60,549 bases of DNA. Source: a virus (lineage: Duplodnaviria > Caudoviricetes). The notes under the pieces were generated by a model that saw only the letters and a list, made by a program, of their open reading frames with translations, made no database searches and was not told the DNA's origin. The stretch lies in IMG/VR virus record IMGVR_UViG_3300044638_004051, positions 1-60,549 of that record. The stretch is one strand, 5' to 3'. The translations under genes and the position numbers were made by a program. Positions 1 to 60,549 of the stretch are shown here, piece after piece; positions within the stretch are counted from its first letter, which is position 1, and each line of letters begins with the position of its first letter.

Positions 1-194
1 GCGGCGTAAATGCACTACGTTCTATTGTCAACTACAATAATTCGGGTTGGACATTAGATAAGAATGGCACTTATTCGGCCCCGTACCCGTATGGCTTGAC
101 TAAGACGCTTACGATGAACCCCGGCGACTATATCGTTGACCTGCGCGCGTCGCGGTACAGCGGCGGATACACCGGCACAATCACAATCACATGA
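1..194 (+). CDS. 3' end of the Fn3-domain tail/adhesin protein that begins at 60012 (wraps the circular junction)
   Basis: Frame from base 3 is open to TGA at 192-194 (GVNALRSIVNYNN...YTGTITIT) and is in frame with the ORF running off the window end. Confidence 0.65.
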   Translation, partial: GVNALRSIVNYNNSGWTLDKNGTYSAPYPYGLTKTLTMNPGDYIVDLRASRYSGGYTGTITIT

Positions 195-202
195 GGCGAA
201 CA

Positions 203-727
203 ATGAAGGGCGCAAAAATCACACTGCCGAACGACCGGCGATTCGCGCTTGTCCCGCGCAGCGGCAGCTATGCGATCATATGGCAGGCTATCCCGGCTGC
301 CGACCGCACACCCGGCGACGGGTGGCATCCGATCAACGCGACCACCGACACTATCGGCTCGCCTCTCCAAGCAGACGAACCAGCGGGGGGTCTGTGCTGC
401 CTCGTCCGCGATCCAGTGGAGCGGTTCCGTTCTGCGTGTGCGCGTCAGGGAGTGAGCGTCGAGGAAGGGCTGGCGCGACGGGACTCTGACGTTCACTTCT
501 GGCCGCTCGACAGCATGGGGCTGCTGACCGAAGGGGTCACGCACTTCGCGTTCCCGGCGCAGATCGACGCATGTGCGGAATGGCTGGGGCTGGAGACTCC
601 AGTGCCGCAACTCAACGCGGAGGCAGAAGAGGGTAAGCCCGCCCTGACGGCAGAGGAGGAGGCAGCGGTTCGTGCGGCATACGCCGCCGATGTGGCACTG
701 TGGGAATCGCTGAACTCGCAGCCATAA
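203..727 (+). CDS. Sulfotransferase-like protein
   Basis: VPRSGSYAI resembles the 5'-PSB loop; VRDPVERFRSA resembles the 3'-PB motif; DVHFWP also present. ATG at 203 follows GAGG. Confidence 0.6.
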   Translation: MKGAKITLPNDRRFALVPRSGSYAIIWQAIPAADRTPGDGWHPINATTDTIGSPLQADEPAGGLCCLVRDPVERFRSACARQGVSVEEGLARRDSDVHFWPLDSMGLLTEGVTHFAFPAQIDACAEWLGLETPVPQLNAEAEEGKPALTAEEEAAVRAAYAADVALWESLNSQP

Positions 728-744
728 GCAGACAGAGGAACAAC

Positions 745-2364
745 ATGGCAGAGCCACAGCCCAACTATCTATCTGGCGTCAATCAGGCCCGGCAAGCAGG
801 GCGTACTGCTCGACGGAAGCGCACGGAGGACATGCTGACTCCGCTAGACAGCGCAGCCGCCATGGACCGTCTACAGGGCGTGGACGTTGGCGACTTCAGC
901 GGCGTTATGGACACTCCATCGGTGAACATCATCCCGGCCCTCATCGGCAATCGGCGGGGTGGTGGCGGGGGCGGATACTCATCTCCGCAGGAGGATGACT
1001 CCGACGAGCCGCAGGACGGCTATATCACCCAAGTCGGATGCCCGAACGGCCAGTGCGGCGTTCGCTCCTATGCTCCGATGGCCGCTCCAACAACGGTGTA
1101 CTCGACGCCTAGCTCGTCCACCGTCTACTCGACGCCCATGTCTTCGCCTATGGCGACCACCGTGTCCTCTCCAGTGGTCACGTCTACCACCACTTCTGCG
1201 AAGCCAGCCAAGCCCATGACGCTCAAGGAGCGCGGCGAGGCAATGGTCAACGATGGCTTGGCCCAGTCTGGCTCCATCCCATATGACGCTCCAGACAGCC
1301 AGCCTGCAAGAGCCGCACTTGCCACGCAGGACGCGCGCCTCAAGGTTCTGGCTGGCGAACGCATGCTCGCCCGTGATGCCCGCGAAAAGGCTGATGAGAT
1401 CAACAAGGTTAACACCGGGCGAATGCTTGATCAGCAGGACATCCAAGTCGCTGCTGATGCTGCCGAGAAGTATTCGCAAGCCAAGGTCAATGATGCGACT
1501 GCGGCCATGGCGCAGGACGGCAACTCTCTCGACTACCACCAGCGAATGAACACGCTGCTGCGCCGCACTATCGAGGGAGGCGAGTCGCCAGCCGACTACG
1601 CTGCCGCCCGCTTGGTCGCTGACACCAACACCATGGCGAAGCCGAATCTTGGGCGAGGCGAACCCGGCGCACCACCCACGATCCTTCAGCCGAATGTTGC
1701 ACTAAAGCCGCTGGATGAGCGGTATCGTGAGTACCTTCGCATCGGCACCGCAGGACATGCCATTCACATGTTCTTGCAGTCATCGCAGTTTCACGAACGC
1801 ATGACTGCCCGCCCCAGCGACGAGGTCCGCATGGCTCGCACCGCTGGCATGGTTGGGAAAGACAACGAAGGCAAGCCGGTCGAGTTCAATACTGATCAGT
1901 TGTATGACCCTGATTTCAGCAAGACGCACAACGAAGCACTTCGACGCTCGACCACTGCCATTGCCAATGGCTACGGCCAAAGCGGATTGCTTGGCAGAAG
2001 CTGGTACGAAGTCAGCACCGCACTCAACAGCGACGTGCTGGCTCCGTTGCAGAGGTTTGTGACCGAGCGGTACATCACCTCAGAGGCTGGGCGAATCAGC
2101 CAGCTGCCGGAAGAAGCGCAGGCCGATGCGATTGCCGCCGTGCGAGACCGAGCATCCAACGACTCTCTTGCTTACTTCCGGTTTATTGAGGCGGACATTG
2201 CAATAGCCAATGCCAAAGCTGGTGGCGGCGATCCTATCAACCCAGACCGGGTGAAGGGGTCATGGTTCCCTTCGTCCAAGCCCGATGTTGCACCTTCGCC
2301 CGGTGCGCAAGCAACCCCCCCAGCCGCCTCTGAACTGCCACGGTTCCATCGCGGAGACATGTAA
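745..2364 (+). CDS. Putative internal virion/ejection protein
   Basis: Long ORF, GAGGA RBS before ATG 745, low-complexity N-terminus, position among virion genes. Confidence 0.55.
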   Translation: MAEPQPNYLSGVNQARQAGRTARRKRTEDMLTPLDSAAAMDRLQGVDVGDFSGVMDTPSVNIIPALIGNRRGGGGGGYSSPQEDDSDEPQDGYITQVGCPNGQCGVRSYAPMAAPTTVYSTPSSSTVYSTPMSSPMATTVSSPVVTSTTTSAKPAKPMTLKERGEAMVNDGLAQSGSIPYDAPDSQPARAALATQDARLKVLAGERMLARDAREKADEINKVNTGRMLDQQDIQVAADAAEKYSQAKVNDATAAMAQDGNSLDYHQRMNTLLRRTIEGGESPADYAAARLVADTNTMAKPNLGRGEPGAPPTILQPNVALKPLDERYREYLRIGTAGHAIHMFLQSSQFHERMTARPSDEVRMARTAGMVGKDNEGKPVEFNTDQLYDPDFSKTHNEALRRSTTAIANGYGQSGLLGRSWYEVSTALNSDVLAPLQRFVTERYITSEAGRISQLPEEAQADAIAAVRDRASNDSLAYFRFIEADIAIANAKAGGGDPINPDRVKGSWFPSSKPDVAPSPGAQATPPAASELPRFHRGDM

Positions 2365-2699
2365 TGAGCGCGCTCATCCCAGCAATCATCAGTCTTATCT
2401 TGAGCCGACGCGGCGGAGGTGGTGGCGGAGGTGGTGGTGGTGGATACCGTGGCGGCGGCGGTCGCGGTGGCTACCGAGGTGGCTACCGTGGTGGCTACCG
2501 TGGTGGCGGTCGCCAACCCAAGTCCATTGAAGAAGTGAGCAACGATCACTGGCGGAAGCAGATTTACAAGGGTGCGCTAGAGAACGATTTCGAGAAGGAG
2601 CTTTCGTCCATCGACAAAGGCGAGAACGATGCGGAGCCTACTAGCTATGTCAAAGGCATCGCAGAACTGAAGGCCGACCTGCTAGGTAGGGGGCGTTAA
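2364..2699 (+). CDS. Gly/RGG-rich small protein
   Basis: TAATG coupling; hydrophobic N-terminus then poly-G and GGYRGG repeats. Confidence 0.7.
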   Translation: MSALIPAIISLILSRRGGGGGGGGGGGYRGGGGRGGYRGGYRGGYRGGGRQPKSIEEVSNDHWRKQIYKGALENDFEKELSSIDKGENDAEPTSYVKGIAELKADLLGRGR

Positions 2700-3331
2700 T
2701 GCTTGGACTTCTTGGCGGACTCCTTGGCGGCGGGTTAATGGGCGGCATGATGCGCCGTGGTGGCGGCGGCGGCGGGGGCGGAAGCTCGATGCCGACCTAT
2801 GCTGCGCGTGCGCCACAGTCCGCCCCTGACGCCCCCGAGCCACAGGAGCCATCTGGGCAGACGAAGGCCCAAGATCCGCAGCAGCAGGCTCCGCAGCAGC
2901 CGCCAGAGCAGGCTATGTCGCAGACCGCCGCGACAGAGGTTGCCAAAGGCCAGCCTGTACAGCAGCAGCAGCAGAAAAGCCCAGTGGCTGGACTGCTGGA
3001 TGATGCGCCCACATCGAAGCCGCCGCCCGAGCCGGGCGATGACCGACCACCGGAAGCTCCGATGGTCGCCAACCGAACGGAAACCCCTAATCCTGTCGCT
3101 CGACAGCAAGACGAGCAGATGGGGCAGGTTCCGCGACTTGAGACGCCGAGCCTTCTTGGCAACCAGCTACTGGACTCTGGCACCAACCGTCAACGGTTTG
3201 AGTATCAGGAAGGGATGCCAGCCAAGCAGCTTGACACATCCGGCTCCGACTGGACTCCGCCGATGGGGCTTTCGTATCAGCAGCCGACTACCGTTGCCGG
3301 TAGCGTTCCCGCTCGCAAATACAGGATGTAG
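2699..3331 (+). CDS. Pro/Gln-rich putative ejection protein
   Basis: TAATG coupling; GLLGGLLGG N-terminus typical of phage DNA-transfer/pilot proteins. Confidence 0.6.
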   Translation: MLGLLGGLLGGGLMGGMMRRGGGGGGGGSSMPTYAARAPQSAPDAPEPQEPSGQTKAQDPQQQAPQQPPEQAMSQTAATEVAKGQPVQQQQQKSPVAGLLDDAPTSKPPPEPGDDRPPEAPMVANRTETPNPVARQQDEQMGQVPRLETPSLLGNQLLDSGTNRQRFEYQEGMPAKQLDTSGSDWTPPMGLSYQQPTTVAGSVPARKYRM

Positions 3332-3333
3332 CA

Positions 3334-6300
3334 ATGGACCCGCTATCCATTCTCGCATCCTCACCTGCGCGTGCGCAGCTAATGCGTGCCACTGGCATGC
3401 TTGGCCCATCTGGCTATCGGCCTGATCGCGACAGCATGGATGACATGCCTGTTGCTGAACAGGACACCATGCTGGCTGCGATGCAGCGGCAGGCGGGCGG
3501 CGCGCTTGGGGCGATCACGACCGCTCTTGATACGCCCGGTGCCATCGGCCGAGGCTTGCTCACTGGCGATCCCACCAGCGGCTTCTCGTTTGACGAGGAC
3601 CGCCGCGTAAGTGGTGCGGAGATGCTGGAGAAGGCTGGCGTTCTCGGCAAGGATGCCAACCCATACTACCGCGCGTTTGCGGGGCTGGCTGCGGAAGTCG
3701 CGACCGATCCGTTGGCCATCGTGACAGGGCCACTCAGCACCCTGTCCAAAGCGGGCAAGGCCGCAAAAGCCGCAGGCATTCTCAACAACGCATCCGATGC
3801 CGCCCTTGCTGCGATGGGCATCGACAAAGCGCGTGGCGCACTTGCTACCGGACGAAACGCCTACCAGTTCCTTGGTGACCTTCTTCCAGCGGGTAAGGCA
3901 ATAACGAAAGAGAATGCCGCCTATCGCCCGCTGGTTGGGCCGCGAGTTGCTCGATCAAACGTCACGCTTGAGCAAACGATCCAAGCGTCCACCGATCCAG
4001 TCAAAGCACTGGAAGACGTGCAGCGTTATCTGAAAAAGCAGGGCGTTGATTACGACTCAGTCAAGGGGCAGAAACTTGGTGGTGCCTTTGGCATCAACTA
4101 CTTCAATCTGCACGACCCGATAGTCTTCAATCCACAGAACCCGCTGGTACAGAAGTCGCTCGACCTGCTCGATGCGGGCGGGCAGATGGCACGGTGGTCG
4201 CCTCTGTCCCGTACTGCCAGTGCGTGGTTCGATCAACGTGTAGGCGGGCGCAGCGGATCGTACGATCAGCTGATGAACCTCCGACACTGGGATGACTTGC
4301 AGGCGGAGAAGGCTGCGGCCCGAACGGTTGCATCGCAACACACCCGACTTGTCACCGGCACCGTGTTGTCAGATGAGGCACAGCGGCTGCTTGGTGCTGA
4401 CACGCTGAACTCTCCACAGGGCGGCGACTTCCTGACACGCATGTATGAGAACGTCCCGACTCAGGGCGACATGCGGCTGCGATCTGCCATCGGGGCCGAG
4501 ACCACTGACAAGATTGTCGATAGCTTCAACAAGTTCCGCGATGACATTCGTTCCCAAGCCAAGGACTTGGGCATGGTCAGCCGCAGGATGAAAGACCCGT
4601 ACGGCGTGGAGTGGCTCCCTCGACGCGGGCAGGAAGGAAAGTTTGGCGACTACGGGAGTGGGCTGTCCCAGAACGCCTACTACACCCGCTCACTAGAGAA
4701 CGAGATTCGCAACAAGAATCTTATGACTCCGGGGGGCACGGTTGACCTGCGGCAGATCACGCTGCTTCCGAAGGTTCAGCAGTTCGTCCGCGAGGGTGAG
4801 AAGAGCGGTCTGTCCGTTGCTGAAGTGGGTGCCGAGATAAAGCGGTTCCTCGATTACAAGCACGGTGCCGACACCCCAGAAGCCCGAGCGTACCTCGCCA
4901 AGATCGGCGTGCAATACGATCCTCGCGTCACACCGTTCAAGACGTTCGTGCCGCAACTCGACGCGCAGGGCAAGGCTATCACAGAGGCCGTGCTGGACGA
5001 GGCAGGCAACCCGAAGATGCGCATGGTCCGCACGAAGCGCGGCACGGTGCGGATCGACAAGGCGACCGGCAAGCCTCTCATGCAGCCGAAGACCCGCACT
5101 GTCTTTGACGAGAAGCAGGTCATCTCCCAAGGGCAGGCAGAAGGCATCGCTCGCGTCTACATGCGCAAAGACCCGAGTCTGCCCGCCGACATGCCATTCT
5201 TTAGCGAGCATCCGCTGGCCCCTATCGCTCGCGCTGCAACCGCTCAGGCAACAGCCCGTGCTAACGCTCGCACCGTATACCAGAGCCTTGCCGAAGCAGC
5301 AGAGTTTGCAGGCGACGGTGCCTTTGCCAACTCTCTCCCCGGCACCAATCGTAAGCCGCTCGACCGTGCGTTGACAGAGATCGCACAGAAGACCGGATTG
5401 CAGACGCTGTCTTCCGGCAACCCATCGAACTCCGTTGTCAACATCCTCAAGCGGCAGATCGCCGCGATCAACAACCAGTCTCCCGATGCGGTGAACCTCG
5501 CCCAGTGGTCTGTGCCAGAAGTTGTGGTCAACCGCCTGACTGCGGTTCACGACTTCTACTCCAAGCCACGCGCCCAAGAGGAAGTCGCGGGCATCTTCAA
5601 CGCTATCGGCCAAATATACAAAGGCTTCCTGCTTGCTTTCCCAAGTCGCTTCACACGCGATATCTATAGCAACGGCTACCAACTGTGGACGCTAGGTCGC
5701 AACCCGCAGGATGTGGTGTACGGCATTCGCACCGCACAGAAGATCGTGTCCGGTGATACGAAGGCCGCTGCCGAGCTTCTTCGTCAGCTGCCCGGCAACA
5801 CCAAGCTGCCGGACCAAGCGGTGCTGTCGCGGATGCAGGATGACGTGGCTCGCACCGGCATCCTTCAGACACTCGCATCGAGCGATCTGCTGACTTCCAA
5901 TCGCACGGCTGACCTCAACAGCCTTGTGCCCGGTATGAATCCGCAGCGGGCGGGCGACTTCATCAAGGAGCTTGTGCCGGACGGCTCACGCAATCCGCTT
6001 CAGATGGCGCAGGACTACTTCACCTTCAAGGGTGTACAGATTCCGTACGCCCAGAAGCTGCCTGCTGCCGAGACACGCAACGCCGTACTCAACGCCTCGC
6101 AGAAACTCAACGACTACACCGACAGCGTCTCTCGCCTTGGTGGCATGATCATGCTCATGCGGCAGGGCGTGTCTGCTGACGAGGCGGCACGACGTGTCAC
6201 AGAAGCTCTCGTTGATTACTCAAGCTTAACGCCCGTGGAAAGGTCCGTTTTTAAAGCGATTTTTCCGTGGTGGAGTTACGCGAGTAGGTCAGGTGCATAC

Positions 6301-7068
6301 GCCGTCAAGGAACTGCTGACCAATCCCGGCGGCGCGTATGCCCAGACGGTGCGTGGGTTCAACCGACTGCAAGAGTCCGACGAGAACACCTACGTGCCCG
6401 AGGCTCTGCGGCAGCAATTCGCCATTCGCATTCCAGACGAATACAAGCAGTATCTGGGGCTGGGTAAGACCGGCAACACAACCTTCCTACGCGACATCGA
6501 TATCCCCGGCTTCGACACTCTGTCACTGTTCTCGCCCGGCCCCGGCATCTATCCGACCGTCAAAAGCACATTCGCCAATCTGGCGCAGCAGACCAACCCG
6601 CTCCTCCAAAACCTGACCGAGCTTGCGTTTGACCGCGACCTGTTCTCGCGCCGCCCACTGCAACAATCAGACAACGCGCTCGACCGCATCTATCGAGAGT
6701 TGAGCGGATCGAAGACCAACATGAATCCGGTGCTGCGGCAGGCCATCGACCTGATCCCCGGCCCGCGTATCTCCAGCGTGATCAGTCCGCTTGTGGACTC
6801 TCGCGTTCCCGACATGCAACAGCGTGTCGCCAAGATGCTGATCAACAGCTTGACAGGCGTGAAGGTGCAGGACGTGGACCCGCGTTATCAATACTCAGAC
6901 GCACGCCGCTTGCTAGCCGAAGAGTTTGGCGACTTCGCCCGGGACTACACCGAGAGCTACATCCCGAAGGACGTGTTGCCGCAGGTTCCGGCAGAGCTAC
7001 TGCCGAGGTACGAACTATTCCGGTCGCTTGGCAAGAGGCTGCGTGACGAGAGGAAGGCACAGAAATGA
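3334..7068 (+). CDS. Large putative internal virion (ejection) protein
   Basis: 1244-aa ORF; C-terminal FPWWSY/NP motifs resemble large podovirus internal proteins. Confidence 0.6.
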   Translation: MDPLSILASSPARAQLMRATGMLGPSGYRPDRDSMDDMPVAEQDTMLAAMQRQAGGALGAITTALDTPGAIGRGLLTGDPTSGFSFDEDRRVSGAEMLEKAGVLGKDANPYYRAFAGLAAEVATDPLAIVTGPLSTLSKAGKAAKAAGILNNASDAALAAMGIDKARGALATGRNAYQFLGDLLPAGKAITKENAAYRPLVGPRVARSNVTLEQTIQASTDPVKALEDVQRYLKKQGVDYDSVKGQKLGGAFGINYFNLHDPIVFNPQNPLVQKSLDLLDAGGQMARWSPLSRTASAWFDQRVGGRSGSYDQLMNLRHWDDLQAEKAAARTVASQHTRLVTGTVLSDEAQRLLGADTLNSPQGGDFLTRMYENVPTQGDMRLRSAIGAETTDKIVDSFNKFRDDIRSQAKDLGMVSRRMKDPYGVEWLPRRGQEGKFGDYGSGLSQNAYYTRSLENEIRNKNLMTPGGTVDLRQITLLPKVQQFVREGEKSGLSVAEVGAEIKRFLDYKHGADTPEARAYLAKIGVQYDPRVTPFKTFVPQLDAQGKAITEAVLDEAGNPKMRMVRTKRGTVRIDKATGKPLMQPKTRTVFDEKQVISQGQAEGIARVYMRKDPSLPADMPFFSEHPLAPIARAATAQATARANARTVYQSLAEAAEFAGDGAFANSLPGTNRKPLDRALTEIAQKTGLQTLSSGNPSNSVVNILKRQIAAINNQSPDAVNLAQWSVPEVVVNRLTAVHDFYSKPRAQEEVAGIFNAIGQIYKGFLLAFPSRFTRDIYSNGYQLWTLGRNPQDVVYGIRTAQKIVSGDTKAAAELLRQLPGNTKLPDQAVLSRMQDDVARTGILQTLASSDLLTSNRTADLNSLVPGMNPQRAGDFIKELVPDGSRNPLQMAQDYFTFKGVQIPYAQKLPAAETRNAVLNASQKLNDYTDSVSRLGGMIMLMRQGVSADEAARRVTEALVDYSSLTPVERSVFKAIFPWWSYASRSGAYAVKELLTNPGGAYAQTVRGFNRLQESDENTYVPEALRQQFAIRIPDEYKQYLGLGKTGNTTFLRDIDIPGFDTLSLFSPGPGIYPTVKSTFANLAQQTNPLLQNLTELAFDRDLFSRRPLQQSDNALDRIYRELSGSKTNMNPVLRQAIDLIPGPRISSVISPLVDSRVPDMQQRVAKMLINSLTGVKVQDVDPRYQYSDARRLLAEEFGDFARDYTESYIPKDVLPQVPAELLPRYELFRSLGKRLRDERKAQK

Positions 7069-7466
7069 GCGCGATCATCCGACTCGCAAAGACGCTGTAC
7101 GGCCCGCAGAAGTACGGCGAACTGTCCGAAGAAGCTGGCCGCGTGAAGGCGGAGTACGTTGGTGCTGGCGGCAGGCCGGAGGACGTGTACTCGCCAGAGA
7201 GGATCAGCGCACTGGCTAATGGCGGTCCACTGGCCCTGCTGCGTGAAGAGGGCAAGCTGCGTTCCGATGGCACCGTCGCCGCTCCCTATGTTCCGACCGG
7301 GCTGGCACTCGCCACAAACATGATTGAACCCGCTGCCGTGCCTGCCGTTGTTAATGCAATGCGTAACGGAATAAACACGGTGAGCAGTGGACGTGATCCG
7401 GAAACGGGCCAAGGGTTTGCTATTGGGCGTGCGCCAGATGGAAGCGTGAAGAAGGTGATGGGATGA
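7065..7466 (+). CDS. Hypothetical protein
   Basis: ATGA-coupled ORF. Confidence 0.65.
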   Translation: MSAIIRLAKTLYGPQKYGELSEEAGRVKAEYVGAGGRPEDVYSPERISALANGGPLALLREEGKLRSDGTVAAPYVPTGLALATNMIEPAAVPAVVNAMRNGINTVSSGRDPETGQGFAIGRAPDGSVKKVMG

Positions 7467-7729
7467 GCGACGTGATCCGCAAGCTGAAGAAGGGGGCGTG
7501 GACACGCACAGAAGGGAAAGACCCGGATGGCGGTCTGAACCAGAAGGGCAGAGATAGCTACAACCGCGAACACGGTGCGGACTTGAAGGCACCGCAGCCA
7601 GAGGGCGGGCCGAGGCGGGATTCTTTCTGTTCGCGGATGCAAGGCATGAAAGAAAAGCTGACTAGCGAGAAGACAGCGAACGATCCTGATTCGCGAATCA
7701 ACAAATCACTCCGCGCGTGGAAGTGCTAA
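7463..7729 (+). CDS. Conserved small phage protein (DUF6321-like)
   Basis: AWTRTEGKDPDGGLNQKGR...RRDSFCSRM...SRINKSLRAWKC pattern. Confidence 0.75.
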   Translation: MSDVIRKLKKGAWTRTEGKDPDGGLNQKGRDSYNREHGADLKAPQPEGGPRRDSFCSRMQGMKEKLTSEKTANDPDSRINKSLRAWKC

Positions 7730-7992
7730 TGAGCGACGTGATACGTGCAGTGCGTGGCGGCTGGACTCCTCCTCCGCGTACCAATTCATTCGACGTGCGG
7801 GCCGACCTGCCGCGTGATACCTACTCGTTCTTGCAGAACCAGATCGAGAGCCAGCAGCGGCAGGCGCAGAACAACGTCAACCGCACGATCCGTTCCGGCA
7901 ATCTCAACGCTGCGCCGCGTGCCGAGACTGCCTCACCAATCCGCATGCCAGTCATGCTGCCGACCACCATCATTACCCTCCCTGTTCCGTAG
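7729..7992 (+). CDS. Hypothetical protein
   Basis: TAATG coupling; MSDVIR N-terminus shared with the 7463 gene. Confidence 0.6.
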   Translation: MSDVIRAVRGGWTPPPRTNSFDVRADLPRDTYSFLQNQIESQQRQAQNNVNRTIRSGNLNAAPRAETASPIRMPVMLPTTIITLPVP

Positions 7993-8000
7993 GAGTGCCA

Positions 8001-8264
8001 ATGTCCAGCGGCTACAACCAACCGTTCGACGCCACGACCATCAGCCGCATGAACCAGCCGCGACCGAAGGGGCCGGATGACGTTGTCGTTCACAACCCAT
8101 TCCAGATGCAGCTTGACGCCAATCCGGAGTTCGCCCGCCCGGCCAGCGGTGGCGGCAACATTCGCGACCTGATCAACAGGCTGCGGCAGCGACCGACGCA
8201 AATGGCACCGCCCCCCCAGCAGCAGGCTCCAGCCGAGCCGAAGTCCGTGCTGCGAAGGGAGTGA
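8001..8264 (+). CDS. Hypothetical protein
   Basis: AGGAG RBS; last gene of the + strand block. Confidence 0.6.
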   Translation: MSSGYNQPFDATTISRMNQPRPKGPDDVVVHNPFQMQLDANPEFARPASGGGNIRDLINRLRQRPTQMAPPPQQQAPAEPKSVLRRE

Positions 8265-8275
8265 TGCTCTATCTA

Positions 8276-9136
8276 TTACCGGATCGGCGGCGGGCCAGCC
8301 GGAACGTCGAACAGCGAGGCGTCTAGGTAGTGCCTGCCAGCCAGCATTGGATGACTGTGCTGAAGATAGCGAGTAGCTGCGCCGGGCTGATCTCGCTCGA
8401 CATAAGTCGCGCAGGATCGACGCAGCCATTTGCACGAACCGCCGAAGCCGTGCCTGTCAAGGAACGCCCGCCACGTCTTGATCGCCCTGCGCCGTGTCAG
8501 TGCCCACTGGAACAAGGTGCCATCGGGTGATCGCGATAGCAGTGCATTCACTGTTTCGTCTGTTGTGTCAGACATCTTCCTCACAAGTGCCTTGCCAGTC
8601 TTTCCCGCCGTGGTGCTGATGCAGCCATTTCGCACATTCTGGGCAGTCAGGCCAAGCACGTCACTGAATCGCAGACCTGTATCAAAAGCGATACCGATCC
8701 ATGCTGGCAGCACGTCGCACCTCCGCAAGGTGGACACTCCGCCAAGCAGAGTCTCGTCGCGTTCTGCCGCCTCTAGCATGCGGACCAGATCGAGCATCGA
8801 CCATGCCTGTGGCGGAGCCTGCTTGGCACGCACCTTCCTGATACGCACTGGAAGGGTTTCGGTCAGCCCTTCTTCAAATGCGTATCGCCACAACGTCAGC
8901 AGTTCTCTGCGGATATTGGATGCTGTTGTGGGTCCGACTGTTAGCGTTCCGATAAATCGGTTGACGCTTTCCGGTTGGAGTTGACAGATTTTTTCAAGCC
9001 CATTAGCTTTGGACTTCCGTACAGTTCGTCGCAAGGATTCGACGTATCGAGGACTGCATTCCCGTGAAGCAACATAGGCTTCAAGCAGTTCGTCAAGGTG
9101 CATCTCAACGGTGTGTATCAAGGAGGATTGAATCAT
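8276..9136 (-). CDS. int: Tyrosine recombinase / phage integrase
   Basis: DTGLRFSDV (R), KTGK (K), KWLRRSCAT (H-x-L-R box), LQHS...HY (catalytic Tyr); AAGGGGAG RBS before ATG 9136. Confidence 0.85.
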   Translation of the reverse strand: MIQSSLIHTVEMHLDELLEAYVASRECSPRYVESLRRTVRKSKANGLEKICQLQPESVNRFIGTLTVGPTTASNIRRELLTLWRYAFEEGLTETLPVRIRKVRAKQAPPQAWSMLDLVRMLEAAERDETLLGGVSTLRRCDVLPAWIGIAFDTGLRFSDVLGLTAQNVRNGCISTTAGKTGKALVRKMSDTTDETVNALLSRSPDGTLFQWALTRRRAIKTWRAFLDRHGFGGSCKWLRRSCATYVERDQPGAATRYLQHSHPMLAGRHYLDASLFDVPAGPPPIR

Positions 9137-9264
9137 CGGTGGCTCCCCTTTCTGCGGGCCACCTTGCCCCCAATTCGTAGCCCATATCCCTATGGACTCA
9201 ATAGCTCTAAACAAGAGCTAACTGCTTGCCCCCCCATGTAGAGGAAGGAGTTAATGGTTTCCTA

Positions 9265-10164
9265 ATGGTCAGGATAGAAAATCCTGACTGGACGCAGCAC
9301 CGGCTTCATAAGCCGGGTGTCGCCGGTTCAAGTCCGGCCGCTGCTATTCCAGTCACTGTTTCCTACGAGCCAGCGAAGGACTACCACCGCTGGCCCGAAA
9401 CATCATGCAGTCAGCTGAAGACCCTACGCGAGTCTTCACTTGAATTCTACTGGCGATACGAGGTAGGGGAAGCCCCGCCCAAAAGTAGTGCCAGCCTCGA
9501 CTACGGCACTTTGCTCCATACGTGGGCAGAGTTGGGCGACGAGGAATTCTGGCAGCGCGTCTCTGTTGCAGCGGACACTCTGGTAACCGCGACAGGGGCA
9601 TTCTCAAAGAAGGCGGACGAGTGGATCGCGTCACTCGATCCACGCCTGATCCCCATCTCCCCGGCTGATCGCGACAAGCTGCGTGCGCAAACTCGCGAAC
9701 TGCTCCGCAATCCCGAAGTGGCGGAGATCATCGAGCGGACAGTGGACCGCGAGTTCAATGTCCGCTGGCCGTGGAATGGCCACCCTGTCCGCGCTCGCTG
9801 CGACGGACGCACTGACGAGTTTCTCTTCGACTGGAAGACCACTCGCGATAAGTCGCCACAGAACACATGGTGGCGCAGTGCGATTGAATTCGGCTACCAC
9901 CTGCAATCCGCCATGTATGCGGAAGCAGGTGTGGCAATGGGCATGCCACTGCATCGCATGCGTTTCATTGTCACCAGCACTGTGTGGCCCCACGAATGCT
10001 TCGTGTGTGTGATGCCACAGAAGCTCATCGACATCGGTAAGGCGCATTGCGAGCGTCTGCTGGATGAACTGCAAACCCGCCGTGAGTGGGATTGCTGGCA
10101 CCGTCTGGACTCACAGGAGGTCTGTGAGTTGCGCGTCCCTGATTACGCCATGAAAGGAGCATGA
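9265..10164 (+). CDS. RecE-like PD-(D/E)XK exonuclease (DUF3799-like)
   Basis: YH...SCSQLK, GTLLH, RARCDG, FDWKTT, YHLQSAMY motifs. Confidence 0.85.
   Translation: MVRIENPDWTQHRLHKPGVAGSSPAAAIPVTVSYEPAKDYHRWPETSCSQLKTLRESSLEFYWRYEVGEAPPKSSASLDYGTLLHTWAELGDEEFWQRVSVAADTLVTATGAFSKKADEWIASLDPRLIPISPADRDKLRAQTRELLRNPEVAEIIERTVDREFNVRWPWNGHPVRARCDGRTDEFLFDWKTTRDKSPQNTWWRSAIEFGYHLQSAMYAEAGVAMGMPLHRMRFIVTSTVWPHECFVCVMPQKLIDIGKAHCERLLDELQTRREWDCWHRLDSQEVCELRVPDYAMKGA
9294..9346 (+). tRNA. Partial (D-arm-less) tRNA-Met(CAT)-like sequence; candidate attP core
   Basis: Anticodon arm CCGGC-TTCATAA-GCCGG (9300-9316), T arm GCCGG-TTCAAGT-CCGGC (9322-9338), acceptor 3' strand CGCTGCT+A; no D arm; ~160 bp from the integrase start. 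Confidence 0.7.
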
Positions 10165-10958
10165 TCATGCCGCAGATTGGTTCGTTCGTAACCCTCCTCT
10201 ATCGCGAGGAATCCCGCACCACTGGCGAGCTTATTGCCGCTGTGTGCAAGGCCCAGCTGGAGTTTGCCCCGATCACCCTCGATTGCGAGGGGCGTCGTGG
10301 TGGCGAGGCGTACAGGTATGCCTCGATCCAGTCGATTCGCCGTGGCATCCAGCATGCCATGTCTCGTCACGGCTTGCTGATCCATCACGTCTACGGCTTC
10401 TCCGATCAGGGGGAGCATGTGGTCACCGTGTTGCGTCACAGCAGTGGCGAGTACATCGCGTCCACCAGTCGTATCGCATTCCGCGAAGACGCGCAGGAGC
10501 AGAAGGCACTGAAGACGTTGCTGTGCCGCACGGCCATCGAAGGGCTGCTGGGCATCGTGACTGAAGAGGACGATGACGCGCAGTCAACCACGATTGAAGT
10601 GGACTCTGCCAACGTCAAGCAGCAGGCCAGCAATCTCGCCATGGCCAAGGCCGCGATCCTCTCCGCAGGCTCGCCTGCTGCATTGGAACGCTATGCCGAG
10701 TTGGCGAAGACCCGGCTGGCGGAGGGTGCGTTGTCGGTTGACGGCGCAGCGGAGATCGAGCGTTTGATCGAGGAACGGAAGAAGCACCAAAAGAAGGAGG
10801 TGGCCAGTGCTGACGGTAAAGGAACTGCTGGAGATCAAGGCACGGATGCTGCTCGCAGCGGAAGCGTGTCATCGGATAGTCGAGTCGCAGGGCGAGCCGC
10901 TGGAGTTGGACGCGGAGACGCACCTGCTGGTGTCAAGCGCGATGCACAGCCTGCGTGA
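10161..10958 (+). CDS. ERF-family ssDNA annealing protein
   Basis: KAQLEF...YRYASI...HGL...TVLRHSSGEYI; adjacent to the exonuclease. Confidence 0.8.
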   Translation: MIMPQIGSFVTLLYREESRTTGELIAAVCKAQLEFAPITLDCEGRRGGEAYRYASIQSIRRGIQHAMSRHGLLIHHVYGFSDQGEHVVTVLRHSSGEYIASTSRIAFREDAQEQKALKTLLCRTAIEGLLGIVTEEDDDAQSTTIEVDSANVKQQASNLAMAKAAILSAGSPAALERYAELAKTRLAEGALSVDGAAEIERLIEERKKHQKKEVASADGKGTAGDQGTDAARSGSVSSDSRVAGRAAGVGRGDAPAGVKRDAQPA

Positions 10959-11283
10959 GGACGCGCGGACTGTGCTTGCAGAAGTGGACATCCTGCGTGG
11001 GATGGCCACGGACTCGTTTGACCACATCTTCAAGGAGGAGACAGAGCATGGACGTTCTGGCTATGTGGCAAAGCCTCGACCACAAGAGGCTGTCGCTGGT
11101 GGCGATGGAGAACCAGCTGTCGCAGCAGCAGTTAGTGGCCCTGTTCGACCAAGCGGGGCTGACGGGGAGACAACCCGCCGACCCCGGGCCAAGCGAAATC
11201 GCCGCCGCAACAGCGGTGATTCGCAGCGAGTGGACTCCGCAGGTCGAGCAGAGCCGGTGGATAGCGGCACGGAAAACGCTTAG
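10807..11283 (+). CDS. Hypothetical protein
   Basis: AAGGAGG RBS before GTG; overlaps the ERF tail. Confidence 0.55.
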   Translation: MLTVKELLEIKARMLLAAEACHRIVESQGEPLELDAETHLLVSSAMHSLREDARTVLAEVDILRGMATDSFDHIFKEETEHGRSGYVAKPRPQEAVAGGDGEPAVAAAVSGPVRPSGADGETTRRPRAKRNRRRNSGDSQRVDSAGRAEPVDSGTENA

Positions 11284-11293
11284 TCACTTCTAG
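11048..11293 (+). CDS. Hypothetical protein (DPxPxEI...IRxxW motif)
   Basis: AAGGAGGAG RBS before ATG 11048. Confidence 0.6.
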   Translation: MDVLAMWQSLDHKRLSLVAMENQLSQQQLVALFDQAGLTGRQPADPGPSEIAAATAVIRSEWTPQVEQSRWIAARKTLSHF

Positions 11294-11307
11294 GGAGGGA
11301 TCGCAGG

Positions 11308-12882
11308 ATGCAAGGCTCACTTTTCACGGACGAATTCACGGAGGTTCGGACGGTTGTTCCCAAGCCATACCGTCCGCGTCCGTACCAGATCGAGGCTGCG
11401 GAACGTGCAGAGACTGCTCTTCAAACGGCAGACATGTGCGGCCTGTACCTCGCCACTGGCACGGGCAAAACGGAGATCGGAGCCTTGCTTGTGCAGCCTG
11501 TCAAGGATGACGGTGTGCTGTATATCGCCCCTCGCAGGGAGCTAGTTGTTCAGACGGCTGACCGACTAACCCTGCGAGGGGTGGACTGCGATATCGAGAT
11601 GGGAACGCGGCGCAGCTACAAGCCAGTCACTGTGGCTTGCTACCAAAGCCTTCAGAGCAACCGGAGGTTTGAGCGTTTCCTTGGAACGAAGAGGCGAGTG
11701 ATCGTTGACGAGAGCCATCTCAACTACAGCGAGGCAGCACTGAAGATGCTGGCTCAGTTTCGTTCGTGGGGTTCGCAGGTGATTGGCATGACTGCCTCCC
11801 CTCCCCACAAGAAGAACGTGGTGCTGGCCGATCACTTCGGTGAAGCCGCATATGTGTATGACTACCAGCAGGCGGCTGCTGATGCGTACCTCACCAACTG
11901 CAAGATGCACCTGTGCGTGCTGGAAGACCTCGACCTGACAGGCTTTCGTGCGACGTTTGGTGGCACGGACCCGGACTTCAATCCCACCCGCGTTGCCCGC
12001 CTGATGGAGAAGAAGGCTGTCGTTGCTGGGATATGCAACATGGTAGCGGAGTTCTGGGAGAACCAGCCCAGTGTGGTCTTCTGTGCCAGCATCGATCAGG
12101 CAGAGCTAGTGCGTGATGACCTGTGGAGCCGTGGCATCCAAGGCTCCATCGTCCACAGCAAGATGGACGATGACGAGCAGCGGCTGCACCTCAATGACTT
12201 CATGTCCGGCAAGTCGAACCTCGTTATCAACGTGGGCATCTTGACATTGGGGTGGGATGCCCCGCATGTCAGGAAACTTTTTATCGCGAGGCCGACCGCT
12301 TCCACCCAACTGTATACGCAGATTTTCGGGCGCGGCACCCGCTGCTTCCCGCCCGGTGTGATCGACGGCATCGACACTGTGGAGGGGCGGCTTGCTGCGA
12401 TAGCAGCCTCGCCAAAGCCCTTCTTTGAAGTGTTCGACATCACCGATGCGTCGAGGCACAACGATCTGAAGACGGCTCTCGACGTGATCCGGCCAAGCCT
12501 CGATGACCGCCTGATGAAGCGGATCAGGAACCGCACGCAGCGCGGCCCCATCGCACCCAAGGAACTCGATCCGATCATCATTGAGGAGAAGCGGGCACTC
12601 GCTGCCGAGCAGGCCGCTATCGACGCACTGGAGATGCGGAAGCGTGGCAATGTCCACGTCAGCGGTCAGGTGGTCGCCTACGAACGGGACACGTTCGCTG
12701 ATGCCGAGACCAACCACCGCAAGAAGGTTGTTGATTTTTGGTGGATGCCATACGGCCGCTTCAAGGGGAGGGGCTTCAAGGCCATCCACGCTGAAGCACC
12801 GTGGTATCTGCCGTCGGTGCTGCCCCATGTGAAGAACGAGGGGCTGGCTCGCAACATCCGCAAGTTTCTTTCGGCTCGTTAA
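11308..12882 (+). CDS. Superfamily 2 DNA helicase
   Basis: RPYQ, ATGTGKT, DESH, TASP, GWDAP, QIFGRGTR; C-terminal MPYGRFKG motif. Confidence 0.9.
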   Translation: MQGSLFTDEFTEVRTVVPKPYRPRPYQIEAAERAETALQTADMCGLYLATGTGKTEIGALLVQPVKDDGVLYIAPRRELVVQTADRLTLRGVDCDIEMGTRRSYKPVTVACYQSLQSNRRFERFLGTKRRVIVDESHLNYSEAALKMLAQFRSWGSQVIGMTASPPHKKNVVLADHFGEAAYVYDYQQAAADAYLTNCKMHLCVLEDLDLTGFRATFGGTDPDFNPTRVARLMEKKAVVAGICNMVAEFWENQPSVVFCASIDQAELVRDDLWSRGIQGSIVHSKMDDDEQRLHLNDFMSGKSNLVINVGILTLGWDAPHVRKLFIARPTASTQLYTQIFGRGTRCFPPGVIDGIDTVEGRLAAIAASPKPFFEVFDITDASRHNDLKTALDVIRPSLDDRLMKRIRNRTQRGPIAPKELDPIIIEEKRALAAEQAAIDALEMRKRGNVHVSGQVVAYERDTFADAETNHRKKVVDFWWMPYGRFKGRGFKAIHAEAPWYLPSVLPHVKNEGLARNIRKFLSAR

Positions 12883-12902
12883 TGGGGTAGCCACTGGCGC
12901 AC

Positions 12903-12921
12903 TGCTATTGACAGAGCCTTA
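12903..12921 (+). promoter_or_regulatory. Repeated GCTNTTGACA regulatory motif (copy 1)
   Basis: TGCTATTGACAGAGCCTTA; related copies at 13495, 24128(-), 25122(-), 28787, 29169. Confidence 0.55.
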
Positions 12922-12929
12922 GAACTCAT

Positions 12930-13185
12930 CGCACACGCCGCAGTTTGATCTTCTCGTTGGAATCTGCGGCCAAGAAATCAAACATCCACCGAGCCTAAAC
13001 AAAGCCAGCCTATCGCTGGAGCGGCTAGTCCGCACAAGTCAGACCAAAGCAGCACGAAGACCTGTAGCCGTACCGGCGGAGCAGGCAACTGTGAGGCTCG
13101 CCCTAATAAGGCTGTGGAGGTTCAAGGCACATCGGATGCCAGAGGCAGGGTCGCCCCCCTACCTCACAGGAACCGGGTCTAGCTA
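12930..13185 (+). ncRNA. Candidate structured non-coding RNA / cis element
   Basis: ~310-nt intergenic gap with several helices and a pseudoknot-like pairing. Confidence 0.35.
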
Positions 13186-13198
13186 CATGGAGGAAATC

Positions 13199-13474
13199 AT
13201 GGCTGATGGGACGATCACGTTCGGAAAGTACGTTGGCTATCTGGCTTCCGAGGTTCCGCTGCAATACCTGATCTGGGCATCGAGCAGCCTCGCATCTCCG
13301 CCGCAGTGCGTGATCGATGAACTGAAGCGTCGAGCCGACATGCACGGCAGCAGGGACTCTGTCGAGGCAGCGGCAGCGGTGTCATCTCTTCTCTTCAAGG
13401 GCAGCACCAAGAAGGGCAAGAGGAGGAAGGGCAAGTGGCTGCGGCAGAAGATCGCCAAGCACTACCAGCGTTAG
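13199..13474 (+). CDS. Small protein with FGKY motif (DUF3820-like)
   Basis: ITFGKYVG...EVPLQYLIW; GGAGG RBS. Confidence 0.7.
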   Translation: MADGTITFGKYVGYLASEVPLQYLIWASSSLASPPQCVIDELKRRADMHGSRDSVEAAAAVSSLLFKGSTKKGKRRKGKWLRQKIAKHYQR

Positions 13475-13494
13475 TCCAGTACCTATCCCGGTAG

Positions 13495-13513
13495 TGCTAT
13501 TGACACGTTCTTA
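13495..13513 (+). promoter_or_regulatory. Repeated GCTNTTGACA regulatory motif (copy 2)
   Basis: TGCTATTGACACGTTCTTA upstream of the 13548 operon. Confidence 0.55.
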
Positions 13514-13547
13514 AAACGAAAGAAACCCAGTTAACCCCAAGGAACAT

Positions 13548-13895
13548 GTGATGAAAGCGAGCATGGTGTTTGGCTCCGTGACGGTGACCGCAGAGGGAGA
13601 GGCAAAGGAAGTTTTCACGGAACTGGCTTCCGCCGCCGAGGTGTTCGGCCAGTCGGTCTGCGGTGCGTGCGGATCGGAACTGACCACGCCTGTCGTTCGT
13701 GAGGTGGACGGCAACACCTACTACGAAATGCGGTGCAACAGCTGCGGCTGCACGCTGGGCTTCGGCCAGCGGAAGAGCGACGGTGCCCTCTATCCCCGCC
13801 GCAAGGACAAGAACGGCAACTGGATGAACAACCGTGGCTGGGCTGATCACCGGCAGAAGGCGACCTCCTCCACCGCTAGCGAGCAACCATTCTGA
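13548..13895 (+). CDS. Zn-ribbon phage protein
   Basis: CGAC...CNSC; C-terminal PF as in SSB-like tails. Confidence 0.7.
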   Translation: MMKASMVFGSVTVTAEGEAKEVFTELASAAEVFGQSVCGACGSELTTPVVREVDGNTYYEMRCNSCGCTLGFGQRKSDGALYPRRKDKNGNWMNNRGWADHRQKATSSTASEQPF

Positions 13896-14449
13896 TGATC
13901 AACATCCACTCGCAACCGCTTGTCACAGTGCCCGACTTCATAGCGGACGGCTGTGCTGATCTGTGCAAAGACGGCTCAGAGATGCAGGGCATGTTCGATG
14001 ACATCGCGCATGGAGTCTACGACCGCATCGGCGTCGTGTCTTATGCGTGGATGGAATCAGATGGCGACATTCCAGACATCGTGGGCTGGGCCACTGTGAC
14101 CGAGTGGGAAGTGGGCGACGAGATCAGGGTCCAGCTACAGGTCGCTGTGTCTGAACCCTATCGGCGCAAGGGGTTGGCCACTGCGTTGTGCGTGTGCCTG
14201 ACCCATGACATGCCGCACTCGATCACCTCTTCTCGCCTGTGTGTGTTCAGTGATGAGGTGATGCGGATCGCACGGAAACTGGGATGGCATGCACGCCAAT
14301 ACAGATCGGTGGACGATGGCTGGATCGGAGTTGCAGAGACTGATGGGCGAGACATCGGAACCGGGCCTGACGAAGAACGACTACATGCTGATGCACCAGA
14401 GGTGCGCGGTGTGCCATTGGCCAGCGAGCAGGCCGGGGAGGAGACTTGA
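13895..14449 (+). CDS. GNAT-family acetyltransferase
   Basis: VAVSEPYRRKGLATAL matches acetyl-CoA binding motif A. Confidence 0.7.
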   Translation: MINIHSQPLVTVPDFIADGCADLCKDGSEMQGMFDDIAHGVYDRIGVVSYAWMESDGDIPDIVGWATVTEWEVGDEIRVQLQVAVSEPYRRKGLATALCVCLTHDMPHSITSSRLCVFSDEVMRIARKLGWHARQYRSVDDGWIGVAETDGRDIGTGPDEERLHADAPEVRGVPLASEQAGEET

Positions 14450-14735
14450 ACTGCATCACATCGTTGGCGGCAGCGGTCGCAAGGACGTGCCGGATGGCAG
14501 CAATTGGCTGTGCCTCTGCGGGCGATGCCATCATGCAGTACATGATCGGCTCCCCGGATATGGAGAGTTGCCGAAGGGAGCCATACTTCAGGCAAAAGCG
14601 GATGAGGACGGGCAGGTCGATGCTGCGAAGCTCGCGTCCCTCAAGCACCGCAAGGCGTTGCCCTACGATCAATGCCAGATACCCGATCAATTCCTAGCGG
14701 ACAGACACAGGAGGGGCGGAGACCCATGGCCATAA
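14343..14735 (+). CDS. HNH endonuclease
   Basis: CAVC...ELHHIVGG...NWLCLCGRCHHAVH. Confidence 0.8.
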   Translation: MGETSEPGLTKNDYMLMHQRCAVCHWPASRPGRRLELHHIVGGSGRKDVPDGSNWLCLCGRCHHAVHDRLPGYGELPKGAILQAKADEDGQVDAAKLASLKHRKALPYDQCQIPDQFLADRHRRGGDPWP

Positions 14736-15193
14736 ACAGTCGGAGAAAAGGCTGCGTAGGAGAAGTCACCGCGTGCCATGATCTCAAGGCAATGTTCGGA
14801 TGGAACGCGCACCGCACCCAGCAAAGGACTGGCTGGTCAGACGGCAACTCGCCCGACATCGAAGTCGATCAGACTCCCGACATTTTCTGGGAGATCAAGC
14901 GGTGCGAAAAACTCTGTCTTCCCCGTGCGTTGGCACTGGCTGTGAAGCAGGCTGGCCGTCGCTGCCCAGTAGTCATGCACCGACCAAACCGCAGTGTCAA
15001 CGGGTGGATGTTGACCCTCCGGTTGGAAGACCTATCGAGGCTCGTCCATGCCTACCAACGTGCCGTTGACTCCGACTCTTCGGCAAGCAGTCAGGTGGCT
15101 GCGGAAGAACTTCCCGACACGAATGCCGGTGACCGTGAAGCTGCTCGCAAGTCAGCCCGGGTTGCACGGCCTGTGCCAAGTGCGAAGAGGTAG
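14726..15193 (+). CDS. Holliday junction resolvase (Hjc-like PD-(D/E)XK)
   Basis: NSRRKGCVGE...PDI...WEIKR. Confidence 0.75.
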   Translation: MAINSRRKGCVGEVTACHDLKAMFGWNAHRTQQRTGWSDGNSPDIEVDQTPDIFWEIKRCEKLCLPRALALAVKQAGRRCPVVMHRPNRSVNGWMLTLRLEDLSRLVHAYQRAVDSDSSASSQVAAEELPDTNAGDREAARKSARVARPVPSAKR

Positions 15194-15362
15194 GGCGACG
15201 ATCACGATCACGCTCGACACAGACACTGTCATGTTGGAAAGCCTGCTTGAGGAGTGGGTGCATGTGCTGCGGTTCGATTGCCCGGTGCCATGCGAAGACG
15301 ATCACGATCAAATTTTCTGGGCCATTCTGGGTTTAGTCACAAAGAAGTGGAGGGGTGAGTGA
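15048..15362 (+). CDS. Hypothetical protein, degenerate zincin-like
   Basis: LLEEWVH...HDQIFW resembles HExxH/SprT-like signatures. Confidence 0.5.
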   Translation: MPTNVPLTPTLRQAVRWLRKNFPTRMPVTVKLLASQPGLHGLCQVRRGRATITITLDTDTVMLESLLEEWVHVLRFDCPVPCEDDHDQIFWAILGLVTKKWRGE

Positions 15363-15835
15363 TGGGGTTTGAGGAAGCCAATGCGACGATCAGGGCAGCA
15401 GTTCACAACCGGCTGGATGCCACGCCCAAGGACGATCCCAAGATGGTGGGATACGCACCGCAACAAGAGGACCGGCTGATCGAGCAGTTCTTGAATAAGT
15501 TCAACGAGGCAAGCGAGAAGTGCGTGACGAGGAAGCCGCACCCCGTGTCGGAGAAGTTCTTCGCCCTGCTTGAAGAGCTTGAAGCACTTCATGGAAGCAA
15601 GTCCGCCGACTACGGGAGCGAGACCGATCCGCTGGCGAACATCCGGCAGGGTGCCGAGTTCGTGAACATCGAGGCGTGGCGTGGTTGCTTGGTGCGGATC
15701 GCGGACAAGGTGCAGAGGCTGCGTACCTACTGCCGCACCGGGCGATTGGTACACGAAGGCGTGCGCGATACCTTGCTCGACCTCGCCAACTACAGCCTGC
15801 TTGCCATCCTGTTGCATGAGGAAGTGAATGACTGA
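15359..15835 (+). CDS. Nucleotide-modification-associated domain 1 (DUF1599-like)
   Basis: KSADYG...RIADKVQRL...EGVRDTLLDLANYS. Confidence 0.75.
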   Translation: MMGFEEANATIRAAVHNRLDATPKDDPKMVGYAPQQEDRLIEQFLNKFNEASEKCVTRKPHPVSEKFFALLEELEALHGSKSADYGSETDPLANIRQGAEFVNIEAWRGCLVRIADKVQRLRTYCRTGRLVHEGVRDTLLDLANYSLLAILLHEEVND

Positions 15836-16148
15836 TCCACTGGATCAGGCAATCGAGGCGTCTCTGGCCGAGCGCAACCCGCAGGAAATAGCTGGCGCGT
15901 ACCAAGCCATCTGTGGGATGATGCTGCTGAATTCCGCCCTCGCCATGCGGCGGCGGATATGCACACGGAACGAGAACGCCTTAGAAAAGAATGCCGCCAA
16001 ACGCTGGGTATCCGGCTGCGACGGGGTGCTGAAGTTTGACGAGTGCTGCGAAGCTCTCGACATGGATGCAGCTTGGACGAGGCGTGCGTTTGCTGAACTG
16101 GGGTCGCCCATAAACAAGGCGAACCCAGAGGGACACTCTCATGCCTGA
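15828..16148 (+). CDS. Hypothetical protein
   Basis: Coupled ORF, GAGGA RBS. Confidence 0.6.
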   Translation: MTDPLDQAIEASLAERNPQEIAGAYQAICGMMLLNSALAMRRRICTRNENALEKNAAKRWVSGCDGVLKFDECCEALDMDAAWTRRAFAELGSPINKANPEGHSHA

Positions 16149-16482
16149 CTCTGACTACCTCTCGCAGATCGGTGCGTACATCTCGCAGGCCCGGGAAAAG
16201 GCCCGGGACGGCATCTCGATTGCGGACCTTACCTCCCTGACCTTGGATGGCATGCGGCTTGCCATCGGCCTGCTCGACCGGCTGGAGATGCCGGGTGCCG
16301 ACAAGAAGGCCGAGGTGCTGAAGCTGGTCAGCTACTTCTTCGACAGCTTCGCAGACGCCTGCGTGCCGTTCGCAGCCAAGCCCATCTGGTGGCTGGCCAA
16401 GCCCGCAGTCCGTGCCCTCGTCCTGTCTCTGGCATCCGGTGCGGTCGAGTCGCTGCTGCCCATGGTGCGAGGTGTGGCATGA
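16141..16482 (+). CDS. Hypothetical membrane-associated (holin-like?) protein
   Basis: Amphipathic/hydrophobic C-terminal half; first gene of the membrane cluster. Confidence 0.5.
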   Translation: MPDSDYLSQIGAYISQAREKARDGISIADLTSLTLDGMRLAIGLLDRLEMPGADKKAEVLKLVSYFFDSFADACVPFAAKPIWWLAKPAVRALVLSLASGAVESLLPMVRGVA

Positions 16483-16733
16483 TGACGATGCTCCTCCTCG
16501 CTGCCGCCGCTGCCGTCCTCCTCTGGCCTGCCCCCAAGCAGGACAGCCCCTACGCTAGCCTTACCGTGCCCAGCGTCCCGCCGCCGCAGCCAAAAGAGGC
16601 CAGCTACATCGAGGCTATCGCCGCCCTTCAAGTAGTGCGGAAGCGTCTGGCCGCTACCGACCAGTTGTCGGAGCCGCAGGTCGAGGCTGTCAACGTACTG
16701 ACGCTGGCCCTAGTGGCAGGGGGCGAGAAGTGA
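16479..16733 (+). CDS. Small membrane protein
   Basis: N-terminal LLLAAAAAVLLWP; ATGA coupling. Confidence 0.65.
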   Translation: MMTMLLLAAAAAVLLWPAPKQDSPYASLTVPSVPPPQPKEASYIEAIAALQVVRKRLAATDQLSEPQVEAVNVLTLALVAGGEK

Positions 16734-17191
16734 ACATGGGCCGAGAAGTCCGGTACTGGCTGGCCGCTGCCCTGCTGGGGATTGCGTTGGCAATCAACGT
16801 GTCCTCGTTCAGTGGGCCGCGCCCGCAGGTAGAGCCGGGGAGTCTCGACCTGACAGCCGCCTTTGTCGGCCCCACCGCAGGGGCGGACGCCTCTTTGCTA
16901 GCCGCCATGGCGGACGAGGTGGCGAACGTGATCGAGTTCGATGGGAAGCAGAGCAAACCGATGCTCTCCACCGGGCACCAGCTTGATCAGCTGCGTACCA
17001 GAACAAGGGAGTTCCTGATGAGGGGCGAGTCGCTGGGAGATCGACAGCCCAAGGTCAGGCAGATTGTTGGGGAGTATCTGGAGGCCAAGCTAGGCCACAG
17101 TGGAGGGGAGATCACCGCTGCACAACGCGACTCATGGGTAGCCGCGTATCGTGACATCGCGAGGTCTGCCCGCCATGCGCTATCTCGCTAG
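16730..17191 (+). CDS. Exported/membrane-anchored protein
   Basis: N-terminal hydrophobic segment YWLAAALLGIALAINV. Confidence 0.65.
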   Translation: MNMGREVRYWLAAALLGIALAINVSSFSGPRPQVEPGSLDLTAAFVGPTAGADASLLAAMADEVANVIEFDGKQSKPMLSTGHQLDQLRTRTREFLMRGESLGDRQPKVRQIVGEYLEAKLGHSGGEITAAQRDSWVAAYRDIARSARHALSR

Positions 17192-18200
17192 GCTTGTCGC
17201 AGCGGGCATCCTGATAGCCCTTGCTTTCGCCGCCTATCAGGCAGGGCGACAGCAGCCCCAACGCTACGGCTACATGCCGGACCCAGCCGGGGCCAAGCGG
17301 TTCTCTCAGACGCTGCCGCACCCATCGTTCGCTGCTGCCGCCCCCGAGGCCATGGCCAAGGCCAAGCCGCAGGACGTGTACCTGTGGCGGGCCATGCAGG
17401 CAGCACACAAGGCACGGTATGGCACGCCGTGGCAGTGCAGCAACCAGCGTGACGTGGGTTCGTGCGTTGCCCACGGTGCAGCCCATGCAGTCTTCTGCTC
17501 CGAGGCTGTGGCGTGGTCGCAGGGGGAGCGTGACGAACCACCCCTCCTGACGCATCAGGGCGCGGTATACGGGGGTTCACGGGTCGAGGCGAGGGGGAAG
17601 CCGGGCGACGGGGCCAGCCCGTACGGGGGCTATTCAGACGGCTCCACGGGGTATCACGCCGCGAAGTGGTTGAGAGAGTGGGGTGTGATCCACAAGAAGC
17701 CATACCCCAGCCGGGACTGCACGGAGAGCAACCCGGATATCGAGCGTGAGATGGGGGCGTACGGGTGCGGCGGCAAGGATGACCGTGGCAGGCTCGATGC
17801 CGAGGCCAAGAAGACTCCATGCCTGCATGTGGCACAGGTCTCCACATGGGATGAGCTAGTGGCGGCGATCACCTCCGGCCACCCCGTGACAGTGGCTTCG
17901 TCGCAGGGGTTCTCCAAGCGACTGGATCACCAATCGTTCGACACACCCAGCACGATGTGGATGCACCAGATGTGCATCATAGGTCTGCGCGTAGATCGAG
18001 AGGGCGCGGCCATCGTGAATTCATGGGGGAACTACCTGACCTACACGGCTCCCCGCTACCCGGCAGACCTGCCTGATGGGGTCTTCTGGGTGGACCGCCG
18101 TGTGATCGAGCGGATGCTGGCGGCTGGCGATAGCTGGGCAATCAGCGAAGTGCAGTTTGCTTATCGAGATATCAACCACAACAACTGGCTGGGCGAATGA
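17175..18200 (+). CDS. Papain-like (C1/clan CA) cysteine peptidase with N-terminal signal/anchor
   Basis: NQRDVGSCVAH (Q/C), HQMCIIG (H), IVNSWG (N). Confidence 0.85.
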   Translation: MRYLARLVAAGILIALAFAAYQAGRQQPQRYGYMPDPAGAKRFSQTLPHPSFAAAAPEAMAKAKPQDVYLWRAMQAAHKARYGTPWQCSNQRDVGSCVAHGAAHAVFCSEAVAWSQGERDEPPLLTHQGAVYGGSRVEARGKPGDGASPYGGYSDGSTGYHAAKWLREWGVIHKKPYPSRDCTESNPDIEREMGAYGCGGKDDRGRLDAEAKKTPCLHVAQVSTWDELVAAITSGHPVTVASSQGFSKRLDHQSFDTPSTMWMHQMCIIGLRVDREGAAIVNSWGNYLTYTAPRYPADLPDGVFWVDRRVIERMLAAGDSWAISEVQFAYRDINHNNWLGE

Positions 18201-18430
18201 TGAACATGAGAATGCTGATCCTCGTTGCGATTGTTGCGTTCGCTGTTGGCCGCTCGATGAGCGAGCCAGAGCCACGCCCCTCCCCCATACACGACCGCCC
18301 GGTGCTGCGGATACTGGTGCGTGTAGCCAAGCTGGGGCTGTGGGCGTTGGCGTTTGCCGAGCCAGCCCCGCATGAGCATCAGCATGTCCAGCATTCGCCC
18401 GATGCAGTCGATCACTTCCGGAGTCTGTGA
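18197..18430 (+). CDS. Small membrane protein
   Basis: Two hydrophobic segments; ATGA coupling. Confidence 0.6.
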   Translation: MMNMRMLILVAIVAFAVGRSMSEPEPRPSPIHDRPVLRILVRVAKLGLWALAFAEPAPHEHQHVQHSPDAVDHFRSL

Positions 18431-18594
18431 TGCACTGGCTTATCTCGGTACTCACTTGGTTATCTGCCGACCCGGTTGCGCTCGACACTAGCGTGCCACG
18501 GGCAGCGGCTGCATCGCAGGTGGCGTACGCCACGTTTGCGAAGGATGGGGGGAAGGCTTGTCCGACAGGTAACTGCCCGCCCACTCGCAGGTAA
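18430..18594 (+). CDS. Small exported protein ending CPTGNCP (not in ORF track)
   Basis: TGATG coupling; 54 aa MHWLISVLTWLSADP...CPTGNCPPTRR. Confidence 0.6.
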   Translation: MHWLISVLTWLSADPVALDTSVPRAAAASQVAYATFAKDGGKACPTGNCPPTRR

Positions 18595-18597
18595 TGG

Positions 18598-19113
18598 ATG
18601 ACACGCCGCCTTACGCCCAAGCAACAGGCAGTCGCAGAGGCTGCGCTGCGATACGTTGCCCCGTCTATCGCCGTGTTCGTGCGCAGAAACCCAGACCTGC
18701 GTGCCACGATCAAGCGCGTCGATATGGACAGCGTTGCACAGATGGCGGTGTGCATGGCAGCGTTCACCTACAATCCGGCAAAGAGCCAGCCCACCACGTA
18801 CTTCGGGAGTGCGATCAGACACGCACTCTATCGGGCTGTGTTGAACCAGCAGAAGCTGGATGGGAGATACGTTCCGGTCGAGAAGATACTGGAACCACAG
18901 CCGCACATCGCCCGCACCCGGCAAGAGATGCGGGCGATGCGTGCGCTGCGGTCCCTGTCGGCGTATGACCGGACGCTATTGGAAGACAGGCTGATCGAGC
19001 AGGTCACGCTGGAGCAGCTGTCGGTGGAGCAGCACTGCGATCCTCGCACGATTAGCAAGCGAGTGAAGCAGGCGGTCGCAAAGCTACGCTCGATTGAGGG
19101 CGATCTGCCCTGA
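18598..19113 (+). CDS. Sigma-70-family RNA polymerase sigma factor
   Basis: Region 2-like DSVAQMAVCMAAFTYNPAK..PTTYFGSAIR; region 4 HTH LSAYDR...TLEQLS...RTISKRVKQAVAKLR. Confidence 0.75.
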   Translation: MTRRLTPKQQAVAEAALRYVAPSIAVFVRRNPDLRATIKRVDMDSVAQMAVCMAAFTYNPAKSQPTTYFGSAIRHALYRAVLNQQKLDGRYVPVEKILEPQPHIARTRQEMRAMRALRSLSAYDRTLLEDRLIEQVTLEQLSVEQHCDPRTISKRVKQAVAKLRSIEGDLP

Positions 19114-19878
19114 TGACCACAGCCGCTGGAAGTCCTTGCGGTTGGTGATCATGGGGTAGCCTGCCTGCCTCGCCCGCAATGCCCATCGCACGGTATCGGG
19201 TCCGGTGAATCGCCGGATTGTCTTGCCGGTGAACCGGCCCCGGTCCTCTTCGTGCATGAACCACAAGGCAATGTCATCGAGGGACTGGCCTTCGTCATGC
19301 TGGGTCTGCATGAAGTCGATGACGCCACGCTCGTACTCGTTCACACGGTACGCCTTCTGCTGGCGGGTGCCGACCTGCTTCCACCCCACTGGCGACGAGC
19401 GAGAGAACGGAAGCCCGCTCTCCCGCTTGACCTGATTGTCACGCTTCATCTTGCGTGAGACCATGCGTCTGTACATGTGGGCATAGAGAACCATGTTGCT
19501 CTCCAGCATGTCGTACAGTTCCGCATCACCGTCCAGCCCAGACAGATCGGGCAGGTCGAGGATCACACGCTTCACCCCCTTGCGATCCAGCTGGTCGAGC
19601 GTTACGAACCCGTCTGTCTTGTTGCGGAACAGACGGGACATGTCCGCCACGACAAGGTAGTCGCCCGGCTGAAGGGCGAAGTACACCTGCCGCCCGTCAG
19701 GTCGCTCCGAAAAGATCGAGCCGCCCGACTCTGCCGGATCATAGAAGAACCCGGCCCACTCCACCCCCTTCTTAGCAAGGTGGGTATCGTAATAGTCACG
19801 GCAGGTCTTCTCCTGTACCTCCCGTGTCATCCCCTGTTTGGCGGTCGAATGCCGACCGTAGGCGTAGCACTTAGGCAT
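19084..19878 (-). CDS. Serine recombinase (resolvase/invertase-type catalytic domain plus C-terminal extension)
   Basis: YGRHSTAKQ (catalytic Ser), ESGG...ERP, GDYLVVADMSRLFRN. Confidence 0.85.
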   Translation of the reverse strand: MPKCYAYGRHSTAKQGMTREVQEKTCRDYYDTHLAKKGVEWAGFFYDPAESGGSIFSERPDGRQVYFALQPGDYLVVADMSRLFRNKTDGFVTLDQLDRKGVKRVILDLPDLSGLDGDAELYDMLESNMVLYAHMYRRMVSRKMKRDNQVKRESGLPFSRSSPVGWKQVGTRQQKAYRVNEYERGVIDFMQTQHDEGQSLDDIALWFMHEEDRGRFTGKTIRRFTGPDTVRWALRARQAGYPMITNRKDFQRLWSSGQIALNRA

Positions 19879-20188
19879 TGGGGTCTTCTCCTTTCCGTGT
19901 CTTGCGAACACGATCCGCGATGGCTTCGTTGAACACAGTGTCCCAATACTTCTTATGCCACGCATCGAAAGCGGCGATCATCTGCGTGCGATTGCTGGGG
20001 TCAAGCTCCTCCCACATGTAGTCGAAACAGAACCGCTGCATCTTGTTGCGGAATACCCAGTAACAGTTGCCGCTCTGCGCAATGTAGAGCCACCCCTTTC
20101 CCTTGCCGGGCAACCGCCAGCGGTAGATCAACTCCTCAATCTCCCCATTGGGCAGTCGGTACACGATGCGTTCGTTCACCTTTCCCAT
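19871..20188 (-). CDS. Hypothetical protein
   Basis: Coupled ORF in the minus-strand operon. Confidence 0.6.
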   Translation of the reverse strand: MGKVNERIVYRLPNGEIEELIYRWRLPGKGKGWLYIAQSGNCYWVFRNKMQRFCFDYMWEELDPSNRTQMIAAFDAWHKKYWDTVFNEAIADRVRKTRKGEDPNA

Positions 20189-20718
20189 CAGGCCACCGCT
20201 CCTTTCTTCGCGTAGTATGCTTGCTTCTTCCGATACGCAGCCAGCTTGGTCTTCGCCAATGCGAGCTTGCGTTCCCACTCACGCACCTTCTCGTCCGCTT
20301 CTTCCGCCCGACGCTCGATCAGCGTCAGCGGTTTCTTGCGTTCATACCTTCGCTTGGGCGGGGGCATCTGGGCAAGTAGGTCATACTCCGCAGCATGCTG
20401 GCGGAGATCGTTGACCCAGTCTTTCTCAAACTTCCGCCGATGCTCGTCACTGGTGTAGCAATACTGCACTGCCATCAGCAGCAGCGAGGACACGTCCTTG
20501 TCGGCAAGCGACTTGTACGAATCCACCTTCCCGCTTGTGGCCAGCGTGGCGAACAAGCGGTCGAGTATCGGCCGTGTCATTAAGGAGCCGCCCCAGTACG
20601 CGGGGTCCATCCCGCGCTTGCGACAGCGATCAACGTGCCGTGCATATGCACGGTCGAGGGACTGCTTGAGTATCCGCAGAATGTTCTGTTGAACTTGAGT
20701 CAGTGGTGGCTTTGTCAT
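20188..20718 (-). CDS. Hypothetical protein with basic coiled-coil tail
   Basis: GGAG RBS; coupled to the next gene. Confidence 0.6.
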   Translation of the reverse strand: MTKPPLTQVQQNILRILKQSLDRAYARHVDRCRKRGMDPAYWGGSLMTRPILDRLFATLATSGKVDSYKSLADKDVSSLLLMAVQYCYTSDEHRRKFEKDWVNDLRQHAAEYDLLAQMPPPKRRYERKKPLTLIERRAEEADEKVREWERKLALAKTKLAAYRKKQAYYAKKGAVA

Positions 20719-20720
20719 GG

Positions 20721-20795
20721 TCAGTTCTCCGAACGACATGAAATGAGGGACATGAACACCAGAGCAGCGATGAATGTGACAAGGTCAACCGGCAT
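20721..20795 (-). CDS. 24-aa hydrophobic peptide (not in ORF track)
   Basis: AAGGAGG RBS; MPVDLVTFIAALVFMSLISCRSEN exactly fills the gap. Confidence 0.45.
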   Translation of the reverse strand: MPVDLVTFIAALVFMSLISCRSEN

Positions 20796-22035
20796 AGGTG
20801 GGCACCTCCTTCGTGAGGTCGATCACCTTCGCCCACGCTGGCGGAGTCGAGTAGCTGGACCGTCGCACCAAAGCGATGATCAGCCTCGCCCGTGTGCGGT
20901 GGGCAGGCCAGTCGGTTTCCCCGTCAGTGACCAGCACAATCGCATCGGGACGCTGCTCGCGATCCTCGTCCTCGATTGCCTTGGCCATGTCGGTTCCGCC
21001 GTAGCCCTTGAACTCCCACTGCGACAGCGATGTGATCCGCTTCGCATCTTGCAACCGGCTGTCGAATGCCACGACACGGGGGCGATGCACCTTGCGTAGA
21101 CCGTGGGCAATCACAGTCAACGCACGGCTCTCGGTCCCAGACATGGAGCCAGACGTGTCGATGATGATCGAACACTCCGGAGCCAGCCGCACCACGCCAC
21201 GCTTGCGTGGGGTATCGGCCTGCTGCCTGCGGTTCAAGCGACGGTAGGTGTATTCCTCCGTGCCGATAGGCGAGGCAACCGACTTGGATACCACCGTCCG
21301 CAACTGATCGAACGGATCAGGCTGCGGATGCAGCCGGGCCTTGAGCGACTTGACCACCTCCCCCGGGACTGACCCGGGAGAGGATGACTCCAGCTGCTCG
21401 ATCTTCTTCTCTGCCTCACGCAGGCAGTGATCCACCATCGCATGCTCGACCGCAGACACGGGCTTCTCATACGGGCGTGGCACACCGTCGCTGTTGCTGC
21501 CCGCCTTGGCTGGATCGAGCGGGTTGCCGCCGTCTTCCTGCGGTTGTTCCGGTGTGTGCTGGAACAACAACCCGTAATACTGCTCGACCGTCATGCCCCG
21601 CACCAGTCCGGGGATGGAGAGGTAAGCGGTCTTCGTATCAGGGATGCAGCCGTCGATACGCACGATGCCGGACGGTTCGTCCAGACCGTGGTGCCTATCG
21701 AGCAACTGCTGGACAACCAGATCGGCGGCGAGATTCCACACATACCGCTCTCGCTCTGTCGCCTGTGGCACCGCCGCCTTGAAGCGGCGGCAGTGCGACA
21801 GGACAACGTGCATAACCTCATGCAGTAGGCAGTACGCCACCTCCATCGGAGTGAGCGAAGACATGAACTGCTCGTTGCAATACAGACGGTTGGCCTGATC
21901 CACTGCCATAGTTGGTATGGCTGTGGTCTCCACCGTCCGCATCATCGAGAAGACGTGGGTGAGGTAAGGCACCCACGTCCGAAGCCGCAGCTTCGCCTTG
22001 GTCAGCAGTCGCTGAACTGTGGTGAGAGTCTTCAA
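20785..22035 (-). CDS. Metallopeptidase + VWA domain protein (DUF2201-like)
   Basis: HEVMH zinc motif, WNLAADL; MIDAS DTSGSM, GGT, TDG. Confidence 0.85.
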   Translation of the reverse strand: MKTLTTVQRLLTKAKLRLRTWVPYLTHVFSMMRTVETTAIPTMAVDQANRLYCNEQFMSSLTPMEVAYCLLHEVMHVVLSHCRRFKAAVPQATERERYVWNLAADLVVQQLLDRHHGLDEPSGIVRIDGCIPDTKTAYLSIPGLVRGMTVEQYYGLLFQHTPEQPQEDGGNPLDPAKAGSNSDGVPRPYEKPVSAVEHAMVDHCLREAEKKIEQLESSSPGSVPGEVVKSLKARLHPQPDPFDQLRTVVSKSVASPIGTEEYTYRRLNRRQQADTPRKRGVVRLAPECSIIIDTSGSMSGTESRALTVIAHGLRKVHRPRVVAFDSRLQDAKRITSLSQWEFKGYGGTDMAKAIEDEDREQRPDAIVLVTDGETDWPAHRTRARLIIALVRRSSYSTPPAWAKVIDLTKEVPTYAG

Positions 22036-23123
22036 GCGGCACCTCCGATCTGGGAAACGAGCTTGCCGTACCGGGACAGCAGGTTCTTGGGAACACGGTA
22101 ATCCTTGTAGGTGTTGGTGATCTCGTTGAGAACCGGGCCGACGCAGTCGAGCATCCCGTTCTCACCCATCTCGATCAGCACCTTGACCGCCCCGTCCATA
22201 CGCTTCGACGCATGGTCATCGGACAGCGTTTCCAGAATCCCGCACGGCAGGAAGACCAGCTGATCGACACGGTCACCCGTGTAATCGATGGTCGCCTTGC
22301 CATCCACCACTTCGGCCGGATCGTACAGGTCTTTCGCAGCGATGCTCTGCATCAACTGCCCGGCACCCGCACTACCGACCATGCCAGTCGCGATCTGATT
22401 GATCACGTCGCCGTCTGCCTTGACCTTGTCCGCACCGGCGAGGCACCGGGCAAGGTTCGTCCACTGACGCAGCGAGGGAAACGCCCGCTCGTCATCGGGG
22501 ATACGCTTGCATCCACGCAGGGCAGGCTGACGCTGGAGCAAGTAGCCGACACGCCGCGTCCACTTCGGAACGTACGACGAGTAGTCGCCCACAATCGGGA
22601 AGTTGGTGGGCAACTTGAACTGCCCGCCGTTAAGCATGCCCTCGATCCACGAATCGAATGGGATTTCCCAGTCGTGGTGGTACAGGCGGTTCAACATCGA
22701 CGGCTCCAGCGGGCTGGAGTTGGGCGCGAGTTCCGGCGGATTCGCAGCGGCCACCCGGATAGTGGACGGGTGGAGAACCAGATCACCCACCCTGCCCTCG
22801 TTCAGCAGGGACAGGAGAGCAGGTCGCATTGACTGCGGGGCAGTGGTCAACTCATCAAAGATGATGCCCCACCCCGGCTGGGTCATGCGAACCAGCCACT
22901 CCAGATGCACCATGCGTGCGATGCCAGACTTCTTGTCGATGTCCGGCATGCCGCCCACGTCTTCCGGCATGTGCTGCGAAGGGATGAAGACGAACGGCTT
23001 GAGTCCCATCGCACGGATGAGAGCCTCAAGAAACGCCGTCTTGCACTCGCCCGTCCCGCCCCAAGCAATGCCCGGGACACCGCACTGAATCGCAATAAAC
23101 AAAGCCGCATTCAAGCAATCCAT
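22032..23123 (-). CDS. MoxR-like AAA+ ATPase
   Basis: Walker A variant GGTGECKT, Walker B IIFDE, AANPP, LNR; adjacent to VWA gene. Confidence 0.85.
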   Translation of the reverse strand: MDCLNAALFIAIQCGVPGIAWGGTGECKTAFLEALIRAMGLKPFVFIPSQHMPEDVGGMPDIDKKSGIARMVHLEWLVRMTQPGWGIIFDELTTAPQSMRPALLSLLNEGRVGDLVLHPSTIRVAAANPPELAPNSSPLEPSMLNRLYHHDWEIPFDSWIEGMLNGGQFKLPTNFPIVGDYSSYVPKWTRRVGYLLQRQPALRGCKRIPDDERAFPSLRQWTNLARCLAGADKVKADGDVINQIATGMVGSAGAGQLMQSIAAKDLYDPAEVVDGKATIDYTGDRVDQLVFLPCGILETLSDDHASKRMDGAVKVLIEMGENGMLDCVGPVLNEITNTYKDYRVPKNLLSRYGKLVSQIGGAA

Positions 23124-23182
23124 GATTGCAAACCTTTCAAGAAAAAATGAAACCCACCTAGCCACGGTGGGCAATCGAACAA

Positions 23183-24079
23183 TCAACCAGCGAAAGCCTT
23201 GAGTGCTTCCGCCCCGATCTTTTCGCGAGCAACCTGCGCTGCCTTCGCAACACGGGTGAACGCCTTGCCAAGCAGGGACTTGTTCGCCTGCATGGTTTCT
23301 TCAGCAGCGATCCACTGTTCCAGCCGCGTCTGCTGCCCGTTGCTGCGTGGCTTGGCACCACGTTGACGCATGTCTTCCGCGTCCTCGATCATGCCGTTGA
23401 ACACGGCCATGCTGCGCCGCTCCAACTCGCCACACACATGGGTGATCAACTCGCGGTTGACCACGGGCTGGAACCGCACGGTCTGCATGACCACGCCATG
23501 CCCAGACAGGGCAGAAGCCACGGTCTCGTACGCCGTGACAGAATCGGTGGGCATGTACCACACCACGCCTTCGTCACGCAGGAGAAACCCGTGCGATGCC
23601 TTGACCAGACCAGAGATAGCGTTGGTCAAGTCGTTGGCCGACACGAACTCGCACTGTTCACGCCAGCAGGCATCAGCCAGCTGGTTGATGGAGTTGCGGT
23701 GCTTCGCAATGGTGGGGCAGGACTTGCTCTCGATGTCGAGAATCTCGACGGCATAGCTGCCATCGTTCTGGCGCAGCACACCGAGCGAGAACAGGAACGG
23801 CAGGTCATTGCGTGTCTCGCCCACGATGAACCGCCTGACCTCGCACCCCACGGCATCCGACCGCCCGGCCAGACCCATGTACTTCACCTTGCCCCAGTCC
23901 GCCTCGCCGTGCGATGCGACGATCTCGCCAGCCGCACGATGCAGGGCACCGTAGTGATCGACCTTGGGCAGGAGATGCGTCATCCCCACCGTGTCGAACG
24001 CCTTCTCCGCCACGCCACGGGGAACACGCTTGCTCCCCCAGAACACGATCAAATGGTCACTCGTCAACTGCTTCGTCAT
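23183..24079 (-). CDS. Conserved partner of the AAA/VWA pair (DUF6744/DUF3150-like)
   Basis: LRDEGVVWYMP resembles the GGVYFVP motif; AAGGAG RBS; first gene of the triad. Confidence 0.5.
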   Translation of the reverse strand: MTKQLTSDHLIVFWGSKRVPRGVAEKAFDTVGMTHLLPKVDHYGALHRAAGEIVASHGEADWGKVKYMGLAGRSDAVGCEVRRFIVGETRNDLPFLFSLGVLRQNDGSYAVEILDIESKSCPTIAKHRNSINQLADACWREQCEFVSANDLTNAISGLVKASHGFLLRDEGVVWYMPTDSVTAYETVASALSGHGVVMQTVRFQPVVNRELITHVCGELERRSMAVFNGMIEDAEDMRQRGAKPRSNGQQTRLEQWIAAEETMQANKSLLGKAFTRVAKAAQVAREKIGAEALKAFAG

Positions 24080-24151
24080 GACAGCAAACTCCTTGTTGTG
24101 ATGGGCACCCGTTCAACATGCCCCCGTTGTCAAGAGCAGCACCGCGCCGCT

Positions 24152-24176
24152 CCCCCTTACCCTTCCACCCCCTGCC
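24152..24176 (-). repeat. G-rich motif copy (GGCAGGGGGTGGAAGGGTAAGGGGG)
   Basis: Near-identical to copies at 25707(-), 25918, 26871, 27948. Confidence 0.85.
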
Positions 24177-24233
24177 AAAAAACACCCCGGCCCCCGGGAA
24201 ACCAGCGGAAAACCACTGGGCCGGGGGCCGGGG
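24177..24233 (-). terminator. Rho-independent terminator
   Basis: CCCCGGCCCCCGG/CCGGGGGCCGGGG stem followed by TGTTTTTT on the minus strand. Confidence 0.7.
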
Positions 24234-24256
24234 TAGACACTGTCCTGACACTCTGA

Positions 24257-24538
24257 TCAGCGTCGGCTTTTCTTCGCCTTGCGATAGGCGTCACCGTCGT
24301 AGGTCAGCGTCATCTGACCGTCCTTGAATTCGCACTCGATGTGGCACTGGTGCAACAGTGCGTTGACCGCCCCAGTCAACACGTAATCCTCGTCCGTGTC
24401 GTACCCATTACGCACGGCATGGGTTGCCGCCGTAACGAGGGACAGAACTGCAATGGTTGGCAGTTCGGGATGGTGCATGTCCATCATGCAGTTGCACTTA
24501 GGCATACGCCGCTTGGTCTTCTTGGTCTTCGTCGCCAT
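24257..24538 (-). CDS. Hypothetical protein
   Basis: AAAGGA RBS; basic termini. Confidence 0.6.
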   Translation of the reverse strand: MATKTKKTKRRMPKCNCMMDMHHPELPTIAVLSLVTAATHAVRNGYDTDEDYVLTGAVNALLHQCHIECEFKDGQMTLTYDGDAYRKAKKSRR

Positions 24539-24551
24539 CACACAAATCCTT

Positions 24552-24743
24552 TCAGTGAGGAATAACTACCGTCTGCTCGATCTGCTCCAGCCGTGCAGCC
24601 AAACGCATGGCCGCGTCATACCGGACGGAGTGATCGTCTGGGCCACCCCAGATCAAGTCACTGTCATTGCACAACTCATCCATTGCTTCCTTCAGCAAGA
24701 AGAACTCCTGCGAAGACAGCATCAACGTGATCAGCCTGTCCAC
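24552..24743 (-). CDS. Hypothetical protein
   Basis: GGAGG RBS; coupled ORF. Confidence 0.55.
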   Translation of the reverse strand: MDRLITLMLSSQEFFLLKEAMDELCNDSDLIWGGPDDHSVRYDAAMRLAARLEQIEQTVVIPH

Positions 24744-25018
24744 TAGTTGTGACCCTCCAGTTGTTCACGCAACTCATCCGCCGTAAGCCCCTCCTCCGTG
24801 AAGCAATCCGCGTTGCCACGCTCATCACTGGAATACCCATTCCAGTAGGCGTAACTCACCTGCTCATTCCCGACACGCCCACCGCGCACCACGATCACAT
24901 CGTCCTCATGCCGATGCGTCTCGCTAACCGCAAGGGCGAGGTCATCCACATCCATGCCATGAATGCGGTCAATCAACACCTGACGCGCCTCTTCGTCACA
25001 CATTTCACGAACGTCCAT
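24743..25018 (-). CDS. Small acidic hypothetical protein
   Basis: AAAGGA RBS; D/E-rich. Confidence 0.6.
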   Translation of the reverse strand: MDVREMCDEEARQVLIDRIHGMDVDDLALAVSETHRHEDDVIVVRGGRVGNEQVSYAYWNGYSSDERGNADCFTEEGLTADELREQLEGHN

Positions 25019-25095
25019 CACTCACATCCTTTCCGTAAGAGTTCAAGAACAATACGAACCACAAGAAACAGAAGCTCCATCTCGCGATCATTCAT
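25018..25095 (-). CDS. 25-aa peptide (not in ORF track)
   Basis: AAGGAGG RBS; MNDREMELLFLVVRIVLELLRKGCE; TGATG coupling. Confidence 0.5.
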   Translation of the reverse strand: MNDREMELLFLVVRIVLELLRKGCE

Positions 25096-25190
25096 CACGC
25101 ACCTCCTTGTTGTGATGGGTATGTCAATAGCAACGGGGGTAGCCAGCACCGTGCCGACTACCCCCGTTGCACACAGGAAATCAAAAAGAA

Positions 25191-25652
25191 CTACTTGCTC
25201 GACTTGACCTCGACCTTGCTGGCAGCACCGAGTTGGCGGAGCAGTGCCTTGGCAAGGGCTTCGTAATCTACGGTCACATCGTCAACGTCGATCTCCAACT
25301 CACGGGCAACGTCAGACAGATCGAAGTGCCCCGCCACTTCAGACGCTTCCATGTGGCTCGCCACTTCGTAGTAGTCAATCTCGACATGCTGTGCGATGTC
25401 CTCGCTGTCGAGATGCTCGGCAATGTCCGATGCACTGACGCTAGTGTGCTTCGCCACATGGGTGTACAGATCGTCGGTGTCGATGTTGTCAAAGATCGCT
25501 CCGTAATCGAGATGCTCGGCCAGCTTCTTGACGTTGACGCGATCAGCGATTGCCTGCGCCATCCACTCCTTCGCCGTGTCACTCTTGAGAATGGCAGCGG
25601 CAATGGCGTTGATGATCGGGGTAGCAATGCGGGCAATGAACTTGGCAAACAT
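25191..25652 (-). CDS. Acidic tandem-repeat protein
   Basis: AGGAG RBS; ~9-11-aa repeats of the form D-x-x-(D/E)-(I/V)-A-x-H-(L/V/M/F). Confidence 0.7.
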   Translation of the reverse strand: MFAKFIARIATPIINAIAAAILKSDTAKEWMAQAIADRVNVKKLAEHLDYGAIFDNIDTDDLYTHVAKHTSVSASDIAEHLDSEDIAQHVEIDYYEVASHMEASEVAGHFDLSDVARELEIDVDDVTVDYEALAKALLRQLGAASKVEVKSSK

Positions 25653-25706
25653 GTGAACTCTCCTGTGTGTGAGCTTGGCCCCAGCTGTCTGACCGGCGGC
25701 GGCTCA

Positions 25707-25729
25707 CCCCTTCCCTTCCACCCCCTGCC
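25707..25729 (-). repeat. G-rich motif copy
   Basis: GGCAGGGGGTGGAAGGGAAGGGG, ~55 nt upstream of ATG 25652. Confidence 0.85.
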
Positions 25730-25809
25730 CAGCCCGGCCGCTGGCCGCTGGGGTAAGGCAGCGCGGGCGCGTCGTTAACGCATTCATTCACGTCATGCGG
25801 CCCGCACTA

Positions 25810-25984
25810 CAGCCCTGACGCTACGCCCTGCGTGAGTTCGGGCTAACGCTTCAACCGCGCTGACCTGACTGTCGTAGTCATTCGTTCATTGCACGGAATG
25901 AGAAGCCGCCGCTGCCCGGGGGGTGGAAGGGGTGGGGTAGCCAGCCGCTTGTGCTGGTGGGCATCTCAACAAGGAGACAGTGCA
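25810..25984 (+). repeat. Intergenic module copy 1 (box A, hairpins, G-box, RBS)
   Basis: CAGCCCTGACGCTACG at 25810; GGGGGGTGGAAGGGGTGGGG at 25918; CAACAAGGAG. Confidence 0.8.
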
Positions 25985-26764
25985 ATGGCTCGTCCGAATG
26001 GTGTGGTTCTCTACCGTGGCTATGGGTTTGACGGCACTCCCATCGTGGCAATCGCGGTGTTCGGTGAAAGCTCCAACTCCAAAACCGGGGGAATGATTCA
26101 AGTCCACATCCTGTGCGACAACGGTCAATCCCCTGTCGAGGCAGTGGTATCCGACGCAGACACTGCCATCTGTGATGGGTGCGTGTTGAAGGGCATCGCG
26201 TGGAAACTGCGTGGGTGCTACGTCAACGTGGCGACTGGTCCCGGTGCAGTCTGGCGGTGCTACATCGACGGCGGCTACCCGGACTACCAGCGTGCCGTGC
26301 ATGACGAGTATTTCGTGGGACGTGAGATCAGATGGGGTGCATATGGCGAGCCAGTGCTGATCCCACTGTCGATCATCTCGCACATCTGCGACCTGTCGAA
26401 CGGATGGTCTGGCTACACGCACCAGTGGCGGAAGGCTCGATACCGTCCGTATCGCCGGTACTTCATGGCGAGTACGCACACCATCGAGGACTGCCGGGAA
26501 GCCGTGAGTCTGGGATGGCGGTTCTTCAAGTCCGCCAACCAGCACACTGCCGAGGACATTGCCGCATTGCAGGCGATCACCCCCTGTTTCAACTGCCCCG
26601 CCAGTAAGGAACAAGGCCATCGGTTGCAGTGCTACCAGTGTCTGGCATGCAACGGACTTGAAACCCTGTCGGCCAACTACGCACAGCGTGCGTCAGTGTG
26701 GATCGACACGCACGGTGGGCTGGGCGTGATGCACACGTCGAAGCATCTGCCAATTCTCAACTGA
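25985..26764 (+). CDS. Cys-rich conserved phage protein (gp88-like / radical-SAM-derived family)
   Basis: SNSKTG, CDGC...CYV, RWGAYGEP, GYTHQW, CPAS...CYQCLAC. Confidence 0.6.
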   Translation: MARPNGVVLYRGYGFDGTPIVAIAVFGESSNSKTGGMIQVHILCDNGQSPVEAVVSDADTAICDGCVLKGIAWKLRGCYVNVATGPGAVWRCYIDGGYPDYQRAVHDEYFVGREIRWGAYGEPVLIPLSIISHICDLSNGWSGYTHQWRKARYRPYRRYFMASTHTIEDCREAVSLGWRFFKSANQHTAEDIAALQAITPCFNCPASKEQGHRLQCYQCLACNGLETLSANYAQRASVWIDTHGGLGVMHTSKHLPILN

Positions 26765-26945
26765 CAGCCCCAACGCTACGCCCCGTGACATACGGGGTAA
26801 CCGCGTAGTCCACGGCAAACGGGTAATGCCCGGCCACTCACGCACCACAACGTATGTGGGTGGCCGGGCCGCAGGGGGTGGAAGGGTGAGGGTAGGCCAG
26901 CCGGATGTTCCGGTGGGCATTTCAACAACAACGAAGGAGTGTCAC
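26765..26945 (+). repeat. Intergenic module copy 2
   Basis: CAGCCCCAACGCTACG at 26765; GCAGGGGGTGGAAGGGTGAGGG at 26871. Confidence 0.8.
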
Positions 26946-27299
26946 ATGACACACGCAGACGCAGTTCGCATGGTTCGTGGCAAGACCAACAAGACCAGCC
27001 GCAAGATCGGCAACAACACGTACGGAATCATTCACGACAACGGCGACGTGGGCATTGTGCTGCATAGCACGGAAGTGGTGACCATCCACGCGGACGGCAC
27101 GTATACCCTGCGATCCGGCGGGTGGCGGACAGTGACCACGAAGGATCGCATCAACACGTACTGCCCCTACCGTGTGACGCAGCGCAAGGGCGAGTGGTCC
27201 GTGTCTTACTGGAATGGCCACTCTCACAGCGACAGCATCGAGTTTGAAGACGGCATGTGCGTCAGTCACGACATGTTCAACCAGTTGGTCAACGCCTAA
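26946..27299 (+). CDS. Conserved small phage protein (GGWRTVTTKDRIN motif)
   Basis: AAGGAG RBS before ATG 26946. Confidence 0.7.
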   Translation: MTHADAVRMVRGKTNKTSRKIGNNTYGIIHDNGDVGIVLHSTEVVTIHADGTYTLRSGGWRTVTTKDRINTYCPYRVTQRKGEWSVSYWNGHSHSDSIEFEDGMCVSHDMFNQLVNA

Positions 27300-27327
27300 T
27301 CCCACACTCACAGAAAGGAACACTGCG

Positions 27328-27852
27328 ATGACACACGAAATCGAGCGATTCAATGTGGGCAATGTCACTGTCGTGATCACCCATGATCCCGATCCCCTCA
27401 ACCCGAGAAAGGAGTTCGACAATGCCGGGACAATGGTGTGCTTCCACAGACGCTATGCGTTGGGAGACACGCACGACTTCGGCACACCCGATGACTTCCG
27501 CACATGGCGGGCGGAGAACGAAGGCGACATTGTCGCGATCATGCCACTGTTTCTCTACGACCACAGTGGCCTGACAATGCGGACCACTCGCTTCGATTGC
27601 CCGTGGGATAGTGGGCAAGTGGGCTGGATTTACCTAACCCGCCAACGGCAGGAAGAGTGGGGCATTGCAGACCCCTCCGCCACACTCACGGTTGAAGTGG
27701 ACACATACGACGAATACCTGCAAGGGAGCGTCTATTGCTTCAGCATTGTGCAAGACGGGCAAGACGTTGACGGATCGTGCGGATACATCGGGCTGGATCA
27801 CTGCCGCACAGAGGCACGGCACACGGCCGAAGGGTACGCCTTGCAGCCCTGA
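27328..27852 (+). CDS. Conserved mobile-element protein (YDHSG...PWDSGQVG motif)
   Basis: AAAGGA RBS; motif typical of phage/ICE accessory genes. Confidence 0.7.
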   Translation: MTHEIERFNVGNVTVVITHDPDPLNPRKEFDNAGTMVCFHRRYALGDTHDFGTPDDFRTWRAENEGDIVAIMPLFLYDHSGLTMRTTRFDCPWDSGQVGWIYLTRQRQEEWGIADPSATLTVEVDTYDEYLQGSVYCFSIVQDGQDVDGSCGYIGLDHCRTEARHTAEGYALQP

Positions 27853-28028
27853 CGCTACGTCGTGCGAGTTCGCGATCATCGCGAATTGCTCGACACTATA
27901 TGCAAGAAGATTCCCCCCTCCGTTGTCACGGTGCCCATCCGGACAACGGCAGGGGGTGGAAGGGTAGGGGTGTGGCAAGCTGGCAACGTCGCCAGCCCCA
28001 CGGGTTCATTGTTTGAAAGGGTTACACC
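27844..28028 (+). repeat. Intergenic module copy 3
   Basis: CAGCCCTGACGCTACG at 27844; GGCAGGGGGTGGAAGGGTAGGGG at 27948. Confidence 0.8.
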
Positions 28029-28487
28029 ATGGCCGCGAAGACGAAGACTGCGACGAAGACTTTCACGGAAGCCGATTTTGAGGCTGAAATCGCACGACGG
28101 CTGGCGGAGAGGGAGAAGTCTGCGAAGGCCGCGAAGGATGCGGCAAAGGCCGCGAAGGATCGTCCGGGTTTGAATGCCATTCCCACGACGGAAGCGGACA
28201 CGGAAAACAACGTGTTGGCCCGGTGTGTGTACAACACGGGGGACCACGCCATTCACGGCACGGCCGTCATGGTCAACCACGACGGGAAGCATCTCCCGCG
28301 ATTCGGGCTGTCTGTCCGTGGCATCTTCCGGATTCCGGGGGACACGGACACTGACGCGGAACGGCTGGTTTCCGCGATGGTGGCAAAGGCCGAACACGCT
28401 CCGGCCATGCTCGCCATGCTCACCAAAGCCTACACCGCCGCCGCGAAAGGCCACACCTTCCGCGTGAAAGAGAAGGCCGCGAAGTAG
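28029..28487 (+). CDS. Hypothetical Ala/Lys-rich protein
   Basis: ORF between module copy 3 and a strong terminator. Confidence 0.7.
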   Translation: MAAKTKTATKTFTEADFEAEIARRLAEREKSAKAAKDAAKAAKDRPGLNAIPTTEADTENNVLARCVYNTGDHAIHGTAVMVNHDGKHLPRFGLSVRGIFRIPGDTDTDAERLVSAMVAKAEHAPAMLAMLTKAYTAAAKGHTFRVKEKAAK

Positions 28488-28494
28488 TCGCACG

Positions 28495-28525
28495 AATCCC
28501 CCGGGGAAACCCGGGGGATTTTTTT
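28495..28525 (+). terminator. Rho-independent terminator
   Basis: AATCCCCCGGG-GAAA-CCCGGGGGATT followed by a T run. Confidence 0.85.
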
Positions 28526-29197
28526 ATGTACCTACCTACTGGTGTACAAACGTACAGTATGGAAACAGGCGGCACTCTTTCATTCCCCACCCGCCACCAT
28601 GCGGCGAGTGATGGAACCTTCGACCCGGACGTAAGTGGCTGGCAGCAAAGGAGTTACGACAAGCCCACCCCGTCCACCCCCCAATCCATACATATATATA
28701 TATATGTCCCGCTCTTGGATTTTTTCCAGATTTGCAAAGGGGCAACAGCACCGTCTCGCAGCCCCCTGCTGCACCGTTTCGCAGCCGCTGTTGACATGCT
28801 GTCCATAACTAGAGCAGCAGGCTAGAGAGCATCCGGCAACCGCTACCGGCCCCGTGGCTCTGGCCGTGCAAGCCCGAGGCGTAACGCAGCCCGACAACGG
28901 CTTGGCGACGAGGTGGACCGGGCAGTGGCATACCAGCCCCGGGTGGAGCGATCCGCCCGGGGCTGTGCTGTTCCCAGTGACTACTCCGCAGTCCGCCAGC
29001 CACCACCCCCTAGAGATTCTGCCCAAAGATTTCTCTGGCTGCGTGTCGCAAGTGCCCTGCTACCAGCGTGTTCCAGATTCCAGAACGAGAGAGAAAGTCA
29101 TTCTTGTAGCTGTGCAGTTTGGTAAAGGTTCTGAATAACAAGCCTATCCCAGTAACCATCCCCGTAACGCTCTTGACAGGTTCTTACGCTGGGGGGC
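28526..29197. other. Large non-coding region; candidate genome terminus/pac site or origin
   Basis: (TA)n palindrome 28690-28707, C-runs, direct repeat 28748/28771, long hairpin 28934-28965. Confidence 0.45.
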
Positions 29198-29836
29198 ATG
29201 GGCCTAGACATCCTTACACCGAAGGGACAGGAGACGGTCGCTCAACTAGAGCGGGCGGTCTCTCTCTGGCACGGGCACCGGACCAACCGGATGTACGTTG
29301 CCACCCCTGCTGACGAGCCTGCCTCTGTAGATGCCGTCCTAGCGGATGGCGAGGGGGTTGTGCGGGCGGTTGTCGAGACCAAGTGCCGCAGCAACATCAG
29401 CTTGGAGGGGTTCCGCACCACCTTCAAGAACGAGTGGCTTGTCACGATGGACAAGCTGACAAGGGCGTGCCGGGTGAGCGAGATGCTGTGCGTCCCGCTG
29501 GTGGGCTTCCTCTATCTGGTGGACGAGGACGTGCTGCTCGTCCAGAAGCTGACCGACTCCAAAGGCCAGTTCTGCGTGCCTTTCCGGTGCGACAACACGG
29601 TGACGCAGAAGACCGTGAACGGAGGGGAGATTGTCAGAGCCAACGCCTACATCGACATGTCCAAGTGCCGGGTCTACGAACGAAGACCCTCTGGTGCGGT
29701 TGCATCGGGAGTACCGGGAGGAGTGCATCCGGCTGGGGAAGTATCGCCCCTTCAGTCCGGAGGAACTTCAGCAGGCCGAGGCCCGGCACAAGGCACGGTG
29801 CGACCGAATCCCGAACCAGCCCACACGAAAGCGTAA
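29198..29836 (+). CDS. PD-(D/E)XK nuclease-like protein
   Basis: VDAVL...VVETKCR. Confidence 0.6.
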   Translation: MGLDILTPKGQETVAQLERAVSLWHGHRTNRMYVATPADEPASVDAVLADGEGVVRAVVETKCRSNISLEGFRTTFKNEWLVTMDKLTRACRVSEMLCVPLVGFLYLVDEDVLLVQKLTDSKGQFCVPFRCDNTVTQKTVNGGEIVRANAYIDMSKCRVYERRPSGAVASGVPGGVHPAGEVSPLQSGGTSAGRGPAQGTVRPNPEPAHTKA

Positions 29837-29863
29837 GCACCCTCCGAAAGGTACGGCTGACTG

Positions 29864-30070
29864 ATGACCATGCCATACGAGCGTTACCGCGCCATCCACA
29901 ATACACGCGAGTTTCTGATGGATTTGCTCGATCCACGCAAGACTCCTCGCGTACCGAAACCAGTCCGCCAAGCGGCGGCTCGATGCTTGCGGCACTACCC
30001 CATGTCTCACGACATGGAACAGGTGGCCCGCAAGTGTCCGGCGACGTTTGGCACTGGCAAGTGTGATTAG
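29864..30070 (+). CDS. BPSL0761-like small protein
   Basis: MTMPYERYRA...TREFL..L...VR..A..CLRHYP. Confidence 0.7.
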   Translation: MTMPYERYRAIHNTREFLMDLLDPRKTPRVPKPVRQAAARCLRHYPMSHDMEQVARKCPATFGTGKCD

Positions 30071-30102
30071 GACCGACCCCAGCCAAGGAAGGAAGGATTC
30101 GT

Positions 30103-30402
30103 ATGCGTTGGTTTGTTCTTGCGTCTCTGCTTCTGACTGCGTCCGTTGCCAGTGCCGATAGCACCTACTATCGGTCTCGCACGGTCACTGTCTTCCGCTC
30201 CGCTCAGGAGGATGCGGATGACATGGCTCGGACTGGCGTTCTCCGCCACCGGGGCTGTTCGTCGTACGAAGGCGTAGGTTTCTCGACCGTGTCGGCCGAT
30301 CACGCCATTCGCAACTGCTGTTTCTGGGGCCAGCGGAAGGTCAGGGAGGTCGCGGTTGCTCGCGGCCCGCGTGGCTGGTTTGCCTGCGTCCGCTACTGGT
30401 GA
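30103..30402 (+). CDS. Secreted minimal CAP/SCP-like protein
   Basis: Signal peptide; AQ..A..MA..G.LRH...EGVG...NCC.WG...VARG..GWFAC. Confidence 0.6.
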   Translation: MRWFVLASLLLTASVASADSTYYRSRTVTVFRSAQEDADDMARTGVLRHRGCSSYEGVGFSTVSADHAIRNCCFWGQRKVREVAVARGPRGWFACVRYW

Positions 30403-30472
30403 TGTTCATCCCGGTTTCCGCAGGGTTCCGGTCCACCAAAAACCCTGCTTTCCATATTCGCGAAAGAAGAAA

Positions 30473-30994
30473 ATGACCAAGCGAGACAGCCAGTTGCGTG
30501 AGTACGCCAGCGAGGCAGCGGACATCGTCACCCGGCTGCGGGACCGGGCCTACTCGTTCAAAGCCCCCGATCCTTTGTTGGAGGAAGCGGCGGATGAGAT
30601 CGAGCGGCTGCGGCAATTTGATAGGTTGCAGCCTATCGAACCCGCCGCCGCTACACCCGCCACGCACGCTACACCGGGCGATGGTAGCTTGCAGGGCGAG
30701 GGTACATTGCCCCACTCGTATCGGGACAACGACGAAAAACGTGGCGTATCTGATACGAAAAGGGGGCCTGTGGCGTGGGCAATCCTTCACTTAGACCAGC
30801 AGTACGTCAGTCTTCTGCGAGAGATGGCAGAGGCTCACAATGTGTTTGCTGCGCCGATTGTACCGCTCTACCGCTCGCCCACGCTCACCAACGAGGAGCG
30901 GGAGGCGGTTGAGGCGGCAATCTCGTCCGAGTATTCAAGAGGCGCGTGGCACTGGGCAGACACGCTCCGCTCGCTGCTGGAGCGTCTCCAGTGA
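30473..30994 (+). CDS. Hypothetical mosaic phage protein
   Basis: DIVTRLR...EAADEIERLR and PVAW...PLY motifs common in phage accessory genes. Confidence 0.6.
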   Translation: MTKRDSQLREYASEAADIVTRLRDRAYSFKAPDPLLEEAADEIERLRQFDRLQPIEPAAATPATHATPGDGSLQGEGTLPHSYRDNDEKRGVSDTKRGPVAWAILHLDQQYVSLLREMAEAHNVFAAPIVPLYRSPTLTNEEREAVEAAISSEYSRGAWHWADTLRSLLERLQ

Positions 30995-31209
30995 TCACTC
31001 GCATCCACATCAATCAGCACATCATCCGCGCCAATAAGAAGCATGGGCTTAATGAGGCACCCATCTCAATAAAGCGAGGCGGGAAAGTCATCAAAGCGAA
31101 CGAGGTAGAGGTACACGGACCATGCACCGTTGTGTATAGTCCCTGCAAGCCTCTGTCGTGCGGTGCCCGGGTGTGGATCGAGACCACGGCAGACATCACC
31201 ATCAAGTGA
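30991..31209 (+). CDS. Conserved small phage protein
   Basis: IHINQHIIRAN...PLSCGARVWIET. Confidence 0.7.
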   Translation: MITRIHINQHIIRANKKHGLNEAPISIKRGGKVIKANEVEVHGPCTVVYSPCKPLSCGARVWIETTADITIK

Positions 31210-31216
31210 GGTAGGC

Positions 31217-31483
31217 ATGAGCATCATCAGCAAAGGTCGGAAGTATGAGTGCATGGGTGGCCCTCTGTGTGGAACACGGGTGCCAGCACATGCAGATGAC
31301 GGCATGTACACGGTGGACGATCACGGCAGGCCGCACTTCTACCGCCTGATCCGTGTGATCAGACCTCCGAACGAGGTGGCAACCTACTACCACTACTTCG
31401 GAAGCAACCGTGCGGTAGCGGAAAACGCCCATCCGACACTGCGGCCACACGAACGCATGTTCCGCGCACGCAAGCGCAAATAG
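31217..31483 (+). CDS. Hypothetical protein
   Basis: GAGG RBS; GGPLCG motif. Confidence 0.6.
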   Translation: MSIISKGRKYECMGGPLCGTRVPAHADDGMYTVDDHGRPHFYRLIRVIRPPNEVATYYHYFGSNRAVAENAHPTLRPHERMFRARKRK

Positions 31484-31520
31484 CTCCCTCTCGACCTAGC
31501 CGCCTAGCCAGCGGCATGTG

Positions 31521-31567
31521 CGGCCCCCGGCGTCTTATCCTTTCAACGCCGGGGGCCGTTTCTTTTT
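31521..31567 (+). terminator. Rho-independent terminator
   Basis: CGGCCCCCGGCGT/ACGCCGGGGGCCG stem followed by TTTCTTTTT. Confidence 0.8.
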
Positions 31568-31614
31568 GCCCATAAGTAAGAAAGACAGTTTGTTCTTTCT
31601 TACAGGAGACAGCC

Positions 31615-31770
31615 ATGCCAAGGGGCGTGCCGAAGAGCGACGGGCAGAAGATTGGCGAGAAATTCGATCTGGAGTACCGCAAGATGAAGCGGTCTCGCAA
31701 GGACGAGCGAGCGGCCAAGAAGGGCTGCAAAGATTGCGGCTGCAAGGGCAAATGCACCTGCGGGAAGTAG
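31615..31770 (+). CDS. Small basic Cys-rich protein (not in ORF track)
   Basis: AGGAG RBS; MPRGVPKS...KKGCKDCGCKGKCTCGK. Confidence 0.6.
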   Translation: MPRGVPKSDGQKIGEKFDLEYRKMKRSRKDERAAKKGCKDCGCKGKCTCGK

Positions 31771-31773
31771 GTC

Positions 31774-32145
31774 ATGGGCGGCACGGCCACAATCGAAGAA
31801 CTGCAACGGTACGTGTGGGAGTTGCTGCCCACGCGGAAGCTCGCGATTGACCGCGAAATCGCTAACGACGCGATCATCGTTGCCGTACAGTGCTGGCCTG
31901 TCGAGGTACTGTCGCAGGCCGCAGTGGGATCGCAGGAGTGCGTGCAGGCGTTGAACTCGCTTGTCAATGACATCCGCCGCATGCTGTCCTGCATCTACGG
32001 TGCCGACCGCTTCATGGCTTACTGGACTGTTGGGTTGCGCACCCTGATACCGAATGCGGTCGAGATCATCTACGACTGGTGGAGAAGGCGGAAAGACAAC
32101 CGGGCCAAGATCATTACGTGGCGAAGGAAGTGGGTGGTTGAATGA
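31774..32145 (+). CDS. Hypothetical protein
   Basis: ORF ATGA-coupled to the next gene. Confidence 0.6.
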   Translation: MGGTATIEELQRYVWELLPTRKLAIDREIANDAIIVAVQCWPVEVLSQAAVGSQECVQALNSLVNDIRRMLSCIYGADRFMAYWTVGLRTLIPNAVEIIYDWWRRRKDNRAKIITWRRKWVVE

Positions 32146-34901
32146 GCGAACTAGCACGAAAGCTAATCCGTGCATACCACGGTAGCCCGCACAGCTTTGA
32201 CAGGTTTGACGCCAGCAAGATCGGGTCTGGTGAGGGTGCGCAAGCATACGGGCACGGGCTGTATTTTGCTGGTAACGAAGACATCGCGAGGTATTACCGC
32301 GACAAGCTGTCACCTGCTGGCGAGCCAAATGTAGAGGTTGGCGGCAAGCCAGTAGAGGGAGGCGGGCAACTGGGATTTGAGGCTGTATTTGGATACCCGC
32401 AAGCAGACGGCGCGCCTTTTCTGGCAGCAGACCCGTGGGCCGGGATTCCCACAAGAGACAAAGCAATTCGATTTCTCAAGATGGGCGCATTCGGAGGGGA
32501 TGACATACCAACAGAACGAGCATTCGACACGGCAAGGGGCTTGATATGGTCGCCGGAAATCAACGGCGGAAATCCTGCGCCGGAATACGAGCAGTCGCTC
32601 TTGCGCGAACTAGACAGGCTGCAAGCAGAAGGCGCACAGCTAGCATGGCCGCAGTCTGGGCACATGTACGAAGTTGCGCTAGACACAGACCCAGATCAGC
32701 TGATTAAGGGCGATCTTCCTGTGAAGTGGCAAACACCTCAAGTGCAGGAAGCGTTAAAGGAGTTGGGTTACAGGACAAGCAACGGGCGAGGCGAGCGCGG
32801 TGGCTTGCAGGCGTACAACAACGTAGTCACTAAGGCGGAAAACAAATTTGCGACCGAGGGCGCGATGCCTAGGGATATCGCGGCGGCATCGCGTATGGCG
32901 AAAGATTCCGTAACCAGAGACATGGTGGACATGGGAATAAACGGAATCCAGTATTTGGACAACACATCGCGCCGCAAGGGCTATGGCTCCAGCAACTACG
33001 TGATGTTTCCCGGCACGGAAGAAATGATCCGCATCATTCGCAAATACGGTTTTGTTCCACCGGCATTGGCCGCAGCAGGTGCAGCAGGTCAGGCGCAGGC
33101 CGGATCAGACCTCGACGCTGCGATGAAGGGCATGCGTCAGGCAAATGCCACGGGACGAGCCGCTGCCGCAAACGGAGCCAACCCGAGAGAAGCCAACGCT
33201 GCCGCTCTGGCGAGCTTCGTGCCAGAGTCCACCCGCAGCGGCCAGCCTCTGTCGCAGTACCTTGGCAGTTTGTCGGAGCAAGACGCTGCCATGACGCCGC
33301 GTGGCATGTACGCCACGGCAGTGCAGGACTCGATGACCGCCCCTGTCATATCCGTGTCGGCAGCGGCGCAGGTGCTGGGCGACAAATCCGTTTCGGATCG
33401 TTATCAGGGTGGATATCTAAGCCCAATGGATTTTGCTCGCGAGCAGAGCCTGCAAGAGTCGCGTGCGCTGTTTGAGCAGCGAAAGGCGGCAGGCCCGTTC
33501 CCTCCCGGTGCAGAAGAGGCGTTCGTCCAGTGGTCGCAGCAGCAGGCCGACAGGCGAGCCGACAGTGTCGCGGGTGTGCTGGCTGGTACGTACGCGACAC
33601 GGAACCCGGCAATCAACCAAACCGCTGGTCAGCTGCGGCAGCTTGTGGCCATGCACACCCCCAATCAAGAGTTCGCACAGTTTGGCGGCAGGACAGCGGC
33701 CGAGGACAAGCAGGCCCGGCAGCAGTACGGCTCTGATGCGGAATGGCGGCTTACGGAAGGCGGGCAGAAGAACTACGACGCACAGCGTGTGGCGGAGTTG
33801 TGGTCCGCTACGCAGGATGACTACACCCCTGCTAGCACCATGTCGCAGGTCGCAAGAGCAGTTGGTGGCGGCGTAACAAAGGCATACGACGCCATGGTTC
33901 CCGGCAGCATTCCCAAGGCTGGGCAGGCATGGAAAGAAATGGGGATGATCAACCAGCCGGACGGGAAGTACGAATATGCTGCACGTCTGTATGACCGAGG
34001 TGCGCAGCACCCGGGCAACGTCTACACGGCAGAAGGCTTGCCGAAGTACGGCACGGTAGACCCAACCACGGCGGCTGGGCTTGGAAACGCCACGGCTCTC
34101 AACCAGTCCTTCCCTCTAGCGGCGTGGTATCAGCAGGTCGGCGCGCCGATCCGTGAGGTAGCCAACTGGATGGGCAACGACCGCGAGTACGGTGACCCGA
34201 ACATGGTCCGCAACCTGCGTGAGCTTCGGGCCGGATTTAATCGCGTGACCCCGGTTGTCCCTGACGGCGTGGACCCGCAGGCGTTCCAGACGATGGGCCA
34301 GAAGCTGTCCGGTGCAGACCAACGCTTGTCAGGATGGACATCGGCGTATGGTGGCCCCGCATTTGCCGACGCTTACAACGCCACGTTGGGCAAGGTCACA
34401 GGCCAGATGGATCGCACGTACCTGTCGCCTTTTGCCCAGACAATGGCGGAAATCCCGGCGGAGATCGTGGGCGACCCTGTCAACGCCGCATTCAACGTCG
34501 TTCTCCCGGTGGCCAGCGGAATAAAGGGAGCCATAACCGGCGGCATAGCTGGCGGCGCACGGCAGGCCGCGATGCAGGGCGGCGGCTCTCTGATTCGGAA
34601 GCTGGCATCTGCGCCCAAGCGTTCGCTCGATGACATCATCGAGGAGAACGTCGAGGGGCTAGGTTTTGGCAGTGCCGTTGCTGGCATCCAGTCCTACTTC
34701 TCTCCAGAGAAAAAGAACCTCCTGATGGGAGAGGCGGACCCGAATGACCCGGGGTATGACAAGAAGCTGGAAGAGGCATCAGTGCAGGCACGCACTGAAC
34801 AGATGGATGCGGCGCGGGAGTACGGTGACGCGGTTGGCCGCAAGTCACCGAAGCCAACCCTGAAGACGCCAATGCCGCAGACGTTCATGCTGACTCGATA
34901 A
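32142..34901 (+). CDS. Putative virion protein with N-terminal ADP-ribosyltransferase-like (polyvalent-protein) domain
   Basis: AYHGSPHSFDRFDASKIGSGEGAQAYGHGLYFA...GIQYLD...NYVMF. Confidence 0.7.
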   Translation: MSELARKLIRAYHGSPHSFDRFDASKIGSGEGAQAYGHGLYFAGNEDIARYYRDKLSPAGEPNVEVGGKPVEGGGQLGFEAVFGYPQADGAPFLAADPWAGIPTRDKAIRFLKMGAFGGDDIPTERAFDTARGLIWSPEINGGNPAPEYEQSLLRELDRLQAEGAQLAWPQSGHMYEVALDTDPDQLIKGDLPVKWQTPQVQEALKELGYRTSNGRGERGGLQAYNNVVTKAENKFATEGAMPRDIAAASRMAKDSVTRDMVDMGINGIQYLDNTSRRKGYGSSNYVMFPGTEEMIRIIRKYGFVPPALAAAGAAGQAQAGSDLDAAMKGMRQANATGRAAAANGANPREANAAALASFVPESTRSGQPLSQYLGSLSEQDAAMTPRGMYATAVQDSMTAPVISVSAAAQVLGDKSVSDRYQGGYLSPMDFAREQSLQESRALFEQRKAAGPFPPGAEEAFVQWSQQQADRRADSVAGVLAGTYATRNPAINQTAGQLRQLVAMHTPNQEFAQFGGRTAAEDKQARQQYGSDAEWRLTEGGQKNYDAQRVAELWSATQDDYTPASTMSQVARAVGGGVTKAYDAMVPGSIPKAGQAWKEMGMINQPDGKYEYAARLYDRGAQHPGNVYTAEGLPKYGTVDPTTAAGLGNATALNQSFPLAAWYQQVGAPIREVANWMGNDREYGDPNMVRNLRELRAGFNRVTPVVPDGVDPQAFQTMGQKLSGADQRLSGWTSAYGGPAFADAYNATLGKVTGQMDRTYLSPFAQTMAEIPAEIVGDPVNAAFNVVLPVASGIKGAITGGIAGGARQAAMQGGGSLIRKLASAPKRSLDDIIEENVEGLGFGSAVAGIQSYFSPEKKNLLMGEADPNDPGYDKKLEEASVQARTEQMDAAREYGDAVGRKSPKPTLKTPMPQTFMLTR

Positions 34902-34965
34902 ATCCTGCTTAGGCCGCGCTGCGCTCGTCGCCATACTTTCTCCTGACCTGTACAGGAGAACACGT

Positions 34966-36000
34966 ATGAGCGACGATCAAGTCGAGGTTCCGGACTCCGC
35001 ACCAGTTGATTCCGCCCCGGTATCCGAGCCGGTTGAGCAATCTTCTCCGGTCGAGCAGCCCCAGCAGCAGGAAGTCTGGGGCCACTTCCGCTCGATGCCA
35101 GAGTTCCAAGGGCAGGATGACACTGCGATTGCCCAGCGTCTGTACCACGCCATGCAGCGTGAAGAGGCAGCGGCGCGGGCACTTCAGCAGTACCAGTCCC
35201 TTGTCCCGGTCGCGCAGGACTATCTCCAGAACCGTCCGGACTACGAAGCGTGGAAGGCGTCTCGGTCCCAGCAGCAGCAGCCTTCCCAGCCGCAGGCGCA
35301 GGCCAAGCAGCCAGAGCAGCACGCTTGGTGGAACCCGCCGCAGGTCAAGGACTCATACAAGCGGTATCTGACCCGCGACGAGAACGGCCGCGAGGTCATT
35401 GACCCCAACGCCCCGCTCGATGCGAAGGCAGCGTTGCAGGACTATCAGGACTACCGGGCCACGTTTGCCCAGAAGTTCCTCGACAATCCGGAGCAGACGC
35501 TTGGCCCCATGGTCGAGCGTGTGGCTGTCGAGCGGGCGGAAGCCATCGTTGAACAGCGTCTCCAGCGGATGCAGGACGAGCAGTACGTGTCCGGTTTGGA
35601 GCGGGAAAACAAGGATTGGCTGTACGACGAAAAAGGCAATGTCTCTGCGGAAGGCATCGCGGTCCAGAAATATATAGGAGACGCTAAGAGTCTTGGCATC
35701 TCCGGGGCACAGGCCCGCTGGGACTACGCGACGAGGATGGTTGAACGGGACTTGCTCCTCGCCAACCTTCGGCAGTCGCAGATTCAGCAGCAGCCCATGC
35801 CGCAAATGCAACCGCCCGTACCACAAGTACAGCAGAGACCAACGGCAGAGCAGCAAAACATGGAGTTCCTGCGACAGCAGGCCATGCGAACTGCGAGCCA
35901 GAGGTCAGTGACCACTGCAACTAACGCACGAACCCCTCAGAAGCCAATGACCTTTGAAGAGCGGCTGATGGCAGCTGCTCAAGAAGAAGGCTTGCTTTAA
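34966..36000 (+). CDS. Putative capsid scaffolding protein
   Basis: Acidic/Gln-rich helical ORF directly upstream of the capsid gene; AGGAG RBS. Confidence 0.65.
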   Translation: MSDDQVEVPDSAPVDSAPVSEPVEQSSPVEQPQQQEVWGHFRSMPEFQGQDDTAIAQRLYHAMQREEAAARALQQYQSLVPVAQDYLQNRPDYEAWKASRSQQQQPSQPQAQAKQPEQHAWWNPPQVKDSYKRYLTRDENGREVIDPNAPLDAKAALQDYQDYRATFAQKFLDNPEQTLGPMVERVAVERAEAIVEQRLQRMQDEQYVSGLERENKDWLYDEKGNVSAEGIAVQKYIGDAKSLGISGAQARWDYATRMVERDLLLANLRQSQIQQQPMPQMQPPVPQVQQRPTAEQQNMEFLRQQAMRTASQRSVTTATNARTPQKPMTFEERLMAAAQEEGLL

Positions 36001-36021
36001 AACGCAGGAGATACTGAACAC

Positions 36022-37173
36022 ATGGCCAGTCCCACCGATTGGAGCCGGGTAATTGCCACGACCATCGTCAACCATCTTCGGGAAACTGAAGAGGCGACGT
36101 TTCGTAAGTTCAAGGTCTTTGCTGCTCTGGAGTCGAGCGGCAACGTGATCATGAACCAGTCTGGCCGAGGCTTCGACTGGAATGTGCGCTTCAGAAACGC
36201 GCCTGTGACCGGGAATTCTGGTGACACGCCGAGGACGTTCAGTCGCATCAACATGTGGAAGCGGGCCGAGCTTCCGTGGCGCGGCTTCACGACCACCGAT
36301 TCGATCTACCGTCGTGAAATGCTGGAGAACCGTGGCCAGCAGGCTCTCTGCGACGTGGCAGGGAAAATGGCCGAGCGGTTGCAGGAATCGCTGGAGCAGC
36401 ACCTGTCGTACCAGCCTTATCGTGACGGCAATCAGTCCGGCTTTGAGAACGACTTCCACGGCATGGAATCGTTCCTTGGCTACAACGGCACGGTGAGTGA
36501 AGCCGGTGGCGCGTTCGATCAGCGAGCGGCCAACACGGCAGATCGCTACGGCTTCCCGTCTGACAACTACGCCGGTCTCTCGACGCAGCTGGGCTTCTAC
36601 GGCGGCGGTCGCATCGGCTCTGGCAGCGGCATCTGGCCGAACGTACCTGTAGACCCAGAAGTGGATTTTTACTCGCCCCTCGTAATCAACTACAACGCGA
36701 CCTCGCTCAACAGCCTGTCGCCCGCTAAGGGCAACTGGAGGGTGAACTGCGTCCAAGCGATCCGCGAAGGTCTCCACGGTTGCAAGCGCAACGACACGAA
36801 GGAGTCGCAGATCGACATGGTTGTTCTGGATCGGCAACTCTACATCCAGTTCCTCAACCAGTACAACGACAAGGAGCGGATCGCGATCTCCAAGGAGAGC
36901 GGTCTCAAGGCCATGGGCTTCACCGATGTGACGACCCTCGATGGCTGCGAGGTCACAAGCGAGTACGCCGTTCCGGCAGGCCGTGGCTACGGTCTCTCGA
37001 TTGGCAACATGGAACTGCGTTGCCTTGAGAATCAGCTGATGGTCGCAGAAGGCCCATTTTTCTCGGAAGAAACGCAGTCATACAGGTACGCCTGCTCGAC
37101 TCTCGGCAACTTCCGTTTCCGTAGTCCGAGGAATTTCTTTGCCCTCGCTCCCATCTCCGCTGAAACCAACTGA
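36022..37173 (+). CDS. Major capsid protein
   Basis: 383 aa; position after scaffold; HK97-fold-like pattern; strong RBS and codon bias. Confidence 0.8.
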   Translation: MASPTDWSRVIATTIVNHLRETEEATFRKFKVFAALESSGNVIMNQSGRGFDWNVRFRNAPVTGNSGDTPRTFSRINMWKRAELPWRGFTTTDSIYRREMLENRGQQALCDVAGKMAERLQESLEQHLSYQPYRDGNQSGFENDFHGMESFLGYNGTVSEAGGAFDQRAANTADRYGFPSDNYAGLSTQLGFYGGGRIGSGSGIWPNVPVDPEVDFYSPLVINYNATSLNSLSPAKGNWRVNCVQAIREGLHGCKRNDTKESQIDMVVLDRQLYIQFLNQYNDKERIAISKESGLKAMGFTDVTTLDGCEVTSEYAVPAGRGYGLSIGNMELRCLENQLMVAEGPFFSEETQSYRYACSTLGNFRFRSPRNFFALAPISAETN

Positions 37174-37191
37174 TAAGGAGTTGTTCCACAC

Positions 37192-37776
37192 ATGAGCAGC
37201 ATTTTCTCTGATCCCCTGTTCCGGCGTGGTACGACGCTCCTCTCTGGCGAGACGATCGAGTACACGGACGTTGCCAACACAATTCCGCTCGCGGGCGGCG
37301 AGGTGGTTGGTCAGGTCAAGGTGTTCCAAGATGTACGCCCGACCGGCGATGGGCGGAGGTTTAGCAACAGGCTCGTCTACTGTGTTGCGGCCCGGTACAA
37401 GGGCACCACGGTGAACGACGCCTCGACGGTTGCCGGGCAGGTTGTCCTGTTCGACTCCGCCAATCCGCTGATCGAGTTCACCAACTACCTGACGCAGGCC
37501 ACGCACACCGCTGGTGCGTCCTACGGCGTGCTGGACGAGTACCTTACCGGCCAGCTGCGGAAGGATGACATCGTGTGGGTGGTGGTGAAGGGTCCGACTT
37601 CGGCCAAGCAGACGGCTGCTGCGATCAATGCTGGTGTGGGCGTCGAAGCCTCGACCACGGCCGGTTCGATCCTGACTCGCAACACCGGCACGCTGATTGG
37701 CCAGCAGATCGCTGGGGCCAACTCCGCTGCGGCTGTCGGCCTGACGCGAATCAACCTGATCAACGATTCGATCTGA
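37192..37776 (+). CDS. Capsid decoration/cement protein
   Basis: Follows the capsid gene; WVVVKGP motif; AAGGAG RBS. Confidence 0.6.
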   Translation: MSSIFSDPLFRRGTTLLSGETIEYTDVANTIPLAGGEVVGQVKVFQDVRPTGDGRRFSNRLVYCVAARYKGTTVNDASTVAGQVVLFDSANPLIEFTNYLTQATHTAGASYGVLDEYLTGQLRKDDIVWVVVKGPTSAKQTAAAINAGVGVEASTTAGSILTRNTGTLIGQQIAGANSAAAVGLTRINLINDSI

Positions 37777-37804
37777 TCGGACTCTGAAATCAGAAACGCC
37801 TCTG

Positions 37805-37841
37805 ACAGCCTGCTGGGGAACCCGGTGGGCTGTTATGCTTT
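37805..37841 (+). terminator. Putative terminator after the capsid genes
   Basis: ACAGCCTGCTGGG-GAA-CCCGGTGGGCTGT hairpin followed by TATGCTTT. Confidence 0.5.
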
Positions 37842-37847
37842 ACAGGC

Positions 37848-38558
37848 ATGAACACTCGTACATGCTCGATCTGTGGCAACGAGAAGCCCCTGACGCAGGA
37901 CTTCTTTCGTTGGCGCGTACAGGAAGGCAAGGGCTATTTCACGGCAGAGTGTAAGGAGTGCATCAGCAAGGCCAAGAAGATCAGCAAGGCCAAGGCTGAA
38001 GAGCGGCGCAAGCAGCAACTCCAGAAGGTCGAGTCGCTGGGCGTGGATGCGTTCATCCGTGCCACGCAGCATGGCGGCTCCAACATCCCGCACACGGCCG
38101 AGGTGGTCGAGCGTGTGTTTGGATACTTCGGCGGCGTAGGCGGGTTCTCAGCCGTCCTCGTCAAACAATACTGGGACAGTCCGCCGGGTGGCTCTGCCCG
38201 TAACCGGCTGCTGGAGACCATGTGTCGGCTTGTCACCAAGAATGTCGAGTCCGGCGGGGCCAAGAAGCCGTTGCAGTTGTGGAGCGAGGATGAGCTTGAG
38301 CAAGAGCTTGAGCAGCGTATGGCGGAGGCAGTTGCAAACTTCAAAGGAGTGACAATCGATGCCGAAGAAGACAAACCAAAACGGCTCCCACAAAAAGAAG
38401 CGTCACCCGAAAGCATCCCCCCCTCAGTTGCCGCCGCAATCAGGGATCACGAAGTATCAGCGAGACTCCTTAAAAGAACTGCAAAGCGAGCTTCGGGACA
38501 GGAAGCTGGAGGCTCTCCGCCTGTACCGCCCGAACCCGAATCAGGAGAAGATACATGA
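37848..38558 (+). CDS. Putative terminase small subunit with N-terminal Zn finger
   Basis: CSIC...CKEC; SEDELEQEL tail; directly upstream of terL. Confidence 0.55.
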   Translation: MNTRTCSICGNEKPLTQDFFRWRVQEGKGYFTAECKECISKAKKISKAKAEERRKQQLQKVESLGVDAFIRATQHGGSNIPHTAEVVERVFGYFGGVGGFSAVLVKQYWDSPPGGSARNRLLETMCRLVTKNVESGGAKKPLQLWSEDELEQELEQRMAEAVANFKGVTIDAEEDKPKRLPQKEASPESIPPSVAAAIRDHEVSARLLKRTAKRASGQEAGGSPPVPPEPESGEDT

Positions 38559-40083
38559 GTGCCGAGCGTCTGAAATTCTGGTCATCGGTGGCAACCGATC
38601 TGGCAAAAGCCTTTCGACGTTTGTGGAAGACGCGCGGTGCGTGACCAACCAAGACCCCCACGGAAAGTACCCAAAGGAAGGCATTCTCGTCATTGTCGGA
38701 AAGGACTGGAAGCACATCGGTCTTGTGTGCGCGCCCCTTCTCTTCCGCGCCGGTGCCTTCCGCATCATCAAAGACGAGAAGACTGGCGAGTGGAGAGCGT
38801 ACGACCCCGTCAACGACGCTCACCGCAAGGCGGAGACGAAGCCCGCCCCGCCGCTGATCCCGCCTCGTCTGGTGAAGTCAACGAGTTGGGTTCTGAAGTC
38901 AGCTAACTACATGCAGTATTGCAAGCTGCATACGGGCTGGGAGATTCACTTCTTCTCATCAGAAGGCGATCCCGTACAAGGCTTTCAATGCGACCGTGCC
39001 CACATTGACGAGGACGTTAACAACGAAGGGTGGGTGCCAGAGCTTCAAGCACGACTGGTTGATCGCAAGGGAGTCTTTTGCTGGTCGGCTATGCCCCATT
39101 CGACCAATAACGCCTTGTTGGGTCTGAAGGAACGCGCCGACGCGAGCGAAGAGGCACTGGGAGACAAGTCGCACATCCGGCAGTTCAAGCTCCGCATGCT
39201 CGACAATCCGTTCCTCGATACGGAAGAGAAGAAGAAAAGCATCGAGCGGTGGTCGGCTCTGGGCGAAGACGTGCTTCGCATGCGTGCCGAGGGCGACTTC
39301 ATCACCGACTCCGTACTGTGCTATCCCAACTTCGATATCCGCATCCACGGCATGGACCGGGCCGAATTGCCGGAAGGTCAGATACCGCACAACTGGTGCC
39401 GCTACGCAGTCATTGACCCGGGCCACGCCGTGACGGCTGTGCTGTTCTGCGCCGTGCCGCCGAACGGGGACTACTGGCTGTGCTACGACCAGCTGTACCT
39501 CCGCCAGTGCAACGCCACGATCTTCGGAGACGAGTTTGCCAAGCGGGTCAGGGACTGGCATTTCCATGCGTTCATCATCGACGCGCACGGTGGCCGGTTG
39601 CGTGACATCGGCTCCGGACGGCTCCCGGTCGAGCAGTACACCGAACAGCTGCTGACGAGAAACATCCGCAGCCAGATCACAGGCTCCAGTTTTCTTGCTG
39701 GGTGTGATGACATTCCGGCGAGAACCGAGGCTACCCGAACCGCCCTGCACATACGCCCTGTCGGCACGCCGCAACTGCGGGTGCTGCGGAACTCATGCCC
39801 CGATCTGGAGCGTGAGTTGAAGCGATACAGGAAACAGGTGAACTACGTTAGTGGAACGGCCATCGTGACAGACAAGCCGAACACCAAGGGCGAGGTTCAC
39901 TTGTGCCAGTGTCTTGAGTACCTCTGCGCATACCGCCCAAAGTATCACGCGCCGCCGATCCGAAATGGCGAGCCTGATCCGTGGTGGGTCAAGTGGCAGC
40001 GTGAGCGCAAAAAGCGGCTGGGGGAAGGTGGTCCCGGCTATGTATTCTTGGGACCAAACGGAGGACGAGCCAGTGATAACTGA
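38359..40083 (+). CDS. terL: Terminase large subunit
   Basis: Q motif, Walker A GGNRSGKS, Walker B HIDED, nuclease IDPG. Confidence 0.9.
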   Translation: MPKKTNQNGSHKKKRHPKASPPQLPPQSGITKYQRDSLKELQSELRDRKLEALRLYRPNPNQEKIHECRASEILVIGGNRSGKSLSTFVEDARCVTNQDPHGKYPKEGILVIVGKDWKHIGLVCAPLLFRAGAFRIIKDEKTGEWRAYDPVNDAHRKAETKPAPPLIPPRLVKSTSWVLKSANYMQYCKLHTGWEIHFFSSEGDPVQGFQCDRAHIDEDVNNEGWVPELQARLVDRKGVFCWSAMPHSTNNALLGLKERADASEEALGDKSHIRQFKLRMLDNPFLDTEEKKKSIERWSALGEDVLRMRAEGDFITDSVLCYPNFDIRIHGMDRAELPEGQIPHNWCRYAVIDPGHAVTAVLFCAVPPNGDYWLCYDQLYLRQCNATIFGDEFAKRVRDWHFHAFIIDAHGGRLRDIGSGRLPVEQYTEQLLTRNIRSQITGSSFLAGCDDIPARTEATRTALHIRPVGTPQLRVLRNSCPDLERELKRYRKQVNYVSGTAIVTDKPNTKGEVHLCQCLEYLCAYRPKYHAPPIRNGEPDPWWVKWQRERKKRLGEGGPGYVFLGPNGGRASDN

Positions 40084-40387
40084 ATGGAAAATGCCGCAGC
40101 CAAAGATTGGCGACATCGTGCTGTTCAGCAAGGACTACCAGACTTTTGCCAATCCTGTCGTGGGATTCGTGATGAAAGAACCGGGTGCTTCGACCATAAG
40201 CATCCTGACGTTCACGCCGACCGGGTATTCGATGGTGTACGACAGTTGCCATCATCGGGACGATCCGGCCTTGCAACACGATCACGGGTGGCAGGACTTG
40301 GGAGCGTGGGATTTTGCCCCATCGACCCTGACCATCCGCGAGTTAACAGCGGAGCCAACCAGTGGCCGAAAGTCTTCCAAGCAGTAA
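40073..40387 (+). CDS. Hypothetical protein
   Basis: GGAGG RBS before GTG; PKIGDIVLF motif. Confidence 0.6.
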   Translation: MITEWKMPQPKIGDIVLFSKDYQTFANPVVGFVMKEPGASTISILTFTPTGYSMVYDSCHHRDDPALQHDHGWQDLGAWDFAPSTLTIRELTAEPTSGRKSSKQ

Positions 40388-42383
40388 CCCGCTTCGCCAG
40401 ATAGCCACGACGTGGGTCAAGAAGCTGAAGGCAGCGGAGAAGTACAAAAAGCCCTTCTCCGACGATGCCAAAGAAGCATCTCTTTTCTACGACGGTGACC
40501 ACAACTGGATGTGGCGTGACAGCTACGCCCGGGGTGAGCGCGGGTACAACTCCAGCATTGCGCCGCCTTCTTTCCGTATGCAACTCAACAAGGTGTTTGA
40601 GTTGGTGGAAATCTTCGCGTCCGTGATCTACCACCGTAATCCGGTGCGTACCGTCACAGTGATGCAGCCGCCCGACCTGCCTCTCTCGCAGATGGGCCTC
40701 GACCAGCCGCTTGGCCCAGACGGCATGCCCAGCCCCGAACAGATGGAGATCATCCAAGCCGTCAAGGCCGAGCAGGCGCAGCGTGAAGAGCGTGGCATGG
40801 CGGCGAAGCTAATCGAGTCCTACTTGAACTGGACCCCGCAGGAACTCGATCTCAAGCGTCAGGCCCGCAAGGTTGTGAACGAGGCGATGATCAAGGGGGC
40901 GGGCATTTTCTGGACCGAGCTTGTCACCGTTGACACGTCCGGCGACCAGTCCATTCCGCCGATGCGGATGGTTGGTTCGTTCTACGATTCGGTGGACAAC
41001 CTCCTGATCGACCCTGATTTCGACAACGAAGATGACATGCTGTGGTGCGCTCGCAAGTGCGTTCGCCCGCTGGACGAGGTGGCCGCAACCTACGGCATCC
41101 CGCCAGAGGACTTGAAGAAGCACCTCGACGGCCAGAACCCTTCGCTGCGGAAGGAGCCACAGGGGAAGAAGAAGAAGGACACCACCAACCACTTGGTGAC
41201 CTTCTACAAGATTTGGTCGAAGACGGGCATGGGCGACAGGTTCAAGGATAGCCCGAAAGAGAACAAGGGCGTCTTCGATACGGTTGGCAAGTATTGCTAT
41301 CTCGTCATCTGCGAAGGTGTTGAGTACCCGTTGAATCTTCCTCCCGCAGTCATGCAGGAGGAGATCGATCCGCAGCTTGGTGTGCCGACGAGCGTGCTTA
41401 CTCGCGTGGCGTGGCCGATTCCATTCTTCTGCGACCCACACGGCTGGCCGTTCACGATGCTGGCATTCCACCGCAAGCCGGGGTATGCGTGGCCGGTCAG
41501 CCACATTCGGCCTGCGATTGGCGAGTTGAGATTGTTGAATTGGTGCTTCAGCTTTCTTGCGACACGCATTGCAACAAGCTGCGAAACCATCGTGGCGGTT
41601 CAAAAAGCGGCGGACGAGACGATCAAGGAGCAGCTGCTTGCTCCCAGCGAGGGCGGGTTCAAGATTATTGAACTGTCCGAACTGCTTGGCCGCAGAGTGG
41701 AAGACATCGTTTCTGTCTTCCAGATGCCGCAAGTCACGAAGGACTTGTGGGACATCATCTCCGCCATCTTGGACGAGTTTGCCAAGCGCACGGGTTTGTC
41801 CGAACTCGCATTCGGTATGACCCGCCAGTCCTTCCGATCAGCCGCCGAAGCGCAGATCAAGAACGAGAACATCAGTATTCGTCCGGACAACATGGCGAAC
41901 GAGTTGGAAGACTGTATGAGTCTTCTCGCTCGCCGCGAAGCACTGGCCGCTCGCTGGTTGCTTGAGCCGCAGGACGTGGCCCCGGTGCTTGGAATGATCG
42001 GCGCGTCAGGCTGGGCACAGTTCATCAGCCGCCGGGACTTGGTGAGCCTGACTCGCGAGCTTCTGTATCGCGTCGAGGCAGGCAGCGCACGCAAGCCAAA
42101 CAAGTCCTCGCGTGTCGAGCAGATGCAGATGGCGGTGCAGACACTCGGCCCGATCCTGTCGAACCTTGCTGGCACTGGCGTGACCGAGCCTTTCAACGCC
42201 TTGATGAAAGACTGGGCAGATAGCCTCGACATCGACTCCGCACCATACCTTCTTCCGCCTCCTCCCCCGCCCTCGCCCCCTCCTGCGCCGCCCGGTCTCC
42301 CCTCCCCTCCGGAGCAGGCAGCGGAGGGGGCGGGTGGGCCACCGCTCCCACAGGTTCCCGGTGAACTCCAGCCGCAGGCGTAA
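40362..42383 (+). CDS. Portal protein
   Basis: 673 aa after terL; SAAEAQI motif; Pro-rich tail typical of podoviral portals. Confidence 0.8.
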   Translation: MAESLPSSNPLRQIATTWVKKLKAAEKYKKPFSDDAKEASLFYDGDHNWMWRDSYARGERGYNSSIAPPSFRMQLNKVFELVEIFASVIYHRNPVRTVTVMQPPDLPLSQMGLDQPLGPDGMPSPEQMEIIQAVKAEQAQREERGMAAKLIESYLNWTPQELDLKRQARKVVNEAMIKGAGIFWTELVTVDTSGDQSIPPMRMVGSFYDSVDNLLIDPDFDNEDDMLWCARKCVRPLDEVAATYGIPPEDLKKHLDGQNPSLRKEPQGKKKKDTTNHLVTFYKIWSKTGMGDRFKDSPKENKGVFDTVGKYCYLVICEGVEYPLNLPPAVMQEEIDPQLGVPTSVLTRVAWPIPFFCDPHGWPFTMLAFHRKPGYAWPVSHIRPAIGELRLLNWCFSFLATRIATSCETIVAVQKAADETIKEQLLAPSEGGFKIIELSELLGRRVEDIVSVFQMPQVTKDLWDIISAILDEFAKRTGLSELAFGMTRQSFRSAAEAQIKNENISIRPDNMANELEDCMSLLARREALAARWLLEPQDVAPVLGMIGASGWAQFISRRDLVSLTRELLYRVEAGSARKPNKSSRVEQMQMAVQTLGPILSNLAGTGVTEPFNALMKDWADSLDIDSAPYLLPPPPPPSPPPAPPGLPSPPEQAAEGAGGPPLPQVPGELQPQA

Positions 42384-42889
42384 TGCCGACACGCGAGCAG
42401 AAGCGCAAGCACAACCTCTGGACCCGCTACCGGGTTACTCCGGAGGAATACGACGCCTTGCACGCTCGATGTTCTGGGCAGTGCCAGATATGCGGCTGCA
42501 CATCGGGAAGACTGTGTGTTGATCATTGCCACGACACACACAAAGTGCGTGGTTTGTTGTGCAGTACGTGTAACCGGGCAATAGGTCTGCTGGGTGACAC
42601 TGCTGAAGACTTGAAGCGAGCTTGGGAGTACCTCGATGGACAGCGACGATCTTCCGTGGGACATCAAGGCGGCGGCACCAGACGTGCAGTCGCACTATCG
42701 AAGAATGATCGTGGCGGGCGTGCAGCCTCGCGCGGCAGAGATGTTCGCTCTCCAGCAGCCGCCCGGCGTGAAGGGCACCGACAGAACCCTGATGCAGGGC
42801 CGATACAACAACGAGCAGTTCGACCAGATGCCGCCCGATCAGGCAAAGAAAATGCTTGCCGACGCCAGAAAGGCCGGAATCAACCCTAG
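42383..42889 (+). CDS. Endonuclease VII-family (homing) endonuclease
   Basis: CQIC...LCVDHCH...VRGLLCSTCNRAIGLLGD. Confidence 0.85.
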   Translation: MPTREQKRKHNLWTRYRVTPEEYDALHARCSGQCQICGCTSGRLCVDHCHDTHKVRGLLCSTCNRAIGLLGDTAEDLKRAWEYLDGQRRSSVGHQGGGTRRAVALSKNDRGGRAASRGRDVRSPAAARREGHRQNPDAGPIQQRAVRPDAARSGKENACRRQKGRNQP

Positions 42890-43181
42890 CGGCAAATACT
42901 ATTGCTCTGGCCTAGCGGACAAGCGTGGCGCAGCCGACCCGGGGGCGTGGATCGACAGCGTTGCGGAAGTGAAAAAGGTTGCGGCGATGCGCAACCTGAC
43001 AGTGACCGGGGCCGTGCAGCACCAAGGCATCCCGCAGCCACGCCCAGAATCCGCACCTCTTAGCGAGCGTCTGACGCGGGAAATGATGCGGGTCGAGAAG
43101 AAGCTCCACCCGACCATGAAAAAGGGTGAGTTGCGTGAGTTGGTAGTCAGCAAATACGGACGCAAGAGAAAAGGCAGATGA
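42636..43181 (+). CDS. Hypothetical protein
   Basis: ORF ATGA-coupled to the adaptor gene. Confidence 0.6.
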   Translation: MDSDDLPWDIKAAAPDVQSHYRRMIVAGVQPRAAEMFALQQPPGVKGTDRTLMQGRYNNEQFDQMPPDQAKKMLADARKAGINPSGKYYCSGLADKRGAADPGAWIDSVAEVKKVAAMRNLTVTGAVQHQGIPQPRPESAPLSERLTREMMRVEKKLHPTMKKGELRELVVSKYGRKRKGR

Positions 43182-44440
43182 ACACTGCGCAGGACATTGT
43201 TGCCTACATTCTCGCGTCCACTGGCGGCGGCGCGCAGGACGGGGAACACCACGCTGTGCGGCAGGCTGTCATCCACGGCGTGCGGGAAGTCATGCAGTGC
43301 CGGAATTGGCTATGGCACACACGCACGGGATCGTTTACGACGAACCAGATCAGCACACCGGGAACGATCACCGCTGGTAGCAATGTCATCAACGTCGCCA
43401 GCGCAGAAGGCTTTGTCCCCGGGCGGATGGTGAACATCTCGGCATCGTACTTCCCAACACCCGTGCGGATCGCATCTGTCTCTGGGAATGCTGTCACGGT
43501 GGACGTGGCAGCAAACCAGTCCGCCAGCGATGCCATCATCCAGCCCCAAACCTACTACGACCTGCCGCTCGATCTCAAAGACATCGACACGCTCGTCACA
43601 AACACTGTCGGTACTTTGCACTGCTACCTTACGCCACAGGAGTGGCAGAGGCTTGAAATCAACACCCGTGGCGCAGGGGAGCCGTACTACTACACGGTGA
43701 TGAAGTCTGATACTGACCCAAACAGGTATCAGATTCGCTTTGTTGGAGTGCCTACCAACGCAACGGTGGTTCACTACTCCTACCGCATTAGGCCCGCGCC
43801 GATCAAATACATGGGTTACGAGCGGCTGTGCCGACAAGGCACAGTGTCGCTCTCGTTCCCAAGTTCTCGCCCCACGGTTATTGGCGACGGCACTGCTTTC
43901 CCGCAGGATTCGGCAGGTGCCTTCATTCGCTTCGGCGCAGCTGGGATGGATGCCGACCCACAGGGATCAACTGTGCCGTATGTGGTCGAGCGACGAATCG
44001 AAGCATGGTTGTCGCCCACCAAGCTCGTTGTTGGCGCAGTCATGCCGACTCATGGGTTCCCGCACACAGACAGCTATAGCGACGTGTCCCTTGACGGCGG
44101 CGTAGTCGGAGGGACATCTAACAATGGCGAAACTATTGACGCCAGCACGCTATACACCAGCGATGCGCTGGAGCTTCCGACGAAGACTAAGTACGCAATT
44201 ACGCATCCGGTTGATGCCTCTCCGCAGATGTACACCGCGATCCTTAGTGCGTGCGAGATGTGGTACGCCCGCGTGGCAGGTAAGCCTGCGGACGCGGCTA
44301 TGGCTGCATTCAACCGAGACCTTCGCATTGCGATGGAAAACGACGTTGTTGCGCCGCGATCCGGTCGCCCAATCTCCACGCATTATCCAACGCCCCGCTC
44401 GATGGGATGGCACTCGCAACTTGCGCCTGATATCGAATGA
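43178..44440 (+). CDS. Putative head-tail adaptor (tail tubular protein A-like) with inserted domains
   Basis: WLW..., YDLP.D, GEPYYY motifs; position. Confidence 0.6.
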   Translation: MNTAQDIVAYILASTGGGAQDGEHHAVRQAVIHGVREVMQCRNWLWHTRTGSFTTNQISTPGTITAGSNVINVASAEGFVPGRMVNISASYFPTPVRIASVSGNAVTVDVAANQSASDAIIQPQTYYDLPLDLKDIDTLVTNTVGTLHCYLTPQEWQRLEINTRGAGEPYYYTVMKSDTDPNRYQIRFVGVPTNATVVHYSYRIRPAPIKYMGYERLCRQGTVSLSFPSSRPTVIGDGTAFPQDSAGAFIRFGAAGMDADPQGSTVPYVVERRIEAWLSPTKLVVGAVMPTHGFPHTDSYSDVSLDGGVVGGTSNNGETIDASTLYTSDALELPTKTKYAITHPVDASPQMYTAILSACEMWYARVAGKPADAAMAAFNRDLRIAMENDVVAPRSGRPISTHYPTPRSMGWHSQLAPDIE

Positions 44441-47400
44441 AAATACGCCAGTGGCTTGGATACAACGAAGATGCTTCGCAGTATCTACTGCGGCCGGGTG
44501 AGCTTCGCACGCTCAACAACTTGCAGGCCCGCCGCCCCGGCATGCTGATCGCCCGCAAGGGACTGGTGAAAATCTACGGCAAGTACGATGACGAAGCTAT
44601 CTACGGCATCTACCGCCGGGCCACCATACTGGGCAATCCATCTGACTTCCTGTGGCTCCAGAAGGTTCTGATCGAGCGGGAGCTAACGGCGGCGCAGCTG
44701 GCTGCGAGAGAGTCGCTGTATGAGTACGTGTGGATGATCCGGCGGATCGAGGCATACCAGTCTCGCGTCATTGCCACGCTCCCCATTTCTCCCGATGGCC
44801 TGACGAGCATCTCCAACATGTCCGTGTCGGAGGACCGGCACGGCAGGATGTTCATGTTCTTCGGCCACGGCATGCGGCCGAAGATTTACCGCCCCACCGA
44901 CCTTGCCAACGTCGCGTTGGACATGGGCCTCGACCCCCCGACATCGGCCCCGTCTGTGCTGCCGTCCGGTGGCGGGTTCTTTATCGAAGGCGTCGATGTT
45001 CGCAGCGGTGGCGGGTCTTACTACGAACCACCCGAGCTAACGATTGTTGGTGGCACCCCAGATCGCCCGGCCAAGCTGAAGGCACTGGTGCAATCCGGCA
45101 ACGTCATTGGAGTCAGCATTGTTGATGGTGGGTCCAACTACAAGACCACTCCGTCAATTGCTGTATCGTCCACCAAGATAGGCACGGGCTTTCGTGCGAA
45201 GGGCAACGTAAGCGCAAGTGCGAGAACCATCGAGGGGTTCTCTGACACGGACTCCGGAACGATTACCGGAACTGCGGCTATCTCGACAGAGACCTACGGC
45301 GCGACAAACGGCACAACGGGCAACAGCATTCTGTACCGCTCGCAGCCTGTCGCCGCCAAAGAGAAGGTGGTTTCAAGCAGCGGCGCGACGATGACGCTCG
45401 CCAGCGTGACTAATATCTCCGTTGGCGACATCGTAACCGTGTACCCCGGTGCCGCGCCGTTTACCACGACCACGGTGACGGTGACTGCCGTGGACACCAC
45501 GGCTCGCACGGTCACCCTGTCGCATAGCACGTTCGCCCCTGTTGCGAACACGTACTACGAAGCCACCTTCAAGAGGGCGGCTTCAATTGCTCAGGCACCT
45601 GCCGAGTATGACTCTGCCCGCCGCAGGTTTTACGCCACGATCCCGCTGGCCTCGTCATCTTCTGGTAAGGACGCTCAGGCCACGCTGGAGTTCAGTCCGA
45701 CTCCTCTTGGCTTCGGTCTCAACACCGCATCCAACTCGTCTATCGCCCTGACCAACCAGAACTTCCAGAGGAACAAGAACGAGAACGGCACCTACTCGCC
45801 ATACCTCTATGGCGAGTTTTGGTCTGGGTCTGACTTCAACACCAAGGGAAGTGCAGAGAACGCACGGTACGGCGGATTGCAGGCCAGCGGCTCTCGCTTC
45901 GTCCGAGGCTTCTCTGGGTCTGTTGGCGGGCGGCGCGCCGACGTGTACTGGCCTGACTACTCAAAGATCAGCGTCTGGTTCTGCACGGGCGTGTATTCCA
46001 ACGACTTGAGTCAGTGGACTCGCGCCGATGTTGAGGTAACGAACGAGCCTATCGCTGGAACCGAGAGCTTCGCGAAGGTGCTGAAGTTCCGGCTGCGCCC
46101 CACACGCCGGGCGAAGACCGTAAAGAACCTTGGGCTGTCCAAACTCGCGACCGTCTACGAAGACTACGATGATCTCCCTGACGCTGTGGCACCAGAGGTG
46201 AAGCTCTACCTACGCGAATGCCCAGAGACGTGGGTGGCAGAAGGAGCGAACTGCCTTCCAACCACGGTCAAGGAAGCACAAGCGGATCGCCGCCGATGGT
46301 GGGTGCCGGGCACCAACGTGCCGCGCCCCATCGTGGACATCGTTCCGGAAGGCGGAACGCTCGACGCTGGAGCAGTGACGATCACCGACCCCGGCAGCGG
46401 ATGGCAGAACGCAACCTTGTTTGCGTTTCGCATCTATCAGGCTAATGCGTACGCCCAGTACACGGACTACAACACTGCTGTTGTCGAAGACTCTGTACGG
46501 CGCGGCCATAGCCTCTACGAAGCTGGCAATCGCTTTGTTGAGTTTCGATTGAGAGCCAACACGCCAGACACGAACACGCCTCACGGACCTCCCAGCTTTC
46601 TTGTCACGCCCGCACAGGTTTCTATCCCCGGGTCCGGCTACGCCAGCGGGTCCACTGGCTCGATCACGCTCTTGAAGCGGGCGCAGTCTGGTGAGGTTTC
46701 ATCTGCTGTCGCGGCCCAAACCATTACGTGGACAGCCGAGGTTGTCAGCACGCTTTCGGCAGCCAGCACAGGCTCGATAGCGTCCATCACGATCCTCAAC
46801 AAGGGGCGAAACTACTTCGCCGCCCCAACCATTTCTGTGCGTGGCGGCGGCACGGGATACGGCTTGTCTGTGCAGCCAACCGTAGTGGATGGTCGGATTG
46901 AGTCGCTTCAGATTCTCGACCCCGGGTCTGGCTACACCTCATCTCCAGAGTTGTACACCAGCGCACAGTCCGCGCAGCTAACTCCCGTCATGCGTCCTGC
47001 AATGCGGGGCAAGTACAGGTGTGCGTACAGGTTCGCGGACAGGAGCGAGACCATCATCAAGACGGTAACAGGGCGGCTTGGCGATTCCGCCACCACGCTC
47101 ACCCTGTCGGATGCGTCAGGCATCGAACCGGAAATGGTGCTGGAAGCGAACAAGCTGCCTCGCAACGCACGGATCAAGAGCGTGAACGGCACGCAGGTCG
47201 AGATCAATCAAGAGATCACCAGCCTGCCAGCCAACACCGATATCACTATTACGGTACGCGATTTGACAAAGCCGGTTGCGTACAGCGACCTGTCGCCCAT
47301 CACCGACGTTGACGCCGGGCCGAACGACGAGCGAGACAGTTCTTCTGTGCTGACGTGGTCGCTGACCGGCGTAGCTCCTCCTCCCCGGGCCGACGTGGTC

Positions 47401-49500
47401 GAGCTATGGCGTACCAGCGCGGACCAGTCTCTTGTGTTCTATCGCGTTGAAGCGTACGGCATCCCCGTAGAGAACGGCGTGCAGATTGTCGGCACAGACA
47501 CGCTGACCGACGAGGAACTGTTTGACCCTGACCGGCCAGCGTACGCCGCGATGCCTGTCGTTCTCCCGAACGGAGCCGTCAATGCGTACCGCTTCGGCAA
47601 GCCACGCCGCGACATGTCGGTGGCGGTCGCCTTCCAAGATCGTTTGTGGATGGGAGTCTCCACCAGCGGCGACGGTGCGAACACGCTGTACTACTCTGAA
47701 TTTGACGAGTTTGAATCCACGCCTGACGTGAACGAACTCCCCATCCAGAACAACACGAAAAGCACCGACGTGCTGACCGCTCTGGTTCCGTTTGGCGCAA
47801 TGCTGCTGGCCATGCAGCACACTCACACCTATAGCCTGTCTTACAACACCGACCCGGCTGTTGATGCCACGATCCAGATGATGAGCCATCGCGGGTGCCT
47901 GCATCAGCGTTGTTGGGATATCCATGAGAACATCCTCTACTCCGCAGACGAATCCGGCATCTACGCCATGGCTCGCACGGGCGAGGTGGTTGATATCAGC
48001 CTTCCGATCAGAGACTTCTTCGTCAGCGAGTTGCTGGACTTCAGCAAGCGGGAAACCTTCTTCCTGCAAGCTGATCCTCGCACGCACATTTTGAGGTTCT
48101 TCTGCACGCTGAAATCCAGTGGCACGGACACGCCTTCGATTGCGTTGTGCTACGACATCCAAGCCAAGACGTGGTGGACAGAGTCCTACCCAAACAGTCT
48201 GACAGCCGCCTGCACCGGAAGGCCCGGCGATGCTCGCATCAACACGATCCTGCTGGGGGCGGTCGATGGCAACCTGTATGAGATCGACAGCGATAGCGAT
48301 CACGCCAATGATCCGATCACAGACTGCTTCGTGACCGAAGGCGGCTCCGGGTATTACGAAGCCCCAAAGATTACGTGCCCCAACTGCGAAGGTGCCACCG
48401 TGCAGGGGGTGGTGAGCGAAGGACGGCTGGTCGATGTGATCATTCAGAACGCTGGCTGGGGCGCATCGTGGGGTATCGGCCTGCTAGCGGAAAACGGCGA
48501 GACCATCTCCGCACTCAATGGCCGGGCCATACAGGGGGCCGACTACACGGCAATCAAGCTCGACATCGGCGCACCGGAAGATGGCGGGACGCAGGCTGTC
48601 GCGTACGCCAACTTCGGCGTCACGCCTCGCGTGTACCGGCAGACCACGGTCGCGGCTGGAGAATCATTCGTGCGGCTTCTCCCCCCTGCCCTGCCGGGGC
48701 TGGAGCGAGAGTTCAACTTCCTCCTGTGCGACGAAACAGGCGGCACGCTGCTCACGCAGGCCAATGCAGAGATCACCACCGAAACGCCGCCGGTCGAGCT
48801 CGGAATGGAAGCGATTGGCGACTACATCCCATTGAATGCCTTCGTGTCTCGCATTGACGGTCGCGACGTGTACCTCCAGCACCCTGATGGCACACCTGCA
48901 ACCATCTTCTATGGAGAGCCACGCACCAATGCGGCAGGCACGCCATCTGACTATCTGGAGAACGGCGGCACGCAGCTGACGGTCACATTCCGAAAGCCGT
49001 ACAGAACACACGTCCCGTTCCGGATGGTTTCTGGCTGCATGCAGCTGGCCAATGAAGACAACTCACGCGGCGGCGACGGCTTGGTGGATCGCTCTGTCAC
49101 GCTCGTTTACACGCCAACAGACGGTGACAAGACCATCGAGGTGATCGAGCGATTTAACGGCAGGTCCGAGATGCGGCCCAACATCATGCGGCGAGACCGT
49201 GGCGGGCCGGGTGGATTCATTCACAGACAAGACAGTGCCAGCACGGCTCTCAACACCAGCCGCACGGCTACCACCCGTGGCTTCTCGACCGGCGTGGCAA
49301 AGGCCAAGTTTGCCAGCCGCGTTCACACCGACCTGACTGGGGAAGACCAGCACCTACAGGTCGAACTCTACGCACGGCCCGAGCAGGCCAGTCAGTGGAA
49401 GCGCACGAACTACTGGGCACCAGACAAAAGCATCAAGACTGGACAGCCGTTTGTCATGCACACGCTGACCATCAACGGAGTGGCCGAAGATGGCGAGTGA
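44437..49500 (+). CDS. Large tail nozzle / tubular protein B-like protein
   Basis: 1687 aa; beta-propeller-like core (FQDRLW...LYYSE...GC) plus repeated GSGY..P modules. Confidence 0.65.
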   Translation: MKIRQWLGYNEDASQYLLRPGELRTLNNLQARRPGMLIARKGLVKIYGKYDDEAIYGIYRRATILGNPSDFLWLQKVLIERELTAAQLAARESLYEYVWMIRRIEAYQSRVIATLPISPDGLTSISNMSVSEDRHGRMFMFFGHGMRPKIYRPTDLANVALDMGLDPPTSAPSVLPSGGGFFIEGVDVRSGGGSYYEPPELTIVGGTPDRPAKLKALVQSGNVIGVSIVDGGSNYKTTPSIAVSSTKIGTGFRAKGNVSASARTIEGFSDTDSGTITGTAAISTETYGATNGTTGNSILYRSQPVAAKEKVVSSSGATMTLASVTNISVGDIVTVYPGAAPFTTTTVTVTAVDTTARTVTLSHSTFAPVANTYYEATFKRAASIAQAPAEYDSARRRFYATIPLASSSSGKDAQATLEFSPTPLGFGLNTASNSSIALTNQNFQRNKNENGTYSPYLYGEFWSGSDFNTKGSAENARYGGLQASGSRFVRGFSGSVGGRRADVYWPDYSKISVWFCTGVYSNDLSQWTRADVEVTNEPIAGTESFAKVLKFRLRPTRRAKTVKNLGLSKLATVYEDYDDLPDAVAPEVKLYLRECPETWVAEGANCLPTTVKEAQADRRRWWVPGTNVPRPIVDIVPEGGTLDAGAVTITDPGSGWQNATLFAFRIYQANAYAQYTDYNTAVVEDSVRRGHSLYEAGNRFVEFRLRANTPDTNTPHGPPSFLVTPAQVSIPGSGYASGSTGSITLLKRAQSGEVSSAVAAQTITWTAEVVSTLSAASTGSIASITILNKGRNYFAAPTISVRGGGTGYGLSVQPTVVDGRIESLQILDPGSGYTSSPELYTSAQSAQLTPVMRPAMRGKYRCAYRFADRSETIIKTVTGRLGDSATTLTLSDASGIEPEMVLEANKLPRNARIKSVNGTQVEINQEITSLPANTDITITVRDLTKPVAYSDLSPITDVDAGPNDERDSSSVLTWSLTGVAPPPRADVVELWRTSADQSLVFYRVEAYGIPVENGVQIVGTDTLTDEELFDPDRPAYAAMPVVLPNGAVNAYRFGKPRRDMSVAVAFQDRLWMGVSTSGDGANTLYYSEFDEFESTPDVNELPIQNNTKSTDVLTALVPFGAMLLAMQHTHTYSLSYNTDPAVDATIQMMSHRGCLHQRCWDIHENILYSADESGIYAMARTGEVVDISLPIRDFFVSELLDFSKRETFFLQADPRTHILRFFCTLKSSGTDTPSIALCYDIQAKTWWTESYPNSLTAACTGRPGDARINTILLGAVDGNLYEIDSDSDHANDPITDCFVTEGGSGYYEAPKITCPNCEGATVQGVVSEGRLVDVIIQNAGWGASWGIGLLAENGETISALNGRAIQGADYTAIKLDIGAPEDGGTQAVAYANFGVTPRVYRQTTVAAGESFVRLLPPALPGLEREFNFLLCDETGGTLLTQANAEITTETPPVELGMEAIGDYIPLNAFVSRIDGRDVYLQHPDGTPATIFYGEPRTNAAGTPSDYLENGGTQLTVTFRKPYRTHVPFRMVSGCMQLANEDNSRGGDGLVDRSVTLVYTPTDGDKTIEVIERFNGRSEMRPNIMRRDRGGPGGFIHRQDSASTALNTSRTATTRGFSTGVAKAKFASRVHTDLTGEDQHLQVELYARPEQASQWKRTNYWAPDKSIKTGQPFVMHTLTINGVAEDGE

Positions 49501-50179
49501 CATCGAGAAGAGCCTGATCGACGGTGGACTCACGCCCGCCGCCGCCAAGGTGATTGCCAACGCTCTGGGCAACGTAGCCACTGGACGAACCAACATTGGT
49601 CGCCAGCTTGCCGATGCCACGCCCGCCGACCGCATGCGGATGGTCGATGCGGACACCCGGCGTTACCTGCTGACGAACCTCGACTACCCAACCGATGACC
49701 CGTTCCGCAGTCGCATTCGCAACACGGCTTCCCAGTTCACCCCTCGCACCTCGCCGCACCCGTACCAAGACAGCCAGCCTGCTTCAGCAAATCCCACTCT
49801 CTCTACCCCGAACGTGAGCGGCGGGCCGTTTGTTTCAGTATCCACCTCAACAGCGAACGAAGTGGCTCAGGCTGGTGTGACGCTGAATGTTAAGAATGCC
49901 GGTGGCCAGCATGCTCGCTTGAATCCTGCTACCGGAGAGGTTGAAGCGGTTCCCATCCGAGTCGAGATCGAGCCGCAGGGATTTATGGAGGGGGCCGTGG
50001 AAGAGACCCCGCAGGGCACCGTGATCAAGCTGCGACTGATTCACCCCATGTTTGCCAACCAAGTCAAGGTCTGGCTGACCGATGGCACAGGCGCGACGGT
50101 TGGTGCGCGCCGAATCAACGCCACGAACAACGGTCCAGCAGGGCCGTTCCTTTTTCTATACGGGTGGACTGACGATTAG
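49490..50179 (+). CDS. Hypothetical virion protein
   Basis: Coupled ORF. Confidence 0.6.
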   Translation: MASDIEKSLIDGGLTPAAAKVIANALGNVATGRTNIGRQLADATPADRMRMVDADTRRYLLTNLDYPTDDPFRSRIRNTASQFTPRTSPHPYQDSQPASANPTLSTPNVSGGPFVSVSTSTANEVAQAGVTLNVKNAGGQHARLNPATGEVEAVPIRVEIEPQGFMEGAVEETPQGTVIKLRLIHPMFANQVKVWLTDGTGATVGARRINATNNGPAGPFLFLYGWTDD

Positions 50180-50255
50180 GTGCCGATTTTTGCAGCCGCT
50201 GACCAGAAACGATGGATAGAGACACGCTGCGCTACACATAGCCACGGTTTTGTTC

Positions 50256-50825
50256 ATGCCCCCACCTCCTCAAGTAGGCGACTGGAAGCCATACAAAGGC
50301 GGCAAGCCGCCTGATCCGCCACCCGCTGGGCGCGGCCCGGTCGCAGGCTACACCAACCCACGCTTCCCATCAGTTGGGCCTTCCAAGGTGGCCGTTCCCG
50401 CTGGTGGCTATCAGTCGATTATCTCGACTGCGCCGCCGATTGACGCTGGCCAGCGGAAGCAGATCGCCAATGTCACCGCACCATACACATCCAATCGTCG
50501 CACCGCTGGCGACCAGTCCCGCAGTGCCTTTGCCCGCGCACTGACCGACACAAGCTCCAACGCTCTGACTCGCGGGACCGACCAGTTCAACACCGACTAC
50601 CGCAAGCAGGCAGAGAAGTCACTCAGCGAAGACATCCTCGCGCAGCGGCAGAATGCCACCGACCGCTTCAACATGGACATGTTCAAGGACATCTTCGACG
50701 TTGATACCTCGACGCGCTACACGGAGGGGATCAAGGACGGCAGTCAGATGTTTGAGACCGAGAAGCGAAACGAACAGGCCAAGCGTACCGCCATGATCAT
50801 GCGCATGATCGGGAGTCTGTTGTAA
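50256..50825 (+). CDS. Putative ejection protein
   Basis: Coupled ORF, helical, ends IGSLL. Confidence 0.5.
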   Translation: MPPPPQVGDWKPYKGGKPPDPPPAGRGPVAGYTNPRFPSVGPSKVAVPAGGYQSIISTAPPIDAGQRKQIANVTAPYTSNRRTAGDQSRSAFARALTDTSSNALTRGTDQFNTDYRKQAEKSLSEDILAQRQNATDRFNMDMFKDIFDVDTSTRYTEGIKDGSQMFETEKRNEQAKRTAMIMRMIGSLL

Positions 50826-51337
50826 TGTTCTCATCCACTCCATCAACAAACCCGGCCACGCAGTACCGTACCAACAACACGTACTCGACCACGTTCACCG
50901 GGCCGATCAAGCGCGATCCGCAAAACTTCAACGTCGCGCGCAACGAGTCGATGGCTCAGGCCGCGTATCAGGGCGACACTCGCCAGTTTGGGCAGCAGGC
51001 CGGTAAGGGTGTTGCGGCTGGCGGGAAGATGCAGGCGTACCGGGCCGGGATCATGGGCGACTCCGAAGCCAGCAAGGCGTACGCGCAGGCCCAGCAAGAA
51101 CAACTCAACAAGTTTTCCGACACCGCGTCTGCTGACCTCCAGTTCCAAGAGCGTCTCTCTGGCGAGCGCGGATGGGTGCGAGACCTGTTGCTCGACCGCG
51201 ACCAGACGCTCAACCGCGAACGCATGTCGGCTTACAAGCGATTCGTTGACGTGAACCTTGGTGACTACGAACGCAAGATCAAAGAGGCTATCGCGGCGGA
51301 GCGGCGGAAGACTGAAATCCTTGGCGGCTTAATTTGA
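50825..51337 (+). CDS. Putative ejection protein
   Basis: TAATG coupling; ends ILGGLI. Confidence 0.55.
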   Translation: MFSSTPSTNPATQYRTNNTYSTTFTGPIKRDPQNFNVARNESMAQAAYQGDTRQFGQQAGKGVAAGGKMQAYRAGIMGDSEASKAYAQAQQEQLNKFSDTASADLQFQERLSGERGWVRDLLLDRDQTLNRERMSAYKRFVDVNLGDYERKIKEAIAAERRKTEILGGLI

Positions 51338-51345
51338 GGTGCAAT

Positions 51346-51663
51346 ATGCAGATCGATCTCGGAAAGAATCCATTCAAGAAGTTCACGAAGAGCGCGCTGG
51401 TTGAAATGCTGGAGGACGCGATCCTGACCGAAAAGGAACGCTCGCTCCCCATGCACAAGCGCGGTCAGAAGCCCGCCGTCGAGAAGGACGATGCCACGGA
51501 AGAGGCTGATGAAGAGCGTGAAAAGCTGGCCGACTTGGCCGAAGAGAAGAAAGGCGCACCGGCCCCCGTCGAAATGGATGACGAAGACATGAGCGAGGAA
51601 GCCATGGAATCTATCGAGTCCAAGGTGGCTGACAAGAAAGCTCCGAAGAAGAAAGCCAAGTAA
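51346..51663 (+). CDS. Small acidic/lysine-rich protein
   Basis: GAGG RBS. Confidence 0.65.
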   Translation: MQIDLGKNPFKKFTKSALVEMLEDAILTEKERSLPMHKRGQKPAVEKDDATEEADEEREKLADLAEEKKGAPAPVEMDDEDMSEEAMESIESKVADKKAPKKKAK

Positions 51664-53615
51664 TGGCCGAGTCCGTAATCCGACAGCTTCAAGCGTCTCG
51701 CAAGTTCGACACGCTGCGAGTGCCGAAAGGGTACGACCAGAATGTCGGCGTAGACAAGAAGTTTGTGTCCGAGGGCGATCCGCTTCCATCGGACATGAGC
51801 AGTCTTGAGGCGGAGGTGCTTGGGCGTGCGCCCAAAGGCAAGGTGGTCGAGCAGGTCGGCATCCGCGAACCGGAAATTGTCGAGAAGGCTGGCTTCGACC
51901 TGATCGCCCGCTTCAAGAAGGCTGAAGACTCGCTTGGCGAGGACAGGACATCTCTTGATCCTCTGGCCGAGCATGTCTCTACCGTGGCTCGCGAGATGCG
52001 TGGTGGCGACGGTGGGTCGCCTGCCGTGTCGGCCGACGTTGCTGCGGCCCTGCTGGCTATCAAGCCGCAGACGCGAGACATGATCCTGCGCCGTGCTGGC
52101 AACCCTCCTGAGTTTGAGTCGCTTCGTCAAAGCGGTCTGGCGGACGTGCCCAAGGAAAAGAAGCTGACCAACGATCTGGCTCTGGCTGGTGGTCGCGCCC
52201 GTGTTCGCGAAGAAGAGGCGGACTTAGCTCGCCAGACATCGGCAGAGCGATTGCCACTGATAAAGCGCGACAGTTCTGTGATGGCACTGCCGGACAAGAT
52301 GAGCAAAGGCGGTGAGTTGGTTAAGTCCAGCAAGAGATACAAAGAGTTTAAGATCGATGATCAATCGCCGCTGGACGAGAAGGGTCCGCATACTCTTGCG
52401 GAAGAACGTCGAGCGCAGATAGCGGAAGAGCTTCGTGCGAAAGGCAAGACCGACAAGCAGATCGAGAAACAGATCGCAACCCGAGTCCCCGACCCGTCCA
52501 CGCAGAAGCTGACGGAAGGCCAGAGGCGCGCTCTTAATGCTCTGGCTGGAGACCAGATTGCAGAAGCCAAGGCCATCGAGAAGAAATACGACTCCGGTGC
52601 GAGGCTCCCGCAGCAGGTGCGGCCGGGGGAAGAGCCGCCTGTGCTGAAACGCACGAACGCTACTCCCGCCCGCAAGCCAACCCCCGCACAGGCTCGCATT
52701 CTTGAGGCTGCGGCCAAGGGCGACAAAACCTTAGAGGAGCTTGCCAAGGCAGCTGGCGCGAAGCCGGACGCAGTACGGCGGCTGCTGCGCAGCGGGCGGC
52801 TCGCCTACGCAGGTGAAGTGCGGGTACTGCCGAAGGATCAGCAGCTGCGGAAAGGCACGGACCCAAACTATTGGACGGCTAAAGACCGCAAGTCCGGCGT
52901 CCCAAACGTGGCCCGCACAGTTGACTATCGAAACAAGGGGCAGGCGACACGCGCCCTACAGCGTCTCTACGAACTGACCGCCCCCCAAACTGCTTTGACC
53001 GAGCAGGGTGCGCCCGTACACTTAGCCGCCGACAACACCTCGACCATCGACATGGACTCGATGTTTCCATGGTGGCGGATGCGGTTTGCCGACATGGATG
53101 ACAACGGCAAGATCGTCTATCCGAAGCAGCTTCCCAGTGCGGAGTTCATCACCGGCCTAATCGAGTCAAGGCTGAAGGTCACAGACCCCAAGTTTTTTGA
53201 TCGAGTGCTGCCGCTTATTCGACGCTCTATCGAAGCCGCGCCGGACCAGCCGAATCCTTTCACGGAAAGCGCAGGAACTACCGCTCATCAGTATTCCCAG
53301 ATGGTGATGCTGCCAAGCCCGTCATTCCAGAAAATGATGAAGCAGGCGGTTGAGGAGAGAACCTCCGCCACGCCCGTCTATCGGCCTACCGCAGTCGATT
53401 ATCACATGCGGTATCCGATCTACGGCCCGCGCGCTGTGGATCGGCCGGATGTAGAGGCTCCCGAGCGTCATCCGTTCAAGGGCGAGAAGCCGTCCGACAA
53501 AGCAAAAAGCCAAGTGCAAAAGCTCCGCGAACTGCTTGGCAAGCCCGGTTTAGAGGATCAAGGGTCCATATACAGGATGCCCGCCAACTCCCCTATGAGA
53601 GCCTTACTGGCCTGA
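51663..53615 (+). CDS. Hypothetical (putative internal virion) protein
   Basis: 650-aa ORF; TAATG coupling. Confidence 0.65.
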   Translation: MAESVIRQLQASRKFDTLRVPKGYDQNVGVDKKFVSEGDPLPSDMSSLEAEVLGRAPKGKVVEQVGIREPEIVEKAGFDLIARFKKAEDSLGEDRTSLDPLAEHVSTVAREMRGGDGGSPAVSADVAAALLAIKPQTRDMILRRAGNPPEFESLRQSGLADVPKEKKLTNDLALAGGRARVREEEADLARQTSAERLPLIKRDSSVMALPDKMSKGGELVKSSKRYKEFKIDDQSPLDEKGPHTLAEERRAQIAEELRAKGKTDKQIEKQIATRVPDPSTQKLTEGQRRALNALAGDQIAEAKAIEKKYDSGARLPQQVRPGEEPPVLKRTNATPARKPTPAQARILEAAAKGDKTLEELAKAAGAKPDAVRRLLRSGRLAYAGEVRVLPKDQQLRKGTDPNYWTAKDRKSGVPNVARTVDYRNKGQATRALQRLYELTAPQTALTEQGAPVHLAADNTSTIDMDSMFPWWRMRFADMDDNGKIVYPKQLPSAEFITGLIESRLKVTDPKFFDRVLPLIRRSIEAAPDQPNPFTESAGTTAHQYSQMVMLPSPSFQKMMKQAVEERTSATPVYRPTAVDYHMRYPIYGPRAVDRPDVEAPERHPFKGEKPSDKAKSQVQKLRELLGKPGLEDQGSIYRMPANSPMRALLA

Positions 53616-53618
53616 CCA

Positions 53619-55130
53619 ATGTCACAAGCATCTGTACGCAAAGCGTTCATCAAGACATTCGGCCTGCCGTCTGACGGCAAGACGTTCTTGGCTGATTACG
53701 ACGGCAACGTCCAGAACCTGTCTGGCTTGCAGGTCGCCATTGACGAGAAGGGCGATCCCGAGCTTTCCGCGTTTTGGGACAGCCTGCTGGAGAAGAGCGA
53801 CGGCACCACCAAGGGGCTGGCCAGCACCATCCACGGCGAACTGTACCCGGGTAAAAAGAGCGGGATTCGCAACAAGCAGCCTGACGCTGCTCCGGAGAAG
53901 ATGGAAGGCACCACGATGCCTGCATCCAGCACTGCGGACAGCGGCACTCTTGGCCCCACTCCGTATGAGAGTCTGTCTGACGCCGACAAGCAGAGGCTCA
54001 CTGCCGGTGGGTTCCCTGCTTCTGACATCGGCGGCTGGACTGCGGACGATCTTCAGCTGACCCTTAATACACTGGATAAGCAAACAAGCAAGGGCAAGAG
54101 CAAGGGCAGGCAACCTGCTGCGCCGCCAAAGCAAGCAGCCGCTGCAACTACCCCACCTGCTGCTGCCACTCCTCCAGCTGCCGCTCCGCCGCAGCGTCCG
54201 GTGCCGACTGACCCCAACGATCCTATCCCCGGTGCGATGGGCATCACGCAGTCTGACCTCGATGCCGTCAACGACCCGATCCCCGGCCCTCTGGGTGCGC
54301 TTCAGCGTTACGGCCTGACACGCGAAGACGCTCTGCGATACGCGGACTCAGAAGAGATGCTTCCGGCAGGCATCATGGGAGAGCCTAGCGAACCGCCAGC
54401 GATGGACATGGGCCGACTTGCCGCTGCTGCTACGCCGTCGCCAATGCCATCACCAGCTGTTGTCTCTGATGCGGCTGCTCCATCCATGCCCGCGCCAGTA
54501 GACCCGCTTGGCGGCATGACCGCTGACCAGATTCTGCAAGCACTTGGTGCGCTCGACTACGCACCGGAGCAGTCCGTGACGCCGATGAGCGTCACGCTTC
54601 CAGACACATTTACGCCGCCTGCCACTCCGCAGTCTGGGATACTTGCTGGCCTGACGGGGGATGATTTGTCCTACGGTCCCGGCAATAGGCCGCAGCCCAA
54701 GAACCCGTGGACTAGCACCGCTGGCATGGAACCTGAACCAGTAGGCGGTCCCACGCTGCCGCCGCCGACACCCACGGAGACTTCTGCTGCTGGACCGTAT
54801 CGACCAGTGACCAGCCGGGTTGATGCGTTCATGAAGGCTCGCGGGCTTGAAGGGATGAACACCGGGGCAATCACGAAGCCCATGGATTTCGTGATCCGCA
54901 ACTCGCCATGGATTGTCCCCGCTGCTGTTGGTGCTTACGGTCTGAACAAGATGTTTGGCGGCAGTAGTACGCCGCCGCAGACAACGGACGAAGCCACCAT
55001 GCAGCAGCTTGAGCAGATGCGCGACCAAGCCCGCGCCAACATGGAAGCTACGTTTGGTGGCATGTCGCCGCCTACGCAGCCCATGCAGCCCCAGCCCAAG
55101 CCGCAACGCCCGACAGGCCGCTCGCTTTAG
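53619..55130 (+). CDS. Pro/Ala-rich protein with C-terminal hydrophobic segment
   Basis: 503-aa ORF; WIVPAAVGAYGL segment. Confidence 0.65.
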   Translation: MSQASVRKAFIKTFGLPSDGKTFLADYDGNVQNLSGLQVAIDEKGDPELSAFWDSLLEKSDGTTKGLASTIHGELYPGKKSGIRNKQPDAAPEKMEGTTMPASSTADSGTLGPTPYESLSDADKQRLTAGGFPASDIGGWTADDLQLTLNTLDKQTSKGKSKGRQPAAPPKQAAAATTPPAAATPPAAAPPQRPVPTDPNDPIPGAMGITQSDLDAVNDPIPGPLGALQRYGLTREDALRYADSEEMLPAGIMGEPSEPPAMDMGRLAAAATPSPMPSPAVVSDAAAPSMPAPVDPLGGMTADQILQALGALDYAPEQSVTPMSVTLPDTFTPPATPQSGILAGLTGDDLSYGPGNRPQPKNPWTSTAGMEPEPVGGPTLPPPTPTETSAAGPYRPVTSRVDAFMKARGLEGMNTGAITKPMDFVIRNSPWIVPAAVGAYGLNKMFGGSSTPPQTTDEATMQQLEQMRDQARANMEATFGGMSPPTQPMQPQPKPQRPTGRSL

Positions 55131-55147
55131 TCACAAGGATTTAGCTC

Positions 55148-56299
55148 ATGCCAGATGCCGTAAAGATCAGCGAACTGCCGCCGCTCTCGTCTGTACAACC
55201 GGGCGATATCCTGCCCATCGTTGATGAGGCACTCACCCAGACATTCAAGGCTACCGCTGGGCAGATTGCAGGCATCGGTGGCGGGCCTCCCGGCGACGGG
55301 ATGGTCACAACGCCCAAACTGTTCAACGGCGCGGTGACCTACCCAAAGATTCAGCCGGTGACAGCCGACCGTTTGCTTGGCCGTGCCACTGCCGGGACTG
55401 GCGTTGTTGAGGAAATACCATGCACGGGTTTCATGCGTGGTGTGCTTGCCGCCGCTGACTCCGCCGCCGCTTGCTCTGCCATTGGTGCGCTGACCTCAAC
55501 CGTAGACGCCTCGTTCACTGGTCCGGCCAAGTTTGCGGACGGCACGGCTGCTGCACCATCTATCACGAACATTGGCGATACCAACACCGGGATGTTCTTC
55601 CCTGCCGCGAACACCATCGGATTCTCAAACGATGGTTATGAGCGACTGCGGCTAGGTGAAGACGGAACGCTGTACGCCAACTTCCCCGGAACCTCGATCA
55701 GCACTGAACTGCGATCTGCCTACATGGGCAGGGCGTGGATCAACTTCGATGGGACTGGTGGTGGGTCGCAGACGATTGCCAATCAGCATCTCATCTGCCA
55801 GCGATACGTTGGAGTATGGGGCAGTCTTCTCGATGACGCATCTACTCGCAGCAGGATTCAGACGCTTGAGTCTGGGTACGGAAACACACTGACCTTTCCG
55901 GCGAACTACACAATCGGAACAGAAAACCGGACGAACTACACATCGCCGGGCGACAACACGCACTTCCGATGGAACGGCTCCGCATGGGTTTCGGTCCCCG
56001 CCTCAACAGGTAGCTGGATCGGGCAGGTAGTTCTTACCAGCACCTCGCCCGTCACTGTTCGCAACGCGGGCAATGTGTCCAGCGTCACGCGGTCTGGCGT
56101 TGGCACATACATCATTAACTTCTCGGCCGCGATGCCGGATGCCACTTACGCCGTGGCTGGAACATGTGTGACTGGTGTTGTCCGCATCACCAGTGTTGCC
56201 GCGAGTTCAGTCCAAGTGCAGGCGGTCACCCTTGGCACTACTGCTGCAAACCCCGCCGCTTTTGACGCCTCTCAGATTCACCTAATTGCAATACGGTAG
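55148..56299 (+). CDS. Tail fibre-like protein
   Basis: KISELP N-terminus, DTNTGMFFPAA repeat, RAWINFDG...NVSSVTR.G.G.Y.INF C-terminal domain. Confidence 0.7.
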   Translation: MPDAVKISELPPLSSVQPGDILPIVDEALTQTFKATAGQIAGIGGGPPGDGMVTTPKLFNGAVTYPKIQPVTADRLLGRATAGTGVVEEIPCTGFMRGVLAAADSAAACSAIGALTSTVDASFTGPAKFADGTAAAPSITNIGDTNTGMFFPAANTIGFSNDGYERLRLGEDGTLYANFPGTSISTELRSAYMGRAWINFDGTGGGSQTIANQHLICQRYVGVWGSLLDDASTRSRIQTLESGYGNTLTFPANYTIGTENRTNYTSPGDNTHFRWNGSAWVSVPASTGSWIGQVVLTSTSPVTVRNAGNVSSVTRSGVGTYIINFSAAMPDATYAVAGTCVTGVVRITSVAASSVQVQAVTLGTTAANPAAFDASQIHLIAIR

Positions 56300-56303
56300 C
56301 CAA

Positions 56304-56561
56304 ATGAACCAGCTGATTGTTTACCCGTGCGATGGCTCGCTGGCCGTTGTATACCCGTGCGCGGACTGCGGATTGCCCGTGAGCGAGATCGCTCGCAAGG
56401 ACGTTCCTGCTGGAGTGCCTTATCTGATCGTCAACGCGAGCGATCTACCAGAGGATCGCACGTACCGCGATGCGTGGACGGCTGACTTTTCACAGCCAGA
56501 CGGTATCGGCATTGGGGCCGATGCGTGGTTTGCAGAGCGGGCCGAACAGGAGAATAACTGA
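56304..56561 (+). CDS. Tail fibre assembly/chaperone-like protein
   Basis: IARKDVPAGVPYLIV...LP.DRTYRDAW. Confidence 0.7.
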   Translation: MNQLIVYPCDGSLAVVYPCADCGLPVSEIARKDVPAGVPYLIVNASDLPEDRTYRDAWTADFSQPDGIGIGADAWFAERAEQENN

Positions 56562-56905
56562 TGGGCATCGTTACTGTGGACCCTGCCAAGAAGGCGGCGA
56601 TTGACCGGGCGACGGCAATGCGCGAAGTGGATGCGTGGTTTCAGACCAAGCTCGACGCCGGGTACACGGCGGATGGCGGCTACGTGCTGGGCCTTAGCGA
56701 TCCTGACGTGACGTTGCTCACCGGCAACTTTGTCTTGGCAAAAGAAGCAGCAGCCCTTGGTGCGCCCATTCCCCCCGTGATTGATAAGAACGGTGGCGTT
56801 CACGCCGTGAGCAGCATCGAAGACCTCACCACACTCATGCTTTCCTATGGGCAGTATCGGGCAACTCTCTCGTCAGAGTACGCACAGCGTAGGGCCGCTA
56901 CCTAA
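56561..56905 (+). CDS. Tail fibre-associated protein (DUF4376-like)
   Basis: Position and size. Confidence 0.5.
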   Translation: MGIVTVDPAKKAAIDRATAMREVDAWFQTKLDAGYTADGGYVLGLSDPDVTLLTGNFVLAKEAAALGAPIPPVIDKNGGVHAVSSIEDLTTLMLSYGQYRATLSSEYAQRRAAT

Positions 56906-59034
56906 TGGCACGACAACAGCAACGACGCGGGACAGCTGCTGCGCTCGCCGCCGCCAACGAACTTCCGTTGGCTGGGCAGATTTACGTTGAGTATGTCGAT
57001 GCGAACACATACCGCATAAAGGTCGGCAACGGTACGCAGCGATACAACGATCTGCCTTATCTGTCTTCCAACCCCGGCATCTCGGAGGTGGCCGGACTGA
57101 CTGCCGCACTTGCGGGCAAGCAGGCAGCTGGCAGCTACGCGGCACAGTCTCACTCGCATGTCGCGGCGAACATCAGCGATTTTGCGAGCGCGGTGACCAC
57201 GGTTGCACCACCCACTGTCGATGCCAGCCTGCTAACCACAGGCACTTTGTCTGCCGCACGGCTCCCGGCATCAGTAGTCCTCACCACCGACAGCCGTCTG
57301 TCTGACGCCCGCACGCCTAGTTCGCACACGCACGGAAACATCACCAACGCCGGTTCAATTGGGACAACGAGTGGACAGATTGTTGTTACGGGCACCAGCG
57401 GCGCGCTGACAACCGCCGCGCAGATTTCCGCATCGAGCGTGTCTGGCCTTGCTACGGTAGCCACCACAGGAAGCTACAACGACCTTTCCAACAAGCCAAC
57501 GATTCCAGCGGCGTACACGCTGCCCAACGCAACGACTACAACGCTGGGTGGTGTGATAGTTGGCACCGGGCTTGGGGTATCCAGCGGGACGGTAAGCGTA
57601 ACTTACGGCACGGCAGCAAGCACTGCATGTCAGGGGAATGATGCCCGCTTGTCGGATGCTCGCACCCCTCTGACGCATGTCCATGCTGCATCGGACATCA
57701 CCAGCGGCGTCATTGCCGCTGCCCGGTTAGGTACTGGAATAGCGGATAGCACTACGTTCCTTCGTGGCGACGGCACTTGGCAAGTTGGCACGGGCGGCTC
57801 TGGCTCTGGAATAACGCAAGCCGACGCCGATGTGAGGTACGTCAACACGGCTGGCGACACCATGACCGGCAACCTGACTGTGTCTGCGACAGGCGACCGG
57901 ATTGTCGCCGTCACCAGCACAAGCGCGGGCAGTGCGTCCATTAACGTAACTTCTGGCGCAAACGCTGGGCAGTTGTCGCAATTGGGAACGACACTTTACG
58001 CCACGAACTATGCGTCCGGCGGAATCATGGCCTTCACTCAAGCGGGTGCGGGAACCATTCGCCTTCTGGTGAACAATATCATTGCCCTGAGTGCGACCGA
58101 CACGACACTCACTACACCCGGCTCTGTCGGCATCGGCACGACTGCGCCAACAACCAAGTTGCATGTGTCCGACACTGCTGCTGCACCGCAACTCTTGGTG
58201 ACCTCTGCCAACACCAGCACCGGGGCTTTGTTGTTTGGCGATACCGATAGCAATACCAGCGGTCGCGTCCAATACAACCATCAGTTTGATGTGCTTCAGT
58301 TCTTCGCTGCGGGATCGGAACGGGCGCGCGTCACTAATGTGGCCTTCTATGTTGCCCCCAGCGGCAGCGCAACGCAGCCGTGTATAGCCTCCAGCAGCGA
58401 CGGTGGCACAGGGCTGTGGTTCCCTGCCGCAGGAACAATTGCCGTTTCCGCTAGCGGCGTCGAGCGTCTGCGGATCGACAGCACTGGCATCACCACTCTT
58501 TCAGGTGCGCTCACGGCACAGGGTGCTGTAACAGGCACCACGCATATCTCCACCGGCGGCAGAAGCCTGTTCACGGCTGGACTGACCACTGACGCCCTGT
58601 ACCCCATCGGTGTACGGCAGCAGGGGGGCGGGTATGTCTACCTTGGTGCGACTGACGCCACCGCAACCCCCGGCATGCAGATCAGCAGCGCGGGTGGTGG
58701 AGCGATGATCTCCTGCACCAACGCGGGGGCCGTCAGCATCCCCGGCAGCTTGAGCGTTGCCGGAAACGCTGTGGTGGTGACAAATGATTTTCGACTGACG
58801 GATGCCCGCTCGCCGCTAGCGCATGTCCACGGCAACATCACCAACGCCGGGGCCATCGGCTCGACCAGCGGCCAGATAGTTGTCACCGGGGCCAGCGGTG
58901 TGCTGACAACCGCAGCGACAATCGCCGCTGCATCCGTAAGCGGTTTATCCGCCGTCGCCACAAGCGGCAATTACAACGACCTGACCAACAAGCCGTCTGC
59001 CTCGTCGCGTGCTTTGATATTTGCCCTTAACTGA
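56905..59034 (+). CDS. Tail fibre protein
   Basis: QQRRGTAA...KVGNG...NDLPY N-terminal domain; HxH and LSDARTP fibre repeats. Confidence 0.8.
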   Translation: MARQQQRRGTAAALAAANELPLAGQIYVEYVDANTYRIKVGNGTQRYNDLPYLSSNPGISEVAGLTAALAGKQAAGSYAAQSHSHVAANISDFASAVTTVAPPTVDASLLTTGTLSAARLPASVVLTTDSRLSDARTPSSHTHGNITNAGSIGTTSGQIVVTGTSGALTTAAQISASSVSGLATVATTGSYNDLSNKPTIPAAYTLPNATTTTLGGVIVGTGLGVSSGTVSVTYGTAASTACQGNDARLSDARTPLTHVHAASDITSGVIAAARLGTGIADSTTFLRGDGTWQVGTGGSGSGITQADADVRYVNTAGDTMTGNLTVSATGDRIVAVTSTSAGSASINVTSGANAGQLSQLGTTLYATNYASGGIMAFTQAGAGTIRLLVNNIIALSATDTTLTTPGSVGIGTTAPTTKLHVSDTAAAPQLLVTSANTSTGALLFGDTDSNTSGRVQYNHQFDVLQFFAAGSERARVTNVAFYVAPSGSATQPCIASSSDGGTGLWFPAAGTIAVSASGVERLRIDSTGITTLSGALTAQGAVTGTTHISTGGRSLFTAGLTTDALYPIGVRQQGGGYVYLGATDATATPGMQISSAGGGAMISCTNAGAVSIPGSLSVAGNAVVVTNDFRLTDARSPLAHVHGNITNAGAIGSTSGQIVVTGASGVLTTAATIAAASVSGLSAVATSGNYNDLTNKPSASSRALIFALN

Positions 59035-59042
59035 AAACACTC

Positions 59043-59417
59043 ATGGCAAACCCTAACCTCAACACAGCCACCACCGTCACGGCGGCAAATAACTCTGTAC
59101 TGCTGACCACCACCGCTGAAACACAGCTTCTCTCCAACCCTGCTGGAAGCGGCAAGTTGATGCAGATTGATGGCTTGTGGGCGGCGAACGTCTCTGCCTC
59201 ATCTGGGTCAACGATTACGGTCACGCTGTACCGAAATGCGACCAATACTGGAACCGCGTACCGGATCGCTTCAACCGTCAACATCGCGCTCAACTCGACG
59301 CTCGCAGTCATCACTAAAAACAACGGCGTGACGCTCATGGAGGGGCAGTCGATCTATGTCACTCCCAGCGTTGCCAATGTGCTGGCGGTCAACATCTTCT
59401 ACAAGGAATTCAGTTGA
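59043..59417 (+). CDS. Small beta-rich tail-associated protein
   Basis: MANPNL N-terminus; similar to the 59656 gene. Confidence 0.65.
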   Translation: MANPNLNTATTVTAANNSVLLTTTAETQLLSNPAGSGKLMQIDGLWAANVSASSGSTITVTLYRNATNTGTAYRIASTVNIALNSTLAVITKNNGVTLMEGQSIYVTPSVANVLAVNIFYKEFS

Positions 59418-59656
59418 TGAAGCCGAGTAGAAAGTTCGCGCTCGACGGCGAAGCTAAACCCAATCCTTCCAACCGAAGCGGCTGCTTTCAGCTTGACGGC
59501 GACCCAGAGGAGGACGGGAGGCTTGGACTCAATCCTTTCGTTGGACTGTGGACAGGACTCGCCACCCTCGATGCGATCACTACACACCTTCCTCCATCTA
59601 ATGCACTCGTCCCGTTTTATTTCGCTGACACATTGCCGTTTTACTGGAGCAAATAA
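59414..59656 (+). CDS. Hypothetical protein
   Basis: Coupled on both sides. Confidence 0.45.
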   Translation: MMKPSRKFALDGEAKPNPSNRSGCFQLDGDPEEDGRLGLNPFVGLWTGLATLDAITTHLPPSNALVPFYFADTLPFYWSK

Positions 59657-60012
59657 TGCCTGCCCCCGATCTCGCACGACCCGCAAAGGTCGAAGCCAAG
59701 ATGCAGATGATCAAGCCCGCCAACGCAGCCGTCCAGACGGTGCTGACCTGCCCAGCGGACTCTGTCATGAGGGTGCGAACCATCTATGTAGCCAACAACA
59801 CCGCTGCGGCACAGACGTTTAATCTTTACATCCGTCGCAGTAGCGTTGACTTCTTCCTGCACACGGGCGTGACCGTCCCGCTCCGCAATCTGTTCAACGC
59901 AACAACGGTCGATGACGCCCTGTATCTGGAAGCAGGCGACAGTTTGCTCTTCAATCAAGCGGCAACCTCTGCGGCCCTAACCCTGTTTGTTGGTTACGAA
60001 CTGGTGACCTGA
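59656..60012 (+). CDS. Small beta-rich tail-associated protein
   Basis: IYVAN...LYLEAGDSL...GYE; paralog-like to 59043. Confidence 0.65.
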   Translation: MPAPDLARPAKVEAKMQMIKPANAAVQTVLTCPADSVMRVRTIYVANNTAAAQTFNLYIRRSSVDFFLHTGVTVPLRNLFNATTVDDALYLEAGDSLLFNQAATSAALTLFVGYELVT

Positions 60013-60549
60013 TGCCAAAGGCAAACTACGGATTCAAGGGCGGCGGGCTGACGCTCGCGCAGGCTATCGAAGCCGGTGCGTCTGTGTCCTCGCAGGAGTA
60101 CGGCTACTTCGTGCAGCTTGGCGGCGTGACCCCGCTCACTCCCCCCGGCGCGCCGACCGGCCTGACGGCCACTCCCGGCAACGCACAGGTCGCGCTCGCA
60201 TGGACAGCCCCGTCATCCGCAGGAAGCAGCGCAGTGACGGGCTATGAGATCGTCTATGTGGCGGATAGCGGTAGTGAGGTGACTGTCTCCGCTGCTGGCA
60301 CTAGCGCGACCATCACCGGCCTGACCAACGGCACGACCTATAACTTTTCCGTATCCGCGCTCAACGCTTCGGCTGGGGCCGGTACGCCCGCCAGCGTCAG
60401 CGGCACGCCTGTTGCGTCCAATCCATTCACCGGCTTCGCGCGCCCCACCGACAACTATGGCGGCAGCGTTGGGGTCCAGCCGTGGCCCGCCACTTGGTCC
60501 AACACAAGCAACTCTTTCACACGCACAACCTTCCAAGGTTATTCTCCTT
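60012..60549 (+). CDS. Fibronectin type III domain protein (5' part; continues at base 1)
   Basis: PGAPTGLTATPGNAQVALAWTAP...TGYEI...ITGLTNGTTYNFSVSALN; open to the window end. Confidence 0.85.
   Translation, partial: MPKANYGFKGGGLTLAQAIEAGASVSSQEYGYFVQLGGVTPLTPPGAPTGLTATPGNAQVALAWTAPSSAGSSAVTGYEIVYVADSGSEVTVSAAGTSATITGLTNGTTYNFSVSALNASAGAGTPASVSGTPVASNPFTGFARPTDNYGGSVGVQPWPATWSNTSNSFTRTTFQGYSP

Follow-up and report, generated by a model that had tools for sequence, protein, structure and literature searches.

The analysed stretch of DNA, referred to here as the window, comprises 60,549 bp and is a whole IMG/VR record, for which a completeness of 100% was obtained with CheckV. The stretch was present in 24 sequencing runs of lake or freshwater DNA, and no RNA run was listed as containing it. 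Comparison of positions 8200–12900 with the GenBank phage collection (blastn, distant mode) gave no match. The region considered here contains an integrase gene and, divergent from it, an operon in which three genes were recognised. The features are as follows.

8276–9136, minus strand: tyrosine integrase of 286 aa (phrog_1, E 1.8e-16), divergent from the exonuclease gene
9137–9264, no strand: intergenic region between integrase and exonuclease (P arm), with a Shine-Dalgarno-like sequence, AGGAAGGAG, at 9242–9250
9265–10164, plus strand: RecE-like PD-(D/E)XK exonuclease ORF, 299 aa from the ATG at 9265, with profile and structure matches
9268–9288, no strand: perfect inverted repeat GTCAGGAT-N5-ATCCTGAC (I11), directly 3' of the start codon
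9296–9346, plus strand: attP core, identical over 51 bp to the 3' part of the host tRNA-Met(CAU) gene
10161–10958, plus strand: ERF-type single-strand annealing protein (PF04404, E 1.3e-8; phrog_2324)
11308–12882, plus strand: SF2 (ResIII/DEAD) helicase, the third of the genes recognised in the operon (PF04851, E 1e-15; PF00271; phrog_16, E 7.9e-54)

The exonuclease ORF belongs to the RecE/DUF3799 PD-(D/E)XK family, as indicated by profiles scoring above their curated cut-offs and by a solved RecE relative. DUF3799 (PF12684) was matched from residue 47 (E 1e-9, 39 bits against a cut-off of 26), PDDEXK_1 (PF12705) with an E-value of 9.5e-9 (36 bits, cut-off 22) and phrog_412, 'exonuclease VIII', from residue 32 (E 4.7e-41), and RecE itself (PDB 3h4r) was aligned to residues 38–261 (E 8.5e-7). 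All of these matches begin 3' of the tRNA fragment. Residues D180, D189 and K191, which we take to be those of the catalytic motif, were invariant in the exonuclease alignment (A4). The stop codon of the exonuclease and the ATG of the ERF gene overlap (ATGA), and GGAG precedes another ATG of the ERF gene, at 10167.

The integrase had been described as short (about 286 aa), which agrees with the 286 aa encoded at 8276–9136. Its match to PF00589 (E 5.6e-6, 26.7 bits) fell just under the cut-off of 27.1, and a PDB sequence search with the protein gave nothing significant. Only 160 bp separate the end of the gene from the core, so that a tyrosine recombinase adjoins its putative attachment site as in the lambda paradigm. 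Judged by this geometry, the native promoter or promoters of the operon should lie within 9137–9264, and everything that natively drives the operon to the left of the core. A scan of 8900–9500 for promoters and terminators found none; the scan used the sigma-70 consensus, from which planctomycete promoters may differ.

The core consists of the end of the D stem, the anticodon arm, the variable loop, the T arm, the 3' strand of the acceptor and the discriminator A. The block of identity with host tRNA genes covers 9296–9346 and reaches 9348 for some hosts (alignment A1). The Rfam tRNA model matched 9294–9338 with 24.1 bits (E 0.051), a value that the lack of a D arm keeps under the gathering score, and no complete tRNA was found in the window by ARAGORN. 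The 39-mer at 9300–9338 was matched exactly in 102 stretches of genome contigs. Among the 80 of these that were listed, all but two carried names of Planctomycetota lineage, the two being L014 ('bacterium') and L044 (a 'Chitinophaga' MAG). When 46 of the loci were scanned with ARAGORN, a tRNA-Met(cat) gene was called at the match in 44, and tRNA-Met genes identical to the core belong to MAGs of Pirellulales/Planctomycetota. The near-identical host tRNA on which the original prediction depended is thus represented by genes identical over all 51 bp. The layout predicts a host among the Pirellulales-type planctomycetes, for which, to our knowledge, few phages have been described.

The core was also examined in Logan contigs from four lake runs. 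The contigs end at 9296 and at 9346–9349, and the depth was 100–500 in the core versus 4–7 in the flanks. The core is a high-copy repeat; no contig in these runs spans it, and no junction there was assignable to the phage. The possibilities that the fragment is a tRNA-like hairpin arisen by chance, or a tRNA encoded by the phage, were also considered and were rejected, given that the window holds no complete tRNA and that junctions in relatives show an att core.

The fragment lies within the coding 5' end of the exonuclease gene, as had been proposed from the first inspection of the sequence. The frame that starts with ATG 9265 (a longer option would start with TTG 9226) is open through 9296–9346 and reads the fragment as HRLHKPGVAGSSPAAA, which makes up residues 12–27, the core spanning codons 11–28 of 299. 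The anticodon arm, T arm and acceptor strand are therefore part of the reading frame, and the absence of an in-frame start between 9265 and the exonuclease body, also claimed at the outset, was confirmed codon by codon: no in-frame ATG, GTG or TTG occurs from 9268 until TTG 9511, which is codon 83. In the AlphaFold model of the exonuclease (mean pLDDT 86.2), residues 1–27 scored below 50; these residues are accordingly predicted to be a disordered leader, within which the tRNA-coded peptide lies. Among relatives this leader is hypervariable except for the tRNA-coded part.

The same layout was found in related phages. When the exonuclease alone was used as the query, neither viral contigs nor metagenome contigs yielded a relative; the viral relatives came from an alignment-based scan. 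Of the 19 viral contigs bearing the 39-mer, 18 were those with an exonuclease relative, and in these it is situated within an exonuclease ORF. The first canonical start was located upstream of the fragment, with the frame open through it, in all 16 ORFs examined, a count that is not an unbiased frequency, as the loci were found with patterns derived from the tRNA-coded peptide. A scan based on the integrase, which is free of this bias, gave five loci, and the tRNA fragment was inside the exonuclease ORF in all five. The integrase was adjacent and divergent in 5/5 viral records, with 33–58% identity to that of the window. Fifteen of the 16 ORFs use the frame seen in the window, and L122 uses the other open frame. 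In L160 and L161, which are two of the five loci from the integrase-based scan, a fragment of tRNA-Gly(CCC) replaces that of tRNA-Met at the same position. The layout is kept over exonuclease identities of 34–63%. In-frame canonical starts near the fragment were seen in a few relatives: a GTG within the core in the frame of L122, and a TTG soon after the fragment in L134, L137 and L160. Flank extents, as well as the presence or absence of in-frame starts, were judged by eye on alignments and ORF lists.

To find integrated forms, which the original prediction had expected to have attL and attR at this point, junctions were sought in MAGs, and they were found exactly there. At attL-type junctions in three MAGs (G001:C39, G274:C71 and G368:C389), a full tRNA-Met, called as a complete gene in each case and so rebuilt as in the lambda paradigm of tRNA-targeting integrases, is followed by an in-frame homologue of the exonuclease with 43–49% identity. 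The frame is closed by an in-frame TAG in the D-arm region of the tRNA (tRNA positions 8–10), and the first canonical start after it is located 178 (G001), 97 (G274) and 169 (G368) codons downstream. In G001 the exonuclease body is followed by ERF and helicase genes, the ERF homologue being 31% identical to that of the window (E 1e-15). At attR-type junctions (L070 in G001 and L011 in G002), the 3' fragment of the tRNA is present without the full tRNA and is adjoined by an integrase homologue; the one in L011 is 54% identical to the integrase of the window. The right flank at attR is host DNA; over 54 bases it shows a single difference from the sequence that flanks an unoccupied tRNA in L062. 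GAGGAG and a GTG or TTG start are located eight codons before the core, in the frame of the exonuclease of the window.

Both junctions are held by G001, on different contigs of the MAG, and probably derive from one prophage. The T arm and acceptor 3' strand of its attL tRNA are unlike the host type, which is retained at attR, so that by its sequence the attL tRNA is the hybrid structure expected from recombination. Hybrid junctions of the kind known from the lambda paradigm are thus present in relatives as both ends in G001, as attR in G002 and as attL in G274 and G368; an integrase was sought in the latter two MAGs and not found, and neither yielded an attR. No integrated copy of the exact phage was found in the metagenome contig scan or in the Logan contigs of the four lake runs. 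As the attL and attR of G001 have only the 20-bp anticodon stem-loop in common, the crossover region is presumably the anticodon loop TTCATAA, at 9305–9311 in the window.

Taken together, integration at a tRNA-Met gene through 9296–9346 probably splits the exonuclease gene and gates the operon to the unintegrated genome. The integrase would recombine the 51-bp core with the stretch of the host tRNA-Met(CAU) gene to which it is identical, the crossover falling most likely in the anticodon stem-loop. The core sits between the start (RBS at 9242–9250, ATG at 9265) and the exonuclease fold, which begins near residue 31 (position 9355), and would be translated within the unstructured N-terminal leader; integration would therefore linearise the phage inside the gene. 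At attR, the promoter region, RBS, ATG and about the first 11 codons would stay by the integrase and face host DNA. At attL, the exonuclease body, ERF, helicase and following genes would come directly behind the rebuilt tRNA-Met, in a frame shut by the D-arm TAG and lacking a canonical start after it. With the gene split in this way, only the free genome, either freshly injected or newly excised, would allow full-length exonuclease to be made and the native promoter to transcribe the operon. That integration physically splits the gene and parts the operon from its native promoter, RBS and start, as in the original prediction, follows from the sequences themselves and agrees with the split junctions of the relatives; in lysogens the operon would be silent. 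The same explanation, which we regard as probable as a whole, includes a temperate phage that infects freshwater Pirellulales-type planctomycetes. The gating may be leaky, because the ERF gene has its own GGAG and ATG and the operon would stand behind the tRNA promoter at attL, and because of the GTG in the core of L122 and the TTG codons after the fragment in L134, L137 and L160.

Whether the arrangement amounts to a regulatory device is a further step, which we put forward tentatively. In its strongest form, the split would be a clade-wide topological device of lysogeny, in which the early operon is expressible only from the circular genome and is silenced by integration. Processing of the tRNA and the in-frame stop codon in it would seal the operon from the host tRNA promoter, and excision would be the obligatory first step of induction and may partly replace repressor-based control. 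Such an excision-gated switch would be under selection, since the layout has been kept in two frames and has outlasted a switch of target from tRNA-Met to tRNA-Gly. It is rather doubtful that the same anatomy is a neutral by-product without regulatory gain, with the core in a dispensable disordered leader, at a compact junction between the divergent integrase and exonuclease genes, and lysogeny controlled by an unrecognised repressor. The leader is indeed predicted to be unstructured and varies freely outside the tRNA-coded part, most genes are unannotated so that a repressor could be missed, and the fixed tRNA sequence would leave no RBS room for a start after the core, by which the layout would perhaps be frozen rather than selected. 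However, neutrality sits poorly with persistence of the layout at 34–63% exonuclease identity, in two frames and through the change of tRNA; some lineages would be expected to have lost it, for instance where an RBS and a start codon had been inserted downstream of the core.

The repressor hunt bears on both of these readings. No repressor-like HTH or CI-like protein was recognised by Pfam among 72 ORFs (E ≤ 0.01) and 22 small ORFs (E ≤ 1), as the first inspection had also reported; the hunt gave only a weak match to Sigma70_r4, in the ORF at 18598–19113. A search of the ESM Atlas for 25886–26620 returned nothing usable. As the genome is mostly hypothetical, a repressor may hide among the hypothetical proteins, and the split would then possibly be redundant.

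An effect of opposite sign is unlikely. Integration would here place ERF, helicase and downstream genes behind a strong tRNA-Met promoter and allow their expression in lysogens, a form of lysogenic conversion. A conserved GGGTATATTT about 20 bp upstream of the host tRNA, the lack of a recognised terminator, in the window, from the end of the tRNA up to the exonuclease body, and the GGAG and ATG of the ERF gene are consistent with this. However, a 12-bp GC-rich hairpin (−31.7 kcal/mol, z −3.6) lies no more than about 10 nt from the tRNA 3' end in prophages of the G001/G368 type, and it resembles insulation from tRNA read-through. During tRNA maturation, 3' processing separates the tRNA from downstream RNA, and it would also cut off the downstream RNA here. 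It is very improbable that the fragment is a 5' UTR, with the exonuclease starting at a non-canonical codon past 9346 (such as ATT 9346–9348) and integration removing the promoter only: the profile and RecE matches do begin past the fragment, and the window shares with some relatives an ATT codon that begins with the discriminator A. In most relatives, however, this codon is ACT or AGT, neither of which is a start codon; the fixed tRNA sequence would provide no RBS ahead of a start after the core; the upstream start has an RBS-like sequence before it in the window, L070, L011 and L118; and a start downstream of 9346, which would have contradicted the original prediction, was looked for without any canonical one appearing before codon 83, the 16 homologous ORFs, in two frames, all starting upstream.

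Other elements are known in which the position of attP affects gene expression. In lambda sib retroregulation and in intP/intX of Mx8, the position of attP is said to change expression of the integrase gene, through mRNA stability or a changed 3' end. Expression there likewise differs between integrated and free forms according to where attP lies relative to a gene; both systems act on the integrase gene, whereas an early recombination/replication operon would be concerned here. In the mycobacteriophages BPs, Brujita and Charlie, attP is reportedly inside the repressor gene, and integration removes the 3' end of the repressor with its degradation tag, which yields an active, stable repressor. 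The analogy with BPs drawn in the original prediction is a loose one. It held in so far as attP lies in a phage ORF, next to a tyrosine integrase, and integration would change the product and excision restore it. It did not hold for the gene, which is a DUF3799/RecE-like exonuclease at the head of a recombination operon instead of a repressor, or for the end that is lost, namely the 5' end with promoter, RBS and start (the core is at codons 11–28 of 299) instead of a 3' degradation tag; moreover, the att core here is derived from a tRNA and translated. The term 'integration-dependent immunity' is in use for these mycobacteriophages in the part of the literature consulted (e.g. PMC4929511).

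Split genes of the SSV1 type, together with expression from the circular form in Tn916 and ICEclc, are closer analogues than BPs. According to the relevant passages of PMC8371274, the 'suicidal' archaeal integrases of the SSV1 type have a tRNA-derived att site that is translated in an ORF of the element, and integration fragments this ORF, with the C-terminal part landing behind the tRNA gene and its promoter, as would be the case here. In contrast, SSV1 splits the integrase itself (PMC8371274, same passages), whereas in the window the integrase (8276–9136) is intact and separate from the core (9296–9346), a recombination gene is split, and the host is bacterial (Planctomycetota) instead of archaeal. 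In Tn916 (Porf7) and ICEclc (Pcirc), as described in the Pcirc passages of PMC5812530, where Celli & Trieu-Cuot 1998 is referenced, excision joins a promoter at one end to genes at the other, and full expression occurs from the circle only. In the window, all native upstream sequence lies left of the core, so that the topology would require a promoter there. Those elements, as presented in the same passages, are conjugative and involve a transcription fusion only, whereas in the phage a start codon and leader would also be parted from the gene body. The inovirus XacF1 has a dif-like attP inside ORF12, which is split on XerC/D-mediated integration (PMC5666396), so that, as here, the phage ORF holding attP is split in the lysogen; by that account it is a filamentous phage that uses host XerCD/dif, with a putative regulator as the split ORF and no tRNA.

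Known cases thus include att-split integrases (SSV1 type), repressors (BPs type) and one inovirus regulator, as well as circular-form-only expression in conjugative elements. Within the literature searched, this would be the first tailed phage with attP in the first gene of a recombination/replication operon. The layout is conserved in at least 20 uncultivated phages with two tRNA targets and would represent a simple, testable coupling of early gene expression to excision. For annotation, it indicates that tRNA-derived DNA can be genuine coding sequence.

Finally, the perfect inverted repeat at 9268–9288 was found once in the window versus 0.03 expected. According to the alignment (A3, read by eye), GTCAGG...CCTGAC arms occur at the same place in L119, L120, L121 and L139, and within the P arm the repeat could act as a site for protein binding or as an RNA hairpin.

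The genome of the window (60.5 kb, recorded as a complete virus, ∼59% G+C) is coded mostly on the plus strand, and few recognisable gene families were found in it. The genes at the proposed attachment site are as follows.

8276–9136, minus strand: tyrosine integrase of 286 amino acids (profile matches)
ATG 9265 (or TTG 9226) to 10164, plus strand: ORF of a RecE-like PD-(D/E)XK exonuclease, divergent from the integrase
following the ERF annealing protein: SF2 helicase (profile matches)

The exonuclease ORF was matched by DUF3799 and PDDEXK_1 over their cut-offs, by phrog_412 and by PDB 3h4r (E 8.5e-7), and its stop codon is overlapped by the ATG of the ERF annealing protein. The original prediction placed a tRNA-Met fragment, as a candidate attP, inside the coding 5' end of this ORF. 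Read from ATG 9265, the fragment is translated as HRLHKPGVAGSSPAAA (residues 12–27), and AGGAAGGAG is found upstream of that ATG, at 9242–9250. The absence of an in-frame start between 9265 and the conserved motif was also confirmed: in a codon-by-codon reading, the next ATG, GTG or TTG is TTG 9511 (codon 83), past Y40, S49, L51 and G81, which are invariant in the exonuclease protein alignment. An AlphaFold model built with 19 homologues gave a mean pLDDT of 86.2, with residues 1–27 below 50 and a fold from about residue 31; the exonuclease profile and RecE matches likewise start downstream of the fragment. Because of this low pLDDT and the later start of homology, the tRNA-coded stretch is predicted to belong to an unstructured leader tolerated by the enzyme.

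No complete tRNA was detected in the window by ARAGORN, and the Rfam tRNA model matched 9294–9338 with 24.1 bits (E 0.051). The 39-mer at 9300–9338 was found exactly in 102 stretches of a species-level genome collection, nearly all named as Planctomycetota, Pirellulales or Planctomycetaceae, and a tRNA-Met(cat) gene was called at the match in 44 of the 46 loci scanned (the name is that given by ARAGORN; the CAU anticodon alone does not separate tRNA-Met from tRNA-Ile2). In an alignment of 22 sequences, identity with tRNA-Met genes of Pirellulales-type genomes extended from the end of the D stem at 9296 as far as the discriminator A (9346), in some hosts as far as 9348; CCA is absent from the encoded fragment. 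A near-identical host tRNA therefore exists, as predicted. Assembly contigs of four lake metagenomes end exactly at 9296 and at 9346–9349, with a depth of 100–500 over the core against 4–7 in the flanks; among the loose ends are sequences of the host D arm and of downstream host flanks. These breaks fit a shared repeat and are uninformative on integration of the window phage.

Integrated relatives were found with both kinds of junction at this point. The two scanned loci with the fragment and no full tRNA (L070 of genome G001 and L011 of genome G002) carry, to its left, an integrase of ∼290 amino acids, 54% identical to that of the window, and GAGGAG followed by a GTG (L070) or TTG (L011) 8 codons ahead of the core, in the reading frame of the window exonuclease. 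To the right, host DNA matches the flank of an unoccupied tRNA in another host locus, L062, at all but 1 of 54 bases. By this arrangement the two junctions are attR. On another contig of G001, an exonuclease homologue (44% identical) lies directly 3' of a complete tRNA-Met and is followed by ERF-like and helicase genes. This attL tRNA departs from the host type kept at attR in its T arm and acceptor 3' strand, and the two junctions share only the 20-bp anticodon stem-loop, the hybrid structure that a crossover within the anticodon arm would leave. We infer that both junctions, on separate contigs of the MAG, belong to one common prophage. Searching 401 genomes from the same order yielded two further attL junctions (G274 and G368, 43–49% identity), together with two distant exonucleases without a tRNA nearby. 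In all three attL forms, a TAG at tRNA positions 8–10 closes the exonuclease frame upstream, and the first canonical start follows 178, 97 and 169 codons on (G001, G274 and G368).

Several features beside these junctions were also recorded. Integrase paralogues stand in a tandem pair beside attR in two MAGs (L070, 5–2125; L011, 1600–3666), at 55% and 51% identity to the window integrase, and may represent tandem or nested elements. The attL tRNA-Met of G368 (L111, 1487–1562) has a C-C mismatch in the T stem (CCGCC for CCGGC), which may be due to misassembly or to damage in a hybrid tRNA. A hairpin ∼95 nt upstream of an occupied tRNA-Met (L110, 1409–1432), with 13 nt in common with the tRNA anticodon/variable region, could be a chance terminator or an att-site relic.

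The layout was then compared across viral records. A scan with the exonuclease alignment returned 22 IMG/VR loci (34–63% identity), a set biased by the use of the tRNA-coded peptide among the patterns. A frame-blind scan found the 39-mer in 19 viral contigs, 18 of them in that set. In the remaining one, L145, the fragment (3134–3172) lies between structural-type genes and host-like DNA, with no integrase or exonuclease adjoining; this looks like the border of a prophage with its host, left by a different type of phage that uses the same tRNA. Sixteen of the 22 loci were examined, the other six sharing their match statistics, and in all 16 the ORF from the first canonical start begins 5' of the fragment and crosses it without a stop, which speaks against a real exonuclease start downstream of 9346. 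The frame is that of the window in 15 and the other open frame in L122. The left flanks of the viral loci show no relation to the 5' half of the host tRNA in the alignment of att loci, and for this reason the loci are taken to be attP forms. ARAGORN made no call in 19 of 23 viral loci and four atypical "tRNA-Met" calls on non-host 5' halves, which are the left arms of attP in L121, L127, L131 and L132. Several left arms, such as that of L128, resemble degenerate tRNA 5' halves, a hint at the past capture of an entire tRNA gene whose 5' half then decayed to coding sequence.

The integrase is adjacent and divergent in 5 of 5 viral records checked for it. An integrase-based scan, free of the peptide bias, gave five loci, three already known; the new ones, L160 and L161, have integrases 48–50% identical to that of the window and a fragment of a different tRNA in the exonuclease ORF. 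All 48 nt of this fragment match tRNA-Gly(ccc) genes of Pirellulales (100% identity; matches in 368 of 401 genomes; tRNA-Gly called by ARAGORN at 3 of 3 host loci checked). Because this fragment also lies at the exonuclease 5' end, the attP position has outlived a change of tRNA target.

The split junctions of the relatives show that integration at the core parts the exonuclease body and the remainder of the operon from their promoter region, RBS and start and from the first ∼11 codons, as originally proposed. On the attR side, promoter region, RBS and start stand beside the integrase, facing host DNA; on the attL side, the exonuclease body and remaining operon stand behind the tRNA. A conserved GGGTATATTT lies ∼20 bp upstream of the host tRNA in the core alignment, and RNA started at the tRNA promoter would be cleaved behind the tRNA during maturation, at its 3' end, with no start codon ahead. 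A 12-bp GC-rich hairpin ∼8 nt past the tRNA 3' end, in the exonuclease leader (L104, 1585–1614; L111, ∼1570–1600), has −31.7 kcal/mol and z −3.6 in the G001/G368 prophages and may protect the operon against read-through from the tRNA gene. Only the unintegrated genome would give full-length exonuclease and transcription from the native promoter, and recombination and replication functions would therefore be coupled to excision. Strict gating is weakened by an in-frame GTG within the core in the frame of L122 and an in-frame TTG shortly 3' of the fragment in L134, L137 and L160 (by eye). The split could be a frozen by-product; a selected switch is favoured by the retention of the layout in two frames and with two tRNAs. 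As before, no repressor was recognised in the window genome, most of whose genes are unannotated. The original observation is thus confirmed and its structural interpretation supported, and a regulatory role of the split, read from the layout, is plausible.

In BPs-type integration-dependent immunity, the repressor is split at its 3' end. Neither defining BPs feature occurs in the window; the predicted distinctness from that switch stands, and the analogy is a loose one. The nearest case by structure is the SSV1-type split integrase, in which a tRNA-derived att site is translated in an ORF and the C-terminal part lies behind the tRNA promoter (PMC8371274); the window integrase remains intact. 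By function, the nearest cases are Tn916 and ICEclc, whose expression is driven by promoter fusion in the circular form (PMC5812530). In XacF1, a putative regulator is split through XerCD/dif (PMC5666396). A full-text search covering few subscription journals found neither an attP in an exonuclease or early-operon gene nor planctomycete phages with the attP-in-exonuclease layout.

Further repeats surround the core. In the minus-strand integrase leader (9139–9165), the integrase RBS (GGGGAG) lies between the arms of an inverted repeat, GGTGGC...GCCACC, which directly adjoins the ATG; the L124–L138 clade has a hairpin over the RBS at the same place with different, seemingly compensating arms (alignment of att loci, by eye), and translational control of the integrase may be its role. 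The tRNA core stands between the arms of an 18-nt imperfect inverted repeat (9275–9292/9348–9365, 78% complementary). In the RNA fold, GCAGC (9294–9298) pairs with the acceptor strand GCTGC to give a D-arm-less mini-tRNA shape (z −4.7 for 9230–9400). Just 3' of the core, the hairpin CGAGCCAGCG/CGCTGGCCCG (9366–9397) lies in codons of the conserved PA..YH.W motif, and in L118 and L122 the arms also match, with both sides changed (by eye, 3 sequences only).

Elsewhere in the window, the minus strand at 19084–24079 codes for a second recombinase, a small serine recombinase of 293 amino acids (Resolvase domain E 2.4e-16; phrog_95/125), and after it for a DUF2201 metallopeptidase/VWA protein and a MoxR-like AAA ATPase. 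The final ORF (60012–60548, fn3-domain protein) overruns the 3' end, so that the "linear, 100% complete" record is broken within a gene, as would be expected of a circularly permuted assembly. Other annotations, at 14289–14735, 32142–34901, 40362–44440 and 42383–42889, comprise an HNH endonuclease, a 919-aa protein with a weak ART-PolyVal match, weak SU10-like portal/adaptor matches and an endonuclease VII.

Follow-up and report, generated by a model that had tools for sequence, protein, structure and literature searches.

Introduction

Lambdoid morons usually bear individual, unrelated promoters. The promoters of T7-group RNA polymerases are phage-specific, single-block sequences, those of the N4 virion polymerase are hairpins, and ECF (group 4) sigma promoters combine a GGAAC −35 word with a −10 block 16–18 nt downstream. 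In the promoter-early stem-loops (PeSLs) of T4-like phages, the promoters are host sigma-70-type early promoters. As portrayed in the accounts cited here, PeSLs are composite terminator/promoter cassettes located in hyperplastic regions (PMC4122927; PMC2839356). The stoperators of Cluster A mycobacteriophages are described as sites paired with a monomeric repressor (PMC6550527; PMC9283540), 20–30 of which follow the direction of transcription and whose consensus differs between heteroimmune phages (PMC6550527). For Cluster K, the SAS/ESAS are reported as a repeated, asymmetric 13-bp word that precedes non-structural genes in one orientation and whose reader is unknown; the SAS is placed 3–7 bp from the start codon and contains the Shine–Dalgarno sequence (PMC3203893).

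Here we analyze a G-rich box in an uncultured lake/freshwater phage, the window being the whole virus record of 60.5 kb (CheckV completeness 100%). The phage shows SU10-like portal and adaptor matches and is probably temperate, as its integrase gene adjoins a tRNA-Met-like 3′ fragment. From sequence comparison we tentatively read the box, with slightly less than even confidence, as a promoter-region word that is private to the lineage and heads moron-like cassettes: Like lambdoid morons, these are independent accessory units with their own start signal and terminator or hairpin, flanked by the conserved modules of a temperate phage; unlike morons, the five units of the window share one exact word.

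Results and Discussion

A G-Rich Box at the Head of Five Accessory Units

The initial annotation had listed five copies of an oriented G-rich box in front of accessory genes, and searches with a 17-mer and a 13-mer confirmed them all. With up to one mismatch, the 13-mer core GGGGGTGGAAGGG occurs six times in the record (three forward, three reverse), always within 24160–28681, and the core read backwards gives no match. Because the window is an entire, complete record, the supposed restriction to this region holds genome-wide; early and structural operons contain no copy in the core search of the whole record. The 17-mer GGCAGGGGGTGGAAGGG, searched with up to three mismatches, yields six matches in the window, five of which are the main copies (shuffle control: mean 0.23 matches, 0 of 100 shuffles reaching six), and we take the remaining match at 13415, which has three mismatches, as chance. 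The full box spans about 25 nt, GGCAGGGGGTGGAAGGG-N2-3-GGGT[G/A], with a conserved order of the non-G letters (T, AA). All six cores lie outside the set of 71 ORFs, non-coding DNA making up 6.5% of the genome.

Copy 1 (24152–24176, minus strand; 17-mer match 24160–24176) reads GGCAGGGGGTGGAAGGG-TAA-GGGGG and heads a minus-strand unit running from 24079 to 19084 that encodes a 298-aa protein, an AAA ATPase, a DUF2201/VWA protein, small ORFs, and a serine recombinase. Copy 2 (25705–25729, minus; match 25713–25729) heads the unit from 25652 to 24257 on the same strand, which comprises a 153-aa protein and small ORFs. Across 185 nt it points away from copy 3 (25915–25939, plus; match 25915–25931), which has the 5′ flank CCCG instead of GGCA and precedes a 259-aa gene (25985–26764, plus). 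Also on the plus strand, copy 4 (26870–26894; match 26870–26886) heads the genes at 26946–27299 and 27328–27852, and copy 5 (27948–27972; match 27948–27964) the gene at 28029–28487. Each of the five has the orientation of the next gene, as the annotation had maintained, while the core-to-ATG distances (80, 60, 53, 59, and 64 nt in order) span 53–80 nt and not the claimed ~50–75 nt. In the 19–28.5 kb region, a box opens five of the six gene units delimited by hairpins, and the short gaps inside units (24541–24552 and 27299–27328) have none; the hairpin-delimited boundary at 25021–25191 has TTGACA and the shared leader and lacks the G box.

The variant sixth copy (28663–28682, minus; GGGGGTGGACGGG) has no gene downstream. 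Its core match (28669–28681) is real, but it overlaps a C-rich element, CCACCCCCCAAT, that adjoins a (TA)n palindrome. Since this element or a C-rich counterpart occurs at the same place in relatives with other boxes or with no detected box, the sixth variant is not clearly an independent copy.

Architecture of the Junctions

At the junctions, a hairpin, the box, a second hairpin, and a Shine–Dalgarno site follow one another. Copy 1 is directly abutted by a terminator-like hairpin with a T6 run (24185–24205, minus) that closes the upstream unit; a hairpin with a 15-bp stem (26828–26869, plus; fold z −2.87) ends immediately 5′ of copy 4, and the 3′ arm of another (27911–27960, plus; z −2.97) enters the 5′ half of copy 5. 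Just 3′ of copy 4 lies a hairpin at 26896–26918 (plus), and equivalent hairpins of unrelated sequence follow the other copies, for instance at 27979–27996 (plus), 24133–24153 (minus), and 25669–25707 (minus). An intrinsic terminator at 28494–28521 (plus) closes the last plus-strand cassette. The neighboring hairpins vary in sequence and size, and in four of the six box segments folding is no stronger than in shuffles (z above −2). The upstream hairpin of the initial annotation is hence present, and terminator-like at copy 1, but strongly folded only at 26870 and 27948.

Plus-strand cassettes end in a further module, Box A (CAGCCCTGACGCTACG; 25810–25825, 26765–26780, and 27844–27859, plus), whose start precedes that of the 13-mer core by 109 nt in each of the three copies. 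In these three junctions all 13 positions of the core are invariant, whereas only 14 of the 86 columns separating Box A from the G box are invariant. This limitation of conservation to a 13–25-nt word between near-random flanks suggests that the word itself is under selection.

The position of the box between two hairpins and its strict orientation to the genes would also suit an RNA-level function, in which the box, transcribed within a 5′ leader or between cistrons, would be the site where a phage-specific RNA-binding protein or nuclease controls processing, stability, or translation. We consider this improbable: Owing to the terminator immediately before copy 1, little upstream transcript should reach that copy; copies 2 and 3 diverge with no recognizable promoter between them; and the pairing of the box in predicted folds is inconsistent among copies, with most segments folding like shuffles and an Rfam search returning no match.

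In its layout the locus resembles the PeSLs, in which variable accessory genes are likewise separated by a small repeated junction, a stem-loop and then a promoter-type word, in the same orientation as the genes. The window box differs in that it has no −35/−10 hexamers and is a G-rich, lineage-private single block; moreover, its carrier is no T4-like myovirus but a temperate phage of 60 kb whose portal and adaptor give SU10-like matches.

Private Boxes in Related Phages

Four copies of GGGGGGAGAAGGG are found in the relative L048, arranged as in the window and accompanied by different cargo genes. Upstream of the 298-aa gene and of the 153-aa gene, two orthologous positions, its box reads GGGGGGAGAAGG[G/A], and all four copies share identical changes relative to the five main copies of the window. 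In L045, GGGGGTAGATGGG precedes the 298-aa gene, the first of these positions. The box thus changes concertedly in relatives, and other lineages have unrelated boxes. In the syntenic divergent region, G002 has six exact copies of CGCCCCGGCGAG (three minus, three plus) and G003 has five (three minus, two plus), every copy being succeeded by a hairpin, which in turn precedes a gene. On the plus side of L048 both Box A and the G box are kept, and the four plus-strand cargo genes of the window have no tblastn match in 25 related loci. The box and the 3′ module (Box A plus hairpin) may accordingly form a conserved junction between swappable cargo genes, the occurrence of different cargo at the same junction in window and L048 being a further likeness to PeSLs.

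The exchanged cargo could also be expected if the box were a passive junction repeat, that is, a remnant of duplicated cassettes or a substrate of homologous or site-specific recombination that is homogenized by gene conversion and read by nothing. Gene conversion could yield the concerted change, and a fast-evolving serine recombinase adjoins the region in 24 of 25 loci (26–66% identity, versus 60–77% for the phage sigma factor). Serine-recombinase sites, however, are dyads, which the box word is not; its conservation ends at the word, with flanks near random, and at the boxes the contigs of four runs, which can miss rare forms, are free of joints, inversions, and alternative junctions. We therefore regard a passive repeat as rather implausible.

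A different pattern is found in G001, whose private box GCGGATTTCCGGCAAC occurs 25 times, all on one strand and in short intergenic gaps, 7–9 nt before the Shine–Dalgarno site and with no terminators between the genes; at the head of the region, six copies in 400 nt form a tandem, gene-less array. This pattern looks more like an operator or a start-associated site than a promoter. Together with L059, where the repeated word is an extended Shine–Dalgarno site, G001 recalls the Cluster K start-associated sequences (PMC3203893), both words adjoining or including the Shine–Dalgarno site, and in this respect lends some weight to an RNA-level function; the gene-less array, on the other hand, makes no sense as an mRNA signal. 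Measured against the same published SAS, the window box is set apart by its position 53–80 nt upstream, with a hairpin between box and Shine–Dalgarno site.

The G001 array and one-strand copies are also reminiscent of an operator cluster followed by stoperators, and the box might accordingly be an operator for a phage repressor that silences the accessory units, either by occluding their promoters or by acting as a roadblock; co-evolution of repressor and site would then give each lineage its own word. Such an operator is in keeping with a probably temperate phage, and the word shares with Cluster A stoperators, as far as the cited accounts characterize them, its asymmetry (at least 13 nt here, ~13 bp there), its many copies (the five main ones along transcription), and a lineage-specific consensus that drifts in concert. 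Yet the 20–30 sites of those accounts are genome-wide and mostly off promoters, whereas the window has six in 4.5 kb, none of them in early or structural operons, and its boxes stand only at unit starts behind terminators, never in intra-operon gaps; a terminator would already make a roadblock placed right after it superfluous. Furthermore, Pfam and PHROGs searches of the 71 ORFs detected no HTH or repressor-like protein, nor did a search of 20 small ORFs at E values up to 5. An operator function is for these reasons unlikely, albeit worth serious consideration.

G-Quadruplex Potential

The G-quadruplex potential ascribed to the G-runs is real: In a G4Hunter-like scan, 11 windows of 25 nt in the genome score at least 1.7, and six of these are boxes (1.84–2.28). 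The L048 variant G7-AGAA-G3-N3-G3 fits the canonical pattern if the G7 run is split, and G-richness is maintained in the three G-type lineages. That the box serves as a G4 or single-strand DNA signal (or as hairpin plus G4), for example during DNA entry, is nevertheless very improbable. Non-G boxes (CGCCCCGGCGAG; GCGGATTTCCGGCAAC) occupy the equivalent place in phages of the same family; the box alone contains only three runs of G3 or more, and a canonical four-run motif arises in two of six copies, there using flanking Gs; the conserved non-G letters are needless for a G4; and this genome yielded no virion or single-subunit RNA polymerase gene whose product could read the signal. Among the three roles proposed by the initial annotation, the entry signal is not supported, and a promoter or protein-binding site fits best with one box per unit, strict orientation, and concerted change.

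Possible Promoter Function and Candidate Reader

A consensus scan for sigma-70 promoters in 18000–30500 found three sites where 3.9 would be expected; each falls within an ORF, and no box coincides with one, in agreement with the annotated dissimilarity of the box to such promoters. The conserved sequence is one contiguous block of ~25 nt with no second conserved block 16–18 nt away, so that the box fits neither sigma-70 nor ECF promoter geometry. The promoters of T7-group and N4 polymerases resemble the box in being contiguous (~23–25 nt), present in many copies, co-oriented with genes, different between lineages, and ending in a G-run; the window phage differs in having no detected polymerase gene of either kind, and its neighboring hairpins, unlike those of N4 promoters, vary.

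We infer that five accessory units, each terminated separately, may have the G box as the conserved core of their promoter regions: A trans-acting transcription protein would recognize the box and position RNA polymerase, and transcription would begin just downstream, giving mRNAs with a 5′ hairpin, the shared leader, and the Shine–Dalgarno site. The reader might be the sigma-70-family factor that the phage itself encodes (18598–19113, plus) or, alternatively, an unrecognized activator. This two-domain, ECF-like protein is the only candidate reader found, a candidate by sequence and model: All 33 family members match TIGR02937, the pLDDT of the AF2 model is 91.5, and all Foldseek matches listed among ranks 1–50 are sigma factors. 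All 25 related loci carry the sigma gene, and the predicted recognition helix and one sigma-2 loop of its product differ between lineages. The GGAAG in the box resembles the GGAAC of ECF promoters; in contrast to these, the box is one block without a conserved −10 block 16–18 nt downstream, and boxes differ completely between lineages whose sigma factors are 60–77% identical. The link between sigma factor and box is weak because G005 shares the predicted recognition helix of the CGCCCCGGCGAG phages yet lacks their box, the 32 kb seen containing no exact CGCCCCGGCGAG copy and no 12-mer repeated three or more times.

Some junctions additionally feature −35-like words. CTCTTGACA lies at 24128–24136 (minus), 24 nt after the GGAAGGG block of copy 1, with a second intergenic copy before the structural genes (29170–29178, plus). 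It is found family-wide, and L066, where there is no G box, retains it as well, so promoter function in the copy 1 unit may not depend on the box. In three of three copies, the private box of L067 is located 9–10 nt ahead of a TTGA(C/T) −35-like word.

A G-Rich Word Marks the Starts of Accessory Units

Five copies of the G-rich word (G box) stand at 24152 (−), 25705 (−), 25915 (+), 26870 (+) and 27948 (+), and all of them share the orientation of the gene that follows: From core to ATG there are 80, 60, 53, 59 and 64 nt, respectively, which confirms the five oriented copies upstream of start codons described in the initial annotation, at 53–80 nt. A 17-mer search allowing up to three mismatches yielded six matches in the window, whereas shuffled sequences gave a mean of 0.23 and 0/100 reached six; five of the matches are the copies named here and one, with three mismatches, lies at 13415. 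The 13-nt core GGGGGTGGAAGGG, with at most one mismatch, was likewise found six times genome-wide and zero times in a backwards-read control. The proposed restriction of the word to one region was borne out, as 6/6 cores fall within 24160–28681 of an IMG/VR record of 60,549 nt whose completeness is 100% (CheckV). Non-coding DNA, which makes up 6.5% of the genome in our set of 71 ORFs, holds every one of these cores. Alignment of the five main copies with four copies from two relatives (nine G-type copies) gave a full box of ~25 nt with the form GGCAGGGGGTGGAAGGG-N2–3-GGGT(G/A).

The copies occupy unit starts only, and no copy falls in an intra-operon gap: Within 19–28.5 kb, five of six hairpin-delimited units begin with a G box, and the sixth unit boundary (25021–25191) combines a hairpin, a TTGACA word and the shared leader without one. 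In the three plus-strand junctions the core is invariant at 13/13 positions, whereas only 14 of 86 columns are invariant in the stretch between the G box and Box A, a second repeated word of these junctions. Because of this difference, the alignment presents the conservation of the core as an island and not as the residue of a recent duplication. An invariant 13-mer amid otherwise random flanks would also be left unexplained if the box were a passive recombination scar, which we consider very unlikely. The contigs of four DNA runs have zero joints at the boxes, a comparison that lacks power because these contigs diverge from the window by only ~0.6%; among the differences listed, none affects a core, and the variable spacer contains one (26888).

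Architecture of the Units

The elements of a unit follow one another in the order hairpin, G box, second hairpin (of unrelated sequence between copies) and leader. Copy 1 directly abuts an intrinsic-terminator-like hairpin that carries a T6 run, strong hairpins precede copies 4 and 5 (fold z −2.87 and −2.97), and the preceding hairpin extends into the box with its 3′ arm at copies 2 and 5. The view that the box mostly comes right after a hairpin therefore holds for copies 1, 2, 4 and 5, but not convincingly for copy 3, where the predicted preceding fold is weak. The leader CATCNCAACAAGGAG, which contains the Shine–Dalgarno site, is common to several units (three copies with zero or one mismatch), and the leader/ribosome-binding word CATC(A/T)CAACAAGGAG lies at 24089–24103 (−), 25103–25117 (−) and 25962–25976 (+) and is also present in the related locus L048. 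Each plus-strand junction starts with Box A (CAGCCCTGACGCTACG; 25810–25825, 26765–26780 and 27844–27859), whose first base precedes the first base of the 13-mer core by 109 nt in all three cases across unrelated spacers; in L048, Box A stands 104–109 nt ahead of the plus-strand boxes. An extra copy with two mismatches lies within an ORF at 17253. Since Box A coincides in part with the preceding gene's stop codon or comes after it, with a hairpin next in line, we read it as a putative 3′-end module of the preceding cassette.

We tentatively interpret the G box as a promoter-region word of the accessory units, a reading to which we give slightly less than even confidence, because there is one box per unit, placed directly behind terminators or hairpins in strict orientation, because no other promoter is visible at the junctions, and because the hairpin and leader that come next form a layout typical of a 5′ untranslated region. 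Moreover, a −35-like word closely follows the box of the related locus L067: In 3/3 copies CACTTGGCGACC stands 9–10 nt before TTGA(C/T). That the box acts at the RNA level is decidedly unlikely, because copy 1 has a terminator in front of it, copies 2 and 3 stand back to back, the predicted RNA folds are inconsistent and contain no consistent pairing of the box, and the relative G001 carries a gene-less array of its word. Rfam and tRNA scans returned nothing relevant.

Genome Context and Lifestyle

The 71 ORFs were compared with PHROGs and Pfam. The structural module (+; major head protein, large terminase, SU10-like portal and adaptor, tail proteins) extends from 29.2–60.5 kb on into 0–8.3 kb and is followed by a tyrosine-integrase-like gene at 8276–9214 (−), an early operon at 9.2–19.1 kb (+; exonuclease, Erf, helicase, RusA and, as the last gene, a 171-aa sigma-like protein), an operon at 19.1–24.1 kb (−; 298-aa protein, AAA ATPase, DUF2201/VWA protein, serine recombinase) and small genes at 24.2–28.5 kb, most of them without a named family. 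In a close strain (runs X3 and X6), 132 nt at 24712–24845 are replaced by 93 others within a small-gene unit, off the boxes. A conserved trio at 20785–24079 (−), which comprises the family-less 298-aa protein, an AAA_5-type ATPase and the DUF2201 metallopeptidase/VWA protein, is kept in 9–11 of 25 relatives; no other cargo behind a G box is conserved. Single-protein locus searches gave zero relatives of the 919-aa protein and three distant loci for the 259-aa protein.

Adjoining the integrase-like gene is a tRNA-Met-like 3′ fragment (~9290–9345) with an anticodon-arm-like CCGGCTTCATAAGCCGG, a T-arm and an acceptor end, in which ARAGORN finds no whole tRNA. This fragment probably serves as the attP core through which the phage would integrate into a host tRNA gene, and because it lies beside the integrase-like gene, the phage is probably temperate. 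GenBank phages gave no match to the window by DNA, portal or sigma. Window DNA occurs in runs from lake-water or freshwater metagenomes, none of which is registered as RNA. The sole match in genome collections is a 58-kb contig (L074) of a MAG that bears the label uncultured Rubrivivax sp., a weak clue to the host, possibly a Burkholderiales bacterium, that may reflect binning only.

Related Phages Carry Lineage-Private Words

From an alignment of 33 sigma homologues we gathered 25 related IMG/VR loci, in which tblastn detected the sigma gene in 25/25, the convergent serine recombinase in 24/25, the 298-aa gene in 9/25 and the four plus-strand cargo genes of the window in 0/25. Upstream of the 298-aa orthologue, the window and the loci L048 and L045 share the order terminator, G-type box, hairpin, CTCTTGACA and leader, and the box reads GGGGGTGGAAGGG in the window, GGGGGGAGAAGGG in L048 and GGGGGTAGATGGG in L045; at the same place in L066, the terminator and CTCTTGACA are kept and the box is missing. 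The L048 record contains four copies of its own variant (two exact, two with one mismatch) in a divergent arrangement as in the window, with Box A preceding the plus-strand copies, and the L045 record (87% complete) contains one copy only. Box copies are thus alike within a genome and orthologous copies unlike between genomes, a pattern that marks the G-type boxes, as judged from these alignments, as evolving in concert.

Other lineages use other words. For motif finding, exact 12-mers worked and approximate 12-mers were too noisy. In the complete records G002 and G003 the word is CGCCCCGGCGAG, embedded in a longer conserved block: G002 has three minus and three plus exact copies flanking the divergent point, G003 has five (three minus, two plus), one of them distant at 57088, and at the copies examined a GC hairpin comes next and then a gene. 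The complete record G001 carries 25 one-strand copies over ~11.6 kb, wrapping the record ends; its 16-nt word GCGGATTTCCGGCAAC (coding strand) stands 7–9 nt ahead of the Shine–Dalgarno site with no further conserved block after it, and six copies form the gene-less tandem array within 400 nt (locus L070, G001:C1:57355–57756), beside the same (TA)n palindrome as in the window. A tRNA-like fragment with a T-arm-like GGTTCGAGTCC and an acceptor-like end lies between two G001 copies (L069–L071); ARAGORN reports no tRNA there. In L059 (13001–15255), the extended Shine–Dalgarno word CCC(G/A)AAGGGAGA heads at least six consecutive small genes at 6–7 nt before the start codon. In the 32 kb seen of G005, the CGCCCCGGCGAG box is neither exact nor repeated (two one-mismatch matches), and no 12-mer is repeated three or more times. 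Conservation in relatives, which had been proposed as a check, hence extends to L048 and L045 for the G-type box itself, but G001, G002 and G003 have other words and L066 has none.

Further G-type relatives were sought by pattern scans. An exact 15-mer matched 35 IMG/VR loci once each, and a degenerate pattern matched 29, among which only the contig of L048 had two matches together with gene-wide resemblance to the window; L205, another of these loci, has a weak local tblastx match. The box pattern occurs in at least 112 stretches of metagenome contigs, and none of the 80 compared is similar to the window.

The words of the sister lineages bear on two further explanations. An operator of the stoperator kind, bound by a phage repressor, would account for words that are private to each lineage and whose copies drift together in a probably temperate phage, and the layout in G001 would fit; stoperators have such an appearance (PMC6550527). 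The boxes of the window are, however, few, confined to 4.5 kb and missing from intra-operon gaps, and a roadblock would be redundant where they stand, so that we regard an operator as unlikely. The suggestion that the G-runs form a G-quadruplex stands with respect to propensity: All six copies have a G4Hunter-like score of 1.84–2.28, and boxes account for 6 of the 11 genome windows at or above 1.7. Four runs of G3+ are, however, absent within the box, the canonical pattern occurs at only 2/6 copies and needs flanking Gs, sister lineages carry non-G boxes, and the order of the non-G letters is conserved. The latter two points argue that the box would be read as sequence and not as a G4 fold, and a G-quadruplex signal is highly improbable.

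Comparison with Known Systems

The absence of resemblance to a sigma-70 promoter, as initially noted, was upheld: Within 18000–30500, TTGACA/TATAAT-like hexamers 16–18 nt apart occur at three sites versus 3.9 expected from shuffles, and all three lie inside ORFs, none at a box junction. Promoters of ECF sigma factors combine a GGAAC-like −35 word with a CGT-like −10 block 16–18 nt after it. The corresponding word is GGAAG in the five main copies of the window, AGAAG in L048 and AGATG in L045, and the window encodes a two-domain sigma-70-family factor as a candidate link to the box. The box differs in having no spaced −10 block: The nine aligned G-type copies have no conserved block 16–18 nt downstream, and their conserved columns end ~10 nt past GGAAGGG.

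The closest layouts are those of the PeSL cassettes of T4-like phages and the morons of lambdoid phages, and the closest evolutionary behavior is that of stoperators and of the phage-private promoters of T7-group polymerases. T7-like and N4-like promoters differ in that no cognate RNA polymerase gene was detected in the window. PeSLs are described as terminator/promoter cassettes (PMC4122927). As in PeSLs, a stem-loop comes directly before a conserved promoter-type word (abutting at copy 1; also at copies 2, 4 and 5) at a junction between variable genes, the window and L048 sharing Box A and G box with differing cargo; the PeSL word is, however, a host-type early promoter, whereas the G box has no sigma-70 hexamers. 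Stoperators of Cluster A mycobacteriophages number 20–30 sites across the genome and are mostly not promoter-associated (PMC6550527). They share with the G box an asymmetric ~13-bp word oriented with transcription (5/5 main copies co-oriented), but all six window sites lie in 24160–28681 at unit starts and no repressor gene was recognised by family among the 71 ORFs. The start-associated sequences (SAS) of Cluster K mycobacteriophages stand only a few bp from the start codon and contain the Shine–Dalgarno core (PMC3203893), which resembles the extended Shine–Dalgarno word of L059 and differs from the G box at 53–80 nt from the ATG with a separate Shine–Dalgarno site downstream.

Further candidates were rejected: The GG-N10-GC spacing of a sigma-54 promoter misfits by eye, a Chi-like site would be shorter and not restricted to intergenic DNA, iterons or a centromere misfit copies 0.2–1.5 kb apart in both directions, and serine-recombinase crossover sites misfit a word that lacks dyad symmetry, with no inversions seen in four runs. 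As the box lacks some defining features of each compared system, we file it as a repeated, lineage-private cis-regulatory word that heads accessory cassettes, with reader and mechanism at candidate level. Neither the phage family nor the word is described in the sequence collections searched; the literature search was aimed at the comparators.

Candidate Readers

Among the 71 ORFs, no RNA polymerase family was found by PHROGs or Pfam, and the 1244-, 1687- and 919-aa proteins retrieved no RNA polymerase among PDB sequences. The atlas neighbours of the large proteins are virion or polyvalent proteins, the 919-aa protein groups with ART-PolyVal polyvalent proteins, and the few D-x-D-x-D words stand in unconvincing contexts. 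At the level of sequence and atlas neighbours no phage RNA polymerase was detected, from which a very divergent enzyme could escape. Likewise, no HTH or repressor-like protein appeared in the 71 ORFs or in 20 small ORFs at E ≤5, many of the ORFs being family-less.

The 171-aa protein (18598–19113, +) is a sigma-70-family factor. It matches TIGR02937 at E 2e-10 with 40.5 bits (cut-off 42.9), as do 33/33 homologues (best 8e-16). The single-sequence AF2 model was poor (pLDDT 46.6), and we used the alignment-based model instead, which has the expected two helical domains (pLDDT 91.5). Among the Foldseek matches listed (ranks 1–50), all are sigma factors, with TM-scores of 0.29–0.39, low values that are expected because the two domains are flexibly linked. 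Lineages differ at three positions of the predicted recognition helix and at three more in a sigma-2 loop, so that co-variation of sigma and box is possible.

It is conceivable, though we rate it as unlikely, that the phage's own two-domain sigma reads these fast-drifting lineage-private words and co-evolves with them, which would give mutually orthogonal sigma/promoter pairs that drive swappable cassettes. Each word would then be read as a single block of ~25 contiguous nt that dispenses with the usual −35/−10 spacing, and changes in the word would be matched by changes in the recognition helix and sigma-2 loop throughout a widespread, temperate, freshwater phage family. Against the sigma as reader, its gene is present in all relatives, including G005 without a box; the related locus L063 has the same helix as L062 and L064, but not the same box; and the box is one contiguous block without a second block 16–18 nt off. 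The word CTCTTGACA, which is intergenic at 24128–24136 (−) ahead of the 298-aa operon and at 29170–29178 (+) ahead of the first structural-side gene, is a candidate family-wide −35 element and may be what the conserved sigma, or the host's sigma, actually targets. Intergenic occurrences of CTCTTGACA are also seen in the related loci L045, L047, L048, L051, L052, L066 and L074, including the early regions of relatives.

The phages concerned are abundant: Public data hold at least 234 homologues of the sigma (the best 120 at 68–95% identity), many on ~60-kb lake-water contigs, and none of these phages is cultured or related to GenBank phages. A private word per lineage offers a practical handle for annotating their transcription units, helps locate swappable cargo genes with likely roles in host interaction or defence, and provides a way to group phages by regulatory specificity. 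If the phage sigma were the reader, the family would offer a naturally occurring set of orthogonal sigma/promoter pairs whose promoter geometry is unusual; if a repressor were, a stoperator-like immunity network outside Actinobacteria phages.

The Sixth Copy and the Palindrome Region

The variant at 28663–28682 (−), reported as a sixth copy beside the (TA)n palindrome, does match the core with at most one mismatch, but may be a conserved neighbour rather than a true box, because the C-rich element under it (CCACCCCCCAAT) and the landmark CCGCTCYTGGATTTTTTC recur, exact or similar, in relatives whose boxes differ or in which no box was detected. Antisense pairing of the other copies with the sixth was rejected, as G001 has no inverted copy. 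The palindrome itself (18 bp of (TA)n, then CCGCTCTTGGATTTTTTCC; 28690–28730) is found, whole or in part, in G001 (L070) and in the related loci L049, L190 and L073, each time separating the accessory region from the first structural-side genes; its role could be that of an origin, packaging site or control region.

The surrounding non-coding stretch is long (28488–29197) and contains two near-identical direct repeats (GCACCGT[C/T]TCGCAGCC; 28743–28787) whose starts are 27 nt apart and which are followed by a TTGACA word. Further downstream, in the bin 28859–29075, runs X6 and X8 have raised contig depth and X3 and X10 a slightly raised one; loose ends of several contigs lie at 28875 and 28912, where they match ~37 nt and then diverge from the window. 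A short stretch of this bin is apparently shared with other genomes and could be a conserved non-coding element.

Follow-up and report, generated by a model that had tools for sequence, protein, structure and literature searches.

Repeated two-box intergenic modules of a lake-water phage are best read as candidate terminator-promoter cassettes comparable to the PeSLs of T4-type phages

We describe a repeated intergenic unit in an uncultured lake-water phage with a genome of 60.5 kb, analysed here as one stretch of 60,549 nucleotides (the window). Three modules, each containing a conserved box A and a downstream G-box, stand ahead of small genes lacking assigned function. The modules most plausibly organise the expression of these genes, and it is this part of the original prediction, which had proposed a modular expression or gene-capture array, that we retain. 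We consider it somewhat probable that the modules are composite cassettes, in which a terminator or insulator is joined to a lineage-specific promoter region so that at each module one transcription unit would end and another begin. Rather than serving gene capture, they most likely represent a variant on terminator-promoter cassettes already described in other phages, and by analogy the best reading places them beside the PeSLs of T4-type phages.

Pattern searches locate exact copies of box A (CAGCCCYRACGCTACG) on the + strand at 25810-25825, 26765-26780 and 27844-27859, and exact copies of the G-box core (GGGGGTGGAAGGG) on the same strand at 25919, 26874 and 27952. Both exceed chance: with up to two mismatches allowed, box A gives five matches (shuffle mean 0.69) and the G-box core seven (shuffle mean 2.0), and none of 100 shuffles reaches either count. 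The predicted positions of box A (25810, 26765 and 27844), each with a G-box downstream, are confirmed, and the predicted distance from the start of box A to the T of GGGGGT is reproduced in the window, at 114, 114 and 113 nt for modules 1, 2 and 3. The conserved G-box extends over about 23 nt (CAGGGGGTGGAAGGG, 2-3 nt and GGGGT), and its 13-nt exact core is without dyad symmetry. The window holds five exact G-boxes, all between 24152 and 27972, and two weaker ones with one or two mismatches. All five exact copies are intergenic, oriented with transcription and placed 68-95 nt ahead of the first ATG of their unit; modules and lone G-boxes together are confined to 24.1-28.0 kb.

Module 1 lies in a divergent region with no + strand gene upstream. 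Its box A (CAGCCCTGACGCTACG; 25810..25825, +) is followed by a G-box (CGGGGGGTGGAAGGGGTGGGGTA; 25917..25939, +) 68 nt from the ATG of c1 (25985..26764, +), which encodes a Cys-rich protein of 259 aa assigned to phrog_2554. Box A of module 2 adjoins the c1 stop codon and forms, with its hairpin CCCCGT..ACGGGG, the segment 26765..26797 (+); the G-box (26872..26894, +) is 74 nt from the ATG of c2 (26946..27299, +; 117 aa, Pfam Kyano_Gp96, phrog_554). The next gene, c3 (27328..27852, +; 174 aa, phrog_6186), ends inside module 3, where the TGA within box A is its stop codon (box A with the hairpin TTCGCGA..TCGCGAA, 27844..27885, +), and the G-box of this module (27950..27972, +) is 79 nt from the ATG of c4 (28029..28487, +; 152 aa, no family). 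An RBS and then an ATG, at 25985, 26946 and 28029, follow each + module, and every unit is provided with a conserved upstream motif and an RBS of its own. The modules are GC-rich.

The two remaining exact G-boxes, which the original prediction had missed, are on the - strand. S2 (CAGGGGGTGGAAGGGAAGGGGTG; 25705..25727, exact core 25713-25725) is 75 nt from the ATG of a 153-aa gene, and S1 (24152..24174, exact core 24160-24172) is 95 nt from the ATG of an operon comprising a 298-aa gene, a MoxR-type ATPase and DUF2201. Neither is accompanied by a box A, so the two-site unit of the original prediction does not extend to two of the five G-boxes, and judging from these sites the G-box probably functions without box A. 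A conserved block, GGGTAAGGnnGCGCGGGCGCGT (25752..25777, strand unassigned), lies between the two divergent G-boxes, matches phage B (a relative described below) bar two adjacent positions, and is a candidate operator or promoter part. A G-box-like site with one mismatch at 28669..28681 (-), in a non-coding region of 710 nt, is of doubtful membership because it does not share in the lineage-specific change of phage B. A solitary exact box A at 17253..17268 (+) sits inside ORF 17151-18200 with no G-box after it, and is not kept in the homologue of this ORF in the relative G001.

Phage B is one relative represented by two IMG/VR contigs, with the layout and gene families of the window. In this comparison with a single relative, c1 and its counterpart cA both belong to phrog_2554, c3 is homologous (its homologue lies in L193), c4 is 30% identical to its counterpart (E 5e-10), and gene order is the same. 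The modules stand at the same gene junctions in this diverged phage, with the box A core unchanged and the orthologue of the module 1 box A at L168:18066. We regard the modules as a real, selected and repeated intergenic unit. The fixed box-to-box spacing of the original prediction does not hold outside the window, measuring 109, 114 and 126 nt in phage B. The G-box itself reads GGGGGTGGAAGGG in all five window copies but GGGGGGGAGAA(G/A)G(G/A) in all five phage B copies, and the one copy in G001 reads GGGGGTAGATGGG. A concerted, lineage-specific change of this kind would fit co-evolution with a trans-acting factor or homogenisation among the copies. In relatives further removed that share the sigma/recombinase pair, the matching region carries other lineage-specific repeats ahead of small genes, so the habit is general in this phage group.

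Wider searches return little beyond these relatives. The 'phages' collection gave no DNA match to the window and none with the sigma protein. IMG/VR yielded just three unrelated low-GC loci with c1, none with c3 or with the 919-aa protein (an ART-PolyVal polyvalent protein), and G001 alone with the ATPase; G001 is without the 24.5-34 kb part of the window. Metagenome contigs searched with an alignment of the ATPase gave one fragment of 1.4 kb. The exact G-box 15-mer has 35 single-copy matches in IMG/VR and the box A pattern at least 114 single matches, which we read as chance, as a group and not one by one. The combined two-box pattern occurs in four viral and 23 genome stretches, and proteins in common with the window are found in the two phage B contigs only, the other 25 stretches having none. 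A profile HMM of six modules run against the window and 62 loci recovered its own members and lone G-boxes only.

Predicted folds place strong hairpins in four of four modules that follow a gene and in none of three in divergent regions, a distribution that would follow from a role of the hairpins in halting transcription from upstream. A 15-bp hairpin in module 2 (26828..26869, +) ends 2 nt short of the G-box and is a putative terminator or insulator without a U-tract; the module has a folding z-score of -3.72, and none of 200 shuffles folds as well. The long hairpin of module 3 (27913..27956, +; module z-score -5.06) uses the G-run of the G-box as its 3' arm, and its C-run and stem are kept in L193. 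Modules 2 and 3 of phage B score -6.09 and -3.06, against +0.59, -0.67 and -0.63 for first modules and the divergent region. The hairpins right ahead of the G-box in window modules 2 and 3 had been missed in the original prediction and are far stronger than those that it placed directly after box A. The latter are borne out for module 1 (GCCC/GGGC, a weak 4 bp) and module 2 (CCCCGT/ACGGGG); the sequence given for module 3, TCGTG/CGCGA, was wrong, the hairpin there being TTCGCGA/TCGCGAA. The post-box-A hairpins of phage B have T-rich tails. The hairpins of the window are without U-tracts.

One canonical intrinsic terminator (28494..28528, +), with a 12-bp stem and then T7, closes the rightward array, and another (24180..24230, -) has a T-run that ends a few nt upstream of S1. 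The order of terminator, G-box and gene at S1 is kept in G001 and phage B. Given a terminator before S1 and the next ATG 95 nt on, a restart signal must lie between the two. The scant room upstream of S1 also argues against the G-box as a 5'-UTR element of a transcript begun further upstream.

This bears on a reading in which the modules work within a polycistronic RNA, controlling its processing, stability or translation, or forming an attenuator in which the C-rich box A pairs alternately with the G-rich G-box. Minimum-free-energy folds do pair CAGCCCY with GGGGGTG in all three window modules, the hairpin after S1 accommodates a G-T pair solely on the sense strand, and the stop codon adjoins or falls within box A. 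However, the covariation check of this helix, which would close the folded element suggested by the original prediction, gave no compensatory changes; in every one of the three phage B modules its two outer pairs are disrupted, and the partner slid by +1 pairs equally well. The range of spacing from 109 to 126 nt, the first modules without significant structure, the two G-boxes without box A, the position of S1 just past a terminator T-run, and an Rfam search with nothing at E < 0.5 also count against an RNA element, which we consider quite improbable.

If the modules start transcription, they do not do so as plain sigma-70 promoters, a possibility that the original prediction had named as speaking against its proposal and that the linear scan sets aside. 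A sigma-70 consensus scan of 16000-32500 found three sites (shuffle mean 4.0), none in a module, and neither scan nor inspection revealed a sigma-70-type -35/-10 pair in or after any module; no element stands at a constant distance downstream of the G-box. Three other promoter classes were rejected by eye: a sigma-54 promoter (no GG-N10-GC), an ECF-type promoter with GGAA as its -35 (the candidate CGT(C/T) is 17-24 nt off, at a distance that is not fixed) and a T7-type promoter (no phage RNA polymerase found). A G-quadruplex (four G3 runs in some copies only) and a MITE-like element (ends not inverted repeats) were likewise set aside. The majority of the phage's proteins have no match to a known family, no tRNA was found, and the 24 sequencing runs listed include none of RNA. 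The sole recognisable transcription factor is an ECF-like sigma at 18598-19113, whose gene has 234 relatives at E <= 0.001, with identity of at least 68% among the 120 matches listed. Relatives without the G-box have an invariant region-4 helix in this sigma, which is therefore probably not the G-box reader. No other DNA-binding protein was identified, and comparison of 50 ORFs with Pfam recognised no repressor-like protein.

The G-boxes could alternatively be repressor roadblocks, similar to stoperators, at which a repressor would halt elongation or initiation in the lysogen, with one or two long operons and no promoter per module. The stoperators of Cluster A mycobacteriophages are asymmetric 13-14-bp sites oriented with transcription, whose motif differs between related phages (PMC6550527, PMC9283540), and number 20-30 genome-wide, mostly away from promoters, where a monomeric immunity repressor binds them (PMC6550527). 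The asymmetric 13-nt core of the G-box, its orientation with transcription in five of five copies and its lineage dependence, like that of immunity specificities, are points of likeness. The phage carries integrase-like and recombinase genes; in the relative L189, moreover, a partly palindromic, operator-like 16-mer recurs 11 times about 25 nt ahead of start codons. Yet the window has just five sites clustered within 4 kb, each heading a unit, and S1 lies directly behind a strong terminator, where a restart is needed and a roadblock would add nothing. No cognate repressor was recognised among the scanned ORFs, and the hairpins and box A would be left unexplained. On this evidence we regard roadblocks as unlikely.

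Gene capture or shuffling, with the modules as recombination sites that are integron-like, resolvase res-like or short homologies for ERF as in PeSL exchange, draws on a different set of observations. The two recombinases of the original prediction are present, as a Resolvase domain (serine recombinase; 19084-19965, Pfam E 2.4e-16) and a weak Phage_integrase match (8276-9214, E 6.9e-6, just short of the Pfam cut-off), and further genes encode a PD-(D/E)XK nuclease and the annealing protein ERF. Direct repeats flank the small genes, conversion between copies could equally produce the concerted G-box change, assemblies of relatives break at modules, an exact box A occurs in an unrelated ORF, and at deeper divergence the matching region carries different genes. 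Nevertheless, gene order and families are the same in the window and phage B, which speaks against cassette shuffling. Nor is there a sign of excision: low-depth contigs of four lake runs, which leave parts of the window uncovered, contain no module-module joint, the sole listed joint being a skip of 132 nt (24712-24845) in a single contig that has just 20 nt on one side. The recombinase genes are 6-16 kb off, and the sigma/serine-recombinase pair is retained in 24 of 25 related loci (the 25th stops inside the sigma gene), most of them without window-type modules. We therefore hold recombination sites to be highly improbable. The pattern that the original prediction had set against its array, fixed gene content with no module conservation, appears in its first half only, since the fixed genes are accompanied by conserved modules.

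An attC site is built of imperfect inverted repeats (R''/L''-L'/R') with conserved core sites and a GTTRRRY core, and folds as a bulged hairpin; integrons have an adjacent IntI integrase with attI and Pc, and their mostly promoterless cassettes vary in content and order between close relatives. The window resembles such arrays in a repeated element that begins at the stop codon of a small gene and in the gene-element-gene layout. Its boxes, however, are not inverted repeats and contain no GTTRRRY or other attC-type core, the closing helix is unsupported, no IntI, attI or Pc is adjacent (the integrase-like gene at 8276-9214 is 16 kb away), and every unit comes with an RBS and a presumed promoter of its own, with gene content fixed relative to one relative. 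The plasmid leading-region ssDNA promoters (Frpo/ssi) fold, as single-stranded DNA, into a long, imperfect hairpin in which the stem reconstitutes the -35 and -10 hexamers; the linear scan shows no hexamers of this kind in the module arms, and no strong hairpin occurs in the first modules.

Returning to composite terminator-promoter cassettes, a close counterpart is the PeSL, or promoter-early stem-loop, described as a repeated intergenic motif just upstream of ORFs in the variable, ORFan-rich region of T4-type phages (PMC2839356). It combines a sigma-70 consensus promoter (-35, -10), an AT-rich upstream region and a stable stem-loop acting as terminator or attenuator, and is present in about 50 copies (Arbiol et al. 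2010, PMC2839356; Comeau et al. 2014, PMC4122927); recombination between copies yields indels, replacements or mini-circles (PMC2839356, PMC4122927). Our modules are likewise small repeated units in a variable, ORFan-rich part of the genome that begin at the stop of the upstream gene, end in an SD and the next start codon, and combine a GC-rich stable stem-loop with a repeated promoter-region motif, the activity being predicted in our case. They differ in that no -35/-10 is detectable and the motif is G-rich and lineage-specific, in the extra conserved box A about 110 nt upstream, and in number (three full modules and two lone G-boxes). The phage, at 60.5 kb, has no recognisable T4-type link, and no exchange or mini-circle was seen in the low-depth contigs of four runs or in one relative. 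The SAS of Cluster K mycobacteriophages is a 13-bp sequence overlapping the RBS directly before the start codon, with the ESAS, a 17-bp inverted repeat, just upstream (PMC3203893). In both systems a two-part conserved sequence accompanies the beginnings of some of the genes and is kept across related phages, whereas in our case the upstream distances are 68-95 nt for the G-box and about 180 nt for box A, and neither box forms an inverted repeat.

The phage is probably temperate, and the array belongs to its accessory ('early-type') region. We propose that the GC-rich hairpins after a gene would act as terminators or insulators against upstream transcription, and that the G-box would be a DNA-level recognition element of the promoter region, read by a phage-lineage-specific transcription factor or by RNA polymerase helped by such a factor. 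Transcription would then start shortly downstream of the G-box, and the resulting mRNA would carry, ahead of the gene, a small hairpin at its 5' end and the conserved leader CATCNCAACAAGGAG. What the sequences show is where the sites lie, how they are oriented and conserved, their concerted change and the distribution of the hairpins; promoter activity, terminator activity and the trans-acting factor are what we infer. Box A would be a second conserved site, restricted to rightward units. It is kept in module 1 of both phages with no upstream gene, so it is not simply part of the terminator, and our guess is that it may be a site for an upstream regulator or insulator.

A plain terminator-promoter model does not explain the concerted G-box change, the retention of box A even in the absence of a preceding gene, or the stray box A in an ORF. 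To a more far-reaching possibility we accord only slight probability, namely that the unit from box A to G-box is the recognition unit of an undescribed transcription control system, with G-rich non-sigma-70 promoters, a fast-evolving phage factor, box A as a loading, enhancer or anti-insulator site for rightward genes, and the ERF annealing protein possibly homogenising or exchanging accessory genes via the repeats.

In practical terms, metagenomic assembly of these phages breaks off at precisely the array region because of the repeats. Should the G-box prove to be a promoter class, G-rich and with no recognisable -10, it would point to a further specificity factor in an abundant group of freshwater phages and would offer a handle on the timing with which these phages express their fast-evolving accessory genes. 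Since each branch of the group has lineage-specific repeats of its own, variable genes may generally be connected to the phage programme in this manner, which would parallel the PeSLs of T4 and the stoperators of mycobacteriophages in a different virus lineage.

We identify repeated intergenic modules, each running from box A through a spacer and a G-box to an RBS, and their sequences point to terminator/insulator plus promoter-region cassettes as the simplest reading that fits. The window, a whole linear 60,549-nt IMG/VR virus record (CheckV completeness estimate 100; GC content ~0.60), whose near-identical DNA is present across many lake-water metagenomes, encodes terminase, portal and tail proteins, a helicase, an ERF annealing protein and a PD-(D/E)XK nuclease, together with a small serine recombinase and a gene weakly resembling an integrase. 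None of the window proteins was recognised as a phage RNA polymerase; a 919-aa protein was rejected for this role as a polyvalent ART-type protein. A gene map drawn from codon-position GC places four leftward genes on the minus strand (25652-25191, 25021-24743, 24743-24552 and 24541-24257), then a canonical terminator and a further leftward unit comprising a 298-aa gene (24079-23183), a MoxR-type ATPase and a DUF2201 protein. On the plus strand lie c1 (25985-26764; phrog_2554), c2 (26946-27299; Kyano_Gp96), c3 (27328-27852; phrog_6186) and c4 (28029-28487), after which a canonical terminator at 28494 ends the rightward series.

Exact copies of box A lie at 25810, 26765 and 27844 and of the G-box core at 25919, 26874 and 27952, preceding c1, c2 and c4 with spacings of 114, 114 and 113 nt from the box A start to the T of GGGGGT. 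Allowing two mismatches, the window holds five box A matches (shuffle mean 0.69) and seven G-box core matches (shuffle mean 2.0), counts reached in 0 of 100 shuffles in either case. The original prediction of these modules thus stands as to the boxes, which are exact and exceed shuffles, and had overlooked two G-boxes, one box A and strong hairpins. The additional exact G-boxes are on the minus strand (24160-24172 and 25713-25725), both without a same-strand box A. The conserved G-box spans ~23 nt, reading CAGGGGGTGGAAGGG, 2-3 variable nt and GGGGT. Every G-box is oriented with its gene at a unit head, 68-95 nt upstream of the first ATG, and that of the 298-aa gene (24152-24174, minus strand) sits directly past the T-run of the canonical terminator. 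The fourth exact box A is inside an ORF (17151-18200) with no G-box downstream; this 16-nt exact match to the module 2 box A (17253-17268) occupies a linker past the ORF's membrane anchor that is not conserved in the homolog from the relative G001, where the copy is missing, and may be a short conversion tract. A seven-codon mini-ORF (25795-25818; ATG..CAG CCC TGA, MRPALQP*) terminates in the module 1 box A and shares its last four residues, ALQP*, with c3, which ends in the module 3 box A; it may be a duplication relic.

Most searches for relatives covering the array returned none. Of the relatives, only phage B does so, made up of L168, one of 25 viral loci fetched with the sigma homolog alignment, and L193, found in the same data set by the two-box pattern. 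Significant predicted structure is restricted to modules with a preceding gene: across the window and phage B, these give structure z-scores of -3.72, -5.06, -6.09 and -3.06, and the first modules and divergent region +0.59, -0.67 and -0.63. A second, strong hairpin lies immediately upstream of the G-box in modules 2 and 3. Such hairpins would halt transcription from the preceding gene, which would explain their absence where no gene precedes, and the G-box would set transcription restart, which would explain its place past the terminator ahead of the 298-aa gene and at every unit head on both strands. Both phages retain box A in module 1, a position with no incoming transcription to stop, and the leftward units lack it; with low confidence, we take it as a possible regulatory or insulating site that serves the rightward units.

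An RNA-level role, for which a folded ssDNA/RNA element had been proposed, is weakened by this comparison. The sole helix able to close the folded module, CAGCCCY:GGGGGTG, displays 0 compensatory changes between the window and phage B, has its two outer pairs broken in 3/3 phage B modules, and pairs just as well with its register shifted by one. The G-boxes that lack box A, and the one positioned past a terminator, also speak against it. Nor is the 113-114 nt spacing a strict requirement, since phage B has 109, 114 and 126 nt, differences that are not whole helical turns.

Gene capture, one of the functions originally suggested, or shuffling is not supported: synteny with phage B, the one relative covering the array, is intact. 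Rare exchange may nevertheless occur. In phage B, a terminator and G-box precede the 298-aa gene as in the window, the divergent region holds a leftward G-box, box A and a rightward G-box, and the rightward side continues with a phrog_2554 gene, a box A with a terminator-like hairpin, and a G-box at the contig end. On its second contig, the c3 homolog is followed by box A, a G-box and the c4 homolog, then by a terminator and conserved non-coding sequence. The modules therefore separate the same gene families in the same order, with strongly diverged proteins: c4 has 30% identity to its counterpart (E 5e-10), and c1 yields a BLASTP E of 0.65, yet both c1 proteins match phrog_2554. Contigs from four lake runs, at low depth, contained 0 joints between modules of the kind expected from excised or rearranged cassettes; the sole listed joint was a 132-nt skip with a 20-nt side, unrelated to modules. 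The attC-like features of integrons are likewise absent.

Phage B keeps the box A core CAGCCCTGAC intact, with variation in the 3' half of the box. Its five G-boxes all read GGGGGGGAGAA(G/A)G(G/A), against GGGGGTGGAAGGG in all five window copies, a concerted, lineage-specific change that could stem from a fast-evolving putative factor or from homogenisation among copies. G001, at 65-75% DNA identity to the window, still has the terminator, and the G-box ahead of its homolog of the 298-aa gene is the variant CAGGGGGTAGATGGGG. A six-module profile search of the other relatives' loci found no further members. Assemblies of relatives end at or close to repeated modules; one contig (G005) ends inside a G-box (L168:19028-19040) and G001 is missing exactly window 24.5-34 kb. 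The repeats probably break short-read assemblies of relatives. In run X8, one lake contig matches only 36 nt (26858-26893) around the module 2 G-box, with unrelated flanks, and may hold the G-box of another, unassembled relative.

A consensus scan ruled out a sigma-70 promoter at the G-box, and inspection by eye a sigma-54 or ECF-type promoter. The window encodes a 171-aa, two-domain, ECF-like sigma-like protein (18598-19113) with a weak region 4 match; its relatives carry the JGI label 'sigma-70 family'. Homologs number 234 at E <= 0.001, many on ~60 kb contigs among the matches listed, and of 32 aligned, Sigma70_r2 was matched in 8 and region 4 in 11-12. The gene is convergent with that of the small serine recombinase (19084-19965); of the 25 related viral loci (L165-L189), 24 keep this pair and the other ends within the sigma gene. 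The region-4 helix is invariant across lineages, including relatives with quite different repeats, so the phage sigma probably does not read the G-box. A second motif class, (T)GCTMTTGACA followed after 6-8 nt by TAnnnY, lies upstream of operons at 12905, 13497 and 29170 (plus) and 24136 and 25130 (minus), and recurs in G001, L166, L167, L168, L172, L174, L181, L189 and L193. Its two parts stand much too close together for a -35/-10 pair of the sigma-70 type. Being conserved group-wide, this class makes a stronger candidate than the G-box for the promoter used by the phage sigma.

Further conserved sequence surrounds the array. Between the divergent G-boxes, a 26-nt block (25752-25777; GGGTAAGGnnGCGCGGGCGCGT) is identical in phage B bar two adjacent positions within diverged surroundings, making it a candidate operator or promoter part. 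A leader before the SD, (G/C)CCAT(C/T)NCAACAAGGAG, is common to several units (24084-24101, 25088-25105, 25960-25976 and 26916-26940) and phage B. In the 710-nt non-coding region at 28488-29197 lie an (AT)n run and, conserved in phage B, the block ATATATGTCCCGCTCTTGGATTTTT; segment 28877-28911 of this region has much higher depth in lake contigs, with unrelated flanks in two runs, and may represent a replication origin or an attP core that also occurs in a host attB. In more distant relatives, other lineage-specific repeats occupy the equivalent region instead of these modules: intergenic repeats of 45-67 nt, each with a hairpin, in L182 (17828, 19318 and 20239), L184 (18071, 19544 and 20286) and L187 (18127 and 19479). 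L189 has a denser array than the window, with 11 copies of the partly palindromic GCGGATTTCCGGCAAC (13900-20150, minus strand), each ~25 nt upstream of a small-gene start codon.

The G-boxes could alternatively act as stoperator-like roadblocks, with which they have asymmetry, orientation and lineage specificity in common (PMC6550527); however, site number and spread differ, and the G-box past the terminator is left unaccounted for. Among the known systems compared, the PeSLs of T4-type phages are nearest to the modules in architecture and genomic setting; their defining feature, a sigma-70 consensus promoter, is missing from the modules (PMC2839356; PMC4122927). SAS/ESAS (PMC3203893) and stoperators (PMC6550527) are conserved, oriented, phage-specific motifs like the modules but unlike them in position and number. 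Rather than a new kind of system, we file the modules as phage intergenic regulatory cassettes that stand outside the PeSL, SAS/ESAS and stoperator families.
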